In this document: one piece after another, positions 1 through 64,000 of the stretch
Layout of the letters: each line of letters begins with the position of its first letter
Position numbering within the stretch: the first letter of the stretch is position 1
Assembly: GCA_024636495.1 (NCBI GenBank)
Contig: JAGXGZ010000028.1
Location: 30,750 to 94,749, forward strand
DNA from: Roseobacter sp.
GTDB taxonomy: Bacteria > Pseudomonadota > Alphaproteobacteria > Rhodobacterales > Rhodobacteraceae
Direction of reading: 5' to 3'
Length of the DNA: 64,000 nucleotides
Position numbers and translations under genes: made by a program
The notes under the pieces: model-generated
The model's database searches: none
What the model was told of the DNA's origin: nothing
The model's input: the letters and a program-made list of their open reading frames with translations, nothing else

Positions 1-1990
1 AACGACACGGTTGATGCAGGCCTAGGCAACGACAGCGTTGTGGCAGGCGACGGCAACGACAGTGTTGACGGCGGCGCAGGCAATGACACGATTGATGGTG
101 GCGACGGGTCCGACACGCTGAAAGGCGGCTTGGGCAACGACTCTCTGGTCGGTGGCCAGGGCGATGACGACTTTATCGTCGGCTCGGGCGACACGGTAAG
201 CGGCGGAAGCGGTGATGACGAGTTCATCCTGGATCCGACCAACACCGACGGTCCGGGGTTCATCACCATCGACGGCGGCACGGACGGAACGAATGGGTTC
301 CCGGACGATCTGGCCAATGGCGATGACGGTGATACGCTCGACTTTACCGGCCTGAACAACGTGACCATCGTTTCGCCACTTGTGGATGACGGCACGGGTT
401 CGTTCACCGGTGTGGTCAGCTATACCAATGTCGAAGGCGAAACGGTCATCGTCAGCTTCACCGAGATCGAGAAGGTTCTTGGCTTGCCAAATGCACCGGA
501 CGGTGTGGTGGACGGCGAAGTAACCGGCGAGGTTATGGATGTTGGCTATAACGATGCCAACGGACCGACCGACGGCGGTGGCGACCTGATCACCGATGGG
601 GCGGACAGCATTCGCGGCAACGCAGGCAACGATTCGATCACGGCGGGTGCCGGGAACGACACGGTTGATGCGGGTGCGGATAATGACACGGTCAACGCCG
701 GGCTTGGGGACGACAGCGTTCTTGGCGGTCTGGGCGATGACAGCCTGCTGGGCAACGAAGGCAACGACACGCTGGCCGGTAACGAAGGCAACGACACGAT
801 TGATGGCGGGATCGGCAACGACTCCATCGACGGTGGTGTGGGCAACGACAGCCTGAACGGCGGCGATGGAAATGACACTATCGATGGCGGTGCTGACAAT
901 GACACTATCAACGGTGGTCTAGGCAACGACAGCGTCTTTGGTGGTCTTGGCGACGACTCCCTCTCGGGCAATGCGGGTGACGACACATTGTCGGGTGACG
1001 CAGGCAACGACACGATCAGAGGCGGGATCGGCAACGACATCATCGACGGCGGTGTAGGTGACGATAGCTTGCTGGGCGGTGACGGAAACGACAGCATCCT
1101 TGGCGGTGACGGCAACGATACCGTGAACGGTGGTGACGGCAACGACACGGTTGATGGTGGTATCGGCGACGATGTCATCGACACCTCTGGTCCTGTCAAT
1201 GTGGGGGCCGGGATCGGCGTCCCTGACGCTGGCTATCCGGGTGTGTTTCCAGTCGACGCAAATCCTAACAACGACCGGGATAGCGTGTCTGGCGGCGATG
1301 GTAACGACAGCATCACCACAGGTGATGATGACGATACGATCGACGGCGGTGCAGGCAATGACACGATCAATGCGGGTATCGACGACGATCTCGTGACTGG
1401 TGGGATTGGCGACGACTCGATTATCGGTAGCGAAGGCAGCGACACCATTGATGCCGGTGATGGCAACGATACTGTCTATGGCGGCAATGATCCTGCCTTG
1501 GTTGTTGATATCTTCAACCTGGAAGACGACGGAACCAACCCGCTTGGACCTGACCTTGATCCAAACAATGGTCGAGATTCAATTCTTGGTGGCACCGGTA
1601 ACGACGTTCTTTACGGTCAAGACGATGATGATACGATCTCTGGTGGCGACGATGACGACTTCATCGACGGTGGCATTGACGACGACCTTCTGTTTGGTGA
1701 TGCGGGCAATGACACCGTTCTTGGTGGTCAGGGTAACGACACCATTGACGGTGGTTCGGGCAATGACGAGCTCGACGGTGGCATCGGTAACGACAGCATC
1801 GACGGTGGCATAGGCAACGACACGATCCGTGGTGGTTCTGGCAACGACGTTATTAACGGCGGTGACGGCAACGACGAAATCCGCGGTGGTGAAGGTGTTG
1901 ACACGCTTAGCGGTGGCGACGGGGGTGATTTGTTCATCGACGTTACCGATGGCGACATCATCGACGGTGGCAGCGGTGACCCTGCAACTG
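1..1990 (+). repeat. Coding tandem GGxGxD repeats (ggcggc...ggcaacgac) within the RTX gene
   Basis: Recurring GGCAACGAC at multiples of 9-10 codons, interrupted by non-repeat modules. Confidence 0.9.
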
Positions 1991-2775
1991 ACTTTGACGT
2001 CCTCAATCTGACGGGTCTGCTGCAACCAGGTGGAACCTTTGTCATCGAGAATGCAGTGCCTGACACCGATCCTCTGGATGGTGTCGACGACGGCAGCCCG
2101 AACGATGGCCAAGACGGTACGGTCGTTATCCGGGATGCAGGCGGTGTCGTAACTGCACGGATCGACTTTACCAACATCGAAAGCATCGTTCCTTGCTTTA
2201 CGCCGGGTACGTTGATCGCAACGGCAAAGGGTCAGATCCGCGTAGAGGACCTGAAACCGGGGGATCGGGTTATCACCCGAGACAACGGTATGCAGGAAAT
2301 CGCATGGGTTGGTCAAAAGCACCTGACGCAAAAGGACTTTATCGCCAAACCAGAACTGAAGCCGGTTCTGATCAAGGCAGGGTCTTTGGGTGAAAACATG
2401 CCAGAGCGTGACATGATGGTATCTCCGAACCATCGGATGTTGATCGCAGACAAGGGCGCGTCGATGTACTTTGACGAACCCGAAGTATTGGCGGCGGCCA
2501 AGCACTTTGTCGGCAAGGAAGGGATCTGTCACGTTGATGTTTCCCAGACGAGCTACATCCACTTCATGTTCGAGCGGCACGAGGTTGTGCTGTCTGACGG
2601 AACGTGGACGGAAAGCTTCTATCCGGGCGATTACACGATCGACGGGCTTGGCGAAGAGCAACGTGCTGAAATCCTGTCGCTCTTCCCAGAGCTGGAATCC
2701 GAGACCGGTCTTACCGGATACCGGACGGCCCGCGCGATCTTGAAGAAGTACGAAGCAAAACTTCTTCTGGGCTAA
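1..2775 (+). CDS. RTX-like (hemolysin-type Ca2+-binding repeat) protein with C-terminal Hint (bacterial intein-like) domain; 5' end lies outside the window
   Basis: Frame 1 is open from base 1. Many GGxGNDx[L/I] nonapeptide repeats. The C-terminus begins IVP-CFTPGTLIAT and contains HFMFERHEVVLSDGTWTESF, typical of Rhodobacteraceae Hint domains. Confidence 0.92.
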   Translation, partial: NDTVDAGLGNDSVVAGDGNDSVDGGAGNDTIDGGDGSDTLKGGLGNDSLVGGQGDDDFIVGSGDTVSGGSGDDEFILDPTNTDGPGFITIDGGTDGTNGFPDDLANGDDGDTLDFTGLNNVTIVSPLVDDGTGSFTGVVSYTNVEGETVIVSFTEIEKVLGLPNAPDGVVDGEVTGEVMDVGYNDANGPTDGGGDLITDGADSIRGNAGNDSITAGAGNDTVDAGADNDTVNAGLGDDSVLGGLGDDSLLGNEGNDTLAGNEGNDTIDGGIGNDSIDGGVGNDSLNGGDGNDTIDGGADNDTINGGLGNDSVFGGLGDDSLSGNAGDDTLSGDAGNDTIRGGIGNDIIDGGVGDDSLLGGDGNDSILGGDGNDTVNGGDGNDTVDGGIGDDVIDTSGPVNVGAGIGVPDAGYPGVFPVDANPNNDRDSVSGGDGNDSITTGDDDDTIDGGAGNDTINAGIDDDLVTGGIGDDSIIGSEGSDTIDAGDGNDTVYGGNDPALVVDIFNLEDDGTNPLGPDLDPNNGRDSILGGTGNDVLYGQDDDDTISGGDDDDFIDGGIDDDLLFGDAGNDTVLGGQGNDTIDGGSGNDELDGGIGNDSIDGGIGNDTIRGGSGNDVINGGDGNDEIRGGEGVDTLSGGDGGDLFIDVTDGDIIDGGSGDPATDFDVLNLTGLLQPGGTFVIENAVPDTDPLDGVDDGSPNDGQDGTVVIRDAGGVVTARIDFTNIESIVPCFTPGTLIATAKGQIRVEDLKPGDRVITRDNGMQEIAWVGQKHLTQKDFIAKPELKPVLIKAGSLGENMPERDMMVSPNHRMLIADKGASMYFDEPEVLAAAKHFVGKEGICHVDVSQTSYIHFMFERHEVVLSDGTWTESFYPGDYTIDGLGEEQRAEILSLFPELESETGLTGYRTARAILKKYEAKLLLG

Positions 2776-2786
2776 CACGAAATCTT

Positions 2787-2810
2787 GAGCCCTCTTGCAA
2801 AAGAGGGCTC
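2787..2810 (+). terminator. Perfect hairpin just after the Hint gene stop
   Basis: GAGCCCTCTT-GCAA-AAGAGGGCTC (10-bp stem, GNRA loop), 11 nt after TAA; the U-tract is weak. Confidence 0.6.
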
Positions 2811-2928
2811 TTGTGTAGCTACCTGAAAGATCGTGGAGGCATCGGTGGGGTGCCGCACCGGACATTTTGTCCGGCAAGACTGATCATTCTAAATCAAATG
2901 ACCACTCATTCGAATGTATGGTGTTTAT

Positions 2929-2962
2929 TGGGGCGCAGTTTGCAGAACTGCGCCCCATTTTC
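2929..2962 (+). terminator. Intrinsic terminator-like hairpin
   Basis: TGGGGCGCAGTT-TGCAG-AACTGCGCCCCA followed by TTTT. Confidence 0.65.
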
Positions 2963-3054
2963 TTGGGGCTCAGGGTTTAGCGTAACTCGCGGGGGATGAA
3001 ATCGCGGTGTGCATCAAACTGGGCGAAAGCCGCTTTTGTTATCCGTATATCGGC

Positions 3055-3702
3055 TTACCCGTTAAAGTTGGCCATCAATTGGTGGAACTTTTCGCCCTGA
3101 ACGGCCACGTGGCAACGTAGGACCTTGGCTGCTTGTTCGGCATCTTCCGCCTGAAGCGCCTCTACAATTTCGCGGTGTTCGGTCATGGATTGCACCATGC
3201 GCCCCCGAAACCGCAGCTGCATTTTGCGGTAAGCCCTGAGTTTGCTTTGCAAGCGCAGCGCTTGTTTTTCAAGATAGCCATTGGCCGTTCCGTGATAGAT
3301 GATCTGGTGGAATTTTTCGTTCTCGGCATAGTATTGCGCGTGATCGTTTGCCTCGATCGCCTTTTGGCAGCGGTCATTCGCTGCGATGAGTTGCTGTAAC
3401 CCTTCCTCTGAAATCCGGGTTGCGGCCAGCCTGCCGCAAGCGGCTTCCAGTTCTGCCATCATCTCGAACATTTCCATCAGTTGGACGGGGCCCGGCTGGC
3501 GCACAAAAACGCCCCGCCGTGGGATTTGTTCTGCAATCCCACCTGCGACAAGCACTTGTAATGCCTCACGAATAGGAGTCCGAGAAACGCTGAACTGTTC
3601 GGCAAGTTTGACTTCGTCCAGCCGCTCTCCATCGCGAAATGTTCCTGAAAATACAAGCTGTTCAAGCGTTTCGGCGATCTTGTCTGCGCGTCTGATGTCC
3701 AT
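3055..3702 (-). CDS. matR: GntR (FadR/FCD) family regulator of the malonate operon
   Basis: HTH SVSRTPIREAL plus an FCD-type C-terminus; divergent from the malonate genes. Start placed at MDIRR, which has AGGTGA upstream. Confidence 0.85.
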   Translation of the reverse strand: MDIRRADKIAETLEQLVFSGTFRDGERLDEVKLAEQFSVSRTPIREALQVLVAGGIAEQIPRRGVFVRQPGPVQLMEMFEMMAELEAACGRLAATRISEEGLQQLIAANDRCQKAIEANDHAQYYAENEKFHQIIYHGTANGYLEKQALRLQSKLRAYRKMQLRFRGRMVQSMTEHREIVEALQAEDAEQAAKVLRCHVAVQGEKFHQLMANFNG

Positions 3703-3749
3703 AGCGATCACCTAGCACCATCTCTATTATAAATGCAATATAGATCATA

Positions 3750-3762
3750 TTGTATACAAGAT
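3750..3762. promoter_or_regulatory. Palindromic GntR/MatR operator TTGTATACAA(GAT)
   Basis: Perfect palindrome TTGTATACAA at 3750-3759 in the divergent promoter. The reverse strand reads TCTTGTATACAA, like the rhizobial MatR site as I recall it. Confidence 0.75.
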
Positions 3763-3845
3763 GTTTGACTTGGAATGCAGAACGTGGAATTCATAGTGGC
3801 GTAGAACCGGGGCTTTTGACTCTGGTCACATTCTGGGAGGAATAT

Positions 3846-4832
3846 ATGAAGATGACTGCACTCAAGGCGGCGGTGACGCTGGCCTGTTTTACGCTTGGGT
3901 CTGCCGCACAGGCTGAAACTTTGCGACTGTCCCATCAATGGTCTGCAACTGACGTGCGCAACAAGGTTGCACAGATCGTTGCTGACGGCGTGGCCGAGGC
4001 GGGTGTCGATCTGGATATCCAGATTTTCGGCTCGCAATCCTTGTTCAAGGCGCGCGAACAGTATCGCCCGCTAAGCCGGGGCCAACTCGACATGACGGTT
4101 CTGCCGCTCAGCTATGCAGGTGGACAGCAGCCTGCGTTTAACCTTACGTTGATGCCCGGTCTGGTGAAAAACCACGATCACGCCGCACGCCTCAGCGCCT
4201 CGCCATTCATGGCCGCGCTTGAAGAAAAAATGGCCGATGATGATGTCATGGTTCTGGTGCATGGCTATCTGGCGGGCGGTTTCGTTGGCAAAGACAAGTG
4301 CATCACCAAGCCCGAAGATGTGGCTGGTCTGCAAATCCGCGCGGCGGGCAAGTCGTTTGAACAAATGCTGGCCGGTGCCGGTGCGTCCATCGCATCGATG
4401 GCATCTTCCGAGCTTTATAACGGCATGCAGACGGGCGTTTTGACGGCGGCAAATACGTCGTCCTCGTCTTTCGTCTCCTACCGGATTTACGAGCAGGTTT
4501 CGTGCTATACCCCTGCGGGCGATGTGGCGTTGTGGTTTATGTATCAGCCTTTGCTGATGAACAAAGCCAAGTTTGAATCGCTGACCGACGACCAGCAAGC
4601 AGCCCTTCTGGCCGCATCCGAGAAGGCGCAGGCATTCTATCTGGAAGAAGCCAAGAAAGAAGATGCAGTTTCTGAGCAGATCTTCCGGGATGCAGGCGTA
4701 GAAATCGCGCAAATGACCCAGGCGGATTTTGACGCATGGCGCGCGCTTGCGCAGGAAACATCCTACAAAGCCTTCATCGAAGAAGTCCCTGATGGGCAGG
4801 CTCTTTTGGACATGGCCTTCGCGGTCGAGTGA
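3846..4832 (+). CDS. matP: TRAP transporter solute-binding protein (DctP family), probably malonate
   Basis: GGGAGG RBS before MKMTAL, signal peptide, DVAGLQIRAAG and ELYNGMQTGV motifs. Confidence 0.9.
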   Translation: MKMTALKAAVTLACFTLGSAAQAETLRLSHQWSATDVRNKVAQIVADGVAEAGVDLDIQIFGSQSLFKAREQYRPLSRGQLDMTVLPLSYAGGQQPAFNLTLMPGLVKNHDHAARLSASPFMAALEEKMADDDVMVLVHGYLAGGFVGKDKCITKPEDVAGLQIRAAGKSFEQMLAGAGASIASMASSELYNGMQTGVLTAANTSSSSFVSYRIYEQVSCYTPAGDVALWFMYQPLLMNKAKFESLTDDQQAALLAASEKAQAFYLEEAKKEDAVSEQIFRDAGVEIAQMTQADFDAWRALAQETSYKAFIEEVPDGQALLDMAFAVE

Positions 4833-4840
4833 CCAAAACG

Positions 4841-4866
4841 AAAGGGGCGTTCGCGCCCCTTTTTTT
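4841..4866 (+). terminator. Intra-operon hairpin with U-tract after the binding-protein gene
   Basis: AAAGGGGCG-TTCG-CGCCCCTTT followed by TTTT; a common way to raise binding-protein levels over permease levels. Confidence 0.7.
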
Positions 4867-4898
4867 AACCACCTCCCCACACCTCAAGGAGACCTCAC

Positions 4899-5447
4899 AT
4901 GGCTGGCCAAACCGCCGCTGTCGTATCCCGCACGGGCGACAATCCCTTTCTCAAGACTGTCGCGGCCTTATCCACTGTGGCGGGGTGGTTTTCGGCTGCG
5001 ATGATCGTCGCGGCTGTGCTGATCACCTGTCAGATGATCTTTATCCGCTTTGTGCTGAACGGATCTACGATCTGGCAAACCGAGGCGGTTATTTACCTTG
5101 CCATCAGCTCGACCCTAGTTGGGCTGCCTTATGTGCAACGGCTGCGAGGTCATGTGAATGTGGATTTGGTGCCGCTAACTATGGGACCACGGCTGCGCTA
5201 TAACATGGCGATTTTCACGCTGAGCCTGTCCAGCGCCATGGTTGCGATCATGCTATGGTACGGCTTTGAATTCTGGCACTTGGCTTGGGAGCGTAACTGG
5301 AAATCCGACACCGTCTGGGGTGTGCGCCTGTGGATTCCTTACGCGTCGCTGCCCATCGGTTTTGCACTGTTTTTGCTGCAACTGATTGCGGATTTGGTCG
5401 CTGTCGTTTTGAAAATTGATAAGCCCTTTGGGCTGGAGGACGCGTAA
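4899..5447 (+). CDS. matQ: TRAP small permease (DctQ)
   Basis: Four hydrophobic segments, GHVNVDL motif, position in the operon. Confidence 0.9.
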   Translation: MAGQTAAVVSRTGDNPFLKTVAALSTVAGWFSAAMIVAAVLITCQMIFIRFVLNGSTIWQTEAVIYLAISSTLVGLPYVQRLRGHVNVDLVPLTMGPRLRYNMAIFTLSLSSAMVAIMLWYGFEFWHLAWERNWKSDTVWGVRLWIPYASLPIGFALFLLQLIADLVAVVLKIDKPFGLEDA

Positions 5448-6763
5448 TGGATCCGCTTACCCTTGGCGCGTTTGTCGCCTTTTCTACCATCATTGTTTTG
5501 TTTTCCGGCGTGTCTGTGGCACTTGGCTTGCTGATCGTGTCGACCGGGTTTCTGATGATCTTCGATGGGATGCGGTCGCTTGAATTGCTGCCCGAAATTC
5601 TGTTTGGCAAACTGGATAACTTTGCCCTGCTGTCGATCCCGATGTTCATCATCATGGGGTCTTCGATTGCGTCCACCCGCGCAGGTGCCGACCTGTACGA
5701 AGCGCTCGAGCGTTGGTTGACGCGCGTGCCCGGCGGGCTTGTGATCTCGAACCTTGGGGCCTGCGCGCTGTTCGCAGCGATGTCTGGGTCCAGCCCCGCC
5801 ACCTGTGCCGCCATCGGCAAGATGGGCATCCCCGAGATGCGCAAACGCGGCTATCCTGATGGCGTCGCGGCGGGGTCGATTGCTGCGGGTGGCACGCTGG
5901 GCATTCTTATCCCCCCATCGGTCACAATGATCGTTTATGGCATCGCAACTGAGACCTCGATTGGCCGTCTGTTCCTGGCAGGCGTGATCCCCGGATTGCT
6001 GCTGGTGGCGCTGTTCATGGCCTGGTCGCTTTATTCCACCTGGAAATCGGGTAACCGCGAGCTTTTGACATCGGGCAACTACACGTGGAAGGAAAAATTC
6101 GAAATCCTGCCTCGCGTGATCCCCTTCCTGCTGATCATTCTCGGCGTGCTTTATGCGATGTATGGCGGCGTTGCGACACCGTCTGAAACCGCTGCCGTGG
6201 GGGCCTTGCTGTGCCTGCTGATCGCAATGATTATTTACAAACTGTGGAACCCCAAGGACCTGTGGGTCGTGCTGCGCGACAGCACCAAGGAAAGCGTGAT
6301 GATCCTGTTCATCATCGCCGCGGCTGGCGTTTTTTCCTACATGCTTTCAAGCCTTTACATCACACAGTCCATTGCGAACTGGATCGGCACGCTGGATGTG
6401 AACCCATGGGTGTTGATGGGGTTCGTCAACGTGTTCCTGTTGGTTGCGGGGTTCTTTTTGCCCCCCGTTGCGGTGATCTTGATGGCGGCACCGATCTTGC
6501 TGCCAATCATCACCACCGCCGGTTTTGATCCTATCTGGTTTGCGGTGATCCTGACGATCAACATGGAAATCGGGCTGATCTCGCCCCCTGTGGGCCTGAA
6601 TCTTTATGTGATCAACGGCATCGCGCCGGATATTTCGTTGAAAACCATCCTGATGGGGTCGCTGCCCTTTGTGGCTTGTATGGTGTTGGCAATTATCCTG
6701 CTTTGCTTCTTTCCGGGCCTCGCCACATGGCTGCCGGACGCAGTCATGGGGCCGGCAAGATGA
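5447..6763 (+). CDS. matM: TRAP large permease (DctM)
   Basis: AMSGSSPAT, GGTLGILIPPS and GLISPPVGLNL motifs; start overlaps the upstream stop (TAATG). Confidence 0.93.
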   Translation: MDPLTLGAFVAFSTIIVLFSGVSVALGLLIVSTGFLMIFDGMRSLELLPEILFGKLDNFALLSIPMFIIMGSSIASTRAGADLYEALERWLTRVPGGLVISNLGACALFAAMSGSSPATCAAIGKMGIPEMRKRGYPDGVAAGSIAAGGTLGILIPPSVTMIVYGIATETSIGRLFLAGVIPGLLLVALFMAWSLYSTWKSGNRELLTSGNYTWKEKFEILPRVIPFLLIILGVLYAMYGGVATPSETAAVGALLCLLIAMIIYKLWNPKDLWVVLRDSTKESVMILFIIAAAGVFSYMLSSLYITQSIANWIGTLDVNPWVLMGFVNVFLLVAGFFLPPVAVILMAAPILLPIITTAGFDPIWFAVILTINMEIGLISPPVGLNLYVINGIAPDISLKTILMGSLPFVACMVLAIILLCFFPGLATWLPDAVMGPAR

Positions 6764-7998
6764 GCTTTTTCGCAGGTCTTTTCGCTTCGGTTTTCGACAG
6801 ACGCTACAGAAAAGCCATCTCTTACGAGGTGGAAGGTCAAACGATCGAGGCGCTGTGCGAGAATTTGCTGGGCAACCATGGCGAGGTGTCAGGCAGTACC
6901 TTGGCAAGACTGATCCTTGACCGATTTGCCGCGATGGACAGCGATGAAAAGCTTTCGTTTTTCCAGTTCATGACCCATGGGCTTGAGATCGACGCAGACG
7001 CGGTTGTGGATACCTTGAACACCTACCGCGACGCGCCCTCGAAAAGCAGCTACCGCGCCTTTGCCGCCGCATGTGAGCCTAAGCGACAAGAGTTGACGCG
7101 CAGGCTAAATCAGGTCGAAGGAGGCACGGGGCAACTTGTCGCGATGCGCAAGGACTTGCTGAATTTGCTGCGCGATCACCCGCTGCTAGAGCCGTTGGAT
7201 GTCGATTTTCAACATCTGTTTGCATCGTGGTTCAACCGGGGCTTTCTGGTGTTGCGTCCCATCAATTGGTCCAGTCCAGCAGAGATACTGGAACAGATCA
7301 TTGCATACGAGGCCGTTCACGCCATCGACAGCTGGGATGATCTGCGCCGCAGGGTCCAGCCCAGAGATCGCCGTTGCTTTGGGTTTTTCCATCCTGCGAT
7401 GGCAGGGGAGCCGCTGATTTTTGTCGAGGTCGCCCTGACCAAGGGGATCCCGAATTCGGTGCAGGCGTTGCTGGCCGATGGCCGCGATGCGATTGACGCC
7501 GAAGACGCGGATACGGCCGTGTTCTACTCGATCTCGAACTGTCAGGCAGGGTTGGCCGGGATTTCTTTTGGCAATTCGCTGATCAAGCAAGTCGTTGCCG
7601 ATCTGTCGCGTGATCTGCCGGGATTGAAGCACTTTGTGACCCTTTCCCCAATCCCCAGCCTGAACAAGTGGTTGGAACGGTCAACTGGTGACGTTTCCCC
7701 AAATGATGCACCGCAAGCAGTGGCGGCCCACTATCTGCTAGAGGCAAAGCGCCCTGACGGGATGCCGTTTGACCCTGTTGCACGGTTTCATCTGGGCAAT
7801 GGCGCGTTGGTTCATGCGGTCCATGCGGATGCCGATTTATCCGCAAATGGGATGGCGCAGTCGAACGGCACAATGGTAAATTACCTTTATGATCTTTCGC
7901 AAATCTCAATAAATCACGAGCAATTCGTCACGGAAAAAACGGTTGTTGCATCAGCCGACGTACGTGCGCTAAGCGCCACCATTGCGTCTGAAGCATAG
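6760..7998 (+). CDS. matA: Malonyl-CoA decarboxylase
   Basis: AVFYSISNCQAGLAGISFGNSLIKQV, FVTLSPIP and DPVARFHLGNGA motifs; ATGA overlap with matM. Confidence 0.92.
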   Translation: MSFFAGLFASVFDRRYRKAISYEVEGQTIEALCENLLGNHGEVSGSTLARLILDRFAAMDSDEKLSFFQFMTHGLEIDADAVVDTLNTYRDAPSKSSYRAFAAACEPKRQELTRRLNQVEGGTGQLVAMRKDLLNLLRDHPLLEPLDVDFQHLFASWFNRGFLVLRPINWSSPAEILEQIIAYEAVHAIDSWDDLRRRVQPRDRRCFGFFHPAMAGEPLIFVEVALTKGIPNSVQALLADGRDAIDAEDADTAVFYSISNCQAGLAGISFGNSLIKQVVADLSRDLPGLKHFVTLSPIPSLNKWLERSTGDVSPNDAPQAVAAHYLLEAKRPDGMPFDPVARFHLGNGALVHAVHADADLSANGMAQSNGTMVNYLYDLSQISINHEQFVTEKTVVASADVRALSATIASEA

Positions 7999-8008
7999 GA
8001 ATCAAGAC

Positions 8009-9523
8009 ATGTCTAACCCGCTATTTGATACGCTTTTTGGAAAACATGCCGGCAAGTCACAGGTGTTCCTGCATTTGGTGGATGGTCAGACGATCAGTTA
8101 TGCTGCTTTTTTGGGTATGGCCGCGCAATATGCGGGTGCGTTGACCAAAATGGGTCTGACGCCGGGTGACCGGCTTGCCGTGCAGATTGCAAAGTCTCCG
8201 CAAGCACTAGCGGTCTATGCGGCTTGCGCCCAGGCAGGGGTGGTGTTTTTGCCGCTCAATACGGCCTATACCGCCGACGAGGTGGCGTATTTTGTAGAAA
8301 ACAGCGGGGCGCGGCTGGTCTTGTGTGATCAAAGCAGTCATGCGGCAATGGTTCCTGTGGCCGCGGCATGCGGTGCCGCACTTGCGACGATGAACGCGGA
8401 CGGGTCGGGCAGCTTTCACGATATGGCGTCAGACCTTGCCGACAGCTTTGAAACCGTTGATCGAACCGAGGATGATCTGGCGGCGTTTTTGTACACTTCG
8501 GGCACCACAGGCCGGTCCAAAGGGGCCATGCTGACCCAAGCAAACCTGCTGTCGAATGCACAAACGCTCATGGCCGAATGGCGATTTACCCAAGACGATG
8601 TTTTGCTGCATGCGCTCCCGATCTTTCACACACACGGGCTGTTTGTGGCGTCGAACATTACACTTCTTGCTGGCGGGCAGATGATATTCCTGCCCTCGTT
8701 TAATTTGGATCAGGTCATCGCGCACCTGCCAAAAGCGACGACAATGATGGGGGTGCCCACCTTTTACACACGCCTCTTGGGGGATGATCGCTTTACCAAA
8801 GACCTGGCCGCCCATATGCGCCTTTTCGTCTCTGGCAGCGCACCGCTTTTGGCCGAAACGCATGTGAAATTCGAACAGCGCACAGGGCTGCGCATCCTTG
8901 AACGCTACGGCATGACCGAAACAAATATGAACACCTCAAACCCTTATGATGGCGAACGCCGCGCGGGCACGGTCGGGTTTGCGCTGCCGGGGGTAGAGCT
9001 GAAGATCACAGACAGCCAGACCGGCGAAACATTGCCCCAAGGTGAGATTGGCGAGATCGAAGTCAGAGGGCCGAACGTTTTTAAGGGTTACTGGCAAATG
9101 CCCGAGAAAACCGCCGAAGAACTGCGCGCTGATGGCTTCTTTATCACTGGCGATTTGGGCCAGATTGATCAAGACGGCTATGTGCACATCGTTGGGCGCA
9201 ACAAGGACCTGATCATTTCGGGCGGCTATAACATCTACCCCAAAGAGATCGAATTGCTTTTGGATGCCGAGCCGAATGTACAGGAATCAGCTGTTATTGG
9301 TGTGCCGCATCCCGATTTTGGCGAGACGGTTGTGGCGATTTTGGTGCCCGATGGGGACAGCGCGCCTGATCTGGATGCAATCAAGGCCAATATTTCAAAG
9401 TCATTGGCGCGGTTCAAACATCCCCAGCGGATTATTGTGATGCCCGAGCTTCCCCGCAACACGATGGGTAAGGTGCAAAAGAAAGCGCTTCGGGATCAGT
9501 ACAAAGATCTGTTTGCGTCCTGA
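8009..9523 (+). CDS. matB: Malonyl-CoA synthetase
   Basis: YTSGTTGRSKG, ERYGMTE and PRNTMGKVQK motifs of ANL/MatB enzymes; adjacent to matA. Confidence 0.92.
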   Translation: MSNPLFDTLFGKHAGKSQVFLHLVDGQTISYAAFLGMAAQYAGALTKMGLTPGDRLAVQIAKSPQALAVYAACAQAGVVFLPLNTAYTADEVAYFVENSGARLVLCDQSSHAAMVPVAAACGAALATMNADGSGSFHDMASDLADSFETVDRTEDDLAAFLYTSGTTGRSKGAMLTQANLLSNAQTLMAEWRFTQDDVLLHALPIFHTHGLFVASNITLLAGGQMIFLPSFNLDQVIAHLPKATTMMGVPTFYTRLLGDDRFTKDLAAHMRLFVSGSAPLLAETHVKFEQRTGLRILERYGMTETNMNTSNPYDGERRAGTVGFALPGVELKITDSQTGETLPQGEIGEIEVRGPNVFKGYWQMPEKTAEELRADGFFITGDLGQIDQDGYVHIVGRNKDLIISGGYNIYPKEIELLLDAEPNVQESAVIGVPHPDFGETVVAILVPDGDSAPDLDAIKANISKSLARFKHPQRIIVMPELPRNTMGKVQKKALRDQYKDLFAS

Positions 9524-9599
9524 GGTATCTGACGGGCAATGCGTTTCATTTCGTGAAACTGCCATTGTCTTGGGCTGACCCACCGCTAGTTTTTGTTTC

Positions 9600-9815
9600 A
9601 TGACAAATACAAACGACCTTAAAGCCGAGCACGTCAGCGACATCGTTCAGATGGCGCTGTCAGATCACGTCAGTTTTGCCGATATCGAACGGGAATACGG
9701 GATCGCTGAAAAGCATGTCAAAGCGTTGATGCGCGATACTTTGAAACCGGGCAGCTACAAAGCATGGCGCAAACGCGTTCGCGATTTTTCAGACAGACGT
9801 GCGCATTACAAATAG
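9600..9815 (+). CDS. Small conserved protein, TIGR03643/DUF2805-like
   Basis: Pattern F..I....G..E..V..LMR..LK..SYK.WRKRV matches the family as I recall it. Confidence 0.7.
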   Translation: MTNTNDLKAEHVSDIVQMALSDHVSFADIEREYGIAEKHVKALMRDTLKPGSYKAWRKRVRDFSDRRAHYK

Positions 9816-9857
9816 GGGCATCGACTGCGCCCGATAACCTGCGCCGGGTAAGGATGG

Positions 9858-11000
9858 CTAACGCGCTGCGTTCAATATGTCCACAAGTTCTGCGTGGTTA
9901 AGAGTGAACGGATTGCCCTTCATCGAGGATGACCCAGCGGAGGCAGAGGCAACCTGAGTGAAGTCAGAGAGCGAAAGCCCCATCTTTTCGAGGCCGCGCA
10001 GCCCCATATCCTGTGACCAGTGCCGCAGACCGGATACCCCCGATTTGCCGGGCTGTGATCCGAAACTGGTGTCTATCTGGTCAATAACCCATTGTAGACG
10101 AACGTTTATTTCGCTGTTTGCCGGTGCATGACGCAGATGAGATTCCAAAACGGCAGGGAGCAGCGTACCACATATCTCGCCATGGGGCGCACCGGTTTTA
10201 CCGCCGATCACCCCGGCAAAACCATGCACAGCACCCAGCCCGGCATTGGCCAAGGCCAGACCGCCCCACGTGCTGACCGTTGCCATTTCGTCCCACGCGG
10301 CGGGGCTGTCGTTTTCGACCAAATCCTTTAACACACTTAGGCCTTTGGGAATGGCCTGCACACACAGCGCATCGGTCATCGGGTTCGCTTTGACGGATAG
10401 ATAGGGTTCGATCACTTGGGTGATCGCGTCCAGCCCAGCAGCAAGGGCAACCCGCTTGGGCGCGCCCTGCATCAGGCCCGCGTCAACAATCGCAATGTCC
10501 GGGATCATCCGCGCATCACGCAGGCTGACCTTGATGCCGTGTTCGGGCACCGAGATGACGGCGTTCTTTGTGACTTCAGCGCCCGTGCCCGCAGTCGTCG
10601 GAAGGGCGATGAACGGCAGGGGGGCGTGTTCCAGCGCGCGGCCTGTGCCCACGACCTCAAGATAGTCTTGCGGGGGGCCGGGGCAGGGGATCAGCGCGGC
10701 CAAGGCCTTGGCAAAGTCGATCACGGCCCCGCCGCCCAACGCGATCACAACATCTGGATTGACGCCTTTGATCTGTTCAAGGGCGGCTATGATATCGGGC
10801 AAACTAGGCTCTTGAACACAAGACAAAGTGTTGACCTGCAAACCCGCATCATGACAGGCCGTGACCAACCATTGCGCCCTTTGTGCTGTGGCCCCATGAA
10901 CCAACAACACATTGTTACCAAAGGATTTTGCCAACGCTGGGGTCTTGGCGCTTTGACCGCGCCCGAAATGGATCGCCTGAGGGCTTAGGAATGAAAACAT
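9858..11000 (-). CDS. Iron-containing alcohol dehydrogenase
   Basis: GGGAVID, PTTAGTGAE, DAITQVIE and GLGAVHG motifs. Confidence 0.9.
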   Translation of the reverse strand: MFSFLSPQAIHFGRGQSAKTPALAKSFGNNVLLVHGATAQRAQWLVTACHDAGLQVNTLSCVQEPSLPDIIAALEQIKGVNPDVVIALGGGAVIDFAKALAALIPCPGPPQDYLEVVGTGRALEHAPLPFIALPTTAGTGAEVTKNAVISVPEHGIKVSLRDARMIPDIAIVDAGLMQGAPKRVALAAGLDAITQVIEPYLSVKANPMTDALCVQAIPKGLSVLKDLVENDSPAAWDEMATVSTWGGLALANAGLGAVHGFAGVIGGKTGAPHGEICGTLLPAVLESHLRHAPANSEINVRLQWVIDQIDTSFGSQPGKSGVSGLRHWSQDMGLRGLEKMGLSLSDFTQVASASAGSSSMKGNPFTLNHAELVDILNAAR

Positions 11001-11027
11001 GTCGTACCTTTGTGCAAAACCGCCCCT

Positions 11028-12515
11028 TTAGACGCTTAGGGTCGCCTCAACGGCCCTTCTCCACGATGTGTATTTTGTATCCCGCAGATCAGCCTCCATC
11101 TGGGGTGAAAACTGGGTTTCGCGGGCCCAAGAGGCGGCAAATCCAGCCTGATCGGGGTAGATGCCTGCGCGCATGCCAGCCAGCCATGCAACCCCAGATG
11201 CCGTTGTCTCGTGGTTGACGGGTCGGTCCACGGGGGCTGCGATAATATCGGACAGAAACTGCATCGCCCAGTCATTTGCCGCCATCCCGCCATCAACGCG
11301 CAAGGTGGGTTGCACGCCGCTGGCCTGCCAGTCGGCCGACATCGCCTCTAGCAGATCGCGGGTCTGATAGCCGACGCTTTCAAGGGCTGCCTTGGCCATC
11401 TCGGCGGGGCCAGTGTTGCGGGTCAGCCCAAAGGTGGCCCCACGGCAGTCAGGGTTCCAATAGGGCGCGCCTAGGCCCACAAAAGCAGGTACGAGAATGA
11501 CATTTTGATGGGGATCGGCCTGTTCGGCCAAGGCCTGCGTTTCGGCGGCGGCACTGATGATTTTCAGCCCGTCGCGCAGCCATTGCACAACCGCGCCCGC
11601 CACAAAAATCGATCCCTCAAGCGCGTAGGTCGGTTTACCGTCCAGCTGATAGGCGATGGTGGTCAGCAGCCGGTTTTGTGATGCAACAGGCGTGTCGCCT
11701 GTGTTCATCAGTGCAAAACAGCCCGTCCCATAGGTAGATTTCAGCATCCCCGGTTCAAAGCAGGCCTGCCCGATGGTGGCGGCTTGTTGGTCGCCCGCAA
11801 CGCCGTAGATCGGAACGGCGCTGCCCAGAATGTCGGGCTGCGTCTGGCCGAAATCAGCGGCGCAATCCTTGACCTCGGGCAGCATGTTCATCGGGATATT
11901 CAGCAGGTCGCAGATGGTCTTGCTCCACCGGCCTTTGTGGATGTCATAAAGCATGGTGCGCGCGGCATTTGTGGCGTCGGTGGCATGGGTTGCACCGCCC
12001 GTCAGCTTCCAGATCAGATAGCAATCAACCGTGCCAAACAGCAATTCGCCCTTGGCGGCACGGTCGCGGGCACCGTCAACATGATCCAAGATCCACGCCA
12101 GTTTGGTCGCCGAGAAATACGGATCCAGCAGCAGACCCGTGCGCGCGGTAATCATCGCCTCGTGGCCCGCATCCCGCAAACGGCGGCAGGCATCCGCGGT
12201 ACGGCGGTCTTGCCAGACGATGGCATTGTAAAGCGGCGCGCCAGTTTTCTTGTCCCAGACAATCACGGTTTCGCGCTGGTTGGTAATTCCGATCCCGGCA
12301 ATATCAGATGCGCCCAGGCCAGCGCTGGTGATCGCGTCGCGGCAGGTGGCAACTGTCGTGTCCCACAAATCCTGTGGGGCATGTTCAACCCAACCAGACT
12401 GAGGGAAATGCTGTGCGAATTCTTGCTGGGATTGCGATGTGGGGCGCATGTCTGCGTCAAACACAATTGCACGGGTCGAGGTCGTGCCCTGATCAATGGC
12501 AAGGATATAGGTCAT
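11028..12515 (-). CDS. glpK: Glycerol kinase
   Basis: [25 protein letters not shown] and GDQQAA motifs. Confidence 0.95.
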
Positions 12516-12619
12516 AGATGTCCCCGTTGCTTTGGACGAAAAAAGCGACCACCAGAAAAAGCAGCCGCTGATTTAACCGGGCAGGGCGCAGGCCCCACCG
12601 GTTTCGGAAATCCGGGTGA

Positions 12620-12645
12620 TCCGGGGCCAGCGGACTGGCCCCGGA
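12620..12645 (-). terminator. GC-rich hairpin after the binding-protein gene (mRNA stabiliser or partial terminator)
   Basis: TCCGGGGCCAG-CGGA-CTGGCCCCGGA, 11-bp stem, no U-tract. Confidence 0.5.
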
Positions 12646-12653
12646 GTGTTCGC

Positions 12654-14375
12654 TTACTGCCAGGATTTGATCAGCTCGTCATAGGAAATCGTGACGGGCG
12701 TTTCATCTTCATTGGCCAGTTTCGCTTTGGGCGAACCGGGCTGGGACAGCCAGTACTCGGGGTCACGCTCTTCGTTCATGACTGGGCCAAGATCGCCCTG
12801 AACACCTGCGCGCTCAAGACGGATCAGAACTTTTTCCTGATCTGCGCAAAGAGCATCAAGCGCTTCTTGTGGGGTTTTCGCACCGGACATTGCGTCGCCG
12901 ATGTTCTGCCACCACAGCTGGGCCAGCTTTGGATAGTCAGGTACGTTCGTGCCGGTTGGCGACCACTGCACGCGCGCTGGCGAGCGGTAGAATTCAACCA
13001 GACCGCCCAGTTTCGGCGCACGCTCGGTAAAGCTTTCGTGCTGGATCGTGGATTCACGAATGAATGTCAGACCAACATGGCTTTTCTTTACGTCCACAGT
13101 CTTGGAAGTCACGAACTGCGCATAAAGCCAAGCGGCTTGGGCGCGGTCCACAGGTGTCGATTCCATCAGCGTCCAGGAACCGGCATCTTGATAGCCGATC
13201 TTGGTGCCTTCGGTCCAATATGCACCGTGCGGCGAAGGGGCCATGCGCCATTTTGGCGTGCCGTCTTCGTTCATCACAGGCAGATCGGGTTCAACGGATG
13301 CTGCGGTAAAGGCCGTGTACCAGAACATCTGCTGGGCGACGTTACCTTGGGCAGGAATTGGGCCTGCTTCAGAGAATGTCATACCGGCAGCGGCAGGCGG
13401 GGAGTATTTTTCCAGCCATTCGATTGCTTTGGTCACAGCATAAACTGCTGCGGGTCCGTTTGTGGCACCGCCACGCGCGACGCAGGATCCGACGGGCTGC
13501 GATTTTTCGTTAACGCGGATACCCCATTCATCGACGGGCAGACCGTTTGGTTCGCCCACATCCCCGGCACCAGCCATGGACAGCCACGCATCAGTATAGC
13601 GCCACCCCAAGGACGGGTCTTTCTTGCCGTAATCCATGTTGCCAAAGACTTCGCCCTCGACCCCAAGACGCGAAAGGTCACGACCGGTGAAGAATTCAGC
13701 GATATCCTCGTAAGCGGACCAGTTGACCGGAACGCCCAGATCGTAACCGTATTTCTCTTTGAAATCCGCCTTGTTCTGTTCGTCGTTGAACCAATCGTAG
13801 CGGAACCAATATAGGTTCGCGAACTGCTGGTCTGGCAACTGATAGACTTTGCCATCCGGGCCCGTTGTGAACGAAAGACCGATGAAATCTTCCAGATCAA
13901 GGTTGGGGTTGGTTACTGCCGCCCCTTCGCCTGCCATCCAGTCGGTCAGGTTGCGCGCCTGCTTGTAGCGCCAGTGCGTACCGATCAGATCAGAGTCGTT
14001 GATATAGGCATCATAGATGTTTTCGCCCGACTGCATCTGTGTTTGCAGTTTTTCAACAACGTCGCCTTCGCCGATCAGGTCATGGGTGACCTTGATGCCG
14101 GTGATGGCTTCGAATGCAGGTGCCAAGACGCTGGATTCGTACTCGTGTGTACCAATCGTCTCAGACACCACATTAATCGACATGCCTTGGAAAGGCGCTG
14201 CCGCATCGACGAAGAACTGAAGTTCAGCTTCTTGGTCGGCGCGTGACAGCGTTGACAGATCGCCAATTTCGCTGTCGAGGAATGCCTTGGCGGCATCCAT
14301 ATCTGCGAACGCAGGCGCGGCAAACATGCAAGCAGCAAGCCCGATCGCAGTCGTTCCTTTTAGTCGCAAGTTCAT
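12654..14375 (-). CDS. glpV: Glycerol ABC transporter solute-binding protein
   Basis: Signal peptide, CUT1-type binding protein, gene order identical to rhizobial glpDSTPQUVK. Confidence 0.88.
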   Translation of the reverse strand: MNLRLKGTTAIGLAACMFAAPAFADMDAAKAFLDSEIGDLSTLSRADQEAELQFFVDAAAPFQGMSINVVSETIGTHEYESSVLAPAFEAITGIKVTHDLIGEGDVVEKLQTQMQSGENIYDAYINDSDLIGTHWRYKQARNLTDWMAGEGAAVTNPNLDLEDFIGLSFTTGPDGKVYQLPDQQFANLYWFRYDWFNDEQNKADFKEKYGYDLGVPVNWSAYEDIAEFFTGRDLSRLGVEGEVFGNMDYGKKDPSLGWRYTDAWLSMAGAGDVGEPNGLPVDEWGIRVNEKSQPVGSCVARGGATNGPAAVYAVTKAIEWLEKYSPPAAAGMTFSEAGPIPAQGNVAQQMFWYTAFTAASVEPDLPVMNEDGTPKWRMAPSPHGAYWTEGTKIGYQDAGSWTLMESTPVDRAQAAWLYAQFVTSKTVDVKKSHVGLTFIRESTIQHESFTERAPKLGGLVEFYRSPARVQWSPTGTNVPDYPKLAQLWWQNIGDAMSGAKTPQEALDALCADQEKVLIRLERAGVQGDLGPVMNEERDPEYWLSQPGSPKAKLANEDETPVTISYDELIKSWQ

Positions 14376-14443
14376 TATTGTTCCTCCCTAAATTAGAACA
14401 TTTTTCGGTCACCCGGTTCTTGCGTGCCGGGCTACCCATTCGA

Positions 14444-14716
14444 TTACACCCAGCGGAAAACCGCGATGGCGTAAAAGAAACACACAATCAGTGCCCCCCA
14501 TTGGGGTGCGCTGAGCAGTCCAAGCCAGGCCAGATTGATAAAGGCCGAGCCCAGTAGCGTGATGAACAACCTGTCACCACGGGTCGTCTCGATCCCTAAA
14601 ACGCCGTTGCGCGGCACCTCGGGAAATTTGATTGCAAGGATCGTAAAGGTGATCAGCGTCACCGCGATGATCCCGAAGAAGGCGGCGGTAGGCCAAGTCC
14701 ATGCCATCCATTCCAT
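14444..14716 (-). CDS. glpU: Small integral membrane protein (DUF2160)
   Basis: WMAWTWPTA and TTRGDRLFITLLG motifs; position in the operon. Confidence 0.85.
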   Translation of the reverse strand: MEWMAWTWPTAAFFGIIAVTLITFTILAIKFPEVPRNGVLGIETTRGDRLFITLLGSAFINLAWLGLLSAPQWGALIVCFFYAIAVFRWV

Positions 14717-14728
14717 TGCGAATTCTCC

Positions 14729-15576
<848 letters not shown>

Positions 15577-15577
<1 letters not shown>

Positions 15578-16449
15578 CAGTGGCCATCCCTTTTATCAAG
15601 GTTCGTCATCACGGTGTAGAAGACATAAGACACCAGCAAGATCACAAGATAATACATGATCGAAAACGCTGCAGCCGGGCCTAGGTCGAATTGGCCAAGG
15701 GCCATTTTGACCAGATCAATCGACAGGAACGTCGTCGCATTGCCGGGCCCGCCGCCCGTCACAACAAACGGTTCGGTATAGATCATAAAGCTATCCATAA
15801 AGCGCAGAAGAATGGCGATCATCAACACGCCCATGATCTTGGGCAGCTCGATAAAGCGGAACACTTTCCAGCGGCTGGCCTGATCGATTTTGGCGGCTTG
15901 GTAATAGGCATCGGGGATCGATTGCAGACCGGCATAGGCAAGCAGGGCCACCAGTGACGTCCAATGCCAGACGTCCATCACAATGACGGTGATCCATGCG
16001 GCAACGGGGTCTTGGGTATAGTTATAGTCAATTCCCATTGCAGCCAGCGTATGCCCCAGCAGGCCGATATCGACGCGCCCGAAAATCTGCCAGATCGTGC
16101 CGACAACATTCCACGGGATCAGCAAGGGCAGGGACATCAGCACCAAACAGAGCGACGCCCAGAACCCCTTTTTGGGCATGTTGAGGGCCACAAAAATGCC
16201 CAGGGGAATTTCGATGGCAAGAATGATGACGGAAAAGATGATCTGACGCCCGAACGCGCTCCACATCCGCTCGGAAGCCAGCATTTCCTTGAACCATTCA
16301 AGCCCGGCCCAAAAGAACTGGTTGTTTCCGAAGGTATCTTGGACCGAATAATTTACGACCGTCATCAGCGGGATCACCGCCGAGAACGCGACCAACACAA
16401 GAACCGGAAGGATCAGGAACCATGCTTTTTGGTTAACTGTCTTGTTCAT
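15577..16449 (-). CDS. glpP: Glycerol ABC permease
   Basis: YYQAAKIDQA EAA-like motif, WHWTSL. Confidence 0.88.
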
Positions 16450-16451
16450 GG

Positions 16452-17531
16452 TTATGCCACCTTTGGCGCAACACGCCAGCTATCTGCGTAGACATTGACG
16501 CCTGCGGGATCAAAAACGATCCGGTTCATATCGGGCGAGATTTCGGCACCTTCTTTGGCGATCACATTGATCTGGGTGCCTTGGAAATCGGCGCGCACGA
16601 TCTTGTGGCGGCCCACGTCTTCGACCCGTTTGATGGTCACGGGCAGGCCCACGTCGCCCGAACTAAGCGATGTGAATTCTGGCCGTACGCCCAGCTCTAC
16701 CTTGCCGGTCGGCGTGCCAAACCCCTTGCCCAATGAAACCTCGGTGCCGGCCAGCACGGCCTTGTCACCCGACACTTTTGCATCCAGCAGGTTCATACCG
16801 GGCGAGCCGATGAAATAGCCGACGAAGGTATGCTCGGGCGTCTCGAACAGCTCTTGTGGGGTGCCCATTTGCACCACGCGCCCGTCAAACATAACCACCA
16901 CCTTATCGGCAAAGGTCAGCGCCTCGGTCTGGTCATGGGTCACGTAAATCATCGTGTGGCCAAATTCGTGGTGCAGGGATTTGAGCTGCGTGCGCAATTC
17001 CCATTTCATATGCGGGTCAATCACGGTGAGCGGTTCATCAAACAGCAGCGCATTCACATCTTCGCGCACCATCCCCCGCCCAAGAGAGATTTTTTGCTTG
17101 GCATCAGCCGTCAGCCCACGCGCCTTGCGATCTAGGGTGGATTCCATCCCGATCATCGCGGCGATCTGTTGGACGCGCGCAGCGATATAGGCCGGATCAG
17201 CGCCGCGGTTGCGCAGGGGAAAGGCCAGATTGTCGCGCACGGTCATTGTATCATAGACCACAGGAAACTGGAAAACTTGCGCGATATTGCGCTGCGTGGT
17301 CGGGGCCATGGTCACGTCTTTATCGTCGAACAGAATGCGCCCCTGACTGGGGTGCAACAGGCCGGAAATGATGTTCAGCAAGGTGGATTTACCGCAGCCC
17401 GATGCGCCAAGCAGCGCATAGGCCTCGCCGTCGGCCCAATCAAGGTTCAGCTCTTTGAGCGCAAAGTCGTCTTCGCGGCTGGGCTTGGGCAGATAGGAAT
17501 GTGCCAGATTATCGAGGGTGATTTTTGCCAT
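16452..17531 (-). CDS. glpT: Glycerol ABC ATP-binding subunit
   Basis: Walker A GASGCGKST, Walker B LLFDEP, YVTHDQ. Confidence 0.9.
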   Translation of the reverse strand: MAKITLDNLAHSYLPKPSREDDFALKELNLDWADGEAYALLGASGCGKSTLLNIISGLLHPSQGRILFDDKDVTMAPTTQRNIAQVFQFPVVYDTMTVRDNLAFPLRNRGADPAYIAARVQQIAAMIGMESTLDRKARGLTADAKQKISLGRGMVREDVNALLFDEPLTVIDPHMKWELRTQLKSLHHEFGHTMIYVTHDQTEALTFADKVVVMFDGRVVQMGTPQELFETPEHTFVGYFIGSPGMNLLDAKVSGDKAVLAGTEVSLGKGFGTPTGKVELGVRPEFTSLSSGDVGLPVTIKRVEDVGRHKIVRADFQGTQINVIAKEGAEISPDMNRIVFDPAGVNVYADSWRVAPKVA

Positions 17532-17542
17532 GTCGTGCTCCC

Positions 17543-18631
17543 TCAGGCTGCTGTTGCATAAGATGCAGGCGCGACCGAAGTGCCGTCTTCTGCAAAGATA
17601 TAGACGTGGGACGGGTCAAGATAGACGGTCAATTCTGCGCCGATCTTAAGGTTTTTGACCCCGTGGATCAGCCCGACCCAGTTGTCGCCGTGGTGATCAA
17701 GATGCACAAAGGTCTCGGAACCTGTGATCTCGGTCACTTGCAGTTTTGCGCTGAATTTCATCGCCGAGGCGGCTGGTTTGTCCAGCTCAAGGTGGTTGGG
17801 GCGGAACCCGGCAAGGTAATCACCATCGGGCAAACCTGCAAAGGCGCCGGCCGCCGCTGTTGTTTGATCATCCCCAAAACCAAGGCTTTCACCGGATTTG
17901 GTGATGTTAAGGAAATTCATCGGCGGATCGGAAAACACCCATGCTGTGGTCGCGTTGACCGGCTGGCGGTAAACGATCGGTGTCAGACCAAACTGCGTGA
18001 TCCGCCCTTCCCACATGGTCGCGGTATTACCGCCCAGCAACAACGCCTCTTCAGGTTCGGTCGTGGCATAGACAAAGATTGATCCCGCTTCTTCGAAAAT
18101 CTTTGGGATTTCGGCGCGCAGTTCTTCGCGCAGCTTATAGTCAAGGTTCGCCAAAGGCTCGTCCAGCAGCACCAGACCCGCATCTTTAACCAGCGCGCGT
18201 GCCAAGGCACAGCGCTGCTGTTGGCCGCCCGACAACTCAAGCGGTTTGCGATCCAGAAACGGGGAAAGCTTCATCAGATCAGCGGCTTTTTTCACAGCCG
18301 CGTCAATCTGTTGGGGCGATTGTTTGAGCAACCGCATCGGGCTGGCGATATTGTCATAAACCGTCATTGAGGGGTAGTTGATGAATTGCTGATAGACCAT
18401 GGCAACGCCACGATCCTGAACGCGCATGCCAGTGACGTCTTTGCCGTTCCAGATCACCTTGCCGGTATTTGGCACATCAAGCCCCGCCATCAGACGCATC
18501 AGCGATGTCTTGCCCGCTGATGTCGGCCCAAGTAGAACGTTCATCGTGCCCGATTTCAGTTCAAGATCAGTAGGATGAATATGGGTCTGGCCGTTAACCA
18601 CCTTCGAGACACCCTCAAGAACAAGTGACAT
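17543..18631 (-). CDS. glpS: Glycerol ABC ATP-binding subunit
   Basis: GPTSAGKT, LSGGQQQR, LLDEP. Confidence 0.9.
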   Translation of the reverse strand: MSLVLEGVSKVVNGQTHIHPTDLELKSGTMNVLLGPTSAGKTSLMRLMAGLDVPNTGKVIWNGKDVTGMRVQDRGVAMVYQQFINYPSMTVYDNIASPMRLLKQSPQQIDAAVKKAADLMKLSPFLDRKPLELSGGQQQRCALARALVKDAGLVLLDEPLANLDYKLREELRAEIPKIFEEAGSIFVYATTEPEEALLLGGNTATMWEGRITQFGLTPIVYRQPVNATTAWVFSDPPMNFLNITKSGESLGFGDDQTTAAAGAFAGLPDGDYLAGFRPNHLELDKPAASAMKFSAKLQVTEITGSETFVHLDHHGDNWVGLIHGVKNLKIGAELTVYLDPSHVYIFAEDGTSVAPASYATAA

Positions 18632-20253
18632 TAGCCTCTCCCTTTTTGCAGCTTTGGCTGAGCCGTGCTGGCGGATGCCTGCTGGCTTTGCGCCATCCAG
18701 GTATCAAGCGTTTCGATTTGATCAGCGGACAAGCGAAGCCCCAGTTTCGAGCGACGCCAAACCACGTCATCGGCCACGCGGGCATATTCTTTGTCCATCA
18801 GCCACAGCACTTCGCGCTCTGTCAGGGTGGCCCCGAAATCCTGTCCCAGATCGTCTGGTGTCTTGGCATCGCCCAAAACGCCAAACGCTTCCGTTCCATA
18901 GGCTTTCACGAGCCGCGTGGCCCATCTTGGCGTCAAAAACGTATATTCAGCCTTCAACCTGTCGGTCAAAGCGCCGACACCATCCACCGCGAAATCTCCC
19001 CCCGGTAGCGGCACACCGGCGGTCCATGTTCCGGTTGTTTGAGCAAAGAACGGGGCGATCTTTTCAAGCGCGGTTTCGGCCAGCCTGCGGTAGGTCGTGA
19101 TTTTGCCACCAAACACATTGAGCATGGGCGCACCGGCGGTTTCATTCACTTTCAACACATAGTCGCGTGTCGCGGACGTGGCGGACGTTGCACCGTCATC
19201 ATAAAGCGGCCGAACGCCGGAATAGGTCCAGACGATGTCATCTACCGTGACGGGAACCTTGAAGTAGTTGGAGGCAAAATCAACAAGGTATGACTGTTCT
19301 TGCGGTGTGCAGACCGGTTTTTCGGTCACGTCGTCATGTTCGGCATCCGTGGTGCCGATCAGCGTAAAATCGGTCTCGTAGGGTATGGTGAAAATGATCC
19401 GCCCGTCTTCACCCTGAAAGAAATAACATTTGTCGTGGTCATAAAGTTTCGGCACCACAATATGGCTGCCACGCACCAGCCGCACCCCTTCGGTGGAGTT
19501 GATCCGCACCGTGTTGCGAATAACGTTTTCGACCCATGGCCCGCCTGCGTTAACCAACATCCTCGCCCGAACGATACGTTGCGAACCGCCGTCTTTCGGC
19601 TCAAGCGTGATCTGCCAGATCCCGTCGATTTGCTCGGCCGACACGACCTTGGTGCACACATTGATCTTTGCGCCCCGCGCTTCGGCATCGCGGGCGTTCA
19701 GCACAACCAGACGGCTGTCTTCGATCCAGCAATCGGAATACTCATACGCCTTTTCAAAGCGGTCTTGCAGCGGCGAACCCTCTGGCGTTCCGGCCAGCTT
19801 GAGCGATGTCGTCCCCTTGAGGATTTTGCGCCCGCCCAGATTGTCATACATGAACAGACCAATCCGGATCAGCCACGCGGGCCTGCGGCCTTTCATCCAA
19901 GGCATCACAACATTCAGCAGCTTTGAGGTGGGCGTGTCCCCCTCGAACCGCATATCCGGGTGATAGGGCAGCACAAACCGCATTGGCCACGAGATATGAG
20001 GCATCGCGCGCAACAAGGTTTCGCGTTCAATCAACGCCTCGCGCACCAAACGGATTTCCCAGTATTCAAGATACCGCAGCCCACCATGAAACAACTTGGT
20101 CGAGGCGGACGAGGTTGCAGAGGCCAGATCATTCATTTCCGCCAGCTCGACCGACAAACCGCGACCAACCGCATCACGCGCAATGCCGCATCCGTTGATG
20201 CCACCGCCAATAACGAACAGGTCGACGATCTTTTGATCTTCGTGCTGGTTCAA
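18631..20253 (-). CDS. glpD: FAD-dependent glycerol-3-phosphate dehydrogenase
   Basis: GGGINGCG, TSSASTKLFHGGLRYLE and GGKITTYR motifs. TTG at 20253 is preferred because GGAGGAGG lies just upstream; the alternative is ATG at 20274. Confidence 0.93.
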   Translation of the reverse strand: MNQHEDQKIVDLFVIGGGINGCGIARDAVGRGLSVELAEMNDLASATSSASTKLFHGGLRYLEYWEIRLVREALIERETLLRAMPHISWPMRFVLPYHPDMRFEGDTPTSKLLNVVMPWMKGRRPAWLIRIGLFMYDNLGGRKILKGTTSLKLAGTPEGSPLQDRFEKAYEYSDCWIEDSRLVVLNARDAEARGAKINVCTKVVSAEQIDGIWQITLEPKDGGSQRIVRARMLVNAGGPWVENVIRNTVRINSTEGVRLVRGSHIVVPKLYDHDKCYFFQGEDGRIIFTIPYETDFTLIGTTDAEHDDVTEKPVCTPQEQSYLVDFASNYFKVPVTVDDIVWTYSGVRPLYDDGATSATSATRDYVLKVNETAGAPMLNVFGGKITTYRRLAETALEKIAPFFAQTTGTWTAGVPLPGGDFAVDGVGALTDRLKAEYTFLTPRWATRLVKAYGTEAFGVLGDAKTPDDLGQDFGATLTEREVLWLMDKEYARVADDVVWRRSKLGLRLSADQIETLDTWMAQSQQASASTAQPKLQKGRG

Positions 20254-20345
20254 TGAAGCCTCCTCCGCATTCATTTATGCGCCGTAGCCTCCCAGCTTGC
20301 GACGTAGCGTCAGAGAACACGTAATCGGATATTAACGCAAGAACG

Positions 20346-20366
20346 AATGTTCGTTTATGTTCCTTT
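20346..20366. promoter_or_regulatory. Tandem GlpR-like operator half-sites
   Basis: ATGTTCGTTT-ATGTTCCTTT direct repeat; an inverted copy AAAGGAACAT lies at 20483-20492. Confidence 0.6.
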
Positions 20367-20553
20367 TTATGGAACACGCTGATATCAGGTGCTTTTTTCT
20401 TCCCAGACATTCACATTGTGGCCGTTTGTTTGAATTTGCTTTGATTCGAACACTTGACGCTTGGGTAAGACTATTGATTGTTAAAGGAACATCGGGACGA
20501 CATGGCTGATACCTTTGAAAGCTGGCCAAGAATATCCGAACAAAGGGGGGGCG

Positions 20554-21312
20554 ATGGCGTCAAATTTCAGACAACGTGAGATACTCGAGCTTGCGCGCAA
20601 GGACGGCAAGGTCACGGTTGACGGACTTGCCATGCACTATGATGTTACCGTTCAAACCATCCGCAGGGACCTGTCGGATTTGGCCGAAAGCGGGCGGCTT
20701 GAACGGGTTCACGGCGGCGCGGTGATCCCGTCAGGTGTGGTTAATATCGTCTATGACGAACGCCGCCGTCTGAACGAGGCTGGCAAGAAAGCGATCGGTG
20801 TCAGATGCGCGCAGTCGATCCCCGAAGGCGCATCGGTCTTTTTGAATATCGGCACCACAACAGAGGCAGTTGCCCGCGAATTGCTGGATCATGAAAACCT
20901 GCTGGTGGTGACTAATAACCTGAACATTGCAAACATTCTGGCTGCCAACCACAGTTGCGAAATCATCTTGGCCGGTGGCATCTTGCGGCGCGCCGACGGG
21001 GGTATTGTCGGTGGAATGACGGTGGAAATGGTCAAGCAGTTCAAGTTTGACTACTGCGTCTTGGGCTGCTCTGCCATTGACGCTGATGGCGACCTTTTGG
21101 ATTTCGACGGCCAAGAGGTGATGGTCAGCAACACGGCCATCCAAAGATCGCGCAAGGTCATGGTGGTCGCAGATCACCTTAAGTTCGAGCGCACTGCACC
21201 GCTGACCATCTGCACGCTTGGTGATGCCGAGGTGCTGTTTACCGACGCTGCTTTGTCAGACCCGTTGCAGGCCAGTTGTGCGGCGTGGGGCACCGAAGTA
21301 GTGGTGGCGTAA
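20554..21312 (+). CDS. glpR: DeoR-family glycerol regulon repressor
   Basis: VTVQTIRRDLSDL, RVHGGA and IGTTTE motifs; GGGGGG upstream of the ATG. Confidence 0.92.
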   Translation: MASNFRQREILELARKDGKVTVDGLAMHYDVTVQTIRRDLSDLAESGRLERVHGGAVIPSGVVNIVYDERRRLNEAGKKAIGVRCAQSIPEGASVFLNIGTTTEAVARELLDHENLLVVTNNLNIANILAANHSCEIILAGGILRRADGGIVGGMTVEMVKQFKFDYCVLGCSAIDADGDLLDFDGQEVMVSNTAIQRSRKVMVVADHLKFERTAPLTICTLGDAEVLFTDAALSDPLQASCAAWGTEVVVA

Positions 21313-21313
21313 G

Positions 21314-22180
21314 GTGAAAGATCGCACCAATTCGGGCTGGCTCTTTGTCCTGCCGGCAGCCGTGGTTCTGGGCATGGTCGGGTTGATACCGTTGATCACC
21401 GTCGTCAACTATTCATTCTTCGAAATCTTCATTCTGGACGCGCGGTTCTGGATCGGCACGGAATGGTATGCAGACATCATCGGCTCGGATCGTTTCTGGG
21501 CCAGCTTTGGCCGCAGTGCACTATTTTCCGCCTTGATCCTCGGGGTGCAAATCCCGCTGGGGATCGCGATTGCGCTGTGTATCCCCAGAAACAAGCTGTG
21601 GGTCGGTATCACCCTTGTCATCGTTGCGCTGCCGCTTTTGGTGCCGTGGAACATGATCCCTTCACTATGGCTTAGTTTGCTAAACCCCGAGAGTGGGATT
21701 CTGGGGCGCGTGCTGCCTGTGGTGGGCTGGCCAAGCGACTGGAAACTGTCCATTCCGCACACGTGGGCGGTGCTGGTCGTGATGGATGTGTGGCATTGGA
21801 CAAGTCTGGTGGTGATCTTGTGTTACAGCGCGCTTACGACGATCCCGCCCTCTTACTATCAAGCCGCCGCCATTGACGGGGCAGGGCCGTGGCAGGTTTT
21901 CCGGTTTATCCAACTGCCGCAGCTTTACAATGTGTTGCTGATGGCCGTTTTGCTCAGGTTCATGGATTCCTTCATGATCTATACCGAAGCCTTCCCGATC
22001 AACGCAGGCGGACCAAACGGGGCCACGATGTTTCTGGCAGTGGATTTGGGCGAAGAGATCAAGGCCTTCAACTACGGCCCATCGGCGGCGCGTTCGGTGA
22101 TCTGTTTCCTGATCATCCTGATCGTCGCATGGAGCTTTAGCAAAGCCCAAGGAAAGCTGGACGAGAGGCACCCGGCATGA
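21314..22180 (+). CDS. Carbohydrate ABC permease, paralogue of glpP
   Basis: Shares TVVNYS, DVWHWTSLV and LLRFMDSFMIYTE with 15577-16449. Confidence 0.88.
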   Translation: MKDRTNSGWLFVLPAAVVLGMVGLIPLITVVNYSFFEIFILDARFWIGTEWYADIIGSDRFWASFGRSALFSALILGVQIPLGIAIALCIPRNKLWVGITLVIVALPLLVPWNMIPSLWLSLLNPESGILGRVLPVVGWPSDWKLSIPHTWAVLVVMDVWHWTSLVVILCYSALTTIPPSYYQAAAIDGAGPWQVFRFIQLPQLYNVLLMAVLLRFMDSFMIYTEAFPINAGGPNGATMFLAVDLGEEIKAFNYGPSAARSVICFLIILIVAWSFSKAQGKLDERHPA

Positions 22181-22986
22181 TGCGTGCGTCGCGTGCGCTT
22201 GGTGCCCTGAAGCTGATCGGGCTTCTGACCTTTATGGCTTTCATCATCCTGCCGCTGATCCAAATGACACTGATCAGTTTCATTGCGACGCTTGCCCACC
22301 CTGATGCCGAAGTGGGCACGCTGACCTTGCGCAACTACCGTGCGATCTGGTCCGACCCAAACCTGCGTGCAGCGTTTGTGAATTCGATCGCCTATGTGCT
22401 GATCAACATCTGCATCACGGTGCCGGTTGCCATTCCAGCAGCCTATGCATTTTCGCGAATGTCCTTTGTGGGCGACAAGCATCTGTTTTTGGCGTTTATT
22501 GCCTTTCGCATTACGCCGCCCGTCGTGTTGACCCTGCCGATATTTCAGCTGTTCTCGACGCTTGGGATCGTAAATTCAGTCTTCGGGATTGCACTGGCCC
22601 ATTGCCTGTTCAACCTGCCGATATCTATCTGGATCTTGCAGGGGTTCATCTCGTCCATTCCAAGGGAAATGGACGAAACTGCCTTTCTTGACGGCTATTC
22701 GCGACCGGGTTTCATTTGGAAAATCCTGCTGCCCCAGATCGCACCGGGCATCGCGGTCACTGCGTTTTTCTGCTTCATGTTCTCGTGGGTCGAAGTCGTC
22801 TTTGCCCGCATCCTGACCACCACGAATGGCAAGCCGATATCGATGGCGCTAAGCGCCTTATTCGGATTTCAAACGGATATCGGTCTTGTCATGGCCGTGA
22901 CCGCCGCGTCCATGATCCCTGGTGCGATTTTGCTGTTTGCGATGCGAAGTCATCTGTCGAGAGGCTTCAAAATCGGCAAAGTCTGA
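22177..22986 (+). CDS. Carbohydrate ABC permease, paralogue of glpQ
   Basis: Shares AAYAFSR..F.GDKHLF, ALAHCLFN and DETA..DGYS with 14729-15577. Confidence 0.88.
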   Translation: MMRASRALGALKLIGLLTFMAFIILPLIQMTLISFIATLAHPDAEVGTLTLRNYRAIWSDPNLRAAFVNSIAYVLINICITVPVAIPAAYAFSRMSFVGDKHLFLAFIAFRITPPVVLTLPIFQLFSTLGIVNSVFGIALAHCLFNLPISIWILQGFISSIPREMDETAFLDGYSRPGFIWKILLPQIAPGIAVTAFFCFMFSWVEVVFARILTTTNGKPISMALSALFGFQTDIGLVMAVTAASMIPGAILLFAMRSHLSRGFKIGKV

Positions 22987-23024
22987 GGCATGTCATTCAG
23001 CCGGCGGTTGCGACTATGAGGCTG

Positions 23025-23156
23025 CTAGCCACCAACCTTTTTGCCAGCAATTGCCACCGTAGGCTTTCCGGCCAGTGAATTGGCTGTCGCGGTGACCTTT
23101 GCCTTTTCCTGCTTCGGTTTCTTGGTTTCTTTCTTGCTGTTTTTACCCTTGGCCAT
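23025..23156 (-). CDS. 43-aa Lys-rich small protein (absent from the ORF track)
   Basis: ATG at 23156 with GGAAGGG upstream; MAKGKNSKKETKKPKQEKAKVTATANSLAGKPTVAIAGKKVGG, stop TAG at 23025-23027. Confidence 0.65.
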   Translation of the reverse strand: MAKGKNSKKETKKPKQEKAKVTATANSLAGKPTVAIAGKKVGG

Positions 23157-23377
23157 TGTGTGCCCTTCCAAAATACAGCGATCCCCTGCCGAAATGGCAA
23201 AGAAAGGCTGCGAAATCGTGCTGGTTAAAGTCGCGATGGCGTTCCGTGGGCGCTGGTTTGTAAATCAAACGGCGTCAGAAACGTTGGATACAACATAGTG
23301 TGTTTGCGCATCCAAAGATATCACTGATCTGCGCTGACCCGACCAAGGCCAGCGCATCTTTGCCTAGAGGGCCGCAA

Positions 23378-23824
23378 TCACCGCAGTGATTTGGGAAAGG
23401 TCGCATTCTGGCGCAACTTGCACACGCCTTTTCCGCTCCACGATTGGGAAGACCCGGAGGGCCGCGCGGTCACACGCACCTCACCTGTGTCTTTGGTAAT
23501 GACGGCAGAGTAATTGAATGCGGGAACGTTTAATTGATCGCTGTCTTTGGCGTTCTTCAGGCGCCATGAAGCGATGATTTTGTTGTTGCGTGCACTCAAA
23601 CTGGCCTCAATCGGCTTTTGGTAGAAATTATAAATCACATTATCGATGACTTGGCCTTTTCCGTTGTTATCAATAACCACCATCAGTTTGTCAGAGACCC
23701 AACCAGATGTGCCGGGGCGCAAGGTTTGGCGTGAACTGGGGGTCACATCACATTCATACAGAACCGGCGCAGCTTGGCCGGCCAACGGCACGAGTGCCAC
23801 CCCAAGAGCCATCAACATTTTCAT
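23378..23824 (-). CDS. Exported hypothetical protein
   Basis: Signal peptide MKMLMALGVALVPLAGQA, beta-rich mature part with two Cys. Confidence 0.7.
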   Translation of the reverse strand: MKMLMALGVALVPLAGQAAPVLYECDVTPSSRQTLRPGTSGWVSDKLMVVIDNNGKGQVIDNVIYNFYQKPIEASLSARNNKIIASWRLKNAKDSDQLNVPAFNYSAVITKDTGEVRVTARPSGSSQSWSGKGVCKLRQNATFPKSLR

Positions 23825-24150
23825 CAATCGCAACAATACATCTCCAGATAAAAGCGCCCGGTACGGGCACCACTTCAGATTGTTTAAGTCGCCAGCTTGG
23901 GGAAAGTCCAACAGAAACACGCTGGATTTGCCATTTGATTTGCAAGACTACTGCCTAAGCCAAACCTAGAACCACAGATGGCAGACCCGTCCTTTACCGA
24001 CGTCAAAAATCCATGCGAGCAGCCGGTGCATTCAGGTCACAAGCGCCAGAGCCAAGGCCTGCTTTTAATCCTGAAAGCAGTGCAACGCGCAGTCTGATGA
24101 ACCTATTGGCGTTCAAGTCTGTCCATGTGTTCAGAACGTCCATCCTGCCC

Positions 24151-25101
24151 TCACTTCCTCCATAGCGTATTTCGCTCCTGTTCTCCGATGGAGTGTGAGA
24201 GGCTGGCGAACTGTTGCTTTATATATTTTCTGAACCGAACCACTGCGGGGCGCTCCGGACGGTCGATCCGGCGCAAAAGGCCAAGTTGGCGTTCGGGGTG
24301 CTCAATTCGGATGGGCAGGGCGACAAGGCTCTTGAGATGCTTTTGCAAAAACACCACCGAATAGGGCAACACCGTCAGGCTGTCCGATCCCTTGAGGACA
24401 TTCATGACCGATACCAAAGAACCGCCCGAAAAACTGACCTTGAAATCCGTGATGCCGATCCCCTTCAACACCTTGCGCAAGTCTTCGTAAAGTGGGCTGT
24501 CAGCGGGCGGAGTGATCCAAGGATAGGCTGCGATGTCACCAAGTTTCAAAGATGTCTTGCGCGCCAGCGGATGGGTGGGGGCGCAGGCAATCACATTGCG
24601 ACCAGGCAAAATCGTCTCGAAAGCATATTCGGGCGGCACGTGGTCATTCTTCAGGGGGCAGATCGCAAGATCGATATTTCCGGCTGACAACTGCTCCATC
24701 AGTTTTGTCGCGTAGCCGTAGGACTGGTCGATCCGAACATCGGGAAAAGCGATCTGAAAACCCGCAATCATGTTTGAAATCACGCCATCCATAAAGATCG
24801 GGCTGCCGGCGACCCGCGCCGTGCCAGACTTGCCGCCGGTATATTTGGTGATCGCCTGTGATGCGCGTTCTGTTGCGGCATGAATATCGCGCCCCTCGGC
24901 TGCCAACGTCAGACATAATTCGGTCGGTCGCAACGGCCGCCTGCCTTTCTCGAACAAGCGCGATCCGATCCGTGTTTCCAGCATGGAAATCGTGCGGGAC
25001 ACACTGGGTTGGGATTTGCCCAAAGCTGCAGCGCCTTCTGTCAGTCCGCCTGCGGCGACCACTGCTGACAGAATTTCAAGGTGACTGGGGTCAATTTTCA
25101 T
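24151..25101 (-). CDS. LysR-family regulator of the aromatic cluster
   Basis: AAALGKSQPSVSRTISMLE HTH; divergent from maleylacetate reductase. Confidence 0.93.
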   Translation of the reverse strand: MKIDPSHLEILSAVVAAGGLTEGAAALGKSQPSVSRTISMLETRIGSRLFEKGRRPLRPTELCLTLAAEGRDIHAATERASQAITKYTGGKSGTARVAGSPIFMDGVISNMIAGFQIAFPDVRIDQSYGYATKLMEQLSAGNIDLAICPLKNDHVPPEYAFETILPGRNVIACAPTHPLARKTSLKLGDIAAYPWITPPADSPLYEDLRKVLKGIGITDFKVSFSGGSLVSVMNVLKGSDSLTVLPYSVVFLQKHLKSLVALPIRIEHPERQLGLLRRIDRPERPAVVRFRKYIKQQFASLSHSIGEQERNTLWRK

Positions 25102-25114
25102 AACTTAAGGATAT
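25100..25114. promoter_or_regulatory. LysR recognition box (T-N11-A dyad) overlapping the lysR start codon
   Basis: ATAAC-TTAAG-GATAT, dyad ATA-N9-TAT. Confidence 0.55.
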
Positions 25115-25186
25115 ATTAAAGGGCTGTCTTTTGATCAAGTTCCAATTGGCGATCAGTTAGCATGCTTACAAAGGGAGGAGTCTGCC

Positions 25187-26257
25187 GTGACACAGGCTGT
25201 GAAATCAATCTGCGGCGGTGACGCTGTGCGGGTTCAGTTCGGTGCAGGCGTTCGCAAGACTGTCGCTGCCGAAGTTGCGCGTTTAGGTGCGACGCGGGCC
25301 ATGGTTGTGTCCACGCCAGCGCAATCCAGCCTTGCGATGGAAATCGCTGCAACGCTTGGGCCAGCTGCGGCGGGTATTTTCAGCAAGGCTGAGATGCACA
25401 CGCCTGTCGCAGCAACGCTAGAGGCTTTGGAACATCTGAAAAGTTGTGGTGCGGACTGCATTGTTGCTGTCGGCGGCGGGTCGACTATCGGTTTGGGAAA
25501 AGCGCTTGCCTACCGTACGGACCTGCCACAGATCGCCATCCCGACCACCTATGCAGGCAGCGAGGCAACGCCGGTATTGGGCCAGACGGAAAATGGCGTC
25601 AAAACCACGCTCAGCGATCCAAAGGTCCTGCCAGAGGTTATTCTTTATGACGCAGAGCTTGTTGCCACTTTGCCGGTTGGAATGACCGTAACATCCGGGC
25701 TAAATGCGATGGCGCACGCCGCTGAGGCGCTTTATGCGCCAACCCGCAGTGCGGCGTCGAACGCTTTGGCCGTTGACGGGTTGAACGCTTTTGTTGATGG
25801 CCTGCCACGTGTCATTGCTGACCCGGAAAATCTGTCTGTCCGCGAAGATACGTTACGCGGTGCTTGGGCATGCGGGGCGGTTTTGGGCCAAGTAGGGATG
25901 GGTTTGCACCACAAGCTGTGTCACACGCTTGGTGGTGCGTTCAATCTGCCCCACGCGCCGACGCACGCGGTTATTCTGCCGCACGCGATAGCGTATAACG
26001 CCCGCAGCGCTGCCGCCCAGCTTGCCCCGATTGTCGAGCTTCTTGGCGGTGATAATGCCGGAGCCGCCCTGTATGACTTCGCGAAATCACTTGGCGCACC
26101 GCTTGCTTTGCGCGATCTTGGTCTGACGGAGGATGACCTTGACCGTGCCACCGCGCTGGCCACATCGAAACCCTATCCCAATCCCCATCCGCTAAGCGCA
26201 CCTGGTATTCGGGCGTTGCTACAGGCGGCATGGGCCGGGGAAACACCTGTAATCTAA
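25187..26257 (+). CDS. Maleylacetate reductase
   Basis: GGGSTIGLGKA, PTTYAGSE, NAMAHAAE and MGLHHKLCHTLGG motifs. Confidence 0.9.
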   Translation: MTQAVKSICGGDAVRVQFGAGVRKTVAAEVARLGATRAMVVSTPAQSSLAMEIAATLGPAAAGIFSKAEMHTPVAATLEALEHLKSCGADCIVAVGGGSTIGLGKALAYRTDLPQIAIPTTYAGSEATPVLGQTENGVKTTLSDPKVLPEVILYDAELVATLPVGMTVTSGLNAMAHAAEALYAPTRSAASNALAVDGLNAFVDGLPRVIADPENLSVREDTLRGAWACGAVLGQVGMGLHHKLCHTLGGAFNLPHAPTHAVILPHAIAYNARSAAAQLAPIVELLGGDNAGAALYDFAKSLGAPLALRDLGLTEDDLDRATALATSKPYPNPHPLSAPGIRALLQAAWAGETPVI

Positions 26258-26284
26258 CGACATAGACGTCTGGGAGGACACCAT

Positions 26285-27559
26285 ATGATCACGCGACGCA
26301 AACTGCTTAAATCCACGGCTGCAACCGGACTGACACTGGCAGCAAGCGGGCTTGCCGCTCCGGCGCTTGCCCAAGGTGCAAAGATCAAACTGGGCTACGT
26401 CAGCCCGCAATCGGGACCATTGGCGGCATTTTCCGAAGCTGACCAGTTTATCATCCAGGGATTCCTTGGCTCGGATGCAGGGGCCAATTTCGAAGTTATC
26501 GTCAAAGACAGCCAGTCGAACCCGAACCGCGCGGCGGAAGTCGCCAAGGAACTGATCTTGGATGACGGGATCGACATGATGCTCGTCGCATCGACCCCCG
26601 AGACAACAAACCCCGTCGCGACCACCTGCGAAGCCGAGGAAATCCCTGTACTGTCGACCGTAGCGCCTTGGCAGCCCTATTTCATCGGGCAGCAGGGTAA
26701 TCCCGGTGATCCGGCATCTTGGCGGCCCTTCGATTTCAGCTTTCACTTTTTCTGGGGGTTGGAAGACGTCATCAGCGTCTTTACCGCAATGTGGAACCAG
26801 CTTGATACCAACAAGCAGGTCGGCGGCCTTTTTCCCAATGACGGGGATGGCAACGCATGGGGCGATCCGAACGTAGGCTTTCCACAGCCTCTGGCGGCAC
26901 AGGGGTACGGGCTGACCGATCCGGGTCGCTACCAGAACCTGACCGATGATTTCAGCGCCCAAATCAACGCATTCAAAGCCGCAAATTGCGAAATCGTCAC
27001 CGGCGTGCCGATCCCGCCAGATTTCACCACCTTCTGGACGCAGGCAAAACAGCAAGGGTTCGCGCCGAAAGTCGCCAGCATCGGCAAGGCGATCCTGTTC
27101 CCGCAAGCGGTAGAGGCTTTGGGCGATCAGGGCCACAACTTAAGTTCCGAGGTCTGGTGGTCGCCGTCCCACCCCTTTGCATCTTCGCTGACCGGGCAAT
27201 CGGCGGGCGATCTTGCGGCAGGCTATGCCGCTGAAACGGGCAAGCAATGGACACAGCCCATCGGATTTGCCCACGCGCTGTTCGAGATGGCCGCCGACGT
27301 CATGGGTCGTGTCGATGATAGCCGCGACCCCGATAAAGTCACCGCCGCGATTGCCGCGTCTCAGCTGAACTCTATCGTTGGTCGTATTGCTTTTGATGGC
27401 GCGGGCCTGCCACCCTTTGCAGCCGCAAACGTTGCGAAGACCCCCTTGGTCGGGGGGCAATGGCGTCTGAAAGACGGAGGCGGGTATGATTTGGTGATCG
27501 TGGATAATTCCGATCACGCCGAAATCCCGACAGGCGGCACGATGGAAGCCATCGTTTAA
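26285..27559 (+). CDS. ABC solute-binding protein (HAAT/LIV-type) with twin-arginine signal
   Basis: ITRRKLLK Tat motif, KDSQSNPNRAAE, type-1 periplasmic binding protein pattern. Confidence 0.88.
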   Translation: MITRRKLLKSTAATGLTLAASGLAAPALAQGAKIKLGYVSPQSGPLAAFSEADQFIIQGFLGSDAGANFEVIVKDSQSNPNRAAEVAKELILDDGIDMMLVASTPETTNPVATTCEAEEIPVLSTVAPWQPYFIGQQGNPGDPASWRPFDFSFHFFWGLEDVISVFTAMWNQLDTNKQVGGLFPNDGDGNAWGDPNVGFPQPLAAQGYGLTDPGRYQNLTDDFSAQINAFKAANCEIVTGVPIPPDFTTFWTQAKQQGFAPKVASIGKAILFPQAVEALGDQGHNLSSEVWWSPSHPFASSLTGQSAGDLAAGYAAETGKQWTQPIGFAHALFEMAADVMGRVDDSRDPDKVTAAIAASQLNSIVGRIAFDGAGLPPFAAANVAKTPLVGGQWRLKDGGGYDLVIVDNSDHAEIPTGGTMEAIV

Positions 27560-27607
27560 CGTATCTTTGGGGGCGCGGGGCAACCCCGCCCCATCAGGAA
27601 ATCTGCC

Positions 27608-28324
27608 ATGATCCTTTCGCTTGAAAATGTATCCAAGTCCTTTGGGGCTTTGACGGTGACCGACAGCGTCACTTTTGAGGTGCCTCAGGGGCAGGCGCTT
27701 GGGATTATCGGACCGAACGGGGCCGGTAAATCGACCCTGTTCAACCTGATCACCGGCAATATCCGGGCCGATCAGGGCCGCATTCACTTTGAGGGTCGCG
27801 ATGTGACACGCGTGTCTGCGATGGAGCGCTGTCTGACCGGGATCGGGCGTTCTTTTCAAATCCCTCAGCCGTTTGAAAAGCTGACGGTGTTCGAGACCCT
27901 TTTGGTGGCCGCCACCCACGGGCGCAACATGTCCGAGGCTGCGGTTGTGGAGGATTGTGCCGATATTTTGGTTCGCACCGAATTGATCGGACGGGCCAAT
28001 ACACCCGCCGGTCAGCTTTCCTTGCTTGAGCGTAAACGGCTGGAGCTTTCGCGCGCGATGGCCACGCAGCCAAAACTGCTGTTGCTTGACGAAATTGCGG
28101 GCGGCCTGACCGAGGGCGAATGCCGGGCTTTGATCGCCACGATCAAGGACATCCACGCGCAAGGTGTCACAATTATCTGGATCGAACACGTGCTTCACGC
28201 GCTGACCTCGGTGGTTGAAAGGTTGCTGGTGCTGGATTTTGGCAAGATCATCGGGATCGGTGCGCCCGAGGCTATTATGGCCTCGAAAGAGGTCCAGGAG
28301 ATATATCTGGGGATCGAAGTCTGA
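27608..28324 (+). CDS. ABC ATP-binding protein (LivG-like)
   Basis: GPNGAGKST, LLLDEIAGG. Confidence 0.92.
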   Translation: MILSLENVSKSFGALTVTDSVTFEVPQGQALGIIGPNGAGKSTLFNLITGNIRADQGRIHFEGRDVTRVSAMERCLTGIGRSFQIPQPFEKLTVFETLLVAATHGRNMSEAAVVEDCADILVRTELIGRANTPAGQLSLLERKRLELSRAMATQPKLLLLDEIAGGLTEGECRALIATIKDIHAQGVTIIWIEHVLHALTSVVERLLVLDFGKIIGIGAPEAIMASKEVQEIYLGIEV

Positions 28325-29031
28325 TGGCGCTTTTGCATACAGACGGGCTGACCGCCCATTACGGTGATTTCCAAGCACTGTTCGGCGTGGATATCACGCT
28401 GGACCAATCCGAAGTGGTCGCGATCATAGGGGCCAATGGTGCGGGCAAGACAACGCTCATGCGGTCGATTTCCGGTGTTTTGCGCAATGCACCTGGGATG
28501 GTCCGGTTTGACGGGGCGAATATCGGCGGCCAACCCGCTGATGAAATCATGGCTCAAGGTGTTGCGATGGTGCCCGAAGGCCGCAAGCTTTTCCCCTCGC
28601 TCAGTGTTGAAGAGAACCTGCTGATCGGCACCTACGGGCGCAAGACCGGGGGGCACTGGAACCTCAAAACCGTTTATGACCTGTTCCCGATCCTGCGCGA
28701 GCGTCGGAACAACCCCGGCACGGCTTTATCGGGTGGCCAACAGCAGATGGTCGCAATCGGCCGCGCCCTGATGAGCAATCCGCGCGTGCTGCTGTGTGAC
28801 GAGATCAGCCTTGGGCTGGCCCCAGTGGTGATCAAGGACATTTACAAAGCCGTGCCCGCGATCAAAGCGGCAGGCGCGTCCCTGATCGTGGTCGAGCAGG
28901 ACATCGGGCAGGCGATGGCTGTCGCTGACCGGGTTTATTGCATGATGGAAGGTCGCGTGACCCTGTCCGGCACGCCCGACACCCTTAGCCGCGAGGCGAT
29001 CCACAACGCGTATTTCGGAGCGGCGGCATGA
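28324..29031 (+). CDS. ABC ATP-binding protein (LivF-like)
   Basis: GANGAGKTT, LSGGQQQM, VPEGR. Confidence 0.92.
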   Translation: MALLHTDGLTAHYGDFQALFGVDITLDQSEVVAIIGANGAGKTTLMRSISGVLRNAPGMVRFDGANIGGQPADEIMAQGVAMVPEGRKLFPSLSVEENLLIGTYGRKTGGHWNLKTVYDLFPILRERRNNPGTALSGGQQQMVAIGRALMSNPRVLLCDEISLGLAPVVIKDIYKAVPAIKAAGASLIVVEQDIGQAMAVADRVYCMMEGRVTLSGTPDTLSREAIHNAYFGAAA

Positions 29032-29891
29032 TCTGGGTGGATACGATCGTCCAAGGTATCCTGTTGGGCGGGCTCTATGCGCTTTTTGCTGCGGGGCTAA
29101 GCCTTGTGTTCGGGATCATGCGATTGGTCAATCTGGCGCATGGCGATCTGATCGTTATGGGGGCTTATCTGATCTTGGTTCTGGTGACGCTGCTAGGCCT
29201 TTCGCCCTTCATCGCTGTGCTGATCGCCATGCCGATCATGTTTGCGCTGGGCTGGGGGCTGCAAAAATTCCTGCTCAACCGCACGCTGGGAGACGATATC
29301 CTTCCGCCGCTTCTGGTGACCTTTGGTCTGTCAATTGTGCTGCAAAACGCCCTTCTTGAAGGGTTCACGGCAGACAGTCAGCGGTTGCCCACGGATGCGC
29401 TAACGACGGCCTCGGTGCAGGTCGGGACGATCTCGCTCGGGGTTATGCCGCTGCTGACATTTGCATCGGCGATTTTGGTGATCATCGGGCTGAACCAGTT
29501 GTTTTACCGCACCTCGCTGGGCCGCGCGTTTCGTGCCACGTCGGATGATCCGGTCACGGCCAGTCTGATGGGCATCAAGCCCGCAAACATTTTTGCTGTG
29601 GCCACTGGCATTGCGATGATCATCGTCACGATTGCTGCCCTTTACCTTGGGCTACGCTCAAACTTTGATCCCAACATCGGGCCAGCGCGGCTGATCTACG
29701 CCTTCGAGGCGGTGATCATTGGCGGGTTGGGATCGCTGTGGGGCACGCTGGTCGGCGGGATCATCATCGGTGTCGCGCAAACTGTTGGTGCCGCGATCAA
29801 CCCCGAATGGCAAATCCTTGCCGGACATATCGCGTTTCTGGTGGTGCTGCTGATCCGCCCGCGCGGGCTTTTTCCAAGGGCACATGACTGA
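29028..29891 (+). CDS. ABC permease (LivH-like)
   Basis: GLSLVFGIMRLVNLAHG motif. Confidence 0.92.
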   Translation: MIWVDTIVQGILLGGLYALFAAGLSLVFGIMRLVNLAHGDLIVMGAYLILVLVTLLGLSPFIAVLIAMPIMFALGWGLQKFLLNRTLGDDILPPLLVTFGLSIVLQNALLEGFTADSQRLPTDALTTASVQVGTISLGVMPLLTFASAILVIIGLNQLFYRTSLGRAFRATSDDPVTASLMGIKPANIFAVATGIAMIIVTIAALYLGLRSNFDPNIGPARLIYAFEAVIIGGLGSLWGTLVGGIIIGVAQTVGAAINPEWQILAGHIAFLVVLLIRPRGLFPRAHD

Positions 29892-30940
29892 TGGCTTACA
29901 CCGTTCGAACACGTACCCGCGCTTCGGGGATTGCAGCGATCATTGGGGCAGCAATAGTCCTTGCGCTGGTCTTCTTGCCGCTTTTTGCCAGCCGCTCGTT
30001 GATTCAGGACATGTTTTTGATCCTGACCATGCTGGTGCTCGCGCAGTTCTGGAACTTGCTGGCGGGCTATGGCGGGCTGGTCAGCATCGGGCAACAGGCT
30101 TTTGTCGGCATGGGGGCCTATACGCTGTTTGGCGTGGTCATTTTGGGCGGGATTGACCCGGTGGCAGCGATCTTGTTTTCAGGGCTGGGTGCGCTGATCA
30201 TTGCCATTCCCACGGCCTTTTTCGCGTTTCGCCTGAATGGCGCGTATTTCGCCATCGGCACATGGGTCATCGCCGAGGTCGTGCGCCTGCTGGTCGCGCA
30301 ATGGAAAACCTTGGGCGGTGGGACCGGCACGTCACTCCCCCGCGAGGCGACGCGCGACATGTGGTTCGTGCCGACGGTTGAGACCCTGTTGGGCGTCAGA
30401 TCTGCTGCCGCCCGCGATATCCTGGCCTATTGGCTGGCGCTTGCCTTGGCTGTCGCCACAATCGGCGGGATTTATTGGCTGCTGCGTACCCGGCGCGGTC
30501 TGGCGCTGGCCGCGGTGCGCGATAACATCGAGGCCGCAAAATCCGTTGGTGTCGATGCGGTGCGGATGAAATGGATCGTGTTCCTGACCTCGGCCTTTGG
30601 CACAGGCCTCACCGGCGGGCTGATCTACATGCAAAAGGCGCGCATCAGCCCCGATGCGGCCTTTAGCGTGACCGACTGGACGGCTTACGTGATCTTTATC
30701 GTGGTCATTGGCGGTATCGGAACGATCGAGGGCCCGATCCTTGGTGTACTGATCTTTTTTGCCCTGCAATCCTTGCTGGCTGATTTCGGCAGCTGGTACC
30801 TCATGACGCTTGGCGTGCTTGCGATCACCATCATGCTTGTCGCACCGCGCGGCCTTTGGGGCTTGCTGTCAGAGCGCACAGGCCTTCACCTTTTCCCCGT
30901 CCGGCGTCAGCTGGTCGCCCCCAAACCATCGGAGACATAA
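29891..30940 (+). CDS. ABC permease (LivM-like)
   Basis: WNLLAGYGGLVSIGQ, GAYFAIGT, IGGIGTIEGP. Confidence 0.92.
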   Translation: MAYTVRTRTRASGIAAIIGAAIVLALVFLPLFASRSLIQDMFLILTMLVLAQFWNLLAGYGGLVSIGQQAFVGMGAYTLFGVVILGGIDPVAAILFSGLGALIIAIPTAFFAFRLNGAYFAIGTWVIAEVVRLLVAQWKTLGGGTGTSLPREATRDMWFVPTVETLLGVRSAAARDILAYWLALALAVATIGGIYWLLRTRRGLALAAVRDNIEAAKSVGVDAVRMKWIVFLTSAFGTGLTGGLIYMQKARISPDAAFSVTDWTAYVIFIVVIGGIGTIEGPILGVLIFFALQSLLADFGSWYLMTLGVLAITIMLVAPRGLWGLLSERTGLHLFPVRRQLVAPKPSET

Positions 30941-30941
30941 A

Positions 30942-32705
30942 ATGGCTGATATCGAAACCGAAGTTCTTGTTATCGGCACCGGGCCTGCCGGATCAACGAC
31001 GGCTGCCTTGTTGTCAACTTACGGTGTGCCCAACGTCGTGATCAATCGCTATCATTGGCTGGCCAATACCCCGCGTGCGCATATCACCAATCAACGCACG
31101 ATGGAGGTTCTACGCGATCTTGGCCGCGAGGTCGAAGACGAGGTTTATCTTAACGCGATGGATCAAAGCCTGATGGGCGAGAACGTTTTCTGCGAAAGCC
31201 TCGCAGGCGAGGAAATCGGTCGGATGAAGTCCTGGGGCACGCATCCCCTGTCCAAGGCGGAACATCTGCTATCCTCGCCGTCTTTCATGAACGATCTGCC
31301 CCAGACCTTTATGGAACCAATCCTGTTCAAGACCGCTTGCAAGCGTGGCACCCGCGCCCGGATGAGCACAGAGTATCAAAGCCATGTTCAAGACGCCGAC
31401 GGTGTCACAACGACATGCCTTGATCGGATGACAGGGCAACAGATTACCATTCGTTCGAAATACCTTGTCGGTGCTGATGGCGGCAATTCTTTGGTCGCCG
31501 AAACGGAAAATCTACCCTTTGAAGGCCAGATGGGCGTGGGCGGGTCGATGAACATCTACTTTCGGGCAGATCTGTCCAAATACGTCAAACACCGCCCGTC
31601 GGTTCTTTATTGGGTGATGCAACCCGGTGCTGACGTGGGCGGCATCGGCATGGGGCTTGTGCGCTGCATCCGCCCTTGGAACGAATGGCTGATCGTTTGG
31701 GGGTATGACATCAACGAACCGGCCCCCGTCGTGGATGCCAAGATGGCGACCGATGTGGCGCGCCAACTGGTGGGTGATCCCGAACTGGAGATCGAGCTGA
31801 TCAACGCCAATACGTGGACTGTGAATGACACCTATGCCACGCAAATGTCCAAGGGACGTGTGTTCATTATGGGCGACGCGGCGCATAGACACCCGCCGTC
31901 TAACGGGCTGGGGTCGAACACGTCTATTCAGGATGCATTCAATCTGGCATGGAAGCTGGCCGCCGTGCTTAAAGGGCAGGCGGGTCCGGCATTGCTTGAC
32001 AGCTATACAACCGAACGCGCCCCGATTGCCAAGCAGATCGTGACCCGTGCCAACCAGTCTATCGGAGAGTTCGGCCCGATTTTCCAGGCATTGGGCATGA
32101 CCGGTGGCACGGATGTCGAAAAAATCCAGGCAAACATGGATGCGCGCTGCGATTCCACGCCAGACGCCGAAGCGCAGCGCACCGCGTTGAACGAGGCGAT
32201 TGCTTTCAAGAAGTACGAATTTGATGCGCACGGCGTCGAGATGAACCAACGCTACTGTTCAGATGCGATCGTGACCGACGGGCAGATGGAGCCTGATTTC
32301 ACCCTTGACGCGGATCTGCACTACCAGCCCACCACGTGGCCGGGGGCCCGTATTCCTCATGTCTGGCTGTTCGATGCGCAGGGCAACAAATGCTCGAGCT
32401 TGGATCTTGCCGGGCACGGCGTGTTCACGCTGTTCACCGGGCTGGGCGGCAAGGCATGGGCGGACGCGGCGGCGCAGGTTGCGTCAGACATGGGCATCGT
32501 GATCGAGGCGCATGTGATCGGACCACGCCAGCAGTATGTTGACCACACTGGCGATTGGGCGCGCGCGCGCGAAGTGGGCGATGCCGGGTGCATCATCACG
32601 CGCCCCGACCAACATGTCTGCTGGCGTCATGACGGCGGCGAGGTTGATCATGCAAGCGAGCTTTTGCGTGTGTTGCGTACAATTCTTGCAAAACAGGAGG
32701 GCTAA
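30942..32705 (+). CDS. Single-component FAD-dependent phenol monooxygenase (TfdB/resorcinol-hydroxylase-like)
   Basis: GTGPAG, PRAHITNQRTME, LVGADG, GDAAHRHPPSNGLGSNT, C-terminal thioredoxin-like RPDQHV. GGAGA upstream of ATG 30942. Confidence 0.88.
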   Translation: MADIETEVLVIGTGPAGSTTAALLSTYGVPNVVINRYHWLANTPRAHITNQRTMEVLRDLGREVEDEVYLNAMDQSLMGENVFCESLAGEEIGRMKSWGTHPLSKAEHLLSSPSFMNDLPQTFMEPILFKTACKRGTRARMSTEYQSHVQDADGVTTTCLDRMTGQQITIRSKYLVGADGGNSLVAETENLPFEGQMGVGGSMNIYFRADLSKYVKHRPSVLYWVMQPGADVGGIGMGLVRCIRPWNEWLIVWGYDINEPAPVVDAKMATDVARQLVGDPELEIELINANTWTVNDTYATQMSKGRVFIMGDAAHRHPPSNGLGSNTSIQDAFNLAWKLAAVLKGQAGPALLDSYTTERAPIAKQIVTRANQSIGEFGPIFQALGMTGGTDVEKIQANMDARCDSTPDAEAQRTALNEAIAFKKYEFDAHGVEMNQRYCSDAIVTDGQMEPDFTLDADLHYQPTTWPGARIPHVWLFDAQGNKCSSLDLAGHGVFTLFTGLGGKAWADAAAQVASDMGIVIEAHVIGPRQQYVDHTGDWARAREVGDAGCIITRPDQHVCWRHDGGEVDHASELLRVLRTILAKQEG

Positions 32706-32708
32706 GCA

Positions 32709-33590
32709 ATGTCTACGCAAGAAAAAGGGTATTTCACCGAGGAAAACTCCGCCGATGTTGTGGTGTCGCGGATCGGGCCGTCAACCGATGCGCGGCTTGC
32801 GCGGGTCATGGCCGCGATCACGCGTCATTTGCATGCCGCGGTAAAGGAGGTTGAGCCCACCCAAGAAGAATGGATGGCGGCCATCCAGTTTTTGACCAAG
32901 ACCGGACATAAATGCGACGACTGGCGTCAGGAGTTCATTTTGCTAAGCGACGTGATGGGCGTCTCGATGCTGGTTGATGCGATCAACAACCGCAAGCCAT
33001 CGGGTGCCTCCGAAAGCACGGTTTTGGGTCCTTTTCATGTGCCCGATGTGCCGGAATTGCCGATGGGGGCGAACATCTGCCTGGACGGCAAAGGGGACCC
33101 TATGCTGATCAAGGGCCGGATTGTCGGGACAGACGGCGCGCCGCTTGCGGGGGTCAAGCTTGATGTCTGGCAGACCAACGACGACGGCTTTTACGACGTC
33201 CAGCAAAAAGGTATTCAGCCCGACTTTAATCTGCGGGGGGTATTTCGCACAGCCGACGACGGGACCTATCACTTTTGGGGCGCAAAGCCACGTTTTTATC
33301 CGATCCCCGATGACGGCCCGGTGGGGCAGCTGCTGGGCAAGCTGGGACGGCACCCTTACCGTCCCGCGCATCTGCATTTCATTTTGGAGGCGGCAGGGTT
33401 CGAGACGCTGATCACCCATATCTTTGATCCCGACGACAGGTACATCCACTCGGACGCCGTGTTTGGGGTCAAGGAAAGCCTTTTGGCCAAGTTTGATCTG
33501 ATCGAAGATCCGGTGCGCATTTCAGCCGAAGGTGCCCAAGGCCCGTTCTATGAGGTCGTGCATAATTTCGTCCTCGCGCCGACAACATGA
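32709..33590 (+). CDS. Intradiol ring-cleavage dioxygenase, hydroxyquinol 1,2-dioxygenase type
   Basis: RQEFILLSD, LGPFH, GFYD, FYPIPDDGPVG and RPAHLH iron-ligand motifs. Confidence 0.88.
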   Translation: MSTQEKGYFTEENSADVVVSRIGPSTDARLARVMAAITRHLHAAVKEVEPTQEEWMAAIQFLTKTGHKCDDWRQEFILLSDVMGVSMLVDAINNRKPSGASESTVLGPFHVPDVPELPMGANICLDGKGDPMLIKGRIVGTDGAPLAGVKLDVWQTNDDGFYDVQQKGIQPDFNLRGVFRTADDGTYHFWGAKPRFYPIPDDGPVGQLLGKLGRHPYRPAHLHFILEAAGFETLITHIFDPDDRYIHSDAVFGVKESLLAKFDLIEDPVRISAEGAQGPFYEVVHNFVLAPTT

Positions 33591-33621
33591 TCGGCGTTTG
33601 AAACGCCAATGCCGATGTGCG

Positions 33622-34172
33622 AGCCTTGTTGCAAAAATCGGTCTGAGGGTGAGTGGACCCCATTTGCCAAAGGGACTTAGCCTTCTGCCGGGGTGACAGG
33701 TATGCAATAAGGGAGTAGCGGTTGAGGACCGCGTTGCGGGTTTGGATTTCCGCGACCTGCCTTTCAAAGTTTCGCGCCATGAACGACTGGCCAGTATAAT
33801 CAAACAATGCGCTTTTGTTTCAACGCGGCTTCGGCGGTGGTATCGGCGTCCCCAAATACCGTTGGGCGTAGGCCGGATCGAGGCGGCATTTGCTTCGGCG
33901 CGCGTCCACTTCCCGGCAGTGCATGCCCGCATGCTCAAGAGGGGGCTTAAAAAGGCTTGGCATTCTTGCGCGGTGGGACGACCATATGCGTGTCTTGGGC
34001 GGCAATTGCCTTGCGGCATTTACGGGTGTCATGCGCCCCGTCTTCGGTAACACTGCCGATGTGTTGATCGGATGGGATTTGGTTCAGCAGCTTGGGTAGC
34101 ATGGGTGTATGCGCGATGGTGCTGCTGATGACTACGAAGGCTCGTACTTCCCGCGTTTCGTCGTCGATACCC
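33622..34172 (-). pseudogene. Decayed 3' half of an IS5-family (IS903-group) transposase with right inverted repeat
   Basis: Fragments GIDDETREVRA...DGAHDTRKC...PPRKNAK, YHRRSRVETK and RQVAEIQTRNAVLN lie in different frames. AGCCTTGTTGCAAAAATC at 33622 resembles the IS903 end GGCTTTGTTGAATAAATC. Confidence 0.8.
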
Positions 34173-34458
34173 CCTCTCGGCAGCATGTTGTGCATGCGCC
34201 TGTCGAAACGGCAGCATGACGCTTGGCAGGCAGAACGCGATCTTCGGTCTCGTCCGAGGTTGAGGTCTTTTCGCCGCGTGTGACCCAGACTTGCAGGTCG
34301 TTGACCGCATAGACGACACGCCCCCCGATTTTGGAGTAGTGCGGGCCGGTTCCGTAGGTGCGATGTTTCTCGAGGGTGCGGCCTGAAAGGCCGAGGAAAT
34401 GGGCGGCTTCAGGGGTTCTGAGGTAGCGGGGCGGAATTCCTTCGTTGGGGTCGGGCAT
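34132..34458 (-). CDS. rdfS: AlpA/MerR-like HTH excisionase (RdfS-like recombination directionality factor); tail runs into IS DNA
   Basis: RYLRTPEAAHFLGLSGRTLEKHRTYGTGP..SKIGGRVVYAV is the typical ICE RdfS signature; GGAGA RBS. Confidence 0.85.
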   Translation of the reverse strand: MPDPNEGIPPRYLRTPEAAHFLGLSGRTLEKHRTYGTGPHYSKIGGRVVYAVNDLQVWVTRGEKTSTSDETEDRVLPAKRHAAVSTGACTTCCREGVSTTKRGKYEPS

Positions 34459-34540
34459 CTGAGTATCTCCGGTGGCTAGGCCTCGCGGCGGCGCGCTGCG
34501 GGCTGTCGGAGGTCATCAAAACGAAAAACGGCCATGTAGA

Positions 34541-34576
34541 GGGATGACGAAGATCGCAACGCAAAAACGTCACCCC
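34541..34576 (-). promoter_or_regulatory. Inverted repeat upstream of rdfS, candidate FseA activator box
   Basis: GGGATGACG-N18-CGTCACCCC (8/9 match). Confidence 0.55.
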
Positions 34577-34634
34577 CTTGTTGCGGACCGATGCTGGGAG
34601 GGGAAAGTGCTGGTGAGTCAGGTGCTCTCGGTGA

Positions 34635-35138
34635 TTATTTGCGCCGTTTGTTCTGTTTTGTTGGACCTCGACCGAGAAGCAAAAGGCGATAGCCTTTGTT
34701 GGTCAGGTGCGTTCCATGGGCAGATAGGCGGATGATCTGGGCCTTAAGGGATCTGGTCTTCCAGTGCTCGCGCGACACCGCTTCCGCACCGAATAAATGC
34801 CGCGCGATTTGCTGGTAACTGGCGCTGTCCCGACGCGCATCAAGCGTGCGAAGCGCAAGCAGAATGCGGCGGCGTTGCTGCATGGTTAGGGGCGAAACTG
34901 ATCGTTTGCGGTTTGTCAGTTGTGCGTGAAGTGACTTGAGCGCTTCCAGGCGGACCGTCCAATGTTCGTCCAGTGGCAGCAAGATGCCAGCAGGGCGGTT
35001 AATTGTCTTTGCGTCCAGAACGACCAAAGCACCGGTTGGCAGACGCACATACATCTGACCGTCCTGCGTCCCGATGACGGTGAGATCATCTTCATCGATG
35101 CGGCGCAGGTGTTTCGTCTCCAGGAACTGGCGCAACAT
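34635..35138 (-). CDS. fseA: DUF2285-domain 3' part of an FseA-like activator
   Basis: ALRTLDARRDSASYQQIARHLFG...W...SLKAQIIRL...GYRLLL pattern; lies between the DUF6499 ORF and rdfS. Confidence 0.8.
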   Translation of the reverse strand: MLRQFLETKHLRRIDEDDLTVIGTQDGQMYVRLPTGALVVLDAKTINRPAGILLPLDEHWTVRLEALKSLHAQLTNRKRSVSPLTMQQRRRILLALRTLDARRDSASYQQIARHLFGAEAVSREHWKTRSLKAQIIRLSAHGTHLTNKGYRLLLLGRGPTKQNKRRK

Positions 35139-35206
35139 ATCCGACCGCCGCCGGAGCGACGGATGGGTTCCAGAACAGGCGAGCGTTTAGGGCGTCGATA
35201 TCCGGA

Positions 35207-35377
35207 TCAACCGGGAAATCGTAACCCCCATGCAGCCAGCGATTTTTGTCCTTCCCGCAACTGCGGGTAATCTGCGCGATAATCGGAATTGCGGCGCAAA
35301 CATTCCCAAGCCATCCCGGACAAATCCAGGCTCTTGAAATGTGCATATGCCGCATCGTCGCGCCAGTCCTTGGTCAT
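35207..35377 (-). CDS. fseA: DUF6499 5' part of an FseA-like activator (msi172-like), ending in a frameshift motif
   Basis: WRDDAAY, AWECLRRNSDY and AWGLRFP; GGAG RBS before ATG 35377. Confidence 0.82.
   Translation of the reverse strand: MTKDWRDDAAYAHFKSLDLSGMAWECLRRNSDYRADYPQLREGQKSLAAWGLRFPG
35213..35233 (-). other. +1 programmed ribosomal frameshift motif
   Basis: GCA TGG GGG TTA CGA TTT CCC fits the msi172-type TGG.GGN.NTN.NNN.TTT.C consensus as I recall it; the +1 frame continues FPVDPD...LFW. Confidence 0.75.
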
Positions 35378-35507
35378 GGCGAAGCTCCGCGTCAGCGTTT
35401 TGATAAAGTGGAAATATAGCGTCCCGCGACGGGCAGGCGACGTCTTGACGGGTTGACGCACGCAACTTGGGCGCGAACTTGCCGATTTGTCGGAGAATGG
35501 GCGACGT

Positions 35508-35780
35508 TCAGCCTTTGCGGCCCTCTAGCAGCTTGCGGTAGCCGTGTTCCGTCATCCAACGCGCGTGGGCGAGGTGGCTGTCATAGACAATTTGAGCGCG
35601 GTCCGGTTCCTTTTCCGCATCGATTCCGAACAGAATCTGGCAGATTTCCTGTAAAGTGGCCCCGCTTTCTGCAGCATCGAATAGGCGCAGATAGAGCGTC
35701 ATGTGCGCGTGGTCATATTCGGTCAAAGAGTCGCCCTGTGGTGCAAGGTCAGAGATCGGCGCGGTGCCGGTAGTAGGCAT
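35508..35780 (-). CDS. qseM: QseM-like antiactivator
   Basis: LTEYDHAHMTLYLRLFDAAESGA...ILFGID...PDRAQIVYDSHLAHARWMTEHGYRKLL matches the QseM family; divergent from an XRE gene. Confidence 0.8.
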   Translation of the reverse strand: MPTTGTAPISDLAPQGDSLTEYDHAHMTLYLRLFDAAESGATLQEICQILFGIDAEKEPDRAQIVYDSHLAHARWMTEHGYRKLLEGRKG

Positions 35781-35871
35781 GATTCCCCCTCGCCCTTGGG
35801 GCGTTTTGGTCCATACAAGCACATCCGGTTGCGCATGCAAGGTCGGATTGCGGTCAGTCAAACTGCAAATC

Positions 35872-35900
35872 GGTATTATAATACGTCGCACCAAAATACG
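35872..35900. promoter_or_regulatory. Tandem controller-protein operators (OL/OR-like)
   Basis: GGTATTATAATACG (35872-35885) and CGCACCAAAATACG (35887-35900), 15-bp period; 13/14 and 10/14 matches to the palindrome CGTATTATAATACG. Confidence 0.65.
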
Positions 35901-35921
35901 CGATAGGCTTTTTACCTGCGG

Positions 35922-36143
35922 ATGGATATCCGCGTTATTTTTGCAAGGAATCTAAAGCACTACCGCGAACAGCGCGGGCTAACGCAGGCCGCATTGGCCG
36001 CGGCAATGGATGTCGACCGCGCCCATGTCAGCGCGATGGAGCGTGCCAAACAAAACGTGACCTTGCAGACCCTTCAGCGTCTGGCGGAGCATTTGGAGCT
36101 GGAGCCAGCGAAGCTGATCAAAGAACGTGCCGATAGCGTGTAG
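35922..36143 (+). CDS. qseC: XRE-family controller protein, QseC-like
   Basis: FARNLKHYREQRGLTQAALA...DRAHVSAMER...NVTLQTL HTH_3 pattern; no obvious SD sequence. Confidence 0.82.
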   Translation: MDIRVIFARNLKHYREQRGLTQAALAAAMDVDRAHVSAMERAKQNVTLQTLQRLAEHLELEPAKLIKERADSV

Positions 36144-36256
36144 GGTTGGTGGAACTTGCAATTAATGCCTGGAAAAAGCCGGTTGGTGGAAAAGGCCGCG
36201 TCAACGCGGGCGGCAAGCATAAGGACCTAACGATCGGGCGACTAACGGTTCTTGGG

Positions 36257-36574
36257 CTACGGCTTGCGTGACTTGCTGCGCTGGGTCCAATCGGCCCCGG
36301 CATAGGTCACGGCGTGGATATACACCTCGCGCGCGTTGTCATCGACGGTGAAGGCGACCAAGGCCTTTCGGCCTGCAGGAATTGCGCGCAGCCCGGGCGC
36401 GATCTCATCGCGGCGACTGCCCTTGTGCGGAACGTCTGCCAAACTACCGATGGTTGCCTCTATCTCGTCCAGTCGACGCGCAGCCGATTGCGGACCGGAA
36501 TAGTCGATCAGCCAGCGCGCGATGGCACCAAGATCGTCCGCGACCGCCGGATGAAGCCGGACGCGATAGCTCAC
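36257..36574 (-). CDS. Type II toxin, RelE/ParE family
   Basis: YRVRLHPAVADDL...PHKGSRRDEIAPGLR; overlaps the upstream antitoxin. Confidence 0.85.
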   Translation of the reverse strand: MSYRVRLHPAVADDLGAIARWLIDYSGPQSAARRLDEIEATIGSLADVPHKGSRRDEIAPGLRAIPAGRKALVAFTVDDNAREVYIHAVTYAGADWTQRSKSRKP

Positions 36575-36840
36575 GCTTCGCGCGCGGCCTGCAGCCGGGC
36601 CCGTGCAGGGGCAAACGTGTCCTCGGCCGAAACATAGTCAGCACGCGGTGTCTCAAGACGCACTCTGATCTCCTCGGCCATCGCCCCAAGGGCCAACTCG
36701 CGTTCTTCTTCATCACGGATCATCTGTTCAAGCGCCGTCGCGACAGCCGCGCTTTGTGAAGCGAAAACGCCTTGTCCGACCTTGTCGGTAAGGAACCGAT
36801 GGTGGCGGTCGGTGAAGCTCAGCGTTGTTTTGACGGTCAT
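36571..36840 (-). CDS. ParD-like ribbon-helix-helix antitoxin
   Basis: KTTLSFTD...G.FASQSAAV RHH pattern, acidic tail, GGAGG RBS. Confidence 0.82.
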   Translation of the reverse strand: MTVKTTLSFTDRHHRFLTDKVGQGVFASQSAAVATALEQMIRDEEERELALGAMAEEIRVRLETPRADYVSAEDTFAPARARLQAAREA

Positions 36841-36854
36841 GGCGGCCTCCAGGG

Positions 36855-36869
36855 TATGACTTAGTCATA
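36855..36869. promoter_or_regulatory. Palindromic autoregulatory operator of the TA pair
   Basis: TATGACT-T-AGTCATA, 14 nt upstream of the antitoxin ATG. Confidence 0.65.
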
Positions 36870-37056
36870 TACATGAAGGCGCGCGGGTGGGCAACTACCT
36901 TGCGAAGGGCAGTATCCGGAATTTCGCTGCGGGTGCATGCAATGCATGGAGCGACGCTAAAAGATGACATCCCAAAATGTGCGTGTTTTGCGGAACTTTT
37001 TGAAAATGGTCGGCGAAATTCAGCCTCTGAGGTCAAATTGGTTAAGCGCTCCTAAG

Positions 37057-37788
37057 CTATTTATTTTGTTGTGTTCGATTGTAAAGCTCGCGGACAAAAA
37101 CTGAATGCTGCCCTTTCTGAAATACAACATGTAGCTCTTGCTCTGAGCGGGTCACGGCGACATAGAATTCACGCTTTTCAGCGTTCATCTTATTCGGATC
37201 GCTCTTGCTTCGCCAATTTGGTATTACGTCATTGTTCATTCCCAGCAGGGTGACAGCGCGAAATTCTCGACCTTTTGAACTGTGAAACGTGCTTAGGTTA
37301 ATAGCGCCAGTTCCGGAAGAGTATCCACAAAACTGAGCCATTTTGAGGTCCGCGCCGCCTTTCTTGGCGGGGTCTGTCCTCCCAATCATTTCATCTACAT
37401 TATCCCAGTGTTCCGATATCGTGCGCGTTCGAGCAAACCAAGGTGATAAAATATCGCGTTTGAAGTCGAGCAGCCAAGAGTGGGTCGAGGCCGCCCCGTC
37501 CATAGGGATAAGGAAGGTAATGAGCTCATGTTCAATTTGGCGCTTCTCCTCATCCGAGGCGGTCCCGCCGTACACCAAAGAAATCGCATCATAGTAAAGC
37601 CGCTGAAATCTTGGTTCAGCAGTTTTCCAACCTCCGACAACCCATTGAGCGCATCTTTCTACAAACCTCGAAACTGGCGAGTTTCTCTTTATCAGGGCTT
37701 TGTTGTCTGCCCGTACCACTGGCACACCTTTGAAACCGGAGGCCGTCGAACTCAGCCTGCAGGCGATGTTCTTTGCTGGGCTTTCCAT
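37057..37788 (-). pseudogene. Chimeric ORF: short ICE-derived N-terminus fused to the C-terminal half of a UvrD/SF1 helicase
   Basis: Motif V STFHSSKGREF and motif VI REFYVAVTRSE present, no Walker A/B; low GC; GAGGAGG RBS before MESPAKNIACRL. Confidence 0.7.
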
Positions 37789-37816
37789 CGATGCCTCCTC
37801 TCTTTGGTGGGGATGG

Positions 37817-37845
37817 AAAAAGGGCCCACCGTTTCCGATGGGCCC
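37817..37845 (-). terminator. Intrinsic terminator after parB
   Basis: Minus strand reads GGGCCCATCG-GAAA-CGGTGGGCCC-TTTTT. Confidence 0.7.
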
Positions 37846-37904
37846 AAGGTGTCCGGTGGGGCGGGCGGCCTGGGGGACGGTTTGGGCCCGACCAACCGGA
37901 TGCG

Positions 37905-39965
37905 TCACTCGGCAGCTGTCTTGGCGAAGGCGTCCGTGGCGACGGGATCATCGTCGCCCGACACTTCGGAATCTCCGATAGCCGGTTCGCCGCCGTCTTC
38001 CGCCGTTTGCTCTTCGCTTGTGTTGGTGTCTTCAACCGAAGCCGATTCATCGAGGTTGTCGACTAGTTCGAATGCCGGGCCATCCTCCGCCGGCAGTGGC
38101 GGCGTGCGCAGCGGTTCCGGCAGCCAGCCGGTGCCCGCCAGCAGATCCTCTGCAGCAGTGACCATCTCCGGCTTCTTGAGGCCTGAGATGCGGTCGGCGG
38201 CGTTCTCGCCCTTCGCTTCGTGAACGGCCTCGAGGATGCGGGCCTTGGTCACGCGACCGAGATAGCTGTCGCCCGTTACCACCCAGCCAACCTTGGCCAT
38301 GTCGAGCCCGACAGTCCCGGCCAGCACATCCGCATGCGCGATCGCGTGGGGGCGGCGCTGGTAGGGATCGTGGACGGCATTCACGCTCATCGCCACGCAG
38401 TGTGCGAGCAGCGCCTCGCGGCTGCAACTGTCGAACTCGGTCAGCGCCTCCCAGAGGTCTTCCGACGCCTTGGGCAGATTGCGCGCCCAGGTCTCGTGCC
38501 GCTGATCGATGGCCTGCGCATAGGCCGTGTCGCCAAGGCCCAGCACTTGCGACCCGAAGGCCGCGTTGCGCGGTTCGATCTCGACGCAGCTGTCGATGCC
38601 GTAACGGTAGAACAGCCGTAAAGTCATCGCATGGAGCGCCGCGAGGTAAGCGGCCTGCGGGTCCTGCGCCAGTGCATTGCGAAGCGCCAGAGTGCGATGC
38701 GCCGTCAACTCCATGATGAGGCGGTCGGAGAGCGGCTTGAGGCCATCTTCTTCCTCCTCGTCTTCGGCGGCGGGCGCGACGGTGTCGTCCGCATCCTCGA
38801 CGATCTGAGTTTTAGCATCGGCGTCGCCGGTCTCCTCCATTTCCTCGACCAGTTCGTCTTCAGCCCGCACATGGCCGCGCTCGACGCGCAGCCGCCCAGA
38901 ACTGTCGATGCTGACAAAGGCACCCGCCAAGGCCAAGTCTACCGCCTCGAACCGGATCGGGCGGTCCTGTAATGCTTCCATCGCCGTCTCGATTTCCCCG
39001 AGCCGTGCGTCGACCTCATCGGGCAACTCATCCACCTCGGCATGGTCGGCCTCGAGCGCGTCGTATTCGGCTTTCAGTGCCTGATAGTCGGCGGCCTCAA
39101 CGTCGCTCATCGGCTCTGCCTCGCCATGAATGCGCCGCATGCCAAAGGTGTGCCCATAGGGAAAGTCGGTGTCGACCTCGACCCACTTCCAGCCCTCGGC
39201 CCGGATCACTGCGGCCTCCTCGGCCAGCTTTTCGGTCACCATGACGTCGAGTAGGCTGGCGTCTTGCAGCCAGCCGCCGTCATCCTGCTGGAACAGGTCG
39301 CGCAGGATGTCGCCCCCGGCCTCGACATAGTTGTCGAGCCCCACGAACTGCGCCCGCTTGTCCGAGGCCCGCACCGCGCCCTCGGTCAGCATGCGGCGGA
39401 TTTCGTAGGGCTGCTTGGAATAGTGCCGCTGCAGCGCCTCCCAAACCTGTTCCTGCCGCGCGTGGTCAGGGTTGACCGTGAAGGCCATCAGCTGGTCGAG
39501 CGTCATTTCCTCCTCGGCGTAGACGTCATGCAGCGCGGGTGCGACGGCGGCGAGCTTCAGCCGCTGCTTGACCACGCTGGCCGAAACGAAGAAGGCGGCG
39601 GCGATCTCCTCCTCGGTGCAGCCCTTCTCGCGCATCGCCTGAAACGCGCGGAACTGGTCCAAAGGATGCAGCGGTGCGCGCTGGATATTCTTAGCCAGGC
39701 TGTCTTCTTCCGCGAGGCCATCCATGCGCACGACGCAGGGCACAAGGGCAGTCTTGTTCAGACGCTTCTGCTTTACGAGCAGCTCCAGCGCCCGGAACCG
39801 CCGCCCACCGGCTGGGATTGTGAACATGCCGGTCTCGGCACCGTTGTCGTCCAGCACGGGCCGCACGGTGATCGAGGCCAGCAGCGTCCGCCGGGCGATA
39901 TCCTCGGCCAGCTCCTCAATCGACACGCCCGCCTTGACGTGGCGCACGTTCGATTGGCTGAGCAT
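37905..39965 (-). CDS. ICE ParB/RepB/Spo0J-like protein, 5'-truncated
   Basis: LSQSNVRHVKAGVSIEELAEDI, GGRRFRAL and LHPLDQFRAF motifs; the usual ~20 N-terminal residues are replaced by DUF932 DNA. Confidence 0.8.
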   Translation of the reverse strand: MLSQSNVRHVKAGVSIEELAEDIARRTLLASITVRPVLDDNGAETGMFTIPAGGRRFRALELLVKQKRLNKTALVPCVVRMDGLAEEDSLAKNIQRAPLHPLDQFRAFQAMREKGCTEEEIAAAFFVSASVVKQRLKLAAVAPALHDVYAEEEMTLDQLMAFTVNPDHARQEQVWEALQRHYSKQPYEIRRMLTEGAVRASDKRAQFVGLDNYVEAGGDILRDLFQQDDGGWLQDASLLDVMVTEKLAEEAAVIRAEGWKWVEVDTDFPYGHTFGMRRIHGEAEPMSDVEAADYQALKAEYDALEADHAEVDELPDEVDARLGEIETAMEALQDRPIRFEAVDLALAGAFVSIDSSGRLRVERGHVRAEDELVEEMEETGDADAKTQIVEDADDTVAPAAEDEEEEDGLKPLSDRLIMELTAHRTLALRNALAQDPQAAYLAALHAMTLRLFYRYGIDSCVEIEPRNAAFGSQVLGLGDTAYAQAIDQRHETWARNLPKASEDLWEALTEFDSCSREALLAHCVAMSVNAVHDPYQRRPHAIAHADVLAGTVGLDMAKVGWVVTGDSYLGRVTKARILEAVHEAKGENAADRISGLKKPEMVTAAEDLLAGTGWLPEPLRTPPLPAEDGPAFELVDNLDESASVEDTNTSEEQTAEDGGEPAIGDSEVSGDDDPVATDAFAKTAAE

Positions 39966-40363
39966 CGGTGGTTGGTAAGTCCGTATTGGAGGTTGATGCC
40001 CGCCAACGGCGCGGGCAATTGACGCAGATAGGCGGCAGGCGCGCCGACGAGGCTGGATAACTGCCCAAAGCTCCAATGCGTTGGCGCGATGGGTTCGTCG
40101 GCACCGGGCAAGACGAGCCCCAACTTCTCAGGATTATCACGATGCGCCTCGACGCGGATCGCAGCGCTTTCCACCGTGCGCGTCCGGCTGCGCTCGGCCC
40201 GGCCCTTCACCGAAGCGAAGAGGTCGTCGAGCGACAGATACCGCTCGTCATCCGGCCGCGAGAACCATTCGGACGACACGCGGTCCACGTTTGTGCCGCG
40301 CGACACATCCACTTTGTAGCCGCCGTTGATGTCACGCCCGGCATCGATAATTTCGGTATTCAT
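39966..40363 (-). pseudogene. N-terminal third of a DUF932-family protein, truncated by deletion
   Basis: SSEWFSRPDDERYLSL and PTHWSFGQL...APAAYLRQLPAPLAGINLQYGL; homology ends at the parB junction. Confidence 0.8.
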
Positions 40364-40454
40364 GGATTTTCTCCTGCGACGGGCGGCCGAAACCCTCTCT
40401 CTCGACCTCCAAACCCGTCACGGACCGGGAAAGCGTTCCTCTCACTCTCTGTGA

Positions 40455-41543
40455 TCACTCGGCTGCTAGGTGAGCGGACGGGAACGACGCGCGCGCCGCG
40501 GCTAGGCCATGCAACGCTTCCGGCCGAATATGCGTATAGCGGCGCAGCATCTTCCAATCCTTGTGCCCGGTAACCAGCGCGACCTGTTCGATGGCGAAGC
40601 CTGCTTCGAACAGACGACTTGTGCCTTCATGTCGCAAGTCGTGGAAGTGCAGGTCCTTGATATTGACCTCCACGCAGGCGCGCCGGAAGGCTGTTCCGAC
40701 AGATCGCGAATTGTAGGGAAACATCCGGCCCGTCGCGCGCCTAAGCTCCTTGGCCTGCGCCGTAACCAGCGCCCAGGCGTCGAACCCGGTTGCGGCAAAG
40801 AGCGGGATCCGCTGGTCGTTGCCAGTCTTGTTGCGCGGATCTTTCCGGTCGCGGATTAGGAGCATGCGCCGATCAAGGTCGAGATCCGTCCATTCGACCC
40901 GGTAAATCTCGTCGAGCCGCATCGCGGTGGCCACTGCAAACTGCACGATCCTAGTCATTGGCAGGGTGAGGCGTTCGTTGTCATCGAAGCAGCGGAAGAG
41001 CCGGTTCAACTCATCCTTAGTGGGTCGGCGATCCCGCTCGGTGCCCTTGCCGATCAGCCCGAGACGCTTGAGCGCAACACGGGCCAGATCAACGGGTTCC
41101 GAGGAGATGTCGAGGCCGTGTACGGCTGCAGCATGGGTTATGATCATCTTGGTTACGCCGATATCGATGCCAAGTGTCACCGGACCTGCGCCTTGCTCCG
41201 CGCGCATCTTGCCATAATCGATCATCTTTTGGCGATCCAGGTGCCCGATCCGTTCCTTGCCCAGATCGCGCTTCAAGGCGGAAAGGGTCGCGGCCTTGCT
41301 GCGGCGCGGTGGTTTGCCTACCTCGCACATATCGATTATGTGAAGATCGATGAGATCGCCAAAAGTTGCAAGGCGGGACACGGATGACTTGTTCGGGGCC
41401 AACCCCTGATCCACTCGGGTCTCGGCCTGGCGGGCCCAGCGGTGGGCGTCATCGCGCAGGAGAAATGTCTTGCTCGCGTAGCGGCCCTTTCGTCTGATCT
41501 GGACCCGGTAAGCACCGGAGGGGAGTTTTGTGATGGAGGCCAT
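40455..41543 (-). CDS. int: Tyrosine integrase, dusA-associated type
   Basis: AMRLDEI (R), RKDP (K), HDLRH, GH and RRYTH (Y): catalytic set appears intact; divergent from dusA. Confidence 0.92.
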   Translation of the reverse strand: MASITKLPSGAYRVQIRRKGRYASKTFLLRDDAHRWARQAETRVDQGLAPNKSSVSRLATFGDLIDLHIIDMCEVGKPPRRSKAATLSALKRDLGKERIGHLDRQKMIDYGKMRAEQGAGPVTLGIDIGVTKMIITHAAAVHGLDISSEPVDLARVALKRLGLIGKGTERDRRPTKDELNRLFRCFDDNERLTLPMTRIVQFAVATAMRLDEIYRVEWTDLDLDRRMLLIRDRKDPRNKTGNDQRIPLFAATGFDAWALVTAQAKELRRATGRMFPYNSRSVGTAFRRACVEVNIKDLHFHDLRHEGTSRLFEAGFAIEQVALVTGHKDWKMLRRYTHIRPEALHGLAAARASFPSAHLAAE

Positions 41544-41656
41544 TTTCGTGTGCGCTGTGTGTGCAATGAGTCGTCGTAGAGGGGCAAATTCGGGGGTATT
41601 GGGGCGTAGTGCAGCGTAGCAGCAACCGCCGCCAACAGTTTAAAGATACACAAAAA

Positions 41657-42658
41657 ATGCAAATAAATCAACACGCTAGATTATCTATTGCGCCTATGAT
41701 GGATTGGACAGACCGCCATTGCCGCTATCTGCACCGGCTCATGTCCAGACACGCGCTGCTTTACACCGAAATGGTGACGTCGCCCGCGCTTGTGCGTGGT
41801 GGGGCGCTTCATTTGTTGGATCACAACCCGCAAGAGCATCCTGTCGCGTTGCAATTGGGGGGATCGGACCCGGACGAACTGGCCGAGGCCGCCCGGATTG
41901 GTGCGCAGGCGGGATATGATGAGATTAACCTTAACGTTGGCTGCCCGTCTGACCGGGTGCAATCGGGCAGTTTCGGCGCTATTTTGATGGAGCAGCCTGC
42001 GCTTGTGGCCAAATGCGTGGGCGCGATGCGCCGTGCGGTTGACGTTGAGGTGACTGTGAAGTGTCGCATTGGCGTGGATGATCAGGATCCCGAAGACATA
42101 CTCCCCGAGTTTCTGGCCCATATCGTGGGCGCAGGCTGCGAGCGGGTGACGATCCATGCGCGCAAGGCGTGGCTTAAGGGGTTAAGCCCCAAGGAAAACC
42201 GCGACATCCCGCCTTTGGATTACGATCTGGTGCACCGGATGAAGGGGCTGTTTTCGAACCTGCACATCTCGGTCAATGGGGGAATAACGAGCCTTGATCA
42301 GGCGGAGGCATTCCTAGAGGGTGGCCTTGACGGCGTGATGATCGGGCGCAGCGCCTACCACAATCCTGCGGAAATCCTTTGCCAGGCGGACCGGCGTATT
42401 TTTGGCAAAGGCGAAGACACAACTGCGGAAAATGCCGTTCAGCAGATGTTGCCCTATATTGACGCGCATATTGACGGGGGCGGCAGGCTTAACCAGATCA
42501 CCCGTCATATGATGGGGCTGTTCGCGGGGCGCCCCGGTGCGCGGATCTGGCGGCGGATGCTGTCGGAAAACGCCTCAGGGCCGGGGGCGGACCGTCAGGT
42601 TTTGCTGGATGCGCTGGATGCGATGCAAACGCTGGCAGAGGCGCAAGAAGCGGTGTAG
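41657..42658 (+). CDS. dusA: tRNA-dihydrouridine synthase A
   Basis: APMMDWTDRHCR, LYTEM, EINLNVGCPSDRVQSG, VKCRIG and HARKAWLKGLSPKENR motifs. Confidence 0.95.
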   Translation: MQINQHARLSIAPMMDWTDRHCRYLHRLMSRHALLYTEMVTSPALVRGGALHLLDHNPQEHPVALQLGGSDPDELAEAARIGAQAGYDEINLNVGCPSDRVQSGSFGAILMEQPALVAKCVGAMRRAVDVEVTVKCRIGVDDQDPEDILPEFLAHIVGAGCERVTIHARKAWLKGLSPKENRDIPPLDYDLVHRMKGLFSNLHISVNGGITSLDQAEAFLEGGLDGVMIGRSAYHNPAEILCQADRRIFGKGEDTTAENAVQQMLPYIDAHIDGGGRLNQITRHMMGLFAGRPGARIWRRMLSENASGPGADRQVLLDALDAMQTLAEAQEAV

Positions 42659-42689
42659 CAAAGCGTCGAACCCATTAAGGAGCCTGCAC

Positions 42690-43511
42690 ATGCCCGATAC
42701 CATAGTTTTAATCGAGATGATCGCGTTGATCATGGTGATCGGGGCGTTTGCGGGTGTGTTGGCAGGGCTTTTGGGGGTCGGCGGGGGGATCGTTTTGGTG
42801 CCTGCCTTTTTCTACGCGTTTCAGACACTTGGCTATGATGGCCCGCAATTGATGCAAATGTGTCTGGCGACGTCTTTGGCGACTATCATCGTCACCTCGC
42901 TGCGGTCGGTCCACAGCCACAATAAAAAAGGTGCCGTGGAGTGGGGGATTCTTAAGACATGGGCACCCGGGATCGTGATCGGCGCGGTGATCGGGATGCT
43001 GACCGTTGCCCAGCTGCGCACCTCTGTTTTGCAGGGCATTTTTGGCGGGCTTGCGTTGATTGTCGGGCTTTATATGGCCTTTGGCAGACCGCATTGGCGC
43101 CTGGGGCAGGCGATGCCGCGGGGGATGGCGCGCGCGACCCTCTCGCCTGCGGTAGGCTTTCTGTCTGTGCTGATGGGGATTGGCGGGGGCAGCTTTGGTG
43201 TGCCGTTGATGAGCCTGTTTAACGTACCGATCCACCGCGCCGTGGCCACGGCGGCGGGCTTTGGTGTGCTGATTGCGGTACCTTCGGTGATCGGGTTTTT
43301 GCTGGTTGCGCCGGGGGAAAACGCCCCGCCGCTTACAATTGGTGCCGTGAACTTGCCGACCTTTGCAATTGTGATCGCCATGACGCTGATCACCGCGCCA
43401 CTTGGCGTGAAACTGGCCCATTCGATGGACCCGAAACCGCTGAAACGTATATTTGCGGTGTTTTTGATCCTTGTTGCCCTGAATATGTTGCGCAAGTCGC
43501 TGGGATTGTGA
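42690..43511 (+). CDS. TSUP (TauE/SafE) family membrane protein
   Basis: AGLLGVGGGIVLVP and LMGIGGGSFGVP repeats; AAGGAG RBS. Confidence 0.9.
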   Translation: MPDTIVLIEMIALIMVIGAFAGVLAGLLGVGGGIVLVPAFFYAFQTLGYDGPQLMQMCLATSLATIIVTSLRSVHSHNKKGAVEWGILKTWAPGIVIGAVIGMLTVAQLRTSVLQGIFGGLALIVGLYMAFGRPHWRLGQAMPRGMARATLSPAVGFLSVLMGIGGGSFGVPLMSLFNVPIHRAVATAAGFGVLIAVPSVIGFLLVAPGENAPPLTIGAVNLPTFAIVIAMTLITAPLGVKLAHSMDPKPLKRIFAVFLILVALNMLRKSLGL

Positions 43512-44260
43512 CCCGCTTGCCCGAAAGCGGGTTCAAGGTTTTCGATGCAGATGCGTCTGTTTTGCGGTGGGCGCAGGCTGCCCATAAAGTCGCGTTGGAT
43601 ATTGTGCACGATCCGGCACAGCGCGCCGCCAATCTTCGCCATGGGGGCACGTGGTTTGTGGGCGTCGACGCATTGCCAAATGACACCGATGGCAGCATCA
43701 ACGGCGTACCGCTTGGCGGGGACTGGCGCGATGGGATCAGCGCACCACAAAGCTGGCACCGTGCGCAGCTGTCTGTCGTATATCCGGGCTATCCCCGCCA
43801 AGATGCGGGCGAAACTGAGGCCGCGCATCGGTTCAGGAATATGCGTCATGCGGCGCATGTAGACGGGCTGCTGCCCGAGGGGCCTTTGCGCAGACGGTAT
43901 TTGCGCGAATGGCACGCATTTATTCTGGGTTTGCCATTGAACGATGCGGATGCAGCACCGCTGATGGTCTGGCCCTTCAGTCACCTGATTATGGGGCCTG
44001 CATTGCGCAGGGCCATTGCGGGCCGTGATCCTGAAACCGTCGATCTGACCGACGCCTATCAGGCCGCGCGCCGTCTGGTGTTAGAGACAAGTGACCCGGT
44101 GCCGATTGTCGCAAAACCGGGGCAGGCGATTTTGTTGCACAGGCATATGTTACACGGTGTCGCCGCGTTCGCGCCGGATCAATCCGCGCCCATAGAAGGC
44201 AGGATGATCGCCTATTTCCGCCCTTTGATGACGCAGGGTGCGCAGGCTTGGGTGTTTTAA
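43508..44260 (+). CDS. Hypothetical protein with possible HxD...H metal triad (2OG-Fe(II)/PhyH-like)
   Basis: AAHVDG and LLHRHMLHG; GTGA overlap with the TSUP gene. Confidence 0.65.
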   Translation: MTRLPESGFKVFDADASVLRWAQAAHKVALDIVHDPAQRAANLRHGGTWFVGVDALPNDTDGSINGVPLGGDWRDGISAPQSWHRAQLSVVYPGYPRQDAGETEAAHRFRNMRHAAHVDGLLPEGPLRRRYLREWHAFILGLPLNDADAAPLMVWPFSHLIMGPALRRAIAGRDPETVDLTDAYQAARRLVLETSDPVPIVAKPGQAILLHRHMLHGVAAFAPDQSAPIEGRMIAYFRPLMTQGAQAWVF

Positions 44261-44446
44261 GCCAAACCAGACCAGAGTATTTGGGAAACAATCTAACACG
44301 ATTGGTTCGCTTTTACGCAGTAATTCCATGTTCTCGCCCCAATCTCGCCTTAACTTCAGGGCAATTAACAAAATCAGAAGGGTTAACCCCGATAAATGAG
44401 CCACGAGACAGAATCATCGTGGCAATTTGAGACGAGAGGCAGAGCA

Positions 44447-44650
44447 ATGACAGTTGAAGTTCAAAACACGTTCAAAAACGTAGTTGCGTTAAAGTCGAAA
44501 AGGCTCAAGACCGCCTATTGGACCTTGGCGCACCACTTTCAGCCCGTCGATATTATCCCATCCGCAAACGACAATTACGCACCGATTGCGCACGAGGGTG
44601 CGCAAACCAGTGAACATCTGTTGGAATTTCTATATGGTGTTGCCCGCTAG
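44447..44650 (+). CDS. Small hypothetical protein (67 aa)
   Basis: GAGG upstream of ATG 44447; fills an otherwise empty gap; contains SANDN. Confidence 0.45.
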   Translation: MTVEVQNTFKNVVALKSKRLKTAYWTLAHHFQPVDIIPSANDNYAPIAHEGAQTSEHLLEFLYGVAR

Positions 44651-44895
44651 GACTTCTGATCCTGCCGTCTGGCCAGCTTTGCCGCTCTACCGCCGCGGCG
44701 TTTCGTCTGCTCGCCTGCGCGCAACGGTAGCTCTGCCATCACGGCACGCCGCGCTTCAGTGCTCATGCGCGACCATGCTGTAATCTCGTCGATGGACCGT
44801 AAACATCCGGTACAAAGCCGTGTTTCAGGATGCACAACGCATAGTTTGACGCAGGGGCTTTCGACCTCGTCACGTTTCCATATGTTATCGGTCAC
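44647..44895 (-). CDS. DUF1289 family Cys-rich protein
   Basis: SPCVKLC...CTGCLRSIDEI..W motif. Confidence 0.88.
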   Translation of the reverse strand: MTDNIWKRDEVESPCVKLCVVHPETRLCTGCLRSIDEITAWSRMSTEARRAVMAELPLRAGEQTKRRGGRAAKLARRQDQKS

Positions 44896-45377
44896 AGCAT
44901 CTCTCCTTGCGCCCGGATCACCCGCAACCGGTCCAGTACCCCTTGCAGAATATAGCCGGCTGCCACGTGGTCAATCACCTCTGCGCGACGCTTTCGGGAC
45001 GTATCCGCCTCAAGCAAGGCGCGTTCTGCGGCCACCGTACTGAGGCGTTCATCCCAAAAGCTGATGGCAATATCCCCCAGCTTGTCGAAATTGCGCGCAA
45101 ATGCTCGCGTCGATTGACAACGCGCCCCTTCCGATCCGTCCATATTCCGGGGCAGCCCCAAGATCAGCCCACCAATCCGGCGATCCGCAATGATCTCGTT
45201 CAAGCGTGCCGCATCAAGGCCGAATTTCTTGCGCCGCACCGTTTCAAGCGGGGTCGCAACCGATAAAAAGCTGTCTGTTACAGCCACGCCAATGGTCTTT
45301 TCGCCCAGATCCAAGCCGATCAACGCCTGCATCGGCGGAAGTGCTGCAGCAAATTCAGTGATATCGTCGTAGATCAT
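44892..45377 (-). CDS. ruvX: RuvX/YqgF family nuclease
   Basis: GLDLGEKTIGVA, GLPRNMDG and WDERLST motifs. Confidence 0.93.
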   Translation of the reverse strand: MIYDDITEFAAALPPMQALIGLDLGEKTIGVAVTDSFLSVATPLETVRRKKFGLDAARLNEIIADRRIGGLILGLPRNMDGSEGARCQSTRAFARNFDKLGDIAISFWDERLSTVAAERALLEADTSRKRRAEVIDHVAAGYILQGVLDRLRVIRAQGEML

Positions 45378-46600
45378 TGTGCAAGGTTCGCCCGTTCGCC
45401 TGCGCGAAGGATCACATCGGTCGCTGCGGGGTTGTCTGCAAAGACCTCTATCGCATTGTCATAGATGGCCTGCGCTCGGTCTGTCTGGCCCAGCACGCCC
45501 AAGCTTGAAATCAGCCGCGCCCAATCTTCGACAGGGCCGCCTTCGGTCGCCAGACGCTCTGACAGACCATCAACCATTGAGCCGATCATCTCCATCCGCT
45601 GGGCAGGGGTCATATCCTGCGCGGCCTCAATATCACTCTCGGATGGCCCACGCAGAGCGCCTGCGCCAATCTCGGGGACCGTGTAATTGACGCCTGCCAA
45701 CTCGGCCACAGGCTCGATCTGCGCCAAAATAGGTTCGATCCATGCCGCATCCGCAGGGCCACGGCGCAACAACCCGTCCCATATCCGAAAGCCCTGATCA
45801 GGACGCCCGGTCTGGATCAGCATCAGCCCCCAATAATACCGCGCGGTTCCGTTTTCGGCGTCACGGGTCAACACCGCACCCAACACGTCTTCGGCCTCGG
45901 GCGATACATAGCCACCTGCCGCCATAATCAACAGTTCGGCGTAGCTTGAGACTTCCTCGACAGAAGCATCGGCCGCTTTCAGGCGCACCACGGCAGCCTG
46001 CGCATCGGCGGCGGCGGCAAAATTGCCCACGCGCGCCTCGTTTTGTGCCAGCAAGGTCTGGCCCTGCACATCATCTGGCCGCTGCGCGACCGTTTCGCGC
46101 AGTCGGGCCAACAGCGCTTCGTACTCTGGGCTCAGTTCGGCCCCGAGGTTGGCATTTGGCACACCTTCCAAAGCATCGGCCTGGCTTGGTCGCGTTTCGC
46201 GCAGATTTGCAGCGAATGCGATGCGATCTTGCAAGGCCAGATCACCATAGCCGGGCGCACCAAGCGACAAATATGTAAACAGCGATCCGCCCACCAAAAT
46301 AACTGCAATCACTGCCATCAAAATCTTTGACGGCTGCGCACCGGGCCGTATTGCATCTGCCCGGTTTGTATCGGCAGCAAGAATGCGGCGCGAAATCTCG
46401 GTTTTGGCCCGTGCTGCGTCTTCTTGCGACAGCACACCGCGTGCAACTTCGCGTTCAACTTCCGCCAATTGATCGCGGTAAACCTGCAAGTCTTGCTCAA
46501 CGCGCGAAGGCCCCGGGGTCGTTGCCCCACGCCACAGGGCGCGGACCAGTAAGACAGTCACAAGGGCGGCGCCAGCGGCGGCGATGATCCAAAAGCTCAT
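45374..46600 (-). CDS. ccmI: c-type cytochrome biogenesis protein CcmI/CycH
   Basis: VYRDQLAEVERE...EISRRIL, LGAPGYGD, TPR-like region. Confidence 0.9.
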   Translation of the reverse strand: MSFWIIAAAGAALVTVLLVRALWRGATTPGPSRVEQDLQVYRDQLAEVEREVARGVLSQEDAARAKTEISRRILAADTNRADAIRPGAQPSKILMAVIAVILVGGSLFTYLSLGAPGYGDLALQDRIAFAANLRETRPSQADALEGVPNANLGAELSPEYEALLARLRETVAQRPDDVQGQTLLAQNEARVGNFAAAADAQAAVVRLKAADASVEEVSSYAELLIMAAGGYVSPEAEDVLGAVLTRDAENGTARYYWGLMLIQTGRPDQGFRIWDGLLRRGPADAAWIEPILAQIEPVAELAGVNYTVPEIGAGALRGPSESDIEAAQDMTPAQRMEMIGSMVDGLSERLATEGGPVEDWARLISSLGVLGQTDRAQAIYDNAIEVFADNPAATDVILRAGERANLAQ

Positions 46601-46821
46601 AGGGGTCGCATCCAATCCTTTATTCGCACGCACGTCTAAACGGTGTTGGCCTGTGACAAAAGGGGCCATATCGCTGTATCGGTGCGGCTATTTTGTCCGA
46701 TTGCGGGGGATGTCGTAAAACTGATAAAGAATGCCGCGCGCAGTATCCTCTTTTTTGCCTGCGCGCCCAGAAAGAACCCAAACGCGCGTCGATGCGCGAA
46801 TCCATGCCGGGGACCGCTTCC

Positions 46822-48066
46822 ATGAAGAAATATTCCGCCTTTGCCATCGCCCGCGAAGCTTTGCGACACCATACCGGCTGGCAGCGCGCATGGCGTGATG
46901 CACAGCCCAAGAAACGGTATGACGCGATCATCATCGGGGCAGGGGGGCACGGGTTGGCCACGGCCTATTACCTTGGCAAGAACTTTGGCATCACGAATGT
47001 GGCGATCTTGGAAAAAGGCTGGCTTGGCGGCGGCAACACCGGGCGCAACACAACGATCATCCGCTCGAACTACCTGCAAGACCCGTCTGCGGCGATCTAC
47101 GAAAAATCCCGCTCGCTGTATGAAACGATGAGCCAGGACCTAAACTATAACGTCATGTTCAGCCCGCGCGGCGTGATCATGCTGGCCCAGACCCACCACG
47201 AGGTGCGCGGCTATCAGCGCACTGCGCACGCGAACATGCTGCAAGGGGTGACGACTGAATTCATCGGCCCCGAAAAGGTCAAGGAACTGGTGCCGATCAT
47301 AAACATCAACGGCCCGCGCTACCCCGTGTTGGGCGGCCTTTGGCAGGCGCGCGGTGGCACGGCCCGCCATGACGCGGTGGCCTGGGGGTATGCGCGGGCG
47401 TGCTCGGATATGGGCATGGACGTGATCCAGAAATGTGAAGTCACCGGCATCCGCTCTGAAAACGGCAAGGTGGTGGGCGTCTCGACCAATCGCGGCGACA
47501 TCGATTGTGACAAGCTGGGCATGGTGGTCGCGGGCCATTCGGGCCATCTGGCGGATATGGCAGGCTTCCGTCTGCCCATTGAATCTGTTTCGTTGCAGGC
47601 TCTTGTATCCGAACCGATCAAACCCTGCATGGATGTGGTCGTGATGGCCAACACGGTCCACGGCTACATGTCGCAATCGGACAAAGGCGAGATGGTCATC
47701 GGCGGGGGCACCGACGGCTATAACAACTACACCCAACGCGGATCGTTTCACCACATCGAGGAAACCGTGCGCGCCCTGATCGAAACCTTCCCGATGGTGT
47801 CCCGCCTCAAGATGCTGCGCCAATGGGGCGGCATCGTTGATGTGACGGGCGATCGCTCCCCGATCCTGTCCAAAACCCCGGTCGAGGGCGTCTTTATCAA
47901 CTGCGGCTGGGGCACCGGCGGCTTCAAGGCGATCCCCGGCTCCGGCTGGGCTATGGCAGAGCTTATCGCCAAAGGCCGCTCGCCCCTCACGGACGCATTC
48001 GGTCTTAACCGCTTTCAAGAAGGCCGTTTCATCGACGAAAGCGTTGCTGCAGGGGTGGCGCATTGA
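46822..48066 (+). CDS. soxB: Sarcosine oxidase beta subunit
   Basis: GAGGHGLATAYY, GGGNTGRNTTIIRSNY, GWGTGGFKA. Confidence 0.95.
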   Translation: MKKYSAFAIAREALRHHTGWQRAWRDAQPKKRYDAIIIGAGGHGLATAYYLGKNFGITNVAILEKGWLGGGNTGRNTTIIRSNYLQDPSAAIYEKSRSLYETMSQDLNYNVMFSPRGVIMLAQTHHEVRGYQRTAHANMLQGVTTEFIGPEKVKELVPIININGPRYPVLGGLWQARGGTARHDAVAWGYARACSDMGMDVIQKCEVTGIRSENGKVVGVSTNRGDIDCDKLGMVVAGHSGHLADMAGFRLPIESVSLQALVSEPIKPCMDVVVMANTVHGYMSQSDKGEMVIGGGTDGYNNYTQRGSFHHIEETVRALIETFPMVSRLKMLRQWGGIVDVTGDRSPILSKTPVEGVFINCGWGTGGFKAIPGSGWAMAELIAKGRSPLTDAFGLNRFQEGRFIDESVAAGVAH

Positions 48067-48163
48067 TGTCTATGTTAACGCAAAGCATTAAAACGGTTGC
48101 AGGGAACCGAAGCTGTGTTCGCCGTGTTACCTTTGCAATAGAATTATGCAAAGGAATGCCTCA

Positions 48164-48409
48164 ATGGCAAATTCAGACAACAACCAACCGACGCACACCA
48201 CCATCAATAAAACCAGCGGTACATCGACCGGGTTCATTATTGGCGCACTTATGGTGGTCGCCCTTGTGCTTGGATATTTTGTCTTCTCAGGCGCGAACCC
48301 TTTCGACACGTCTAATGACGTCAATGTCACCGTCGAAGGCGCAGGCGCGGCCGCAAATGCAGTCGAGGGGGCAGCAGACGCTGTCAAAGACGCCGCAACC
48401 GGCAACTAA
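48164..48409 (+). CDS. Small single-pass membrane protein between soxB and soxD
   Basis: AAGGAA RBS; one transmembrane segment (FIIGALMVVALVLGYFVF); Ala-rich acidic tail. Confidence 0.7.
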   Translation: MANSDNNQPTHTTINKTSGTSTGFIIGALMVVALVLGYFVFSGANPFDTSNDVNVTVEGAGAAANAVEGAADAVKDAATGN

Positions 48410-48435
48410 CTCAGTTTTCGATTTACCTATTTTGG

Positions 48436-48464
48436 AAGGCTGGCCCGCTCGGGCCGGCCTTTTT
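48436..48464 (+). terminator. Intrinsic terminator upstream of soxD
   Basis: AAGGCTGGCCC-GCTC-GGGCCGGCCTT followed by TTT. Confidence 0.65.
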
Positions 48465-48496
48465 GCGTTCGCCCATCGTCGACCAAGGAACTGCAT

Positions 48497-48826
48497 ATGC
48501 TAATTCTAACCTGCCCAAATTGCGGCGTCACCGCCGAGGAAACCGAATTCCATGCAGGTGGCGAAGCACACCTGACCCGTTTCGGTCCCGGTGCTTCGGA
48601 TGATGATTTCGAAAACTATCTCTTTATGCGTGACAACCCCAAAGGCGTGCATTTTGAACGCTGGCGCCACGTCTATGGCTGCGGCAAGTGGTTCCACGCG
48701 GCTCGCGATACGGTGACACTGGAAATCTTCGGCACCTACACGGCGCAAACCAGCACACCACCGCAAAACATCATCGACAAAATTTCCGACCGCCGTCCCG
48801 ACTGGCAGCCGCCGCAAAAGCAGTAA
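48497..48826 (+). CDS. soxD: Sarcosine oxidase delta subunit
   Basis: CPNCG...EF..GGEAH...RDNPKG...ERWRH..GC Zn-binding pattern. Confidence 0.93.
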   Translation: MLILTCPNCGVTAEETEFHAGGEAHLTRFGPGASDDDFENYLFMRDNPKGVHFERWRHVYGCGKWFHAARDTVTLEIFGTYTAQTSTPPQNIIDKISDRRPDWQPPQKQ

Positions 48827-48901
48827 TCCCGCCTTTTCATTTTGCCCGATAAACTCCCGCCGGAGGCTCCGACGCCGCCGCCAACACCAAGGTCCAAACC
48901 C

Positions 48902-51900
48902 ATGAGCACCAGAATTGCCACAGGCGGCCGCCTGCTCAACAAATCCAACGCTGTCAGCTTTTCGTTCAACGGCAAACACCTGCGCGGGTTCGAAGGCGAC
49001 ACATTGGCCTCGGCCCTGCTGGCCAATGACCAAATGCTCGTGGGCCGTTCGTTCAAATACCATCGTCCCCGTGGCATCGTAGCGGCCGGTCCCGAAGAGC
49101 CTAATGCGCTGATGAACCTTGGCCGCGAGGGCCAGTTCGAGCCGAACCAGCGTGCCACCACCACCGAACTGTTCGACGGGCTCGAGGCTGCCAGCCAGAA
49201 CCATTGGCCAAGCCTTGAATTCGACGTCGGCGCGATCAACAAATATCTCAGCCGGTTCCTGCCCGCAGGTTTCTATTACAAGATGTTCATTCACCCGCGC
49301 CCTTTCTGGAAACACGTCTACGAACCGATCATCCGCCACTCCGCAGGCCTTGGCAAAGCACCCAAAGATCGCGACGCAGATACCTACGAACATTTTCACG
49401 CCTTTTGCGATGTGCTGGTCATCGGAGGCGGTGTTGCGGGGCTTGAGGCTGCGCGCACCGCTGCGCTGTCGGGTGCCAAAGTGATATTACTTGAACAAAA
49501 CGCCCATTGGGGCGGCCGCGCCCCGGTAGATGGTGGCACGGTCGAAGGAAAACCGATCAACGATCACGTTGATACGCTGGTGGCCGAATTGGCGGCGATG
49601 GACAACGTTCAGATGCGCAGGCGCACCATGGGGGCAGGGGTCTATGACCACTCCTATGTGTTGGGCTATGAGCGGCTGAAAGATCACGCACCCAAAGCTC
49701 AGGGCCCGCGCCACCGTCTTTGGCGCATTCGCGCAGGCCATATCATCACGGCAACGGGTGCTATTGAACGGCCCTTGTCCTTTGCAGGCAATGACATCCC
49801 CGGCGTGATGCTGGCCGCAGCGGTGCGTGACTATCTGGTGAATTACGGTGTTTCAGTTGGGGACCGCACCGTTGTTGTTACCAATAACGACGATGCCTAT
49901 CGCACGGCGATTGCCTTGGTCGAGGCCGGATTAACCGTGCCCACCATCCTTGACGCCCGCGTCTTGCCCGAAGATTCCGCTCTCATGGCCCGCGCCAAAG
50001 AGCTTGGTATCCGCGTCATGATGGGCCACGCAATCGCGTCCGTCAAAGGCGGCAAGCGCGTCACGAGTGTTGAGGTCTGCAGCCAGGCAGGCGAGGGGGC
50101 CGTGCTGGAGACGATCCCATGCGAAGCGGTCGCCATGTCAGGCGGCTGGTCGCCAGTCGTGCATCTGTGGTCCCATTGCGGCGGCAAGCTGGTTTGGGAC
50201 ACCGCGCTGGCCACCTTCCGACCTGATGTGAACAATGCCCCGATTGGCGCGGATGGCCACGGTTTTGTCACGGCGGCAGGTGCTGCTGCCGGGTTCTTTG
50301 GGCTTGATGATATCTTGCACGACGCGCATGCGGCTGCCGACGGTGTTGTGACAACGCTGGGATTCAAGTTGCCCGCAAATGCCACCTCTCCGAATGCTGA
50401 TCGTCAAGAAGAATCGCCCTTGGCTCCGGTCTGGATGATGCCTCAAGGTGCAAACGCAAAGCTGCGCGAAAAAACCTGGCTGGATTATCAAAACGACGTC
50501 AAAGTGTCCGACGTGCGCCTAGCCGCCCAGGAAGGCTTTGTCAGTGTTGAACATACCAAGCGGTATACAACGCTTGGTATGGCTACGGATCAGGGAAAGC
50601 TCAGCAATATTAACGGTCTTGCGACCCTTGCGGGCGCTTTGAACGCAGATATCCCCACGGTCGGCACCACCACCTTCCGCCCGCCTTATCATCCTATTTC
50701 GATGGGTGCGATTGGCGGCGAGGCGCGCGGCGAGGTTTTTCAACCGCTGCGTCGCACGCCCATGCACAGCTGGCACGACGCCAACGAGGCCGAGTGGGAA
50801 CCGGTCGGCCAGTGGCGCAGACCCTACGCCTATAAGCGCAGCGGTGAATCCACCCATGATGCGGTGATGCGCGAGGTGACCAACACGCGCAAGAACATGG
50901 GATTGCTTGATGCGTCCACACTTGGCAAGATCATCGTAAAAGGGCCGGATGCGGGCAAATTCCTTGATATGCTCTACACCAATATGATGAGCAGCCTGAA
51001 ACCGGGCAAATGCCGCTACGGGTTGATGTGTTCGGAAAACGGTTTCCTGATTGATGACGGTGTTGTTGCGCGCATCGATGACGACACGTTCCTTTGCCAT
51101 ACCACGACTGGCGGCGCCGACCGTATCCACCAGCATATGGAGGAATGGCTGCAAACCGAATGGTGGGATTGGCAGGTTTATGTCGCCAACGTGACCGAGC
51201 AATATGCGCAGATCGCTGTGGTTGGCCCCAACGCCCGCAAGTGCTTGGAAAAACTGGGCGGCATGGATGTCAGCAAAGACGCGCTTGGCTTTATGGAATG
51301 GGTCGATGGGGAACTTGGCGGCTTTAAATGCCGGATCTACCGGATCTCGTTCTCCGGCGAACTCAGCTATGAAATTGCCGTGGTCGCGGGCGTGGGTCAG
51401 GCGTTCTGGGATGCGCTGATGGTGGCTGGGCATGACTTGGGCGTGATGCCCTATGGTACGGAATGCTTGCACATTTTGCGCGCAGAAAAGGGCTTTATCA
51501 TGATCGGGGATGAAACCGACGGCACCGTGATCCCGCAGGATCTGGGGCTGGGCTGGGCGATCTCGAAAAAGAAAGAAGACTACCTTGGCAAGCGCGCGCA
51601 AGAGCGCAGCCATATGGCAGACCCCGAACGCTGGAAGCTGGTCGGGCTTGAGACAACGGATGGCAGCACCTTGCCGGACGGGGCTTATGCCGTGGGCGAG
51701 GGCAAGAACGAAAACAACCAGCGCAACGTGATCGGGCGCGTCACCTCGACCTATCATTCGCCGACCCTGAACAAGGGGATCGCGATGGGGCTGGTGCTGC
51801 ACGGGCCGGACCGTATGGGCGAAGTGATCGATTTCCCTGGTACAGACGGCAAAACCTACAGCGCTAAAATCGTTGACCCGGTGTTCTACGATAAAGAAGG

Positions 51901-51919
51901 GGAGAAGCAGAATGTCTGA
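48902..51919 (+). CDS. soxA: Sarcosine oxidase alpha subunit
   Basis: GDTLASALLAN, RSFKYHRPRG, KRYTTLGMATDQGK, GcvT-like C-terminus. Confidence 0.95.
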   Translation: MSTRIATGGRLLNKSNAVSFSFNGKHLRGFEGDTLASALLANDQMLVGRSFKYHRPRGIVAAGPEEPNALMNLGREGQFEPNQRATTTELFDGLEAASQNHWPSLEFDVGAINKYLSRFLPAGFYYKMFIHPRPFWKHVYEPIIRHSAGLGKAPKDRDADTYEHFHAFCDVLVIGGGVAGLEAARTAALSGAKVILLEQNAHWGGRAPVDGGTVEGKPINDHVDTLVAELAAMDNVQMRRRTMGAGVYDHSYVLGYERLKDHAPKAQGPRHRLWRIRAGHIITATGAIERPLSFAGNDIPGVMLAAAVRDYLVNYGVSVGDRTVVVTNNDDAYRTAIALVEAGLTVPTILDARVLPEDSALMARAKELGIRVMMGHAIASVKGGKRVTSVEVCSQAGEGAVLETIPCEAVAMSGGWSPVVHLWSHCGGKLVWDTALATFRPDVNNAPIGADGHGFVTAAGAAAGFFGLDDILHDAHAAADGVVTTLGFKLPANATSPNADRQEESPLAPVWMMPQGANAKLREKTWLDYQNDVKVSDVRLAAQEGFVSVEHTKRYTTLGMATDQGKLSNINGLATLAGALNADIPTVGTTTFRPPYHPISMGAIGGEARGEVFQPLRRTPMHSWHDANEAEWEPVGQWRRPYAYKRSGESTHDAVMREVTNTRKNMGLLDASTLGKIIVKGPDAGKFLDMLYTNMMSSLKPGKCRYGLMCSENGFLIDDGVVARIDDDTFLCHTTTGGADRIHQHMEEWLQTEWWDWQVYVANVTEQYAQIAVVGPNARKCLEKLGGMDVSKDALGFMEWVDGELGGFKCRIYRISFSGELSYEIAVVAGVGQAFWDALMVAGHDLGVMPYGTECLHILRAEKGFIMIGDETDGTVIPQDLGLGWAISKKKEDYLGKRAQERSHMADPERWKLVGLETTDGSTLPDGAYAVGEGKNENNQRNVIGRVTSTYHSPTLNKGIAMGLVLHGPDRMGEVIDFPGTDGKTYSAKIVDPVFYDKEGEKQNV

Positions 51920-52487
51920 GCCTATCAGCGCCCTGAACGGGTCAGTCTATAAAGAAGGCATCGCCGCAATTACGGCAACAGGCCCAATCGGCATGATCTC
52001 TATCCGGGGGGATATGACCGCCGGATATCTCAAGAAGACGCTGAAAAAGATCGCGGGCGTCGACATGCCTGATGCACGCGGAATCAACCTGAAAGTTGAC
52101 AAGGGCATTGCATGGATGTCCCCCGATGAGCTGCTGCTGATCTGCTCTTACGCCGAGGTGGCCACCCATCTGGACACGCTCCACAATGCGATCGGCAGCA
52201 ACCATGCGATGGCGGTAAACGTGTCGGATGCCCGCGCCGTGTTCCGCCTGAAAGGCAAGCATATCCGCGAGGTGTTGGCCAAGCTTGCCCCCGTTGATAC
52301 GTCGCCCGACGTCTTTGCCCCCGGCACGATCCGGCGCACCCGTCTGGCGCAGGTGCCAGCAGCGTTCTGGATGGTAGACACCGAGACGGCGCAGTTGGTC
52401 TGCTTCCGCTCTGTCGCGCAATATGTGTTTGATCTGCTTAAAACCGCAGCGCAGCCGGGATCAGAAGTGAACCATCACCGCAGATAA
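51912..52487 (+). CDS. soxG: Sarcosine oxidase gamma subunit
   Basis: AWMSPDELL, NVSDARAVF and CFRSVAQY motifs. Confidence 0.92.
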   Translation: MSEPISALNGSVYKEGIAAITATGPIGMISIRGDMTAGYLKKTLKKIAGVDMPDARGINLKVDKGIAWMSPDELLLICSYAEVATHLDTLHNAIGSNHAMAVNVSDARAVFRLKGKHIREVLAKLAPVDTSPDVFAPGTIRRTRLAQVPAAFWMVDTETAQLVCFRSVAQYVFDLLKTAAQPGSEVNHHRR

Positions 52488-52668
52488 GATCAAGACGGCG
52501 CTTTATGGAACTTCGCGCTGTCCCGATGCGTTGGATCCCTAAGAAGGTATGTAATGTGGCTTGGGGGGCAATGTCGCAAGGTAACTATCTTTGCCGCCTT
52601 GCCCTTGACCTTAGGTCCCCGCGCGCTTCATGTACCTCAGATGTAATTAAATAACGGAGGCCCACCAA

Positions 52669-53268
52669 ATGGCTTTTTCACTTCCCGATCTTCCATATGC
52701 CCACGACGCTTTGGCATCCAAAGGCATGTCTGCGGAAACCCTCGAATTTCACCACGACAAGCACCACAATGCTTACGTGACAAACGGCAACAAGGCCGTT
52801 GAAGGCACGGAGTGGGAAGGCAAGACCCTCGAAGAAATCATCAAGGGCACGTATGATCCCAAGGCAGTTGCCCAATCGGGTATTTTCAACAACATCAGCC
52901 AGCTTTGGAACCACAACCAATTCTGGGAAATGATGAGCCCGGAAGACACCAAAATGCCCGGCGATCTGGAAAAAGCGATCACCGAAAGCTTTGGGTCAGT
53001 CGACAAATTCAAAGATGAATTCAAGGCGGCGGGTGGCGGTCAGTTTGGCTCCGGTTGGGCGTGGCTGGTCAAAGACACGGATGGTGGCCTGAAGGTGACC
53101 AAGACGGAAAATGGCGTGAACCCTGTGTGCTTTGGCCAGACGGCGCTGCTGGGTTGCGACGTGTGGGAACATTCTTATTATATCGATTTCCGCAATGCGC
53201 GCCCTGACTATCTGTCGAATTTCCTCGACAAATTGGTCAATTGGGAAAACGTTGCTTCGCGCATGTAA
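52669..53268 (+). CDS. sodB: Fe/Mn superoxide dismutase (Fe-type features)
   Basis: HHDKHH, WNHNQFW, QFGSGWAW, DVWEHSYY. Confidence 0.95.
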   Translation: MAFSLPDLPYAHDALASKGMSAETLEFHHDKHHNAYVTNGNKAVEGTEWEGKTLEEIIKGTYDPKAVAQSGIFNNISQLWNHNQFWEMMSPEDTKMPGDLEKAITESFGSVDKFKDEFKAAGGGQFGSGWAWLVKDTDGGLKVTKTENGVNPVCFGQTALLGCDVWEHSYYIDFRNARPDYLSNFLDKLVNWENVASRM

Positions 53269-53290
53269 GCGTTTGAAATATAACATACTT

Positions 53291-53322
53291 AAGCCCCGTT
53301 GGTTGATCCAGCGGGGCTTTTT
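53291..53322 (+). terminator. sodB intrinsic terminator
   Basis: AAGCCCCGTTGG...CCAGCGGGGCTT followed by TTT. Confidence 0.75.
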
Positions 53323-53387
53323 CTTTGGAACAACCGCGCAGCCCATCCGTTGACCCCTTGAATGAAACGACAAGACGGGAGATCAAA

Positions 53388-53843
53388 ATGGCTAAGCTGG
53401 AAAATGGGACATGGGTGCTGATCGCAGACGGCGAAAAGGCACTTTTCATGGTCAATGAAACAGACAACGAAGATCCATTTTTGCAGGTTTTCCGAGAGGA
53501 AGAGCAAGAGAATCCGCCGAACCGGGATCAGGCAGCCAACCGCCGAGGCCGGTTTAATGATGGCCCCTCAGTACACCGCTCTGCAGTAGCGGATACGGAT
53601 TGGCATCAGCTGTCAAAAGACCGCTTTGCCAGCGATTTGGCGGATATTCTTTACAAGCAGGCCCACAAAGGCCGGTTTGAAAAGATCGTTCTGGTCGCCC
53701 CTCCGGGCACGCTTGGCGAACTGCGGCACGAATTGCATCAAGAAGTGTCTGACAAGGTGGTTGGTGAAATCGCGAAAACGCTGACAAACCACCCTGTTGA
53801 CGAAATCGAGAAGATTGTGAAATCAGATCTCGCCGCTGCGTAA
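53388..53843 (+). CDS. Host-attachment family protein (AtsE/baeRF12-like)
   Basis: WVLIADGEKAL, LVAPP.TLGELR and KTLTNHP motifs; GGGAG RBS. Confidence 0.88.
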   Translation: MAKLENGTWVLIADGEKALFMVNETDNEDPFLQVFREEEQENPPNRDQAANRRGRFNDGPSVHRSAVADTDWHQLSKDRFASDLADILYKQAHKGRFEKIVLVAPPGTLGELRHELHQEVSDKVVGEIAKTLTNHPVDEIEKIVKSDLAAA

Positions 53844-53945
53844 GACCGCTAGCGTACGTGTGTCGCTTTTCTGCAACGCACGCCAGTGGGAGTTTGGTCG
53901 AACGACAGGTCGTTTCACCTTTATACCGATCAGTCTGATCCGTCC

Positions 53946-53969
53946 GGGCCGCCCAATTTAGGGCGGCCC
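53946..53969. terminator. GC hairpin in a convergent intergenic region
   Basis: GGGCCGCCC-AATTTA-GGGCGGCCC. Confidence 0.55.
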
Positions 53970-54117
53970 ATTTCTATTCTGAAAATCGCTTCGGGCCGTT
54001 GCGCAATCATACTCCAGCGCGCGTGAAAGATTGGCCGCAGTTCAGCGCAGTTTGGATTAGCACCCGGGCATCCCACCCCCTCATGTGCGGGACAAGACTT
54101 TGTTCAACAAACTGGGG

Positions 54118-54669
54118 TCAGCTCAGGGCGGGTTGCAAAACCTTCAGCGCGGCTGCTGCGTCGGGAACGGAAACGAAATAGTCCAACAGCGATGCTTCTG
54201 CGAAATCGCTATCGACGATGTGCTGTAAAAGCTGCACCAAAGGATCCCAGTAACCATTTGTATTCAATAGGATTACCGGCTTTTGATGCAAGCCAAGCTG
54301 TCGCCAGGTCAGAACCTCGAACAGCTCGTCCAGTGATCCCGCACCCCCCGGAAGCACCACCACCGCGTCGCAGTTCATGAACATCACCTTCTTGCGCTCG
54401 TGCATGGTTTCGGTGACGATATATTGGGTCAGATCGGTCTTTCCGACCTCCCATTTCACCAGATGCTCGGGGATCACGCCAAAGGTCGGGGCCCCGGCAT
54501 CCTGCGCTGCGCGCGCCACGGCACCCATCAGCCCGACATCGCCGGCACCGTAGACCAGCCGCCAATTGTTGTCAGCCAAACCCCGCCCGATTGCCTGCGC
54601 ATCAGCCAGATAGGCGGGGTCGTTGCCAGGGCGCGAGCCGCAAAAAACGCAAACTGATTTCTGTGTCAT
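54118..54669 (-). CDS. LOG family nucleotide phosphoribohydrolase (TIGR00730)
   Basis: CVFCGS, YGAGDVGLMG, MHERK, PGGAGSLDELFE. Confidence 0.93.
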   Translation of the reverse strand: MTQKSVCVFCGSRPGNDPAYLADAQAIGRGLADNNWRLVYGAGDVGLMGAVARAAQDAGAPTFGVIPEHLVKWEVGKTDLTQYIVTETMHERKKVMFMNCDAVVVLPGGAGSLDELFEVLTWRQLGLHQKPVILLNTNGYWDPLVQLLQHIVDSDFAEASLLDYFVSVPDAAAALKVLQPALS

Positions 54670-54779
54670 GTCGGTGTCCTTGTCAGCAAATGTGAGGCGG
54701 GGATGCAGCTCTATTTTGACCCTTGTTAACCTGCTTGATACAAGTCCTCAATGTGGTGAAATCCTAAAGGATGACGGTC

Positions 54780-55895
54780 ATGTCGGTGTTTCAAGCAAAA
54801 TCTGCGCGCGTTGCAGGGGGTGTGGCTGTTGCAGTAGCGGTTGGCGTGGCAGCGTTTTTCCTTGTTCCGCGCAGCACACCCGAGACGCAAATCGCACCGC
54901 TGGCCCCGCAAACGGCAGCCATGCCGGACAAGGCAGAACCCGAACAACCCGCCGTATCATCCCCCACGAACCCCAGTTTTGACGAGGTCCGCCGCGACCC
55001 CGATGGGATGACGGTCGTTGCAGGGCGTGCAGCACCGGGCAGTCAGGTCAAGGTGATCAGCAACGGCATTGAAATAGCGTCGACCAAGGCCGACAAAGCC
55101 GGGAAATTCGCAGCTTTGGCCGTCTTGCCGCCCGACGGAAAGGGTCAGGTGCTTAGTCTTGAGGCGTCGGGTGATGGCGCCTTGGCCGTCTCAGACGACG
55201 AGGTGATCCTCGCGCCGTTGAAATCCGTACCTGTGAAGGCGGACCCAGAACCGATCATCACGGCTGAAAGCCAAGCGCCCCCCCAGACGGACGAACCTGC
55301 GCAGATCGCTGAAGTGGCAACCGATGCTCCCGCCGAAGACCCCCCAGTCAAGGAGCCGGCGCAGCAGATGGCTTTGCTGAAATCGACACCTGAGGGCGTT
55401 GAACTGCTGGCGTCGCCGTCCCCCCAAGTGACGGGGAACATAGCACTTGATACGATCACCTACTCTGATGCGGGTGACGTGCGCCTTGCCGGGCGCGCAC
55501 AGACCGAAGGGGCCTCCGTGCAGGTCTATCTTGATAACAGGTCGGTTGGTAAATTGTTGGTCGATGATCAGGGTCGCTGGCGCGGCGACATCGATGACAT
55601 CGACACAGGCATTTACACGTTGCGTGTGGATGAATTGAACCAGGCAGGCGAGGTGATCAGCCGTGTCGAGACGCCGTTCAAGCGCGAAAGCCCCGAAGCA
55701 CTGGCACGCGCAACCGAAAATTACGACGGGCCGATCAAGGAAGTGACGGTGCAGGAGGGGGCCACGCTTTGGGCCATTGCGCGCGAACGCTACGGCGACC
55801 CCACGCTTTATCTGCGGGTGGTCGAGGCAAACCGCGACACAATCCGCGACCCCGATCTGATCTACCCCGGTCAGGTGTTTAATTTACCAAACTAG
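54780..55895 (+). CDS. Membrane-anchored protein with Ig-like domains and C-terminal LysM
   Basis: N-terminal transmembrane segment; VTVQEGATLWAIARERYG...IRDPDLIYPGQVF LysM motif. Confidence 0.9.
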   Translation: MSVFQAKSARVAGGVAVAVAVGVAAFFLVPRSTPETQIAPLAPQTAAMPDKAEPEQPAVSSPTNPSFDEVRRDPDGMTVVAGRAAPGSQVKVISNGIEIASTKADKAGKFAALAVLPPDGKGQVLSLEASGDGALAVSDDEVILAPLKSVPVKADPEPIITAESQAPPQTDEPAQIAEVATDAPAEDPPVKEPAQQMALLKSTPEGVELLASPSPQVTGNIALDTITYSDAGDVRLAGRAQTEGASVQVYLDNRSVGKLLVDDQGRWRGDIDDIDTGIYTLRVDELNQAGEVISRVETPFKRESPEALARATENYDGPIKEVTVQEGATLWAIARERYGDPTLYLRVVEANRDTIRDPDLIYPGQVFNLPN

Positions 55896-56002
55896 GGATA
55901 TGGGGGGCTTGGTTTTGGCCCTCAGAAGGTCAATTTATCCAACGCTCTGGCAACCGGGGGGCCTCCGGCCTATGTAGTGGGGCAAGCATTTCAGGATCAT
56001 TC

Positions 56003-57862
56003 ATGTCAGCCGATACCGCCCGCGCCCAAGATACCACGCAAAAGTCACCCCACACCCCGATGAGCGAAGAAGAAATGGCCGCCGCCGCCGAGCGTCAGTC
56101 AAATCTTTTGGTCTTGCAAAAGGTTGCCCCGTATCTTTGGCCCGCCGACAAGCCTTGGGTGAAAAAGCGCGTCATATGGGCGATGGTTTTTCTGGTCGCC
56201 TCCAAGCTGATTGCTGCCGTGATCCCCATGATTTACAAGGCCGCCGTCGATATTCTGGCAGGCGAGGGCGTGCCTGTGCTGGCGCTTGGGGCCGTTGGCT
56301 TGACCGTCGCCTACGGCGTGGCGCGTGCGATGAACGTTGGCTTTCAACAGCTGCGCGATGCGGTTTTTGCCCGCGTCGGGCAGCGCGCTTTGCGGATGCT
56401 GGCGCTTGAGACGTTCGAGCATATTCACAGGCTGTCGATGCGCTATCACATCACCCGCAAAACCGGCGGGCTTAGCCGGATTATTGAACGCGGTGTCAAA
56501 GGCGTCGATTTTTTGCTGCGGTTCTTGCTGTTCTCGATCGGGCCGCTGATTTTGGAGCTGATCCTGACTGGCTTGATACTGGCGTGGCTGTTTGATTTTT
56601 GGTATTTGCTGGTCGTCGCGGTCACGATTGCCTTTTACGTCTGGTTCACCTTTGCCGTCACAGAATGGCGCGTAAAGCTGCGCCGCCAGATGAACGATCA
56701 GGATACGGATGCGAACCAAAAGGCCATCGATAGTCTGCTGAACTATGAAACCGTCAAGTATTTCGGGGCCGAACAGCGCGAAGCTTCGCGCTATGACAGC
56801 GCCATGGCAGGCTACGAAGACGCGGCGATCAAGACGAATTATTCGCTGGCTTTCCTCAACTTTGGCCAGTCGTTGCTGATCACCTTCGGTCTTGTGGTCG
56901 TGATGGTGATGGCCGCGATTGGGGTGCAAAACGGCACGCTAACCGTGGGCGATTTTGTCATGGTTAACGCCTACATGGTGCAAATTACGATCCCGCTTAA
57001 CTTTCTGGGCACGGTCTACCGCGAAATCCGTCAGGCTTTGGTGGATATGGGGCAGATGTTTACGCTGCTTGATCAACCTGCTGAAATCACCGACAAACCC
57101 AATGCACCTGATCTTAAGATCAAAGGCGGTCGCGTCACGTTGACGGATGTGCGCTTTGGCTACGATCCGGATCGCCAGATCCTGAAAGGCATCTCGCTTG
57201 AGGCCGCGCCGGGCGAAATGGTCGCAATCGTCGGTTCAACCGGATCGGGCAAATCCACCATCGGACGGTTGTTGTTCCGGTTCTATGATGTGCAGGGCGG
57301 ATCGCTTGAAATTGACGGTCAGGACGTGCGCGACGTGACCCAGAACAGTCTGCACAAGGCGATTGGCGTTGTCCCCCAAGACACGGTGCTTTTCAACGAC
57401 ACGATTGGCTATAATATCGGCTACGGGCGCGACGACGCGACCCAAGAGGATATCGAAGCGGCCGCAAAATCCGCGCAGATCCACGACTTTATCCAAAGCC
57501 TGCCCAATGGGTATGACACAGCGGTGGGTGAACGTGGCCTAAAGCTGTCGGGTGGCGAAAAGCAGCGCGTGGGCATTGCGCGCACCTTGCTGAAAAACCC
57601 GCCGATCCTGCTGCTGGACGAGGCGACCAGTGCGCTGGACAGCGAGACAGAACATGAAATTCAGGACGCGTTGCGTCAGGCTGGCAAGGGGCGGACCGTT
57701 TTGACCATCGCGCACCGCCTGTCTACTGTCGCAGAAGCCGACCGGATCGTTGTTCTTGAAAAAGGCGAAATCGTTGAACAGGGCGCCCATGATGACCTGC
57801 TGTCGCGCAATGGCCGCTACGCGCAGCTTTGGCAGCGCCAGCAATCGGAAGATCCGGAATAA
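56003..57862 (+). CDS. ATM1-type ABC exporter (fused TMD-NBD)
   Basis: YHITRKTGGLSR, DSLLNYETVKYF, GSTGSGKST, LSGGEKQR. Confidence 0.93.
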   Translation: MSADTARAQDTTQKSPHTPMSEEEMAAAAERQSNLLVLQKVAPYLWPADKPWVKKRVIWAMVFLVASKLIAAVIPMIYKAAVDILAGEGVPVLALGAVGLTVAYGVARAMNVGFQQLRDAVFARVGQRALRMLALETFEHIHRLSMRYHITRKTGGLSRIIERGVKGVDFLLRFLLFSIGPLILELILTGLILAWLFDFWYLLVVAVTIAFYVWFTFAVTEWRVKLRRQMNDQDTDANQKAIDSLLNYETVKYFGAEQREASRYDSAMAGYEDAAIKTNYSLAFLNFGQSLLITFGLVVVMVMAAIGVQNGTLTVGDFVMVNAYMVQITIPLNFLGTVYREIRQALVDMGQMFTLLDQPAEITDKPNAPDLKIKGGRVTLTDVRFGYDPDRQILKGISLEAAPGEMVAIVGSTGSGKSTIGRLLFRFYDVQGGSLEIDGQDVRDVTQNSLHKAIGVVPQDTVLFNDTIGYNIGYGRDDATQEDIEAAAKSAQIHDFIQSLPNGYDTAVGERGLKLSGGEKQRVGIARTLLKNPPILLLDEATSALDSETEHEIQDALRQAGKGRTVLTIAHRLSTVAEADRIVVLEKGEIVEQGAHDDLLSRNGRYAQLWQRQQSEDPE

Positions 57863-58005
57863 TTTCGGCGAAAACCTGCTCTAAGCAGGCGCTTATGGGC
57901 GGCCCTGTAAACGGGTTGCCAATATCTTTGGTCGCAGCGCAGGGCCATTTCAGGGATCAGCGGCAACATATGTTGGCGCATCACATCTACCTGAAAGAGA
58001 ACATC

Positions 58006-58257
58006 ATGCGTAAATTTGCATTTATCGCCCTAGTGGCTTTGGCAAGCCCCGTTCTGGCTGCCGAGCTGACACTGGAAACCCCCATGGGCACCACCATGGA
58101 AGAGGTGAAAACCACCCTGACCGACATGGGCTATGAGGTCCGCAAGGCCGAAATGGAAGACGGCAAGATCGAAGTCTATTTCGTCAAAGACGGCACCAAG
58201 GGCGAAGTCTATGTCGATGCGACGACCGGCAAGATCGCCAAACTTGATATGAAGTGA
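58006..58257 (+). CDS. Exported PepSY-domain protein
   Basis: Signal peptide; GYEVRKAEMEDGKIEVY...EVYVDATTG PepSY_2 pattern. Confidence 0.85.
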   Translation: MRKFAFIALVALASPVLAAELTLETPMGTTMEEVKTTLTDMGYEVRKAEMEDGKIEVYFVKDGTKGEVYVDATTGKIAKLDMK

Positions 58258-58844
58258 CCAGACCTATGATGTCTGTGTCAAAGCACACCACCAACGGGCG
58301 CGACAGCGCCCGTGACGTGGCCGTCTGGGACCCGCTGGTGCGGTTGATCCACTGGTCCTTGGCCTCGATGATCCTGTTGAACGGGGCCATCACCGATGCG
58401 GAAAGCGACCTGCACCAATGGGTGGGGTATGTCGCCATTGCCCTGGTAGGGATTCGCCTGACTTGGGCGCTCGTTGGCCCCAGACCTGCACGTTTCGTCA
58501 CTTTCCCTCCCAGTCCGATGCGCGCGTGGCGCTATGTCCGTGCTGTTCTTGCGGGTGATCGCACCGTGCATCTGTCGCACAACCCCTTGGGTGCGTTGAT
58601 GGTCTATAATCTGTGGCTGACCGTGATAGCCTTGGGGATGACCGGATATATGATGACGACCCTGCGGTTTTTCGGTATCGGTTGGGTGGAACAGGCGCAT
58701 GAACTGGCCTTTGACTGGTTGCTGTTTTCTGTCGCCTTGCATGTTGGCGGTGTTGCGTTGGACAGTTGGCGGTCGGGCGTTAATCTTGTGCGTGCCATGG
58801 TAACGGGGCGCAAGGCCATCCCTAAGGGAACAAAGCTGGAATGA
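58254..58844 (+). CDS. Cytochrome b/b6-domain membrane protein
   Basis: VWDPLVRLIHW, HQWVGY, HNPLGA, HE and LHV heme-ligand pattern. Confidence 0.9.
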   Translation: MTRPMMSVSKHTTNGRDSARDVAVWDPLVRLIHWSLASMILLNGAITDAESDLHQWVGYVAIALVGIRLTWALVGPRPARFVTFPPSPMRAWRYVRAVLAGDRTVHLSHNPLGALMVYNLWLTVIALGMTGYMMTTLRFFGIGWVEQAHELAFDWLLFSVALHVGGVALDSWRSGVNLVRAMVTGRKAIPKGTKLE

Positions 58845-59368
58845 CATCCTCGACCGCACCGGCCACCTTAAAACAAAGGCGCGCAACGTTTCTGGCGGGA
58901 CTTATCCTGCTGCAAGCGCTTTGCGCGCTGTTTTTTGTCGGGGACGTGGTCAGAGACCTGCGGGAGGGCACACATCTCGACGATATCCATCTGATGCTGG
59001 AAAGCATTGCTGCGGTGTCCCTGATCGGGGGTGTCGGTTTCTTGATGATCGAGTTGCGCCGCCTTCTGGCTCGGATGGAGCATATGGATGCCGGTCTGCG
59101 CGTCGCACAAGGCCAGATGGTCATCGTGATGGAGGGGTTTTTTGACGAATGGCATCTGACCCAAGCGGAACGCGATGTGGCGCTGATGATCCTTAAGGGG
59201 TTGGACAATGATTCAATCGGCACGGTCAGGCACACGGCCCCCGGCACGGTGCGCGCGCAAGCCGCCAAGATTTATGCCAAGTCAGGCACGAACGGGCGGG
59301 CGCAATTTGTCAGCATTTTCATGGAAGAACTGATGTCAGGCGATTTCAACACCTCTGATCCCGCCTGA
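58841..59368 (+). CDS. Membrane-anchored LuxR-type HTH regulator
   Basis: Two N-terminal transmembrane segments; LTQAERDVALMILKG...TVRAQAAKIYAKSG. Confidence 0.88.
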   Translation: MTSSTAPATLKQRRATFLAGLILLQALCALFFVGDVVRDLREGTHLDDIHLMLESIAAVSLIGGVGFLMIELRRLLARMEHMDAGLRVAQGQMVIVMEGFFDEWHLTQAERDVALMILKGLDNDSIGTVRHTAPGTVRAQAAKIYAKSGTNGRAQFVSIFMEELMSGDFNTSDPA

Positions 59369-59375
59369 TCATTCG

Positions 59376-59840
59376 CTAGTCGGCTGCAACCGCCTTGGTG
59401 GTCAACATGTCCAGCGCGCCGGACATTTTCGCCAGATATTCCGCGTCCATCGGCAAGCCGTGATCTTGGGCGAGGCTTGCCGGATCATGATAAGCCAGCT
59501 GCACCACACCGTCTGCATCTGCATAGGCCAGCACGCGCAGGGGCAAGTCCAGCCCTGCCGTTTGACCGTCAATCATCGCGGGCGTCCCTAGAGCGGGATT
59601 GCCGAAGATCAAAAGCGTCGTGGGCCGCAGCGCCAGTCCGGTCTTTTCCGCGCCCGCCGCATGATCGACGCGGGCGAAAACAGTGGCCCCTGCCTCTGTA
59701 ACCGCTGCTTCAAGACGGTCAACGGTATCTTCAACCGAATGCGGACTTGTCTTCGTCAGAAGGTCTGCAGCAAAGGCTGGCATGGCAGCGGTCAGCCCCA
59801 GCGTCAAAGCGGTGGCGGCGGCAAAACTGGTAAGGCGCAT
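59376..59840 (-). CDS. Exported DUF302 protein
   Basis: VFARVDHAAGA, IFGNPALGT and LDLPLRVL motifs. Confidence 0.9.
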   Translation of the reverse strand: MRLTSFAAATALTLGLTAAMPAFAADLLTKTSPHSVEDTVDRLEAAVTEAGATVFARVDHAAGAEKTGLALRPTTLLIFGNPALGTPAMIDGQTAGLDLPLRVLAYADADGVVQLAYHDPASLAQDHGLPMDAEYLAKMSGALDMLTTKAVAAD

Positions 59841-60039
59841 TTCAATCTCCCTTTAATTTACAACTATAAGATAGGGCGCGCGCCGCCCGGATCGAAAGAT
59901 TTGGGGTAAATTGGCCGCATGATCACGGCGATGTGCGGTTTGACCTTACGCCCTGTCTTGAAACCGACCCCCTAAGTGTTAATTCACTCAGCCTAGGTTC
60001 TGCACTGCAGCGAACCTTTGTCCTAACAAAGGAAATACC

Positions 60040-61248
60040 ATGCAAACCGGAATGTTCCGCACAGCCATTCTTCTTGGTTTGATCTGCGTGACGGGGCCTT
60101 TTGCCATCGACATGTACCTGCCCGCGCTTCCCGCAATCGAAGCAGCTTTGGGCACGTCAATTTCAGGCGCGCAACTGACCTTGGTGGCCTATTTCCTGGC
60201 CTATGGCTTAGGCCAGTTGGTGTATGGGCCTTTGTCGGATCAGATCGGACGCAAAAAGACCTTGCTGATCGGGATGAGCATCTTTGCCGTCGGTGCTGTG
60301 ATCTGTGCCTCGGCACCGTCTATCGAAGTGTTGGTGGCAGGCCGTTTGATCCAAGGCATCGGCGGGGCCACGGTGATGGTGATCCCGCGTGCGATCATCC
60401 GGGATATGTACACGGGGGCGCAGGCCACGCGGCTGATGGCGGCGATCATGTTGGTGATTTCGATCTCGCCGATGTTGGCCCCTTTGGCGGGCAGCGCAAT
60501 TGTCACCTTTGGCAGCTGGCGCGAGATTTTTCTGGTGATGGGCATCTTTGCGACGATCAGCCTGACACTTGCGCAAGTGATGCTGCCCGAAACCCTCAAG
60601 GCGGATCGGCGGCGCAAGGTTAACATAAAAGAGCTGTCTCGCAGTTGTGGCATCTTGCTGCGTGATCCGGTTTTTGTCGGGCTGACGTTTATTGCAGGCT
60701 TTGGGATGGCCAGTTTCTTCGTGTTCGTCTCAAGCGCCTCGTTCGTTTATACTGGCAGCTATGGGCTGACCCCGACGCAGTTTTCGCTGGCTTTTGCGTT
60801 CAACGCCGTTGGTTTTTTTATGGCCACTCAGATGGCCGGGCGCTTGGCTGATAAATGGGGTCTGGCCACGCTTATCGGGCGCGGGGTGACCGGCTTTGCC
60901 GTTTGTGCAACAGGTCTTGCTGCACTTGAGGTTGCCGGGTTTGACGGGCTTTGGGTGCTCTTGATCGGCTTGTTTCTGGCCTATGCGTTTCTGGGCGTGG
61001 TGATCCCGTCCGCGATGGTTGCGGCACTTGATGCGCACGGGCGACGCGCGGGCATCGCATCGTCGTTAAGTGGCAGTCTGACAATGTTGACCAGCGCGAT
61101 ATGCATCGGCCTGTCCACGCCGTTCTTTGACGGGACAGCATTGCCGATGGTCGTCAGCATCGCGCTGTGCGGATTGGCTGCACTTGCGCTGGTCGCGTTC
61201 ACGATGCCAAAGCTTCGCAATCAACAGGCCGAATTGGCCGCCGCCTAG
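60040..61248 (+). CDS. Bcr/CflA (DHA1) MFS efflux transporter
   Basis: AIDMYLPALP and GPLSDQIGRK motifs. Confidence 0.92.
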   Translation: MQTGMFRTAILLGLICVTGPFAIDMYLPALPAIEAALGTSISGAQLTLVAYFLAYGLGQLVYGPLSDQIGRKKTLLIGMSIFAVGAVICASAPSIEVLVAGRLIQGIGGATVMVIPRAIIRDMYTGAQATRLMAAIMLVISISPMLAPLAGSAIVTFGSWREIFLVMGIFATISLTLAQVMLPETLKADRRRKVNIKELSRSCGILLRDPVFVGLTFIAGFGMASFFVFVSSASFVYTGSYGLTPTQFSLAFAFNAVGFFMATQMAGRLADKWGLATLIGRGVTGFAVCATGLAALEVAGFDGLWVLLIGLFLAYAFLGVVIPSAMVAALDAHGRRAGIASSLSGSLTMLTSAICIGLSTPFFDGTALPMVVSIALCGLAALALVAFTMPKLRNQQAELAAA

Positions 61249-61249
61249 T

Positions 61250-64000
61250 TTATTCGGCGGCGCGCAGGGTCGAGGTGGACGCGCTTGGCGCAACGGGGTC
61301 TTCTTCCCAGATCAGGATACCGGTCTTGAGCCGCTGAGCGTCCTTTTGCAGCGCCCAGTCTTGGGCTGCTTTACTGGCGCGCCCCAATGACATCTTGGCC
61401 AGCAAACGCGCAATCCAGCGGGCGTAGGTCGTGGCCCAGATGCGCACGGCCAGCAGGGACGGCGTGACCATCAAGGTTAGAACCGTCGCGATGCCAAGGC
61501 CGAACACAACGGCGGTGGCCAGCTGTTTCCACCACAGCGCGGTCGGGCTGTCGATGGTGTAACCGCCATTGGCGAAATCAAGGCTGAGGCCGAACATCAT
61601 CGGGGCAAGCCCTGCCATTGTGGTGATGGTGGTCAACAACACCGGACGAATACGGGCCTGTGCGGTGCGGATGATCGCTTCGATCCGGGGCATGTACTGG
61701 CTGAATTCCTGATAGGTATCGATCAGGATGATATTGTTGTTCACCACAATCCCCGCCAGCGCCACAATGCCCGTTCCTGTCATGATGATCGAAAACGTCT
61801 GGTCCATTACCAACATCCCGATCAACACGCCAGTCGTGGACAAGACCACGGCAATCAACACAAGAACCGAATTATAGATACTGTTGAACTGGGCCAGCAG
61901 GATGATGAACATCAAGCCCAACGCGGCTGTGAACGCCGAACTTAGGAACGCCTGACTTTCGGCCTGATCCTCTTGATCCCCGGTCCATTCGAAACTGACG
62001 CTATCGGGCAGGGGCTGTGTCTCAAGCCACTGAGTAATCTCGGCGATCCGTTCATTGGCGTTGATCGGGACCATGCGCAGATCGGCTTTGTTCAAGCCGT
62101 CTTGCAGATCAACCCCCTCGGCAGCGACCGTGCGGTTGGTGATCTTGAACCCCGAACCGTCCAGCGCCGTAATATCCGCATCCGCCCCAGCCGGGCGCAG
62201 GGTGGCAAGGGTGATATCAATGTCTTCGCCGCCCGTGGTGTCGGATTTGACCATTTTCATCAGGCCCGGGAACACGTCTGCTTTGACATCCAAGTGGCGC
62301 TTTTGATCGACGCGGTTGATTTCGGCCAATTTCGGGACGGGCTTGCGGGTGATGAAATTCGACAGTGGGATCAGCCCGTCAGCCGTGCGCACTTTCAGTG
62401 TATCAAGCGTGCTGAGCACACGGTCTTTCTCGGGCAGGCGGACCCTTATTTCGATCTCTTCGTCCGAAGTGTCGACGCGCATCGTATCCAGCAGCAACCC
62501 GCGTGTGACCAGTTGCACCATGGCACCGACAGTCAGCACATCGGCCCCGTATTGGCCCGCCTTTGCGACATCCACATCAATCTGCCAGTCAATGCCGGGC
62601 AGGGGGCGTGTGTCTTCGATCAGGGTCAGACCGGGCGTCTTGTTAAACTCTTCACGTGCTTGGGCTGTCGCGGTGATCAAATCTTCAAAGCTGTCGGATT
62701 TCATGCGCAAATGGACGGGCTTGCCAGAGGCAGGGCCGCGCGCTTGGGCCAGAATCTCGATTTTGATGCCGGGGATCGCGCTAAGCTGTTCGGTCAGTTC
62801 GGCAATGACGATGTCGCCGTCCAGATCGGGACGCAGGGCGCGATCTTCCCACGGGATCGTTTCAAGCTGGATTTGACCGATGCTGTCTTTGGGGGCGGTC
62901 GCCCCGCCGGTGTTGCTGTCCAGCCCGCCTTTGCCCGCGAAAGCGAAAGCAGTAGAGACACCGGGATGCTGCAATACGATGGCTTCGGCTTGTTGCATGA
63001 TATCGTCTTTTTCGGTCAACGACAGGTTGCCCCGCGCCAACACATAAACGATGGCCTGTTCGGGTTCTGATTCAACAAAGAATTCAACGCCTTTGTTGTT
63101 GTTGCCGAAAAAGATCATCGTCGTCCCGACAAAGACGAAAACCACACCGATCATCACCAAGGGCATAACGGGGTTGCCCGCAATGAGTTCGATGACGCGT
63201 CCAAAAGCCGAGCGGCGATAGCCCGCTTGGATCACGTCAGGGGGTTTGCGGAACAGGCGCGATGTGACCCACTGGCCGCCGCGACCCATGCGGGTGAAAA
63301 GCGCAAAAAAGCTGATCAGACCCAGCATTGCGCCGGACAGACCGATAGACAGCAAGGCCGCAAGTACCGCGATACAGGCAAAAACAACAGCGAAGACCGG
63401 AATGACAGAACCCAGAATATCCAAACCATCCATCGACGCGAACTGCGCCGAGATCACGGCAAAAAGCGGTTGCATCACCGCCAAGGGCAGGGCGATCATT
63501 GCAAAGGCGATCGGGAACAGCAGCAGATGAAGGTAAAACTGCTGGTTCGCGATTGTGGCCATATTTTCGGCCATCCACCGCTCCAACCGGCCCGTCACAC
63601 CGCCCAGAACGGGTAGATAAACAAGCGCCACGACCAAGGATGCGGACAGAACAAAGATCAAGGTGATTGGCAACATCCCCATGAATTCACCCGGAACGCC
63701 CGGCCAGAACAACATGGGCAGAAAGGCACAAAGTGTGGTTGCAGTCGAAGAAATGATCGGCCAGAACATCCGCTTGGCGGCAGTCACATAGGCCTGCATC
63801 GGCCCTTCGCCTTGTTGTTGGCGCGCGTCGGCATATTCAACCACCACGATGGCCCCGTCCACCAACATGCCCACGGCCAGGATCAGACCGAACATCACGA
63901 TGTTCGAGATCGAAATGCCCATCAAAGCCAAAAAGGCAAAGCACAACAGAAACGAGGTCGGAATAGCAAACCCAACCAGCAAGGCGGCGCGGATCCCAAG
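61250..64000 (-). CDS. RND (AcrB family) efflux permease; 5' end outside the window
   Basis: GMLVDGAIVVVE, GIVVNNNIILID and RIRPVLLTT motifs; frame open to base 64000. Confidence 0.92.
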   Translation of the reverse strand, partial: LGIRAALLVGFAIPTSFLLCFAFLALMGISISNIVMFGLILAVGMLVDGAIVVVEYADARQQQGEGPMQAYVTAAKRMFWPIISSTATTLCAFLPMLFWPGVPGEFMGMLPITLIFVLSASLVVALVYLPVLGGVTGRLERWMAENMATIANQQFYLHLLLFPIAFAMIALPLAVMQPLFAVISAQFASMDGLDILGSVIPVFAVVFACIAVLAALLSIGLSGAMLGLISFFALFTRMGRGGQWVTSRLFRKPPDVIQAGYRRSAFGRVIELIAGNPVMPLVMIGVVFVFVGTTMIFFGNNNKGVEFFVESEPEQAIVYVLARGNLSLTEKDDIMQQAEAIVLQHPGVSTAFAFAGKGGLDSNTGGATAPKDSIGQIQLETIPWEDRALRPDLDGDIVIAELTEQLSAIPGIKIEILAQARGPASGKPVHLRMKSDSFEDLITATAQAREEFNKTPGLTLIEDTRPLPGIDWQIDVDVAKAGQYGADVLTVGAMVQLVTRGLLLDTMRVDTSDEEIEIRVRLPEKDRVLSTLDTLKVRTADGLIPLSNFITRKPVPKLAEINRVDQKRHLDVKADVFPGLMKMVKSDTTGGEDIDITLATLRPAGADADITALDGSGFKITNRTVAAEGVDLQDGLNKADLRMVPINANERIAEITQWLETQPLPDSVSFEWTGDQEDQAESQAFLSSAFTAALGLMFIILLAQFNSIYNSVLVLIAVVLSTTGVLIGMLVMDQTFSIIMTGTGIVALAGIVVNNNIILIDTYQEFSQYMPRIEAIIRTAQARIRPVLLTTITTMAGLAPMMFGLSLDFANGGYTIDSPTALWWKQLATAVVFGLGIATVLTLMVTPSLLAVRIWATTYARWIARLLAKMSLGRASKAAQDWALQKDAQRLKTGILIWEEDPVAPSASTSTLRAAE

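Follow-up and report, generated by a model that had tools for sequence, protein, structure and literature searches.

The 64,000-nucleotide stretch analysed here (hereafter the window) contains, at 33614–41680, an ~8-kb immobile and recently decayed remnant of a dusA-integrating integrative conjugative element (ICE) in a Sulfitobacter chromosome, a reading to which we assign a probability of about 0.8. Judged from its sequence, the parent element is of the ICEMlSymR7A type, controlled by QseC, QseM, FseA and RdfS. The relic is able neither to excise nor to transfer, because it has a single att site and has lost its activator (FseA) and its transfer genes. It carries four independent lesions: (i) a junction between rdfS and an IS5 remnant; (ii) a joint between a DUF932 gene and parB; (iii) a deletion running from a Toprim gene into the cargo; and (iv) a loss of 2 bp in fseA. 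Five genes are still open (i.e. int, parD, parE, qseC and qseM), and all relic genes lie on the minus strand except qseC (Table 1). Decay is documented for the locus as a whole; int, parDE, qseC and qseM themselves may or may not be subject to it.

Table 1. Positions of the relic's features and of dusA in the window
Feature	Position	Strand	Description
IS5-family remnant	33614–34199	−	C-terminal transposase half, about residues 157–323 of 323
rdfS	34200–34458	−	excisionase/recombination directionality factor, 3′-truncated, 85 of 93 native codons
FseA box	34545–34572	−	inverted hexamers TGACGT-N16-TCGTCA, 28 bp, upstream of rdfS
fseA 3′ part	34635–35099	−	DUF2285 (RovC_DNA-bd) DNA-binding domain; Pfam PF10074, E 1e-24
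2-bp deletion inactivating fseA	35099/35100	−	gap in the window only
fseA 5′ ORF	35207–35377	−	Msi172-like, DUF6499, AWECLRRN motif; Pfam PF20109, E 2.7e-17
+1 programmed-frameshift motif TGGGGGTTACGATTTCCCGGTTGA / UGGGGGUUACGAUUUCCCGGUUGA	35207–35230	−	terminates the fseA 5′ ORF; invariant in the alignment
qseM	35508–35780	−	open 90-aa antiactivator with DUF2285 as sole domain; actual start codon is ATG at 35780
qseM/qseC control region	35781–35921	not assigned	divergent; alignment of 26 sequences
qseC	35922–36143	+	controller-protein-like HTH repressor, 73 aa, open
parE	36257–36574	−	105 aa; Pfam ParE_toxin, 39.1 bits (cut-off 23)
parD	36571–36840	−	89 aa; weak ParD-family match, TIGR02606
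Filler	36976–37740	−	without homology to the relatives' backbone
Toprim stub	37741–37857	−	about 40 codons from the 5′ end of the DUF7146/Toprim gene, which comes after parB in intact elements
parB-like gene	37905–39965	−	first 20 codons, own start and upstream region missing
DUF932 5′ fragment	39966–40363	−	about 132 of 397 codons, beside a 990-bp deletion
int	40455–41543	−	tyrosine integrase, 362 aa, full length; Pfam Phage_integrase
attL side	41544–41680	not assigned	element-derived; gives dusA its upstream region and first codons
dusA	41657–42658	+	tRNA-dihydrouridine synthase A, integration target, intact; Pfam Dus, E 9e-80

Integrity of the assembly

The window is of metagenomic origin, several variants coexist at the 5′ end of dusA and contigs are interrupted there, so that an assembly artefact or a chimera of the metagenome-assembled genome has to be considered. 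Its probability is close to negligible, as the structure, four lesions included, is base-for-base equal in contigs of two independent runs. These contigs (12.3 and 15.0 kb) cover 33000–41595 without a difference and span every lesion at an even depth of about 12. The relic is known from one study only.

Integration site and backbone genes

The integrase retains every family-invariant residue, and its homologues of equal length, Mesorhizobium ICE integrases among them, range from 96% to 63% identity. Homology to Sulfitobacter dusA genes with other 5′ ends begins at 41681 (blastn, L031–L033), DusA N-termini differ between Sulfitobacter strains with different or no elements, and the dusA product is 92–95% identical to Sulfitobacter DusA. 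Neither a second att copy nor a displaced dusA 5′ end is found within the 64-kb window; a second att site, or a piece of the element moved elsewhere, could only in principle lie past the window's end, 33 kb leftward. Two other Sulfitobacter genomes (L034 and L035) hold only about 460 nt of int together with the same element-type dusA 5′ end, and their sequences suggest a further stage of a decay series at dusA.

The gene order ParB...ParDE–qseC/qseM–fseA–rdfS is common to 26 loci. Among the intact relatives, L028 has the order dusA–int–DUF932 (397 aa)–ParB (684 aa)–Toprim, and in L019 rdfS is followed by genes for an S26 peptidase (TraF), SLT, a DUF3363 relaxase and a coupling protein. The DUF932 gene of the relic, identified from plasmid DUF932 genes and from the Pfam DUF932 match of the intact L028 gene, loses its homology to L028 and L027 at 39966 (blastn), continues out of frame as far as 39773 and is joined to parB at 39965/39966. 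An ATG is present at this junction and a ribosome-binding site is not evident there; the remaining parB matches residues 21–663 of the L028 ParB (blastn/tblastn) as well as NCBIfam ParB families. Only residues 66–103 of the L019 Toprim protein, whose gene was assigned by Pfam, match the Toprim stub (tblastn). It is joined to the end of a UvrD/PcrA-like helicase gene, the sole remainder of a cargo gene, of which only the last ~80 codons are left (about 37117–37320; Pfam UvrD_C positions 282–348 of 350; NCBIfam PcrA/UvrD ~545–625 of ~720). This deletion from the Toprim gene through the cargo stops ~135 bp upstream of parD. The parD and parE genes overlap by 4 nt, with lengths and synteny as in intact relatives.

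No homologue of traF, SLT (lytic transglycosylase), relaxase or coupling-protein genes occurs in the 64-kb window. Likewise, both metagenomes in which the relic occurs contain no traF–SLT–relaxase sequence at ≥80% identity at the relic's depth, a check that reaches down to 80% identity only. The original observation of a truncated and fused backbone with no relaxase left is borne out by the two joints and by the missing transfer genes.

The rdfS gene and the left junction

At its left junction the relic has been newly joined to a catabolic cluster unrelated to it. The outer IS5 end lies about 25–30 nt past the stop of an intradiol dioxygenase gene (33590); the inner end has been cut off and abuts rdfS. 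The IS5 assignment is based on blastn matches to transposase genes of IS5 elements carried by roseobacter plasmids, on an annotated Leisingera IS5 and on a Pfam DDE_Tnp_1 match of ORF 33947–34195; the coding sequence is spread across three reading frames (tblastn), i.e. truncated and frameshifted. At the junction rdfS has lost its last 8 native codons and its ORF continues into IS5-derived sequence as far as 34132, so the expectation that rdfS was kept holds for the remaining codons and fails for the 3′ end. Contigs of four other runs contain an intact rdfS 3′ end from 34200 onward.

RdfS matches Pfam HTH_17 and the RdfS structure (PDB 8dgl, E 1.6e-8) and is 94% identical to its relatives, over residues 1–85 only. 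Compared with the X3 contig it has three relic-specific replacements (R40H, D53N and A57V) and six synonymous changes, with ~0.3–0.5 replacements expected at the family dN/dS. The FseA box lies within a block conserved in all relatives (alignment), and the geometry of the repeat agrees with the FseA box of PMC10359603.

A rearranged left end would also be conceivable if the relic were one piece of a split (multipartite) ICE with its remainder elsewhere in the genome, from which it could be reassembled; tripartite ICEs of the same family are found in Mesorhizobium (PMC5882170), and the joint with the catabolic cluster could reflect rearrangement instead of simple deletion. We consider this highly improbable, because the junction falls within a truncated IS5 and within rdfS coding sequence and not at att, fseA is frameshifted, three backbone genes (DUF932, parB and Toprim) are broken, and the metagenome check found no traF–SLT–relaxase sequence at ≥80% identity. 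Extremely improbable is also an integrative mobilisable element, i.e. a small island of int, rdfS and regulators that relies on a related ICE for its conjugation functions, although small elements of this kind share att sites with ICEs in Mesorhizobium (PMC8627217), int is intact and the relic keeps the winged-helix core of RdfS, of which residues 1–64 are sufficient in R7A (PMC11963761). Excision is ruled out by the absence of a second att from the window, and the fragmentary genes have clearly arisen by deletion from a complete ICE backbone. In addition, the sequence ahead of the relaxase gene, where R7A has its oriT, is gone.

The control genes

The fseA 5′ ORF and its frameshift motif correspond to the AWEFLRRN and WGL/UGGGGG features of FseA described in PMC10359603; in the 3′ ORF, relatives align only from ORF residue 13/14 on. 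The 2-bp gap is missing from six aligned relatives, and the corresponding 'GA' is present in contigs of the X3, X6 and X10 runs and absent in X1 and X2. It places the DUF2285 part out of frame with the remainder of fseA, and the frameshift product is now 122 aa long and stops ahead of the DNA-binding domain. Read from its coding sequence, fseA in the relic is a pseudogene. The X3 contig is identical to the relic over 346 nt of fseA apart from the 2 bp, which indicates a recent origin of the relic.

QseM matches Pfam PF10074 and the QseM structure (PDB 7uqt, E 9.1e-19 over 78 residues). QseC matches Pfam HTH_3, the QseC structure (PDB 9xz9, E 2.2e-7) and C.AhdI (E 4.1e-8). Their control region includes the palindrome GTATTATAATAC (35873–35884) and a core, ATTATAATACGTCGCACCAAAATACGCGATAGG (about 35875–35907, plus strand), that is identical in the window and in 22 of 25 relatives. 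A window-specific cluster of changes occupies 35863–35872, where the X3 and X6 contigs have the consensus letters. The circuit was originally described as kept with its cis sites: this is the case for int, parDE, qseC, qseM and the cis sites, and does not extend to the fseA pseudogene or the truncated rdfS. As the activator arm is broken, the phrase 'switch kept' is too strong.

The host might instead keep qseC and qseM (and parDE and int) as a co-opted module, with QseM silencing the FseA of incoming elements in trans. Consistent with this, qseM and qseC are open with an intact control core, qseC differs from the X3 copy by synonymous changes only, cognate FseA targets exist in near-identical elements (96–100% in fseA/qseM) that circulate in several environments, and QseM acts by protein–protein binding to the DUF6499 domain of FseA, which could work in trans (PMC10359603). 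Nevertheless, this reading is unlikely: the sole relic-specific change in QseM, R72H, hits the equivalent of R7A Arg68, whose replacement by Ala impairs antiactivation and FseA binding (PMC10359603); window-specific changes cluster close to the promoter; the relic is confined to one study; and the four other lesions and the L034/L035 stub indicate a locus that is being lost, not kept. We found no sign of host use of the surviving control genes, and the proposed immunity gains no positive support. 'Superinfection immunity' is also the wrong term, since the known QseM mechanism would silence the excision and transfer of an incomer and leave its entry unblocked, stabilising the incomer and not excluding it. 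If co-option were true, it would lower the activation cost of ICEs that land at an occupied dusA, or limit their onward transfer.

Of the two readings originally offered, decay in progress fits best, ahead of co-option. It is supported by (i) the four independent lesions; (ii) the lost att site and the loss of all transfer genes; (iii) the relic-specific replacements, which affect RdfS and a QseM residue critical for function; and (iv) the still smaller stub that this element has left at dusA in other Sulfitobacter genomes. The replacements suggest that constraint on RdfS and QseM is relaxed. Five open genes and an unchanged qseC/qseM core are what retained function would look like as well; the open genes make up ~2.2 kb of 7.5 kb, and their chance escape from four lesions is unremarkable.

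Proposed working and decay of the element

By homology and synteny with R7A, the switch of the intact element would be built from the QseC repressor together with the divergent promoter of qseM. Rare +1 ribosomal frameshifting would yield full-length FseA, which would act on the FseA box to turn on the rdfS–traF–transglycosylase–relaxase operon, and the integrase with RdfS would bring about excision. In the relic, a deletion between rdfS codon 86 and the IS5 interior has removed the far att site and all distal genes, i.e. those for TraF, relaxase and coupling protein and presumably the mating pore. The 990-bp deletion has produced the DUF932/parB fusion, a larger one runs from the Toprim gene across the cargo and ends about 135 bp short of parD, and the 2-bp deletion has killed fseA. 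Since FseA-driven rdfS expression inhibits growth in R7A, a cell should lose nothing, and may even gain, when FseA is lost and RdfS weakened. The predicted toxin–antitoxin pair ParDE may kill cells that lose it, in which case surviving deletions would stop either side of parDE–qseC–qseM, and the int–attL end may survive as the supplier of the dusA start. Such a role of the pair and of the dusA 5′ end in preserving the surviving pieces fits the deletion end-points.

Comparison with known systems

The relic resembles the dusA-associated integrase islands (Farrugia et al. 2015, PMC4482086), a family to which its integrase may belong: int lies directly ahead of dusA in the opposite orientation, and the element has replaced the dusA 5′ end with its own. 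It differs in keeping the int-proximal junction only. Likeness is also found in the QseC/QseM/FseA/RdfS control of ICEMlSymR7A (Mesorhizobium japonicum R7A) and related ICEs (PMC8789080, PMC10359603, PMC11963761 and PMC8627217). The relic shares with it homologous QseM, QseC and RdfS (direct PDB matches to R7A proteins) and an FseA in which DUF6499, DUF2285, AWE(F/C)LRRN and the +1 frameshift site all recur; rdfS is likewise preceded by a 28-bp FseA box and, in the relic's intact relatives, leads the traF–transglycosylase–DUF3363 relaxase operon. Its integrase is 63–68% identical to Mesorhizobium ICE integrases, and non-symbiotic Mesorhizobium ICEs likewise use dusA. It differs in its host, a marine roseobacter (Sulfitobacter), in the absence of traR/traI quorum-sensing genes beside the circuit, in the direct co-linearity of qseM, fseA and rdfS, and in the loss of fseA function, transfer genes and one att site.

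ICEBs1 (ImmR) and defective prophages confer repressor-mediated immunity. Under co-option alone would the relic resemble them, in that a regulator already present in the cell would act in trans on a related element that arrives, with the difference that QseM would be an antiactivator against excision and transfer and not against establishment.

Decayed or defective ICEs and cryptic prophages are a general phenomenon. The relic differs from them in nothing essential: an integrated mobile element has been deleted piece by piece and truncated in association with an IS, integrase, toxin–antitoxin pair and regulators have been retained, and graded remnants occupy one integration site in related strains. 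Such decay is ordinary, and the relic is a specific, well-resolved example of it within the FseA/QseM family.

Gene content and genomic context

The genes of the relic, an ICE remnant beside dusA (window positions 33614–41680), are listed in the table. The encoded DusA is 92–95% identical to Sulfitobacter DusA, and the right flank is syntenic with Sulfitobacter genomes (TauE, DUF1289, RuvX, sarcosine oxidase and SodB genes). Of the region's words, 99% occur in two runs of one cold-spring metagenome and at most 25% in any other run, and the contigs of the two runs (12.3 and 15.0 kb) cover 33000–41595 with zero differences and even depth. Their agreement with the window indicates that the relic structure is real.

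Features of the relic and its borders, from dusA leftwards
Feature	Position	Strand	Remark
dusA	41657–42658	plus	integration target
int	40455–41543	minus	362 aa
DUF932 fragment, then long ParB-like ORF	leftwards of int	minus	
Helicase-end ORF	between ParB-like ORF and parD	minus	only a UvrD-type helicase end is recognisable
parD, parE	left of helicase-end ORF	minus	
qseC	left of parE	plus	
qseM	left of qseC	minus	small DUF2285 gene
fseA	left of qseM	minus	DUF6499 ORF, then DUF2285 ORF
rdfS	left of fseA	minus	helix-turn-helix gene
Transposase fragment	left of rdfS	minus	
Intradiol dioxygenase gene	ends at 33590, left of relic		

The int gene and the dusA ATG are 113 nt apart, and from 41681 leftwards the DusA N-terminus and the upstream DNA differ between strains. 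By position, this is the arrangement of dusA-associated integrase islands, in which int lies beside the dusA 5′ end and the element supplies a new dusA 5′ end; dusA is a known integration target (PMC4482086, PMC8627217). At two other Sulfitobacter loci (L034 and L035; 9427–9890), this integrase gene is reduced to its initial ∼460 nt, beside a dusA whose product has the element-type N-terminus of the window, and a locus of another lineage (L031; 7856–8293) carries an unrelated 145-aa integrase fragment at dusA. The dusA 5′ end of Sulfitobacter evidently accumulates remnants at various stages of decay. A second att site was sought in the 64 kb through direct repeats, with a 29-mer allowing three mismatches, by blastn-short with the dusA 5′ region as query and by tblastn with DusA N-termini, both native and core; dusA itself was the sole match.

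The left flank (24151–33590) encodes a LysR regulator, an Fe-alcohol dehydrogenase, a branched-chain-type ABC transporter, an FAD aromatic-ring hydroxylase and an intradiol dioxygenase. Other roseobacters carry these catabolic genes as a conserved unit, and nowhere among those compared is the cluster linked to dusA or transfer genes. Its neighbours there are unrelated, which indicates that the left junction is a novel joint. At one comparison locus (L038) the operon goes on with BKACE, nitroreductase and TRAP transporter genes where the window has an IS5 remnant, and the operon may be truncated at this remnant. Farther left, a 911-aa ORF (window 40–2775) that starts with glycine/aspartate-rich nonapeptide-like repeats (GGAGNDTIDGGDGSD...) looks like it encodes an RTX-type calcium-binding secreted protein.

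Relation to intact elements

A scan restricted to one genome per species yielded 26 related loci, mostly in Rhodobacterales plus one in Hoeflea. The FseA proteins are 69–79% identical, and the loci share the order ParB ... ParD–ParE ... qseC / qseM–fseA–rdfS. The element of Sulfitobacter delicatus (L019) has, downstream of rdfS (93 aa), genes for an S26 peptidase (TraF), an SLT transglycosylase, a relaxase with DUF3363 and a type IV coupling protein, which is the rdfS operon known from Mesorhizobium japonicum R7A, the bearer of ICEMlSymR7A. The opposite end is represented by a second intact relative (L028), with the order dusA / int (362 aa)–DUF932 (397 aa)–ParB (684 aa)–DUF7146/Toprim–YAcAr–DUF736–cargo. 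The gene order of these two elements indicates that the relic derives from a full ICE of the same type.

The TraF, SLT, relaxase, coupling protein, YAcAr and DUF736 of the relatives have no match anywhere in the 64-kb window. The rdfS operon with traF, transglycosylase and relaxase genes is present in relatives and not in the window, where nothing of it follows the cut rdfS; mating-pore genes are judged absent from an ORF inventory that comprises metabolic and transport genes only. TraF, SLT, relaxase and coupling protein genes at 80% identity or more are likewise lacking in the source metagenomes, in which, compared with L019, the relic contig halts at the rdfS break and only short conserved snippets occur elsewhere. 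The original prediction was therefore right that the transfer machinery is gone.

Two further differences and similarities among the backbones were observed. Many intact relatives carry a 428-aa gene without a Pfam match between parE and qseC (L019 7542–8828; also L007, L010 and others), and neither the window nor about a third of the relatives have it. Also, ∼60 nt upstream of the DUF932 gene (window 40360–40422) recur with 84% identity upstream of the L028 parB (12447–12507), which suggests a shared promoter/operator of these backbone genes.

The control circuit and its cis sites

The regulatory proteins match their R7A counterparts in the PDB: QseM to 7uqt (E 9.1e-19 over 78 residues), RdfS to 8dgl (E 1.6e-8) and QseC to 9xz9 (E 2.2e-7), the last also matching restriction-modification controller proteins including C.AhdI. 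The FseA domains lie on two ORFs (DUF6499, PF20109, E 2.7e-17; DUF2285, PF10074, E 1e-24). The N-terminal ORF contains the AWEFLRRN-like motif AWECLRRN and ends in WGL and a stop, the context described for +1 programmed ribosomal frameshifting in FseA, with the shift site beside WGL / UGGGGG (PMC10359603). The frameshift site TGGGGGTTACGATTTCCCGGTTGA is identical in the window and the relatives except L011 (one A to G) and L025 (one G to T).

The FseA box upstream of rdfS (TGACGT-N16-TCGTCA, 34545–34572), with inverted hexamers 16 bp apart, is also kept in relatives. The qseC and qseM genes are divergent, and the 141 bp between them form a shared control region and putative operator. A 33-nt core of this region, in which the palindrome GTATTATAATAC lies, is the same in the window and 22 of the 25 relatives. 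Just downstream of this palindrome, which is −10-like, three to four substitutions are clustered at 35863–35872 (CCGATT in the window versus CTCATC in the 25 relatives and in the closest contigs from other runs, X3 and X6); they may alter qseM or qseC expression or be neutral. A TTG-started ORF (35508–35894) was considered as QseM and rejected, since the in-frame homology of the relatives begins at the ATG at 35780, upstream of which the DNA is conserved and non-coding in the relatives compared. A sigma-70 consensus scan of 34100–37100 gave no match and is uninformative for this host. The sole RNA run of the source study is tiny, with no read on the region, and the near-identical fseA/qseM contigs in two RNA-labelled runs elsewhere come from related elements and are uninformative on the relic itself.

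Lesions in the backbone and the activator arm

Four lesions were resolved by comparison with relatives and with contigs of other runs. (i) DNA homology to L028 runs from dusA through int to 39966 and is found again from 39964 inside parB. The 990 bp of L028 skipped in this way cover the final two-thirds of DUF932, the intervening spacer and parB codons 1–20; at exactly 39966, contigs of other runs part from the window. The ORF at 37905–40076 was rejected as an intact 723-aa ParB, its first 37 codons being out-of-frame DUF932 sequence. (ii) After parB, the Toprim gene is cut to ∼40 codons (to ∼37741), homology resumes at ∼36975, ∼135 bp ahead of parD, and the interval contains the 3′-terminal ∼80 codons of a helicase gene (∼700 aa). 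The DUF932–parB joint, the Toprim stub and the helicase end bear out the earlier claim that backbone genes are truncated or fused, and the window 'parB' and 'helicase' ORFs should be annotated as fragments.

(iii) The fseA gene lacks 2 bp between 35099 and 35100 relative to six aligned relatives. All contigs of three other runs, 96–100% identical there, have 'GA' at this site, and one X3 contig is the same as the window over 346 nt apart from the 2 bp. The shifted product stops at 122 aa and keeps DUF6499 but loses the DNA-binding DUF2285, so no continuous activator frame is left. For annotation, the fseA frameshift of the window is part programmed and part real lesion.

(iv) The rdfS gene resembles its relatives up to codon 86 of 93, the break falling between 34200 and 34204, and the normal rdfS 3′ end continues in contigs of four other runs. 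Past the break, the window continues as IS5 transposase sequence that covers the C-terminal half and is split among three frames. The joint lies inside both rdfS and the IS and is therefore the end-point of a deletion or rearrangement rather than an insertion. Over part of the IS5 remnant (33972–34295), source-metagenome depth rises from about 12 to 19–23, and a 33-nt word (34170–34202) is common to several other contigs, so related IS5 copies exist elsewhere in the community or genome. Of the control circuit, which was described as kept, qseC, qseM and the cis sites are retained; fseA is inactivated by its 2-bp deletion, and rdfS is cut at codon 86.

Constraint on the surviving genes

Several genes appear undamaged. 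In Int, all positions that 25 homologues have in common are preserved (an exact-protein look-up of the integrase returned no record), parD and parE have the lengths of those in relatives, and the qseC and qseM reading frames are open. ParE matches the ParE_toxin profile (39.1 bits versus a cut-off of 23), and the upstream 89-aa gene, which overlaps parE by 4 nt, gives a weak ParD-family match (22.9 bits versus a cut-off of 46.2). By gene arrangement and profile, the pair is predicted to be a ParDE type II toxin–antitoxin system. The dN/dS values of rdfS, qseM, qseC, parDE and fseA against 9–25 relatives are 0.06–0.19, like those of relative-versus-relative pairs. At dS 0.6–1.0 this signal stems from life as an intact ICE and not from the relic phase, so the dN/dS check proposed with the original prediction, although run, is powerless to separate the readings with available data.

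Relative to X3, the nearest copy, qseC has synonymous differences only, and rdfS has six synonymous and three non-synonymous ones. The RdfS replacements R40H, D53N and A57V are unique to the window in a comparison of 25 loci and four runs; 0.3–0.5 would be expected at the family dN/dS of 0.017–0.03 (rough Poisson P about 0.004–0.016). D53 is the equivalent of R7A Asp58, a residue whose salt bridge connects protomers (PMC11963761). QseM has a single relic-specific change, R72H, with His in the window alone. Position 72 corresponds to R7A Arg68, the numbering offset being anchored by matching residues, and replacement of Arg68 by alanine impairs antiactivation and FseA binding (PMC10359603). The window keeps R7A QseM residues Tyr18, Asp19, Tyr26, Arg28, Leu29, Asp31, His65, Leu66 and Trp71, and has Phe for Leu30. 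Small as the numbers are, the RdfS and QseM replacements are suggestive of relaxed constraint.

R72H bears directly on an alternative explanation, in which the host retains qseC–qseM (with parDE and int) as a damper that acts in trans, in effect a domesticated ICE antiactivator: a near-identical marine ICE would integrate at the still-usable attL/dusA, and resident QseM would bind its FseA and hold it in the transfer-off state. QseM works by protein binding, which makes action in trans mechanistically possible, and near-identical elements do circulate. However, we found no positive evidence for trans-acting QseM/QseC, and R72H is contrary evidence; we regard this explanation as very improbable. 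Superinfection immunity, as originally proposed for QseM/QseC, is not the fitting term, as QseM in trans would dampen an incomer and not exclude it.

Interpretation

The relic is best read as an immobile, still decaying remnant. Its set of surviving pieces plausibly reflects the ParDE addiction module and the dusA start that the element supplies. FseA-driven rdfS expression inhibits growth in R7A (PMC10359603), and the loss of FseA in the relic is consistent with this. The truncated RdfS might still fold, given that RdfS1–64 suffices in R7A; it is left without an activator and without a partner att site.

In brief, the relic is a further, well-resolved decayed ICE of the ICEMlSymR7A regulatory family, in a roseobacter at dusA, and it would raise a new question only if the surviving antiactivator acts in trans. 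It documents base by base how an FseA/QseM-family ICE breaks down: the transfer half was lost in association with an IS, internal deletions spared the toxin–antitoxin pair, a point lesion inactivated the growth-inhibiting activator arm, and the excisionase and antiactivator have acquired their first replacements. Among marine roseobacters, ICEs that integrate at dusA commonly carry this circuit, which has been studied in Mesorhizobium.

Follow-up and report, generated by a model that had tools for sequence, protein, structure and literature searches.

A probable fseA pseudogene with a retained programmed +1 frameshift site and a second, mutational frame break in a stranded ICE remnant of Roseobacter sp.

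The window, that is, the whole stretch of 64,000 nucleotides of Roseobacter sp. DNA that was analysed, contains an fseA-like gene on the minus strand, the parts of which are distributed over three reading frames (Table 1). The most upstream of these parts, frame A, encodes an Msi172-like protein, MTKDWRDDAAYAHFKSLDLSGMAWECLRRNSDYRADYPQLREGQKSLAAWGLRFPG, which carries the motif AWECLRRN at residues 23–30 and matches PF20109 (Trans_reg_dom, formerly DUF6499) in Pfam, with an E-value of 7.9e-18. This 56-aa gene was also called on the Logan contigs. The run of codons with which it ends had already been identified in the first-pass annotation, and its coordinates and frame were recovered unchanged. 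Frame B, which is opened by skipping the C after TTT (35218–35216), reads PVDPDIDALNARLFWNPSVAPAAVGYVAPVPGDETPAPHR. As had been proposed, it is homologous to the FseA relatives, here as far as ...TPAP, after which it adds only H and R before a premature TGA, an arrangement borne out by both the frames and the alignment of the homologues.

The third frame, frame C, is closed upstream by a TAA at 35189–35187, and holds an ORF that combines 13 out-of-frame residues (MLRQFLETKHLRR) with 154 native residues, which correspond to the middle domain and the DUF2285 HTH domain of FseA. The tblastn matches of this ORF in the relatives begin at residues 12–14. The ORF matches PF10074 (RovC_DNA-bd, formerly DUF2285; E 1e-24) in Pfam, and its assignment to a third frame is upheld by the frame itself and by the domain. 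The DUF2285 fragment is strongly basic (pI 11.9, net charge +18), and a phmmer search with the read-through protein recovered RovC (PDB 6XZ5) over residues 171–230, with an E-value of 1.7e-5. The top PDB sequence matches, the “Cake” designer propellers, were discounted, given their repeat-inflated score over a 26-residue stretch. No NCBIfam model matched FseA, QseM or RdfS, and a megablast search of the PLSDB plasmids with the locus returned just two irrelevant 95-nt Pseudomonas matches. Both of the ORFs carry the domains first assigned to them, PF20109/DUF6499 and PF10074/DUF2285, respectively. Given the stop codon of frame B and the location of the DUF2285 domain in the third frame, neither a +1 nor a −1 slip at the motif would yield a full-length protein, and the frames agree with the first-pass annotation on this point.

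Table 1. Coordinates of the features at the fseA-like locus and in its surroundings (window positions).
Feature	Position	Strand	Remarks
IS5-family transposase, internal fragment	33947-34203	minus	abuts the truncation; Pfam DDE_Tnp_1
rdfS-like excisionase/RDF gene (HTH_17)	34458-34204	minus	PF12728; ORF end 34132
Candidate FseA box TGACGT-N16-TCGTCA	34572-34545	minus	inverted hexamers upstream of rdfS
Frame-C ORF	35138-34635	minus	167 aa, DUF2285
2-nt deletion site	35099-35101	minus	alignment to homologous loci and public-run contigs
+1-frame segment (frame B)	35214-35092	minus	40 codons, premature TGA 35094-35092
+1 PRF motif TGG GGG TTA CGA TTT CCC GGT TGA	35230-35207	minus	end of frame A
msi172-like ORF (frame A)	35377-35207	minus	56 aa, ATG 35377, TGA 35209-35207
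QseM-like antiactivator gene	35508-35780	minus	90 aa, DUF2285 only; PF10074 E 1.3e-9
QseC-like XRE-family HTH regulator	35922-36143	+	73 aa; Pfam HTH_3 E 1.3e-14
ParD-ParE toxin-antitoxin pair	36257-36843	minus	PF05016; TIGR02606 E 6.7e-5, below curated cut-off
UvrD C-terminal-domain-only ORF	37057-37908	minus	283 aa
ParB-like protein gene	37905-40076		723 aa
Tyrosine integrase	40455-41543	minus	dusA end of the putative remnant; PF00589 E 2.6e-22
dusA	41609-42658	+	PF01207 Dus E 1.1e-79

The FseA of ICEMlSymR7A is encoded by msi172 and msi171, which are joined by a +1 slip of the tRNA-Phe, from UUU to UUC, at a site with a conserved G-rich region upstream and an efficiency of 4–13% (PMC4755241). 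The conserved residues WGL beside this slip site are encoded by the RBS-like sequence UGGGGG, and two-ORF genes with the slip site make up approximately 61% of 4709 curated homologues (PMC10359603). In the window, the slippery UUU-C is found at 35218–35215, the G-rich UGGGGG at 35230–35225, and the stop codon of frame A at 35209–35207, which places a UUUC, with UGGGGG (WGL) before it, close to where the DUF6499 ORF ends, as is characteristic of the FseA family. The earlier suggestion of an intact +1 site of the msi172-msi171 type is thus in accordance with the published UUUC and UGGGGG elements (PMC4755241, PMC10359603). In a DNA alignment of the fseA gene, which includes 26 sequences (the window and 25 loci), conservation is highest in the 30-nt segments over the motif, where 0.77 of the columns are invariant, versus 0.51 overall, and the motif is nearly invariant in the homologues. 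On this basis, the first break appears to be the known, conserved +1 PRF site of FseA.

Some variants of the slip site were also observed. At position 35215, UUU-C is replaced by UUU-U in one of the public runs described below (X8) and in one homologous locus (L024), both of which read CGA TTT TCC GGT TGA, which may permit the perfect re-pairing of the tRNA-Phe after the +1 shift. Locus L002 has CCC AGT where the others have CCC GGT, and L025 has CCC TGT.

The second frame break was compared with a set of 26 homologous loci of the Rhodobacterales and related MAGs, recovered by a scan of representative genomes, with amino-acid identities of 69–79%. All of these loci cover the junction, except for L004, which spans the downstream frame only. 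In the 25 junction-covering loci, the DUF6499 ORF ends alike, with RF[PS][GSC] before the stop codon (mostly RFPG), and the single +1 frame remains open through the whole of the DUF2285 domain in all but one (L026). The sole internal gap in the window's row of the 26-sequence DNA alignment is of 2 nt, after 35101, where the sequence is GCGCCG--CATCGATG in the window, GCGCCGCTCATCGATG in the closely related alleles, and GCGCCGCACATCGATG in most of the distant homologues. The window allele has CCGCATC at 35099–35101, versus CCGCTCATC in the allele with the two nucleotides. In the protein, the junction reads ...PAAVGYAVPVPGGDTAAPHIDADDLTVIGTQDG... in the homologues, and in the window, either ...PAAVGYVAPVPGDETPAPHR followed by the stop codon (frame B) or ...RRIDEDDLTVIGTQDG... 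(frame C). The deletion lies where the gene is least conserved (0.20–0.23 invariant columns), in the linker that connects the N-terminal domain to the middle domain. A single indel between about 35140 and 35095 had been predicted in the first-pass annotation, which named the alignment with intact homologues as a means of placing it; this alignment, together with the contigs of six public runs (X3–X8), locates a 2-nt deletion at 35099–35101, at the 3' edge of that interval.

The one exception among the junction-covering loci, L026, is the MAG chromosome of an uncultured alphaproteobacterium, and has a 1-nt insertion of its own at approximately 3150–3170, equivalent to window position 34934, by which the region of fseA that encodes DUF2285 is divided between two frames. 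This insertion represents either an independent pseudogenisation or an assembly indel error, and in either case indicates that sporadic breaks or errors do occur in fseA.

The same region is represented in the contigs of a number of public sequencing runs. Runs X1 and X2 (SRR13628065 and SRR13628066) are cold-spring metagenomes from a single study, and are thus independent runs, not independent populations. Their Logan contigs match the window without a single mismatch (100% identity) over 12,347 and 15,010 nt, at a word depth of approximately 12, and both contain the deletion and the junction at 34204. This evidence consists of contigs assembled run by run with a different pipeline, and contigs drop rare variants; a minority intact allele may be present in the source population. 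The contigs of runs X3–X8, by contrast, carry the two nucleotides, in the form of a GA inserted behind 35099 on the plus strand. These six runs come from four other studies, and include plant and plastic metagenomes, together with two organism-labelled runs. Their coding strand reads CCG CTC ATC GAT GAA, which encodes ...TPAPLIDEDD... in one continuous +1 frame.

Compared piece by piece, the X3–X8 contigs are 95–100% identical to the window. In X3 and X4, identity is 100% over 346–380 nt, while five of 628 nt differ in X5, identity is 97.3% across 1.7 kb in X6, and X5–X8 are about 99% identical around the deletion site. Apart from the X1 and X2 contigs, the exact 167-aa ORF is recorded in just one longer contig, by a count of the matches. 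Given these comparisons, the deletion is private to the lineage of the window, and also recent, having arisen in a sequence that is locally the same as that of an intact allele.

The candidate FseA box upstream of rdfS has hexamers that are invariant, or nearly so, across the window and the 26 homologous loci, with a variable spacer. The FseA box of PrdfS has a 6-16-6 geometry (PMC10359603), which the candidate box shares, the comparison being one of geometry, not of the sequence of the R7A box. The rdfS of the window is formed by native codons 1–85 of 93, followed by 23 foreign codons, and is 94% identical to the RdfS of the intact relative L001 in tblastn, over residues 1–85 only. The DNA homology with every relative ends at 34200–34205, in most cases at 34204, and the adjoining IS5 fragment corresponds to positions 145–217 of the 289 positions of the NCBIfam profile transpos_IS5_2. 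The contigs of X6, X7 and X8 continue beyond 34200 into a normal rdfS 3' end, which encodes ...PAYLRRGR before the stop codon, and the truncation is thus also private to the window's lineage. As the C-terminal 25 aa of the R7A RdfS are dispensable (PMC11963761), the truncated rdfS may, by analogy, still be active, and the remnant is not provably inert.

Two further observations refer to the IS5 fragment and its vicinity. A segment of 33 nt within the fragment (34170–34202) has a depth of 44–485 in runs X1–X4, versus 6–12 in its flanks, and to either side of it, numerous short contigs diverge; this segment is probably a conserved core common to many IS copies in the respective communities. In addition, 109 nt are skipped between 33844 and 33954 in one of the X5 contigs, which has a depth of 25 and is probably an IS-related variant of another organism.

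The surroundings of the gene appear, from their gene content, to be a remnant of approximately 7.4 kb of a dusA-integrated ICE. In the direction away from dusA, the order is the integrase, the ParB-like gene, the UvrD C-terminal-domain ORF, the ParD-ParE pair, the qseC-like and qseM-like genes, fseA, the candidate box, and rdfS. The predicted QseM-like protein contains a DUF2285 domain without DUF6499 and is acidic (pI 5.2), and its gene is divergent from the QseC-like XRE gene, a combination that is consistent with the QseM type. The 283-aa ORF matches positions 545–621 of the pcrA profile, that is, a UvrD/PcrA-type C-terminal domain alone, and its start overlaps the stop codon of the 723-aa ParB-like gene; it may have been left over from a helicase, or may encode a small accessory protein that belongs to this ICE family. 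In some relatives, approximately 1.4 kb of extra DNA is found between the ParD-ParE pair and the qseC-like gene.

In L001, rdfS is followed by genes for a DUF2840 protein, an S26 peptidase (TraF), and an SLT lytic transglycosylase, an arrangement that resembles the rdfS-traF-msi107-rlxS operon of R7A (PMC11963761). No DUF2840, TraF, lytic transglycosylase or other transfer genes were found in the 64 kb, either by tblastn or in a Pfam survey of the larger ORFs, and this survey recovered only metabolic, transport and housekeeping genes over the whole of the window. The element thus has an integrase, a truncated rdfS, and no transfer module within the 64 kb, which is not the composition of a functional ICE.

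Directly past the IS5 fragment, at 24151–33590, there is an aromatic-catabolism cluster, which includes genes for an intradiol (catechol/hydroxyquinol-type) dioxygenase, an FAD aromatic-ring hydroxylase, and a LysR regulator, as well as a branched-chain-type ABC transporter and an Fe-alcohol dehydrogenase that resembles maleylacetate reductases. This cluster may be either ICE cargo or part of the chromosome. At 40–2775, on the plus strand, the window encodes a 911-aa protein with 12 matches to RTX calcium-binding repeats and a C-terminal Hint_2 domain.

Genomic islands may be integrated at dusA by dusA-specific tyrosine integrases. As in these islands, the integrase of the window is found directly beside, and divergent from, the AT-rich 5' end of dusA. 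Unlike the complete islands, only one end of the element is visible, with no second att site in the window and no transfer module. When the window was searched with 13-mers of the dusA 5' junction, no further att copy was found, the only match elsewhere being a chance one, at 10357. The X1 and X2 contigs break between 41587/41595 and 41645, with no contig across 41603–41633, and contain neither an empty site nor an excision joint at the dusA junction; the extra depth of these runs at the junction reflects the conserved dusA motif of other organisms. The 5' end of dusA (41587–41660) is unusually AT-rich in comparison with the surrounding DNA (aaagatacacaaaaaatgcaaataaatcaacacgctagattatctatt), which would fit a replacement 5' end supplied by the island, as occurs with the dusA-specific integrases.

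The closest known counterpart of the gene is the FseA (Msi172-Msi171) of the Mesorhizobium japonicum element ICEMlSymR7A. The two share an N-terminal DUF6499 domain with an AWEFLRRN-like motif (AWECLRRN in the window), and a basic C-terminal DUF2285 domain with an extended-turn HTH, which is indicated in the window by the Pfam and RovC matches and the charge. They also share the overlapping ORFs with a +1 slip at UUU-C after UGGGGG (WGL), a location upstream of rdfS, and neighbouring genes for an antiactivator (QseM-like, DUF2285) and an XRE regulator (QseC-like). FseA boxes of the family consist of inverted hexamers with a spacer of 15–16 bp, and the candidate box of the window, with its 16-bp spacer, has a geometry of this type. 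The QseM/QseC switch of ICEMlSymR7A also has its counterpart in an acidic, DUF2285-only gene of 90 aa divergent from an XRE gene of 73 aa, the two systems being likened by their domains, charge and arrangement.

Unlike the R7A fseA, the window locus has an extra, unprogrammed break, the 2-nt deletion, which leaves no full-length protein, and traR/traI quorum-sensing genes are missing from its vicinity. The order of the genes, qseC/qseM-fseA-rdfS, also differs from that of R7A, the homologues point to a host in the Rhodobacterales, and the element is cut after codon 85 of rdfS. The Yersinia T6SS transcriptional activator RovC (PDB 6XZ5) has the DUF2285 DNA-binding domain in common with the fseA of the window, but is encoded by a single ORF, without PRF, and is not an ICE regulator. 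In the FseA family, one +1 shift gives rise to a continuous, full-length protein, and this is not the case here. As the domains, motif and synteny of the family are all present, while this single-shift reading is not, the gene would be classified as a pseudogene of the FseA family.

The locus is thus very probably an fseA pseudogene, in which the programmed site has been kept and a 2-nt deletion acquired, within a stranded ICE remnant. The original fseA would have been of the common two-ORF type, requiring one low-frequency +1 slip at UUU-C, and the deletion would have removed CT or TC from CCG CTC ATC, in the poorly conserved linker. The majority of the ribosomes, which do not shift, would stop at the UGA at 35209–35207 and release a 56-aa DUF6499 peptide, whereas those that shift by +1 would reach the UGA at 35094–35092 after 40 more codons, producing a 94-aa N-terminal fragment. 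The activator of approximately 247 aa would be reachable by no route, which would make the gene a pseudogene. The proposal that the switch has been locked off is supported by the lack of a full-length frame, and the function of the activator would have been lost, judging from the reading frames. Both the msi172- and the msi171-encoded parts are required (PMC4755241), and the contacts between DUF6499 and DUF2285 are essential (PMC10359603), so that PrdfS would not be activatable in cis.

The remnant would extend from the integrase beside dusA to an rdfS that was truncated, at codon 85, by a deletion reaching into the IS5 transposase gene. With rdfS cut at codon 85 of 93 and the transfer operon absent from the window, the switch would have little left to control. 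The over-expression of rdfS is growth-inhibitory in Mesorhizobium R7A (PMC4755241), and given this, together with the disappearance of the transfer genes, the loss of FseA may have been neutral or mildly beneficial.

It is highly improbable that the true sequence contains the two nucleotides and encodes an ordinary, intact two-ORF fseA. The window is apparently derived from a metagenome, and X1 and X2 were seen as contigs, which would favour an artefact of this type. However, these two independently assembled runs reproduce the same sequence, at a depth of approximately 12 and with 0 mismatches over 12–15 kb, where a continuous +1 frame would have been expected had the break been an error of assembly, as the first-pass annotation had pointed out. 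The deletion site is not a homopolymer, and in the contigs of the other six runs, the difference of 2 nt is clearly resolved. The deletion is thus real, and unlikely to stem from an assembly error.

A second programmed recoding event, either a +1 shift or a bypass near CAU CGA UGA, would turn the gene into a doubly attenuated switch. The premature stop is located just two codons past the point at which the frames join, and in prfB, among other systems, +1 shifting can be promoted by a stop codon in the A site. This alternative, which was raised in the first-pass annotation, found no support in the comparison, as the break is present neither in the 26 homologues nor in the six closely related alleles, and there is nothing slippery at the site. 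The changes from CAU to AUC and from CGA to GAU would permit no tRNA re-pairing, no G-rich element is found upstream, and the independent insertion of L026 shows that fseA may be broken sporadically. The exact match to an intact allele over 346–380 nt would also have left no time for a recoding signal to evolve. In the absence of a conserved, slippery or stimulated second site, programmed double recoding is barely tenable.

It is unlikely, albeit conceivable, that the broken gene still gives rise to useful products that modulate the remnant or related incoming ICEs. The 56- and 94-aa DUF6499 peptides could titrate QseM, while a stand-alone protein of the middle domain and DUF2285, initiated at ATG 35138, could occupy FseA boxes without activating them. 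In R7A, residues 15–55 of FseA suffice for the binding of QseM, and DUF2285 bears a DNA-binding surface (PMC10359603), both of which are favourable to this possibility, as are the basic fragment (pI 11.9) and its acidic QseM-like neighbour (pI 5.2), and the intact candidate FseA box. The C-terminal fragment might be made from ATG 35138, where the SD-like pairing is comparable to that of real starts (a duplex of −6.2 kcal/mol, versus −5.8 to −6.6). However, 16.6% of all the minus-strand ATGs reach the same score (−6), and nothing suggests that the arrangement has been selected, given that the deletion is apparently very recent.

It is very unlikely, in turn, that the remnant as a whole is not junk, but a module that responds in trans or interferes. 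It would have retained the integrase, rdfS, the candidate box, QseM, QseC, the DUF6499 peptides, and possibly a DUF2285 fragment. If this were the case, the remnant could be triggered by the FseA of a related incoming ICE, or could dampen the activation of this ICE, with a defective element either hijacking or excluding its intact relatives.

The interpretation of the locus as an fseA pseudogene is of low significance in itself, given that the programmed site is textbook for the family and the second break would be ordinary gene decay. Automated annotation would nevertheless produce three small ORFs at this locus, for which fseA pseudogene would be the correct label. The locus also provides a clean natural example for the separation of programmed from mutational frameshifts, in that the programmed break shows nucleotide-level conservation across all of the relatives, whereas the mutational break is restricted to one lineage and to the least conserved linker. 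It would also illustrate a route to the immobilisation of an ICE, in which the transfer operon and the activator are lost, but not the antiactivator, the toxin-antitoxin pair, or the integrase.

Follow-up and report, generated by a model that had tools for sequence, protein, structure and literature searches.

The divergent gene pair at 35508-35780 and 35922-36143 of the window, by which we mean the whole 64-kb stretch of DNA that was analysed, is probably a form of the published QseC/QseM switch (rough probability 0.7) that uses a different QseC subfamily, lacks traR and traI and resides in a decayed ICE at dusA. Its mechanism is predicted here from homology and promoter geometry. The family to which the pair belongs would allow the published model to be tested a second time, independently of sequence, and offers a well-defined operator consensus for experiments. 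Of interest to the specialist are the conserved geometry, a cassette boundary at the edge of the strong operator, a qseM -10 element inside this operator and a hairpin at the qseC start codon. For the annotation of the present genome, the message is that of a decayed ICE remnant and not of a working transfer switch.

Identity of the qseM-like and qseC-like genes

The minus-strand gene (35508-35780) encodes a 90-aa protein with a lone DUF2285 domain (PF10074, E=1.3e-9) and is a predicted antiactivator of FseA. Over 78 of its 90 residues, the protein can be aligned with 7UQT, the structure of Mesorhizobium QseM (E=9e-19), and its open reading frame contains no DUF6499 motif. The plus-strand gene (35922-36143) specifies a 73-aa XRE/controller-protein-like helix-turn-helix regulator (Pfam HTH_3, E=1.3e-14). 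Among PDB entries, this regulator is most similar to C.AhdI (1Y7Y, E=4e-8), and it also matches QseC (9XZ9, E=2e-7), with the alignment starting at residue 1 and about one third of the positions being identical to QseC from R7A. Across 114 protein homologues with at least 56% identity, the N-terminus MDIR and the recognition helix DRAHVSAMER are invariant. By its sequence, the plus-strand product is a predicted QseC of a subfamily that is distant and different from that of R7A.

The pairing of the two genes is a property of the family, as 78 of 81 loci have a QseM-like ORF upstream of, and divergent from, the XRE gene, and the contigs of the remaining 3 are too short to show it. The initial annotation had placed and named both genes in this way, and its coordinates as well as its assignments to qseM and qseC are borne out. 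A reading of the XRE-DUF2285 pair as a toxin-antitoxin module was dropped once the structure matches to QseM and QseC had been obtained.

Two putative operators between qseM and qseC

The divergent intergenic region comprises 140 bp (35782-35921). Scanning it by script revealed the 12-bp perfect palindrome GTATTATAATAC at 35873-35884, whose 6-bp arms abut and at which a general repeat search had reported nothing. The palindrome carries TATAAT on both strands, at 35877-35882 of the plus strand and from 35880 to 35875 of the minus strand. A second copy, GCACCAAAATAC, is found at 35888-35899; it is identical to GTATTATAATAC at 8 of 12 positions and its centre lies exactly 15 bp downstream. Relative to the qseC ATG, the centres of the two copies are at -43.5 (35878.5) and -28.5 (35893.5). 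We term the perfect palindrome OL, a predicted high-affinity site, and its degenerate copy OR, a predicted low-affinity site. At the level of sequence, a strong and a weak operator are present between qseM and qseC.

Both sites are contained in a 33-bp block (35870-35902), which is separated from the ATG by a 19-nt spacer (35903-35921, plus strand) that is T-rich at -12 to -9. No Shine-Dalgarno motif precedes the qseC ATG; there is only GCGG directly 5' of it. Assuming that the qseC transcript starts at the ATG, OR spans -34 to -23 and covers the -35 region. The palindrome with TATAAT on either strand, the degenerate copy 15 bp downstream, the distance of 21 nt from the end of the block as first drawn (35900) to the ATG at 35922, the missing Shine-Dalgarno motif and the coverage of the -35 region by the second copy in a leaderless transcript had all been proposed in the initial annotation, and each holds on re-examination.

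Taken from the window by itself, the evidence for an operator pair is weak, because perfect palindromes of 12 bp are found 19 times in the 64 kb and the chance of encountering an 8/12 copy, which is p ~0.005 at one fixed offset, rises to ~0.15 if plausible offsets are allowed.

Conservation of the operator block

That the operator pair is real is argued by the conservation of the block across related loci. We compared 80 genome loci from Rhodobacteraceae, Hyphomonadaceae, Maricaulis and others that encode relatives of the XRE protein. In 80 of 80, the block cGC-GTATTATArTrC-GTC-GCAyyAAAATAC-GCGAT is situated upstream of the XRE gene without gaps. In the wider family it follows the layout Z3-OL-GTC-OR-Z3*, which is near-symmetric about T35886 and has complementary outer trinucleotides (CGC...GCG). 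The 15-bp spacing between OL and OR is invariant, the spacer from the block to the ATG is constant at 18-19 nt, and the ATG follows the central T at a distance of 36 nt (74 loci) or 35 nt (7 loci). The second copy takes the form GCATTAAAATAC in distant relatives and agrees there with the first copy at 10 of 12 positions, which supports the view of GCACCAAAATAC as a degenerate copy of the palindrome.

The contrast with the surrounding DNA is pronounced. In 49 distant loci, whose proteins are 56-62% identical to that of the window, the 33-bp block retains 83% identity to the window; coding DNA retains 63%, third codon positions 42% and the left flank 24.5%, which is the random level. DNA homology of the window to distant loci starts exactly at 35873, where OL has its left edge, and therefore operator and qseC appear to move as one cassette, which is found on ICEs devoid of quorum sensing in marine Rhodobacteraceae, Hyphomonadaceae and Maricaulis. 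A full-text search of the literature for the operator strings returned unrelated primer matches only; the motif may already be drawn in the 2013 mapping of R7A or in the site lists of Sorokin.

Predicted promoters of qseM and qseC

The minus-strand TATAAT within OL (35875-35880) is the predicted -10 hexamer of qseM, with a predicted start at ~35868 and a poor predicted -35 element, TCGCGT. It is retained in 52 of 61 non-redundant loci, and we read it as the qseM -10 because it is kept also in those loci in which the plus strand has degraded to TATAGT or TATAGC. From this position inside OL it follows that a single QseC dimer bound to OL would occlude the qseM promoter.

Metatranscriptome contigs are in modest agreement with this assignment. 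In L050, a distant relative whose assembled contigs carry no strand information and may have lost their ends, the qseM-side contigs terminate at 7946 and 7948 (two runs of one sample), 6-8 nt past a hexamer at 7954-7959 that predicts a qseM start at ~7947. On the qseC side, the best-covered contig begins at 8011, which corresponds to +11 with the ATG at 8001. Three of four runs leave the 64 bp between the contigs without coverage, and one run bridges them. Contig breaks at 7954/7961 and 7983 in a closer relative, L007, were also considered as transcript ends and rejected; they fall ~31 nt inside the edges of the conserved block, where branching of the assembly graph among variants is to be expected.

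For qseC, a sigma-70 consensus scan retrieved no promoter, and neither a -10 nor a -35 element is recognisable. Elements that are likewise unrecognisable have been reported for C-protein promoters, although their absence does not in itself speak for such a promoter, and a spacer of 17-18 nt is typical of leaderless C-protein genes (PMC2632904). The spacer at 35903-35921 is the expected place of a weak, activator-dependent qseC -10. A leaderless qseC mRNA is plausible and is favoured by the lack of a Shine-Dalgarno motif, the fixed 18-19-nt spacer and the start of the qseC-side contig of L050 at +11. A partly covarying hairpin at the start codon, which makes use of positions -7 to -1, is difficult to square with a strictly leaderless mRNA.

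The plus-strand TATAAT of OL (35877-35882) might, on the other hand, drive qseC itself. The XRE protein would then be a plain Cro/CI-like autorepressor that closes both promoters, with neither activation nor bistability. In favour of such a circuit are the hexamer inside OL, which is retained in 39 of the 61 non-redundant loci, the lack of a recognisable -10 near the qseC ATG, and the start-codon hairpin, which implies a leadered transcript. Yet the plus-strand hexamer degrades to TATAGC in many loci while the minus-strand TATAAT stays, and no conserved -35 element exists upstream of the plus-strand hexamer, in the left flank, whose identity does not exceed the random level. In addition, the -43.5/-28.5 geometry and the 18-19-nt spacer match those of activator-type C-protein and QseC promoters, and the best-covered qseC-side contig of L050 starts at +11 and not ~33 nt upstream, as an autorepressor model predicts. 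We consider simple autorepression unlikely, and favour activation of qseC from OL.

A possible hairpin at the qseC start codon

The hairpin UGCGGAU-GGAU-AUCCGCG (35917-35934, plus strand; -9.0 kcal/mol, z=-2.3) surrounds the qseC start codon and pairs positions -7 to -1 with codons 3-5. Compensatory changes are observed at the pairs -4/+12 and -5/+13, and some members of the family form 9-bp stems with G·U pairs. Its covariation score is 0.219 compared with 0.130±0.015 for shuffled alignments, none of 500 shuffles reaching the score, and slid controls attain at most 0.164; these statistics are inflated by relatedness among the sequences, and the 3' arm is coding sequence. RNAalifold retains only the 4 inner pairs (-2.3 kcal/mol), and the hairpin is missing from the L071 group. 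Should the hairpin indeed form in RNA, there must be at least a fraction of transcripts that start upstream of the ATG.

Such transcripts could form part of a scheme with two promoters. A basal, QseC-independent promoter at the plus-strand TATAAT, speculative at present, would yield a leadered, hairpin-locked mRNA that seeds low amounts of QseC, an activated promoter would yield a leaderless mRNA, and QseC at OL would swap one transcript for the other. C.PvuII is a precedent that favours this scheme, since it has a weak upstream C-independent promoter besides the C-dependent leaderless one. The presence of the plus-strand hexamer also suits it, and compensatory changes and G·U wobbles fit a structure in plus-strand RNA. 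Against it stand the four pairs supported by RNAalifold, the L071 group without the hairpin, the coding 3' arm and inflated shuffle statistics mentioned above, and the fact that an upstream transcript is unseen in three of the four L050 runs. We judge the two-promoter scheme to be rather improbable.

A related, unlikely proposal is that the hairpin adds a translational layer to the QseC-activated circuit, in that it would lock the start codon in upstream-started transcripts, such as those from the plus-strand TATAAT of OL, so that only the QseC-activated leaderless mRNA would be translated efficiently. If true, this layer would give the switch a sharper threshold, and a C-protein-type circuit on an ICE would for the first time be seen to alternate between leadered and leaderless mRNAs.

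Finally, the palindrome could be the shared bidirectional -10 of two constitutive promoters without any regulator, or a product of chance, as TATAAT on both strands and the chance-level count of 19 perfect 12-bp palindromes in the window would allow; this is highly improbable. The conservation is much wider than a -10 hexamer, as it covers 33 bp and takes in the second copy together with GC-rich flanks. The block also accompanies the XRE gene, with DNA homology to distant loci starting exactly at 35873, and the recognition helix of the XRE protein is invariant.

Comparison with the R7A switch and with C proteins

The mechanism of the switch on ICEMlSymR7A of Mesorhizobium japonicum R7A has been published (PMC8789080, PMC4755241). 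An R7A-type locus, L081, was retrieved by its QseC sequence and displays the gene order traR-traI-msi172-msi171, qseM on the opposite strand, qseC and qseC2. In our reading of its sequence, a putative OL, the perfect palindrome AGGAACGATCGTTCCT, is followed 15 bp downstream by a degenerate copy, GAACGATAGTTC, as a putative OR, with centres at -43.5 and -28.5 as in the window and with the same predicted coverage of the -35 region. This assignment agrees with the published description of R7A (PMC8789080). The operators themselves are unrelated in sequence (GTATTATAATAC in the window versus GGAACGATCGTTCC in R7A) while the geometry is identical; the QseC/QseM design keeps its exact promoter geometry across QseC subfamilies with unrelated operator sequences.

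The resemblance extends beyond the operators. ICEMlSymR7A and the window both have divergent qseC and qseM genes, coding for a C-protein-like helix-turn-helix protein and a lone DUF2285 protein, respectively, both have a start codon that lacks a Shine-Dalgarno motif, and in both the pair is linked to fseA with a UUUC +1 frameshift site and to an inverted repeat in the rdfS promoter. An rdfS-traF-SLT-relaxase operon like that of ICEMlSymR7A is found in the intact relatives of the window element. Unlike ICEMlSymR7A, the window lacks traR, traI and qseC2, and its element is a decayed remnant. The qseM, fseA and rdfS genes are co-directional and adjacent in the window, whereas the fseA gene of R7A lies downstream of traI2 and is convergent with qseM, and the predicted qseM -10 is located at the centre of OL in the window and at its edge in R7A.

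The initial annotation had put the locus forward as a quorum-independent version of the switch. With respect to the genes this stands: tblastn with R7A-type TraR and TraI yielded no match in the 64 kb of the window, nor at a distance of up to 8 kb from qseC in any of the 80 related loci, and Pfam scans of the window ORFs detected no Autoind_bind or Autoind_synth domain. The version is not new, because at least six families of QseC/C proteins have been reported as neighbours of qseM on ICEs of Alphaproteobacteria (PMC8789080), and many ICEs without quorum-sensing genes encode QseM and FseA (PMC4755241). Taken as a whole, the earlier interpretation is supported in part.

The block also resembles the double-box motifs described for C.PvuII-like systems (PMC2632904). 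Members of this group, including C.AhdI and C.Esp1396I, share with the window a small HTH_3 protein and a double-box operator with complementary outer trinucleotides, in which the upstream copy is nearer to the consensus than the downstream copy. A short fixed spacer (18-19 nt here), the absence of a Shine-Dalgarno motif and the lack of a recognisable -10 are further common traits. The motifs differ in the central trinucleotide, which is GTC in the window and GTG or CTG in C.PvuII-like systems, and in the length of the block (33 bp versus 35 bp). Unlike in type II restriction-modification systems, the partner of the C-protein-like gene is a predicted antiactivator of ICE transfer, and the island has no restriction or methylase gene among the ORFs scanned.

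On the basis of homology and geometry, we propose that QseC dimers would bind to OL at -43.5 and activate a weak promoter whose start coincides with the qseC ATG or adjoins it. The same dimer would block transcription of qseM, as OL holds the TATAAT of the qseM -10. At higher QseC levels, a second dimer may bind cooperatively to OR (centre at -28.5), which overlies the -35 region of qseC and is near the qseM -35, and the resulting circuit may be bistable. With qseM switched off, the antiactivator QseM would no longer sequester FseA, and FseA, produced via a +1 ribosomal frameshift, would activate the rdfS promoter and thereby excision and transfer.

Decay of the element

The switch is part of an ICE whose insertion site is dusA, in the genome of a Sulfitobacter-like marine member of the Rhodobacteraceae. 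In agreement with the Roseobacter-type origin assumed in the initial annotation, DusA (41609-42658, plus strand; DusA family match) is 90-93% identical to Sulfitobacter proteins. A tyrosine integrase gene (40455-41543, minus strand; Phage_integrase match) marks the other, right end of the element and adjoins dusA. ICEs and genomic islands integrated in the dusA 5' end by DusA-associated integrases have reportedly been described by Farrugia et al. in 2015. As in these islands, the integrase gene of the window is transcribed away from dusA; the element differs from them in being truncated, and a search of the window for a second att copy (dusA 5' end) gave chance 12-mers only. The neighbours of qseC are qseM, fseA, rdfS, parDE and ParB-like genes, positions 1-33600 of the window are occupied by metabolic (catabolic) and transport genes, and a plasmid megablast uncovered no close relative of the island.

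Two lesions affect the predicted output of the switch. The fseA-like gene (34635-35377, minus strand) encodes an activator with DUF6499 and DUF2285 domains (PF20109 and PF10074). Its conserved G-rich/UUUC +1 frameshift site, of the kind described for fseA (PMC4755241), is intact at 35207-35229. Downstream of this site, a 2-nt deletion at 35099/35100, visible against 14 of 14 relatives, breaks the frame that is reached after the programmed frameshift, and this fseA is likely to be a pseudogene. The second lesion concerns rdfS. FseA binds an inverted repeat upstream of PrdfS (PMC10359603), and a predicted FseA-responsive rdfS promoter with the inverted repeat GGGTGACG...CGTCATCC (34541-34577, minus strand) is conserved across distant loci. 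The rdfS-like excisionase gene behind it (34132-34458, minus strand; HTH_17) has had its 3' end replaced: homology to every related ICE ends at 34200-34211, inside rdfS, and the truncation point is abutted by an IS5-family transposase fragment (33947-34195, minus strand) that covers only positions 145-217 of the 289 in the NCBIfam profile NF033579.

In the intact relative L005, by comparison, the 93-aa rdfS product is followed by DUF2840, traF, an SLT transglycosylase, a relaxase, traG and copG, whereas no gene for a relaxase, a coupling protein or type IV secretion is encoded in the window. Besides Poseidonocella pacifica DSM 29316 (L005), cultured strains with an intact relative include Sulfitobacter delicatus DSM 16477 (L007), Litoreibacter arenae DSM 19593 (L022), Oceanicaulis sp. 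HTCC2633 (L050) and Maricaulis maris DSM 4734 (L078). The output parts of a functional switch, fseA and the rdfS operon, can be recognised in the window but are broken there, and they are complete in the relatives. The ICE in the window is a remnant, a point that had escaped the initial annotation. Given the fseA deletion, the loss of the rdfS 3' end and the lack of any conjugation gene in the window, the switch is probably without output; qseC, qseM and their operators are intact, and most likely persist here as a recent relic.

Contigs from two independent metagenome runs are identical to the window across both the fseA deletion and the rdfS truncation, and a further run, X3, contains a 95-99% identical variant that carries GA behind 35099 and diverges left of 34200. 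From these contigs, the copy in the window appears to descend from an intact ICE and to have decayed recently.

Lesion in fseA and the end of element homology

The fseA-like gene of the window retains its programmed +1 frameshift site (GGGGGTTACGATTTCCCGGTTGA, 35207-35229) and carries a 2-nt deletion at 35099/35100 (region 35093-35106) that is not present in relatives. At this position, a near-identical variant of the window in the metagenomic run X3 has GA. As judged from its sequence, the window gene cannot give rise to full-length FseA because of this deletion.

In the region 33947-34211, similarity to all 80 related ICE loci stops at 34200-34211, within the rdfS-like gene, and this point is adjoined by an IS5 transposase fragment. 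The conjugation module of the relatives is entirely missing from the window. Upstream of rdfS, an inverted repeat, GGGTGACG...CGTCATCC (34541-34577), is kept in distant loci and is probably where FseA binds at the rdfS promoter.

The operator and qseC

When the window is compared with distant loci, DNA similarity begins exactly at 35873, the left edge of the strong operator, and continues into qseC, whereas the qseM side is unalignable. This sharp boundary in the alignments suggests that the operator and qseC have been swapped as a single cassette, in agreement with the recombination reported at qseC loci (PMC8627217). A predicted hairpin surrounds the qseC start codon (35917-35934; columns 28-49 of the family alignment A2) and shows compensatory changes across the family, which would conflict with a strictly leaderless qseC mRNA.

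A Hyphomonas/Oceanicaulis-type relative of the switch, the Oceanicaulis sp. HTCC2633 locus L050, was compared over 7300-8600 with marine metatranscriptomes (runs X23-X26), and contigs assembled from RNA match it on the qseM side as well as on the qseC side. In one of these runs, X24, depth is greater downstream of qseM, toward fseA, than over qseM, a hint that fseA has a promoter of its own.

The region downstream of qseC

A parE/antitoxin pair (36257-36840) is convergent on qseC, and a search of the 113 bp separating the two gave no terminator-like site. Read-through from parDE could be antisense to qseC, in analogy to the antisense promoter of R7A. Most close relatives, such as the intact locus of Poseidonocella pacifica DSM 29316 (L005, 8349-9635), harbour an extra 428-aa ORF that lies between qseC and parDE and matches no Pfam family; it is missing from the window (36144-36880).

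Between parDE and the integrase, the stretch 37057-40423 displays additional signs of element decay. It contains a fragment comprising the UvrD C-terminal domain (37057-37908) and a 723-aa ParB-like ORF, the 5' end of which is apparently joined to sequence located about 1 kb off in relatives. The sole plasmid match of this 5' part (39966-40096) lies within a gene that carries a DUF932 protein annotation, and the short segment 40369-40424 has a match at a second place in relatives.

The integrase and flanking genes

The whole window was searched for another copy of the attachment sequence, and none turned up. The tyrosine integrase (40455-41543) directly adjoins dusA (41609-42658), a layout that is the known pattern of dusA-targeting elements. 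Elsewhere in the window, 40-2775 encodes an RTX-repeat protein of 911 aa whose C-terminal domain is Hint_2. A small LuxR-type regulator (58841-59368), consisting of GerE only and devoid of an autoinducer-binding domain, lies 16 kb outside the island.
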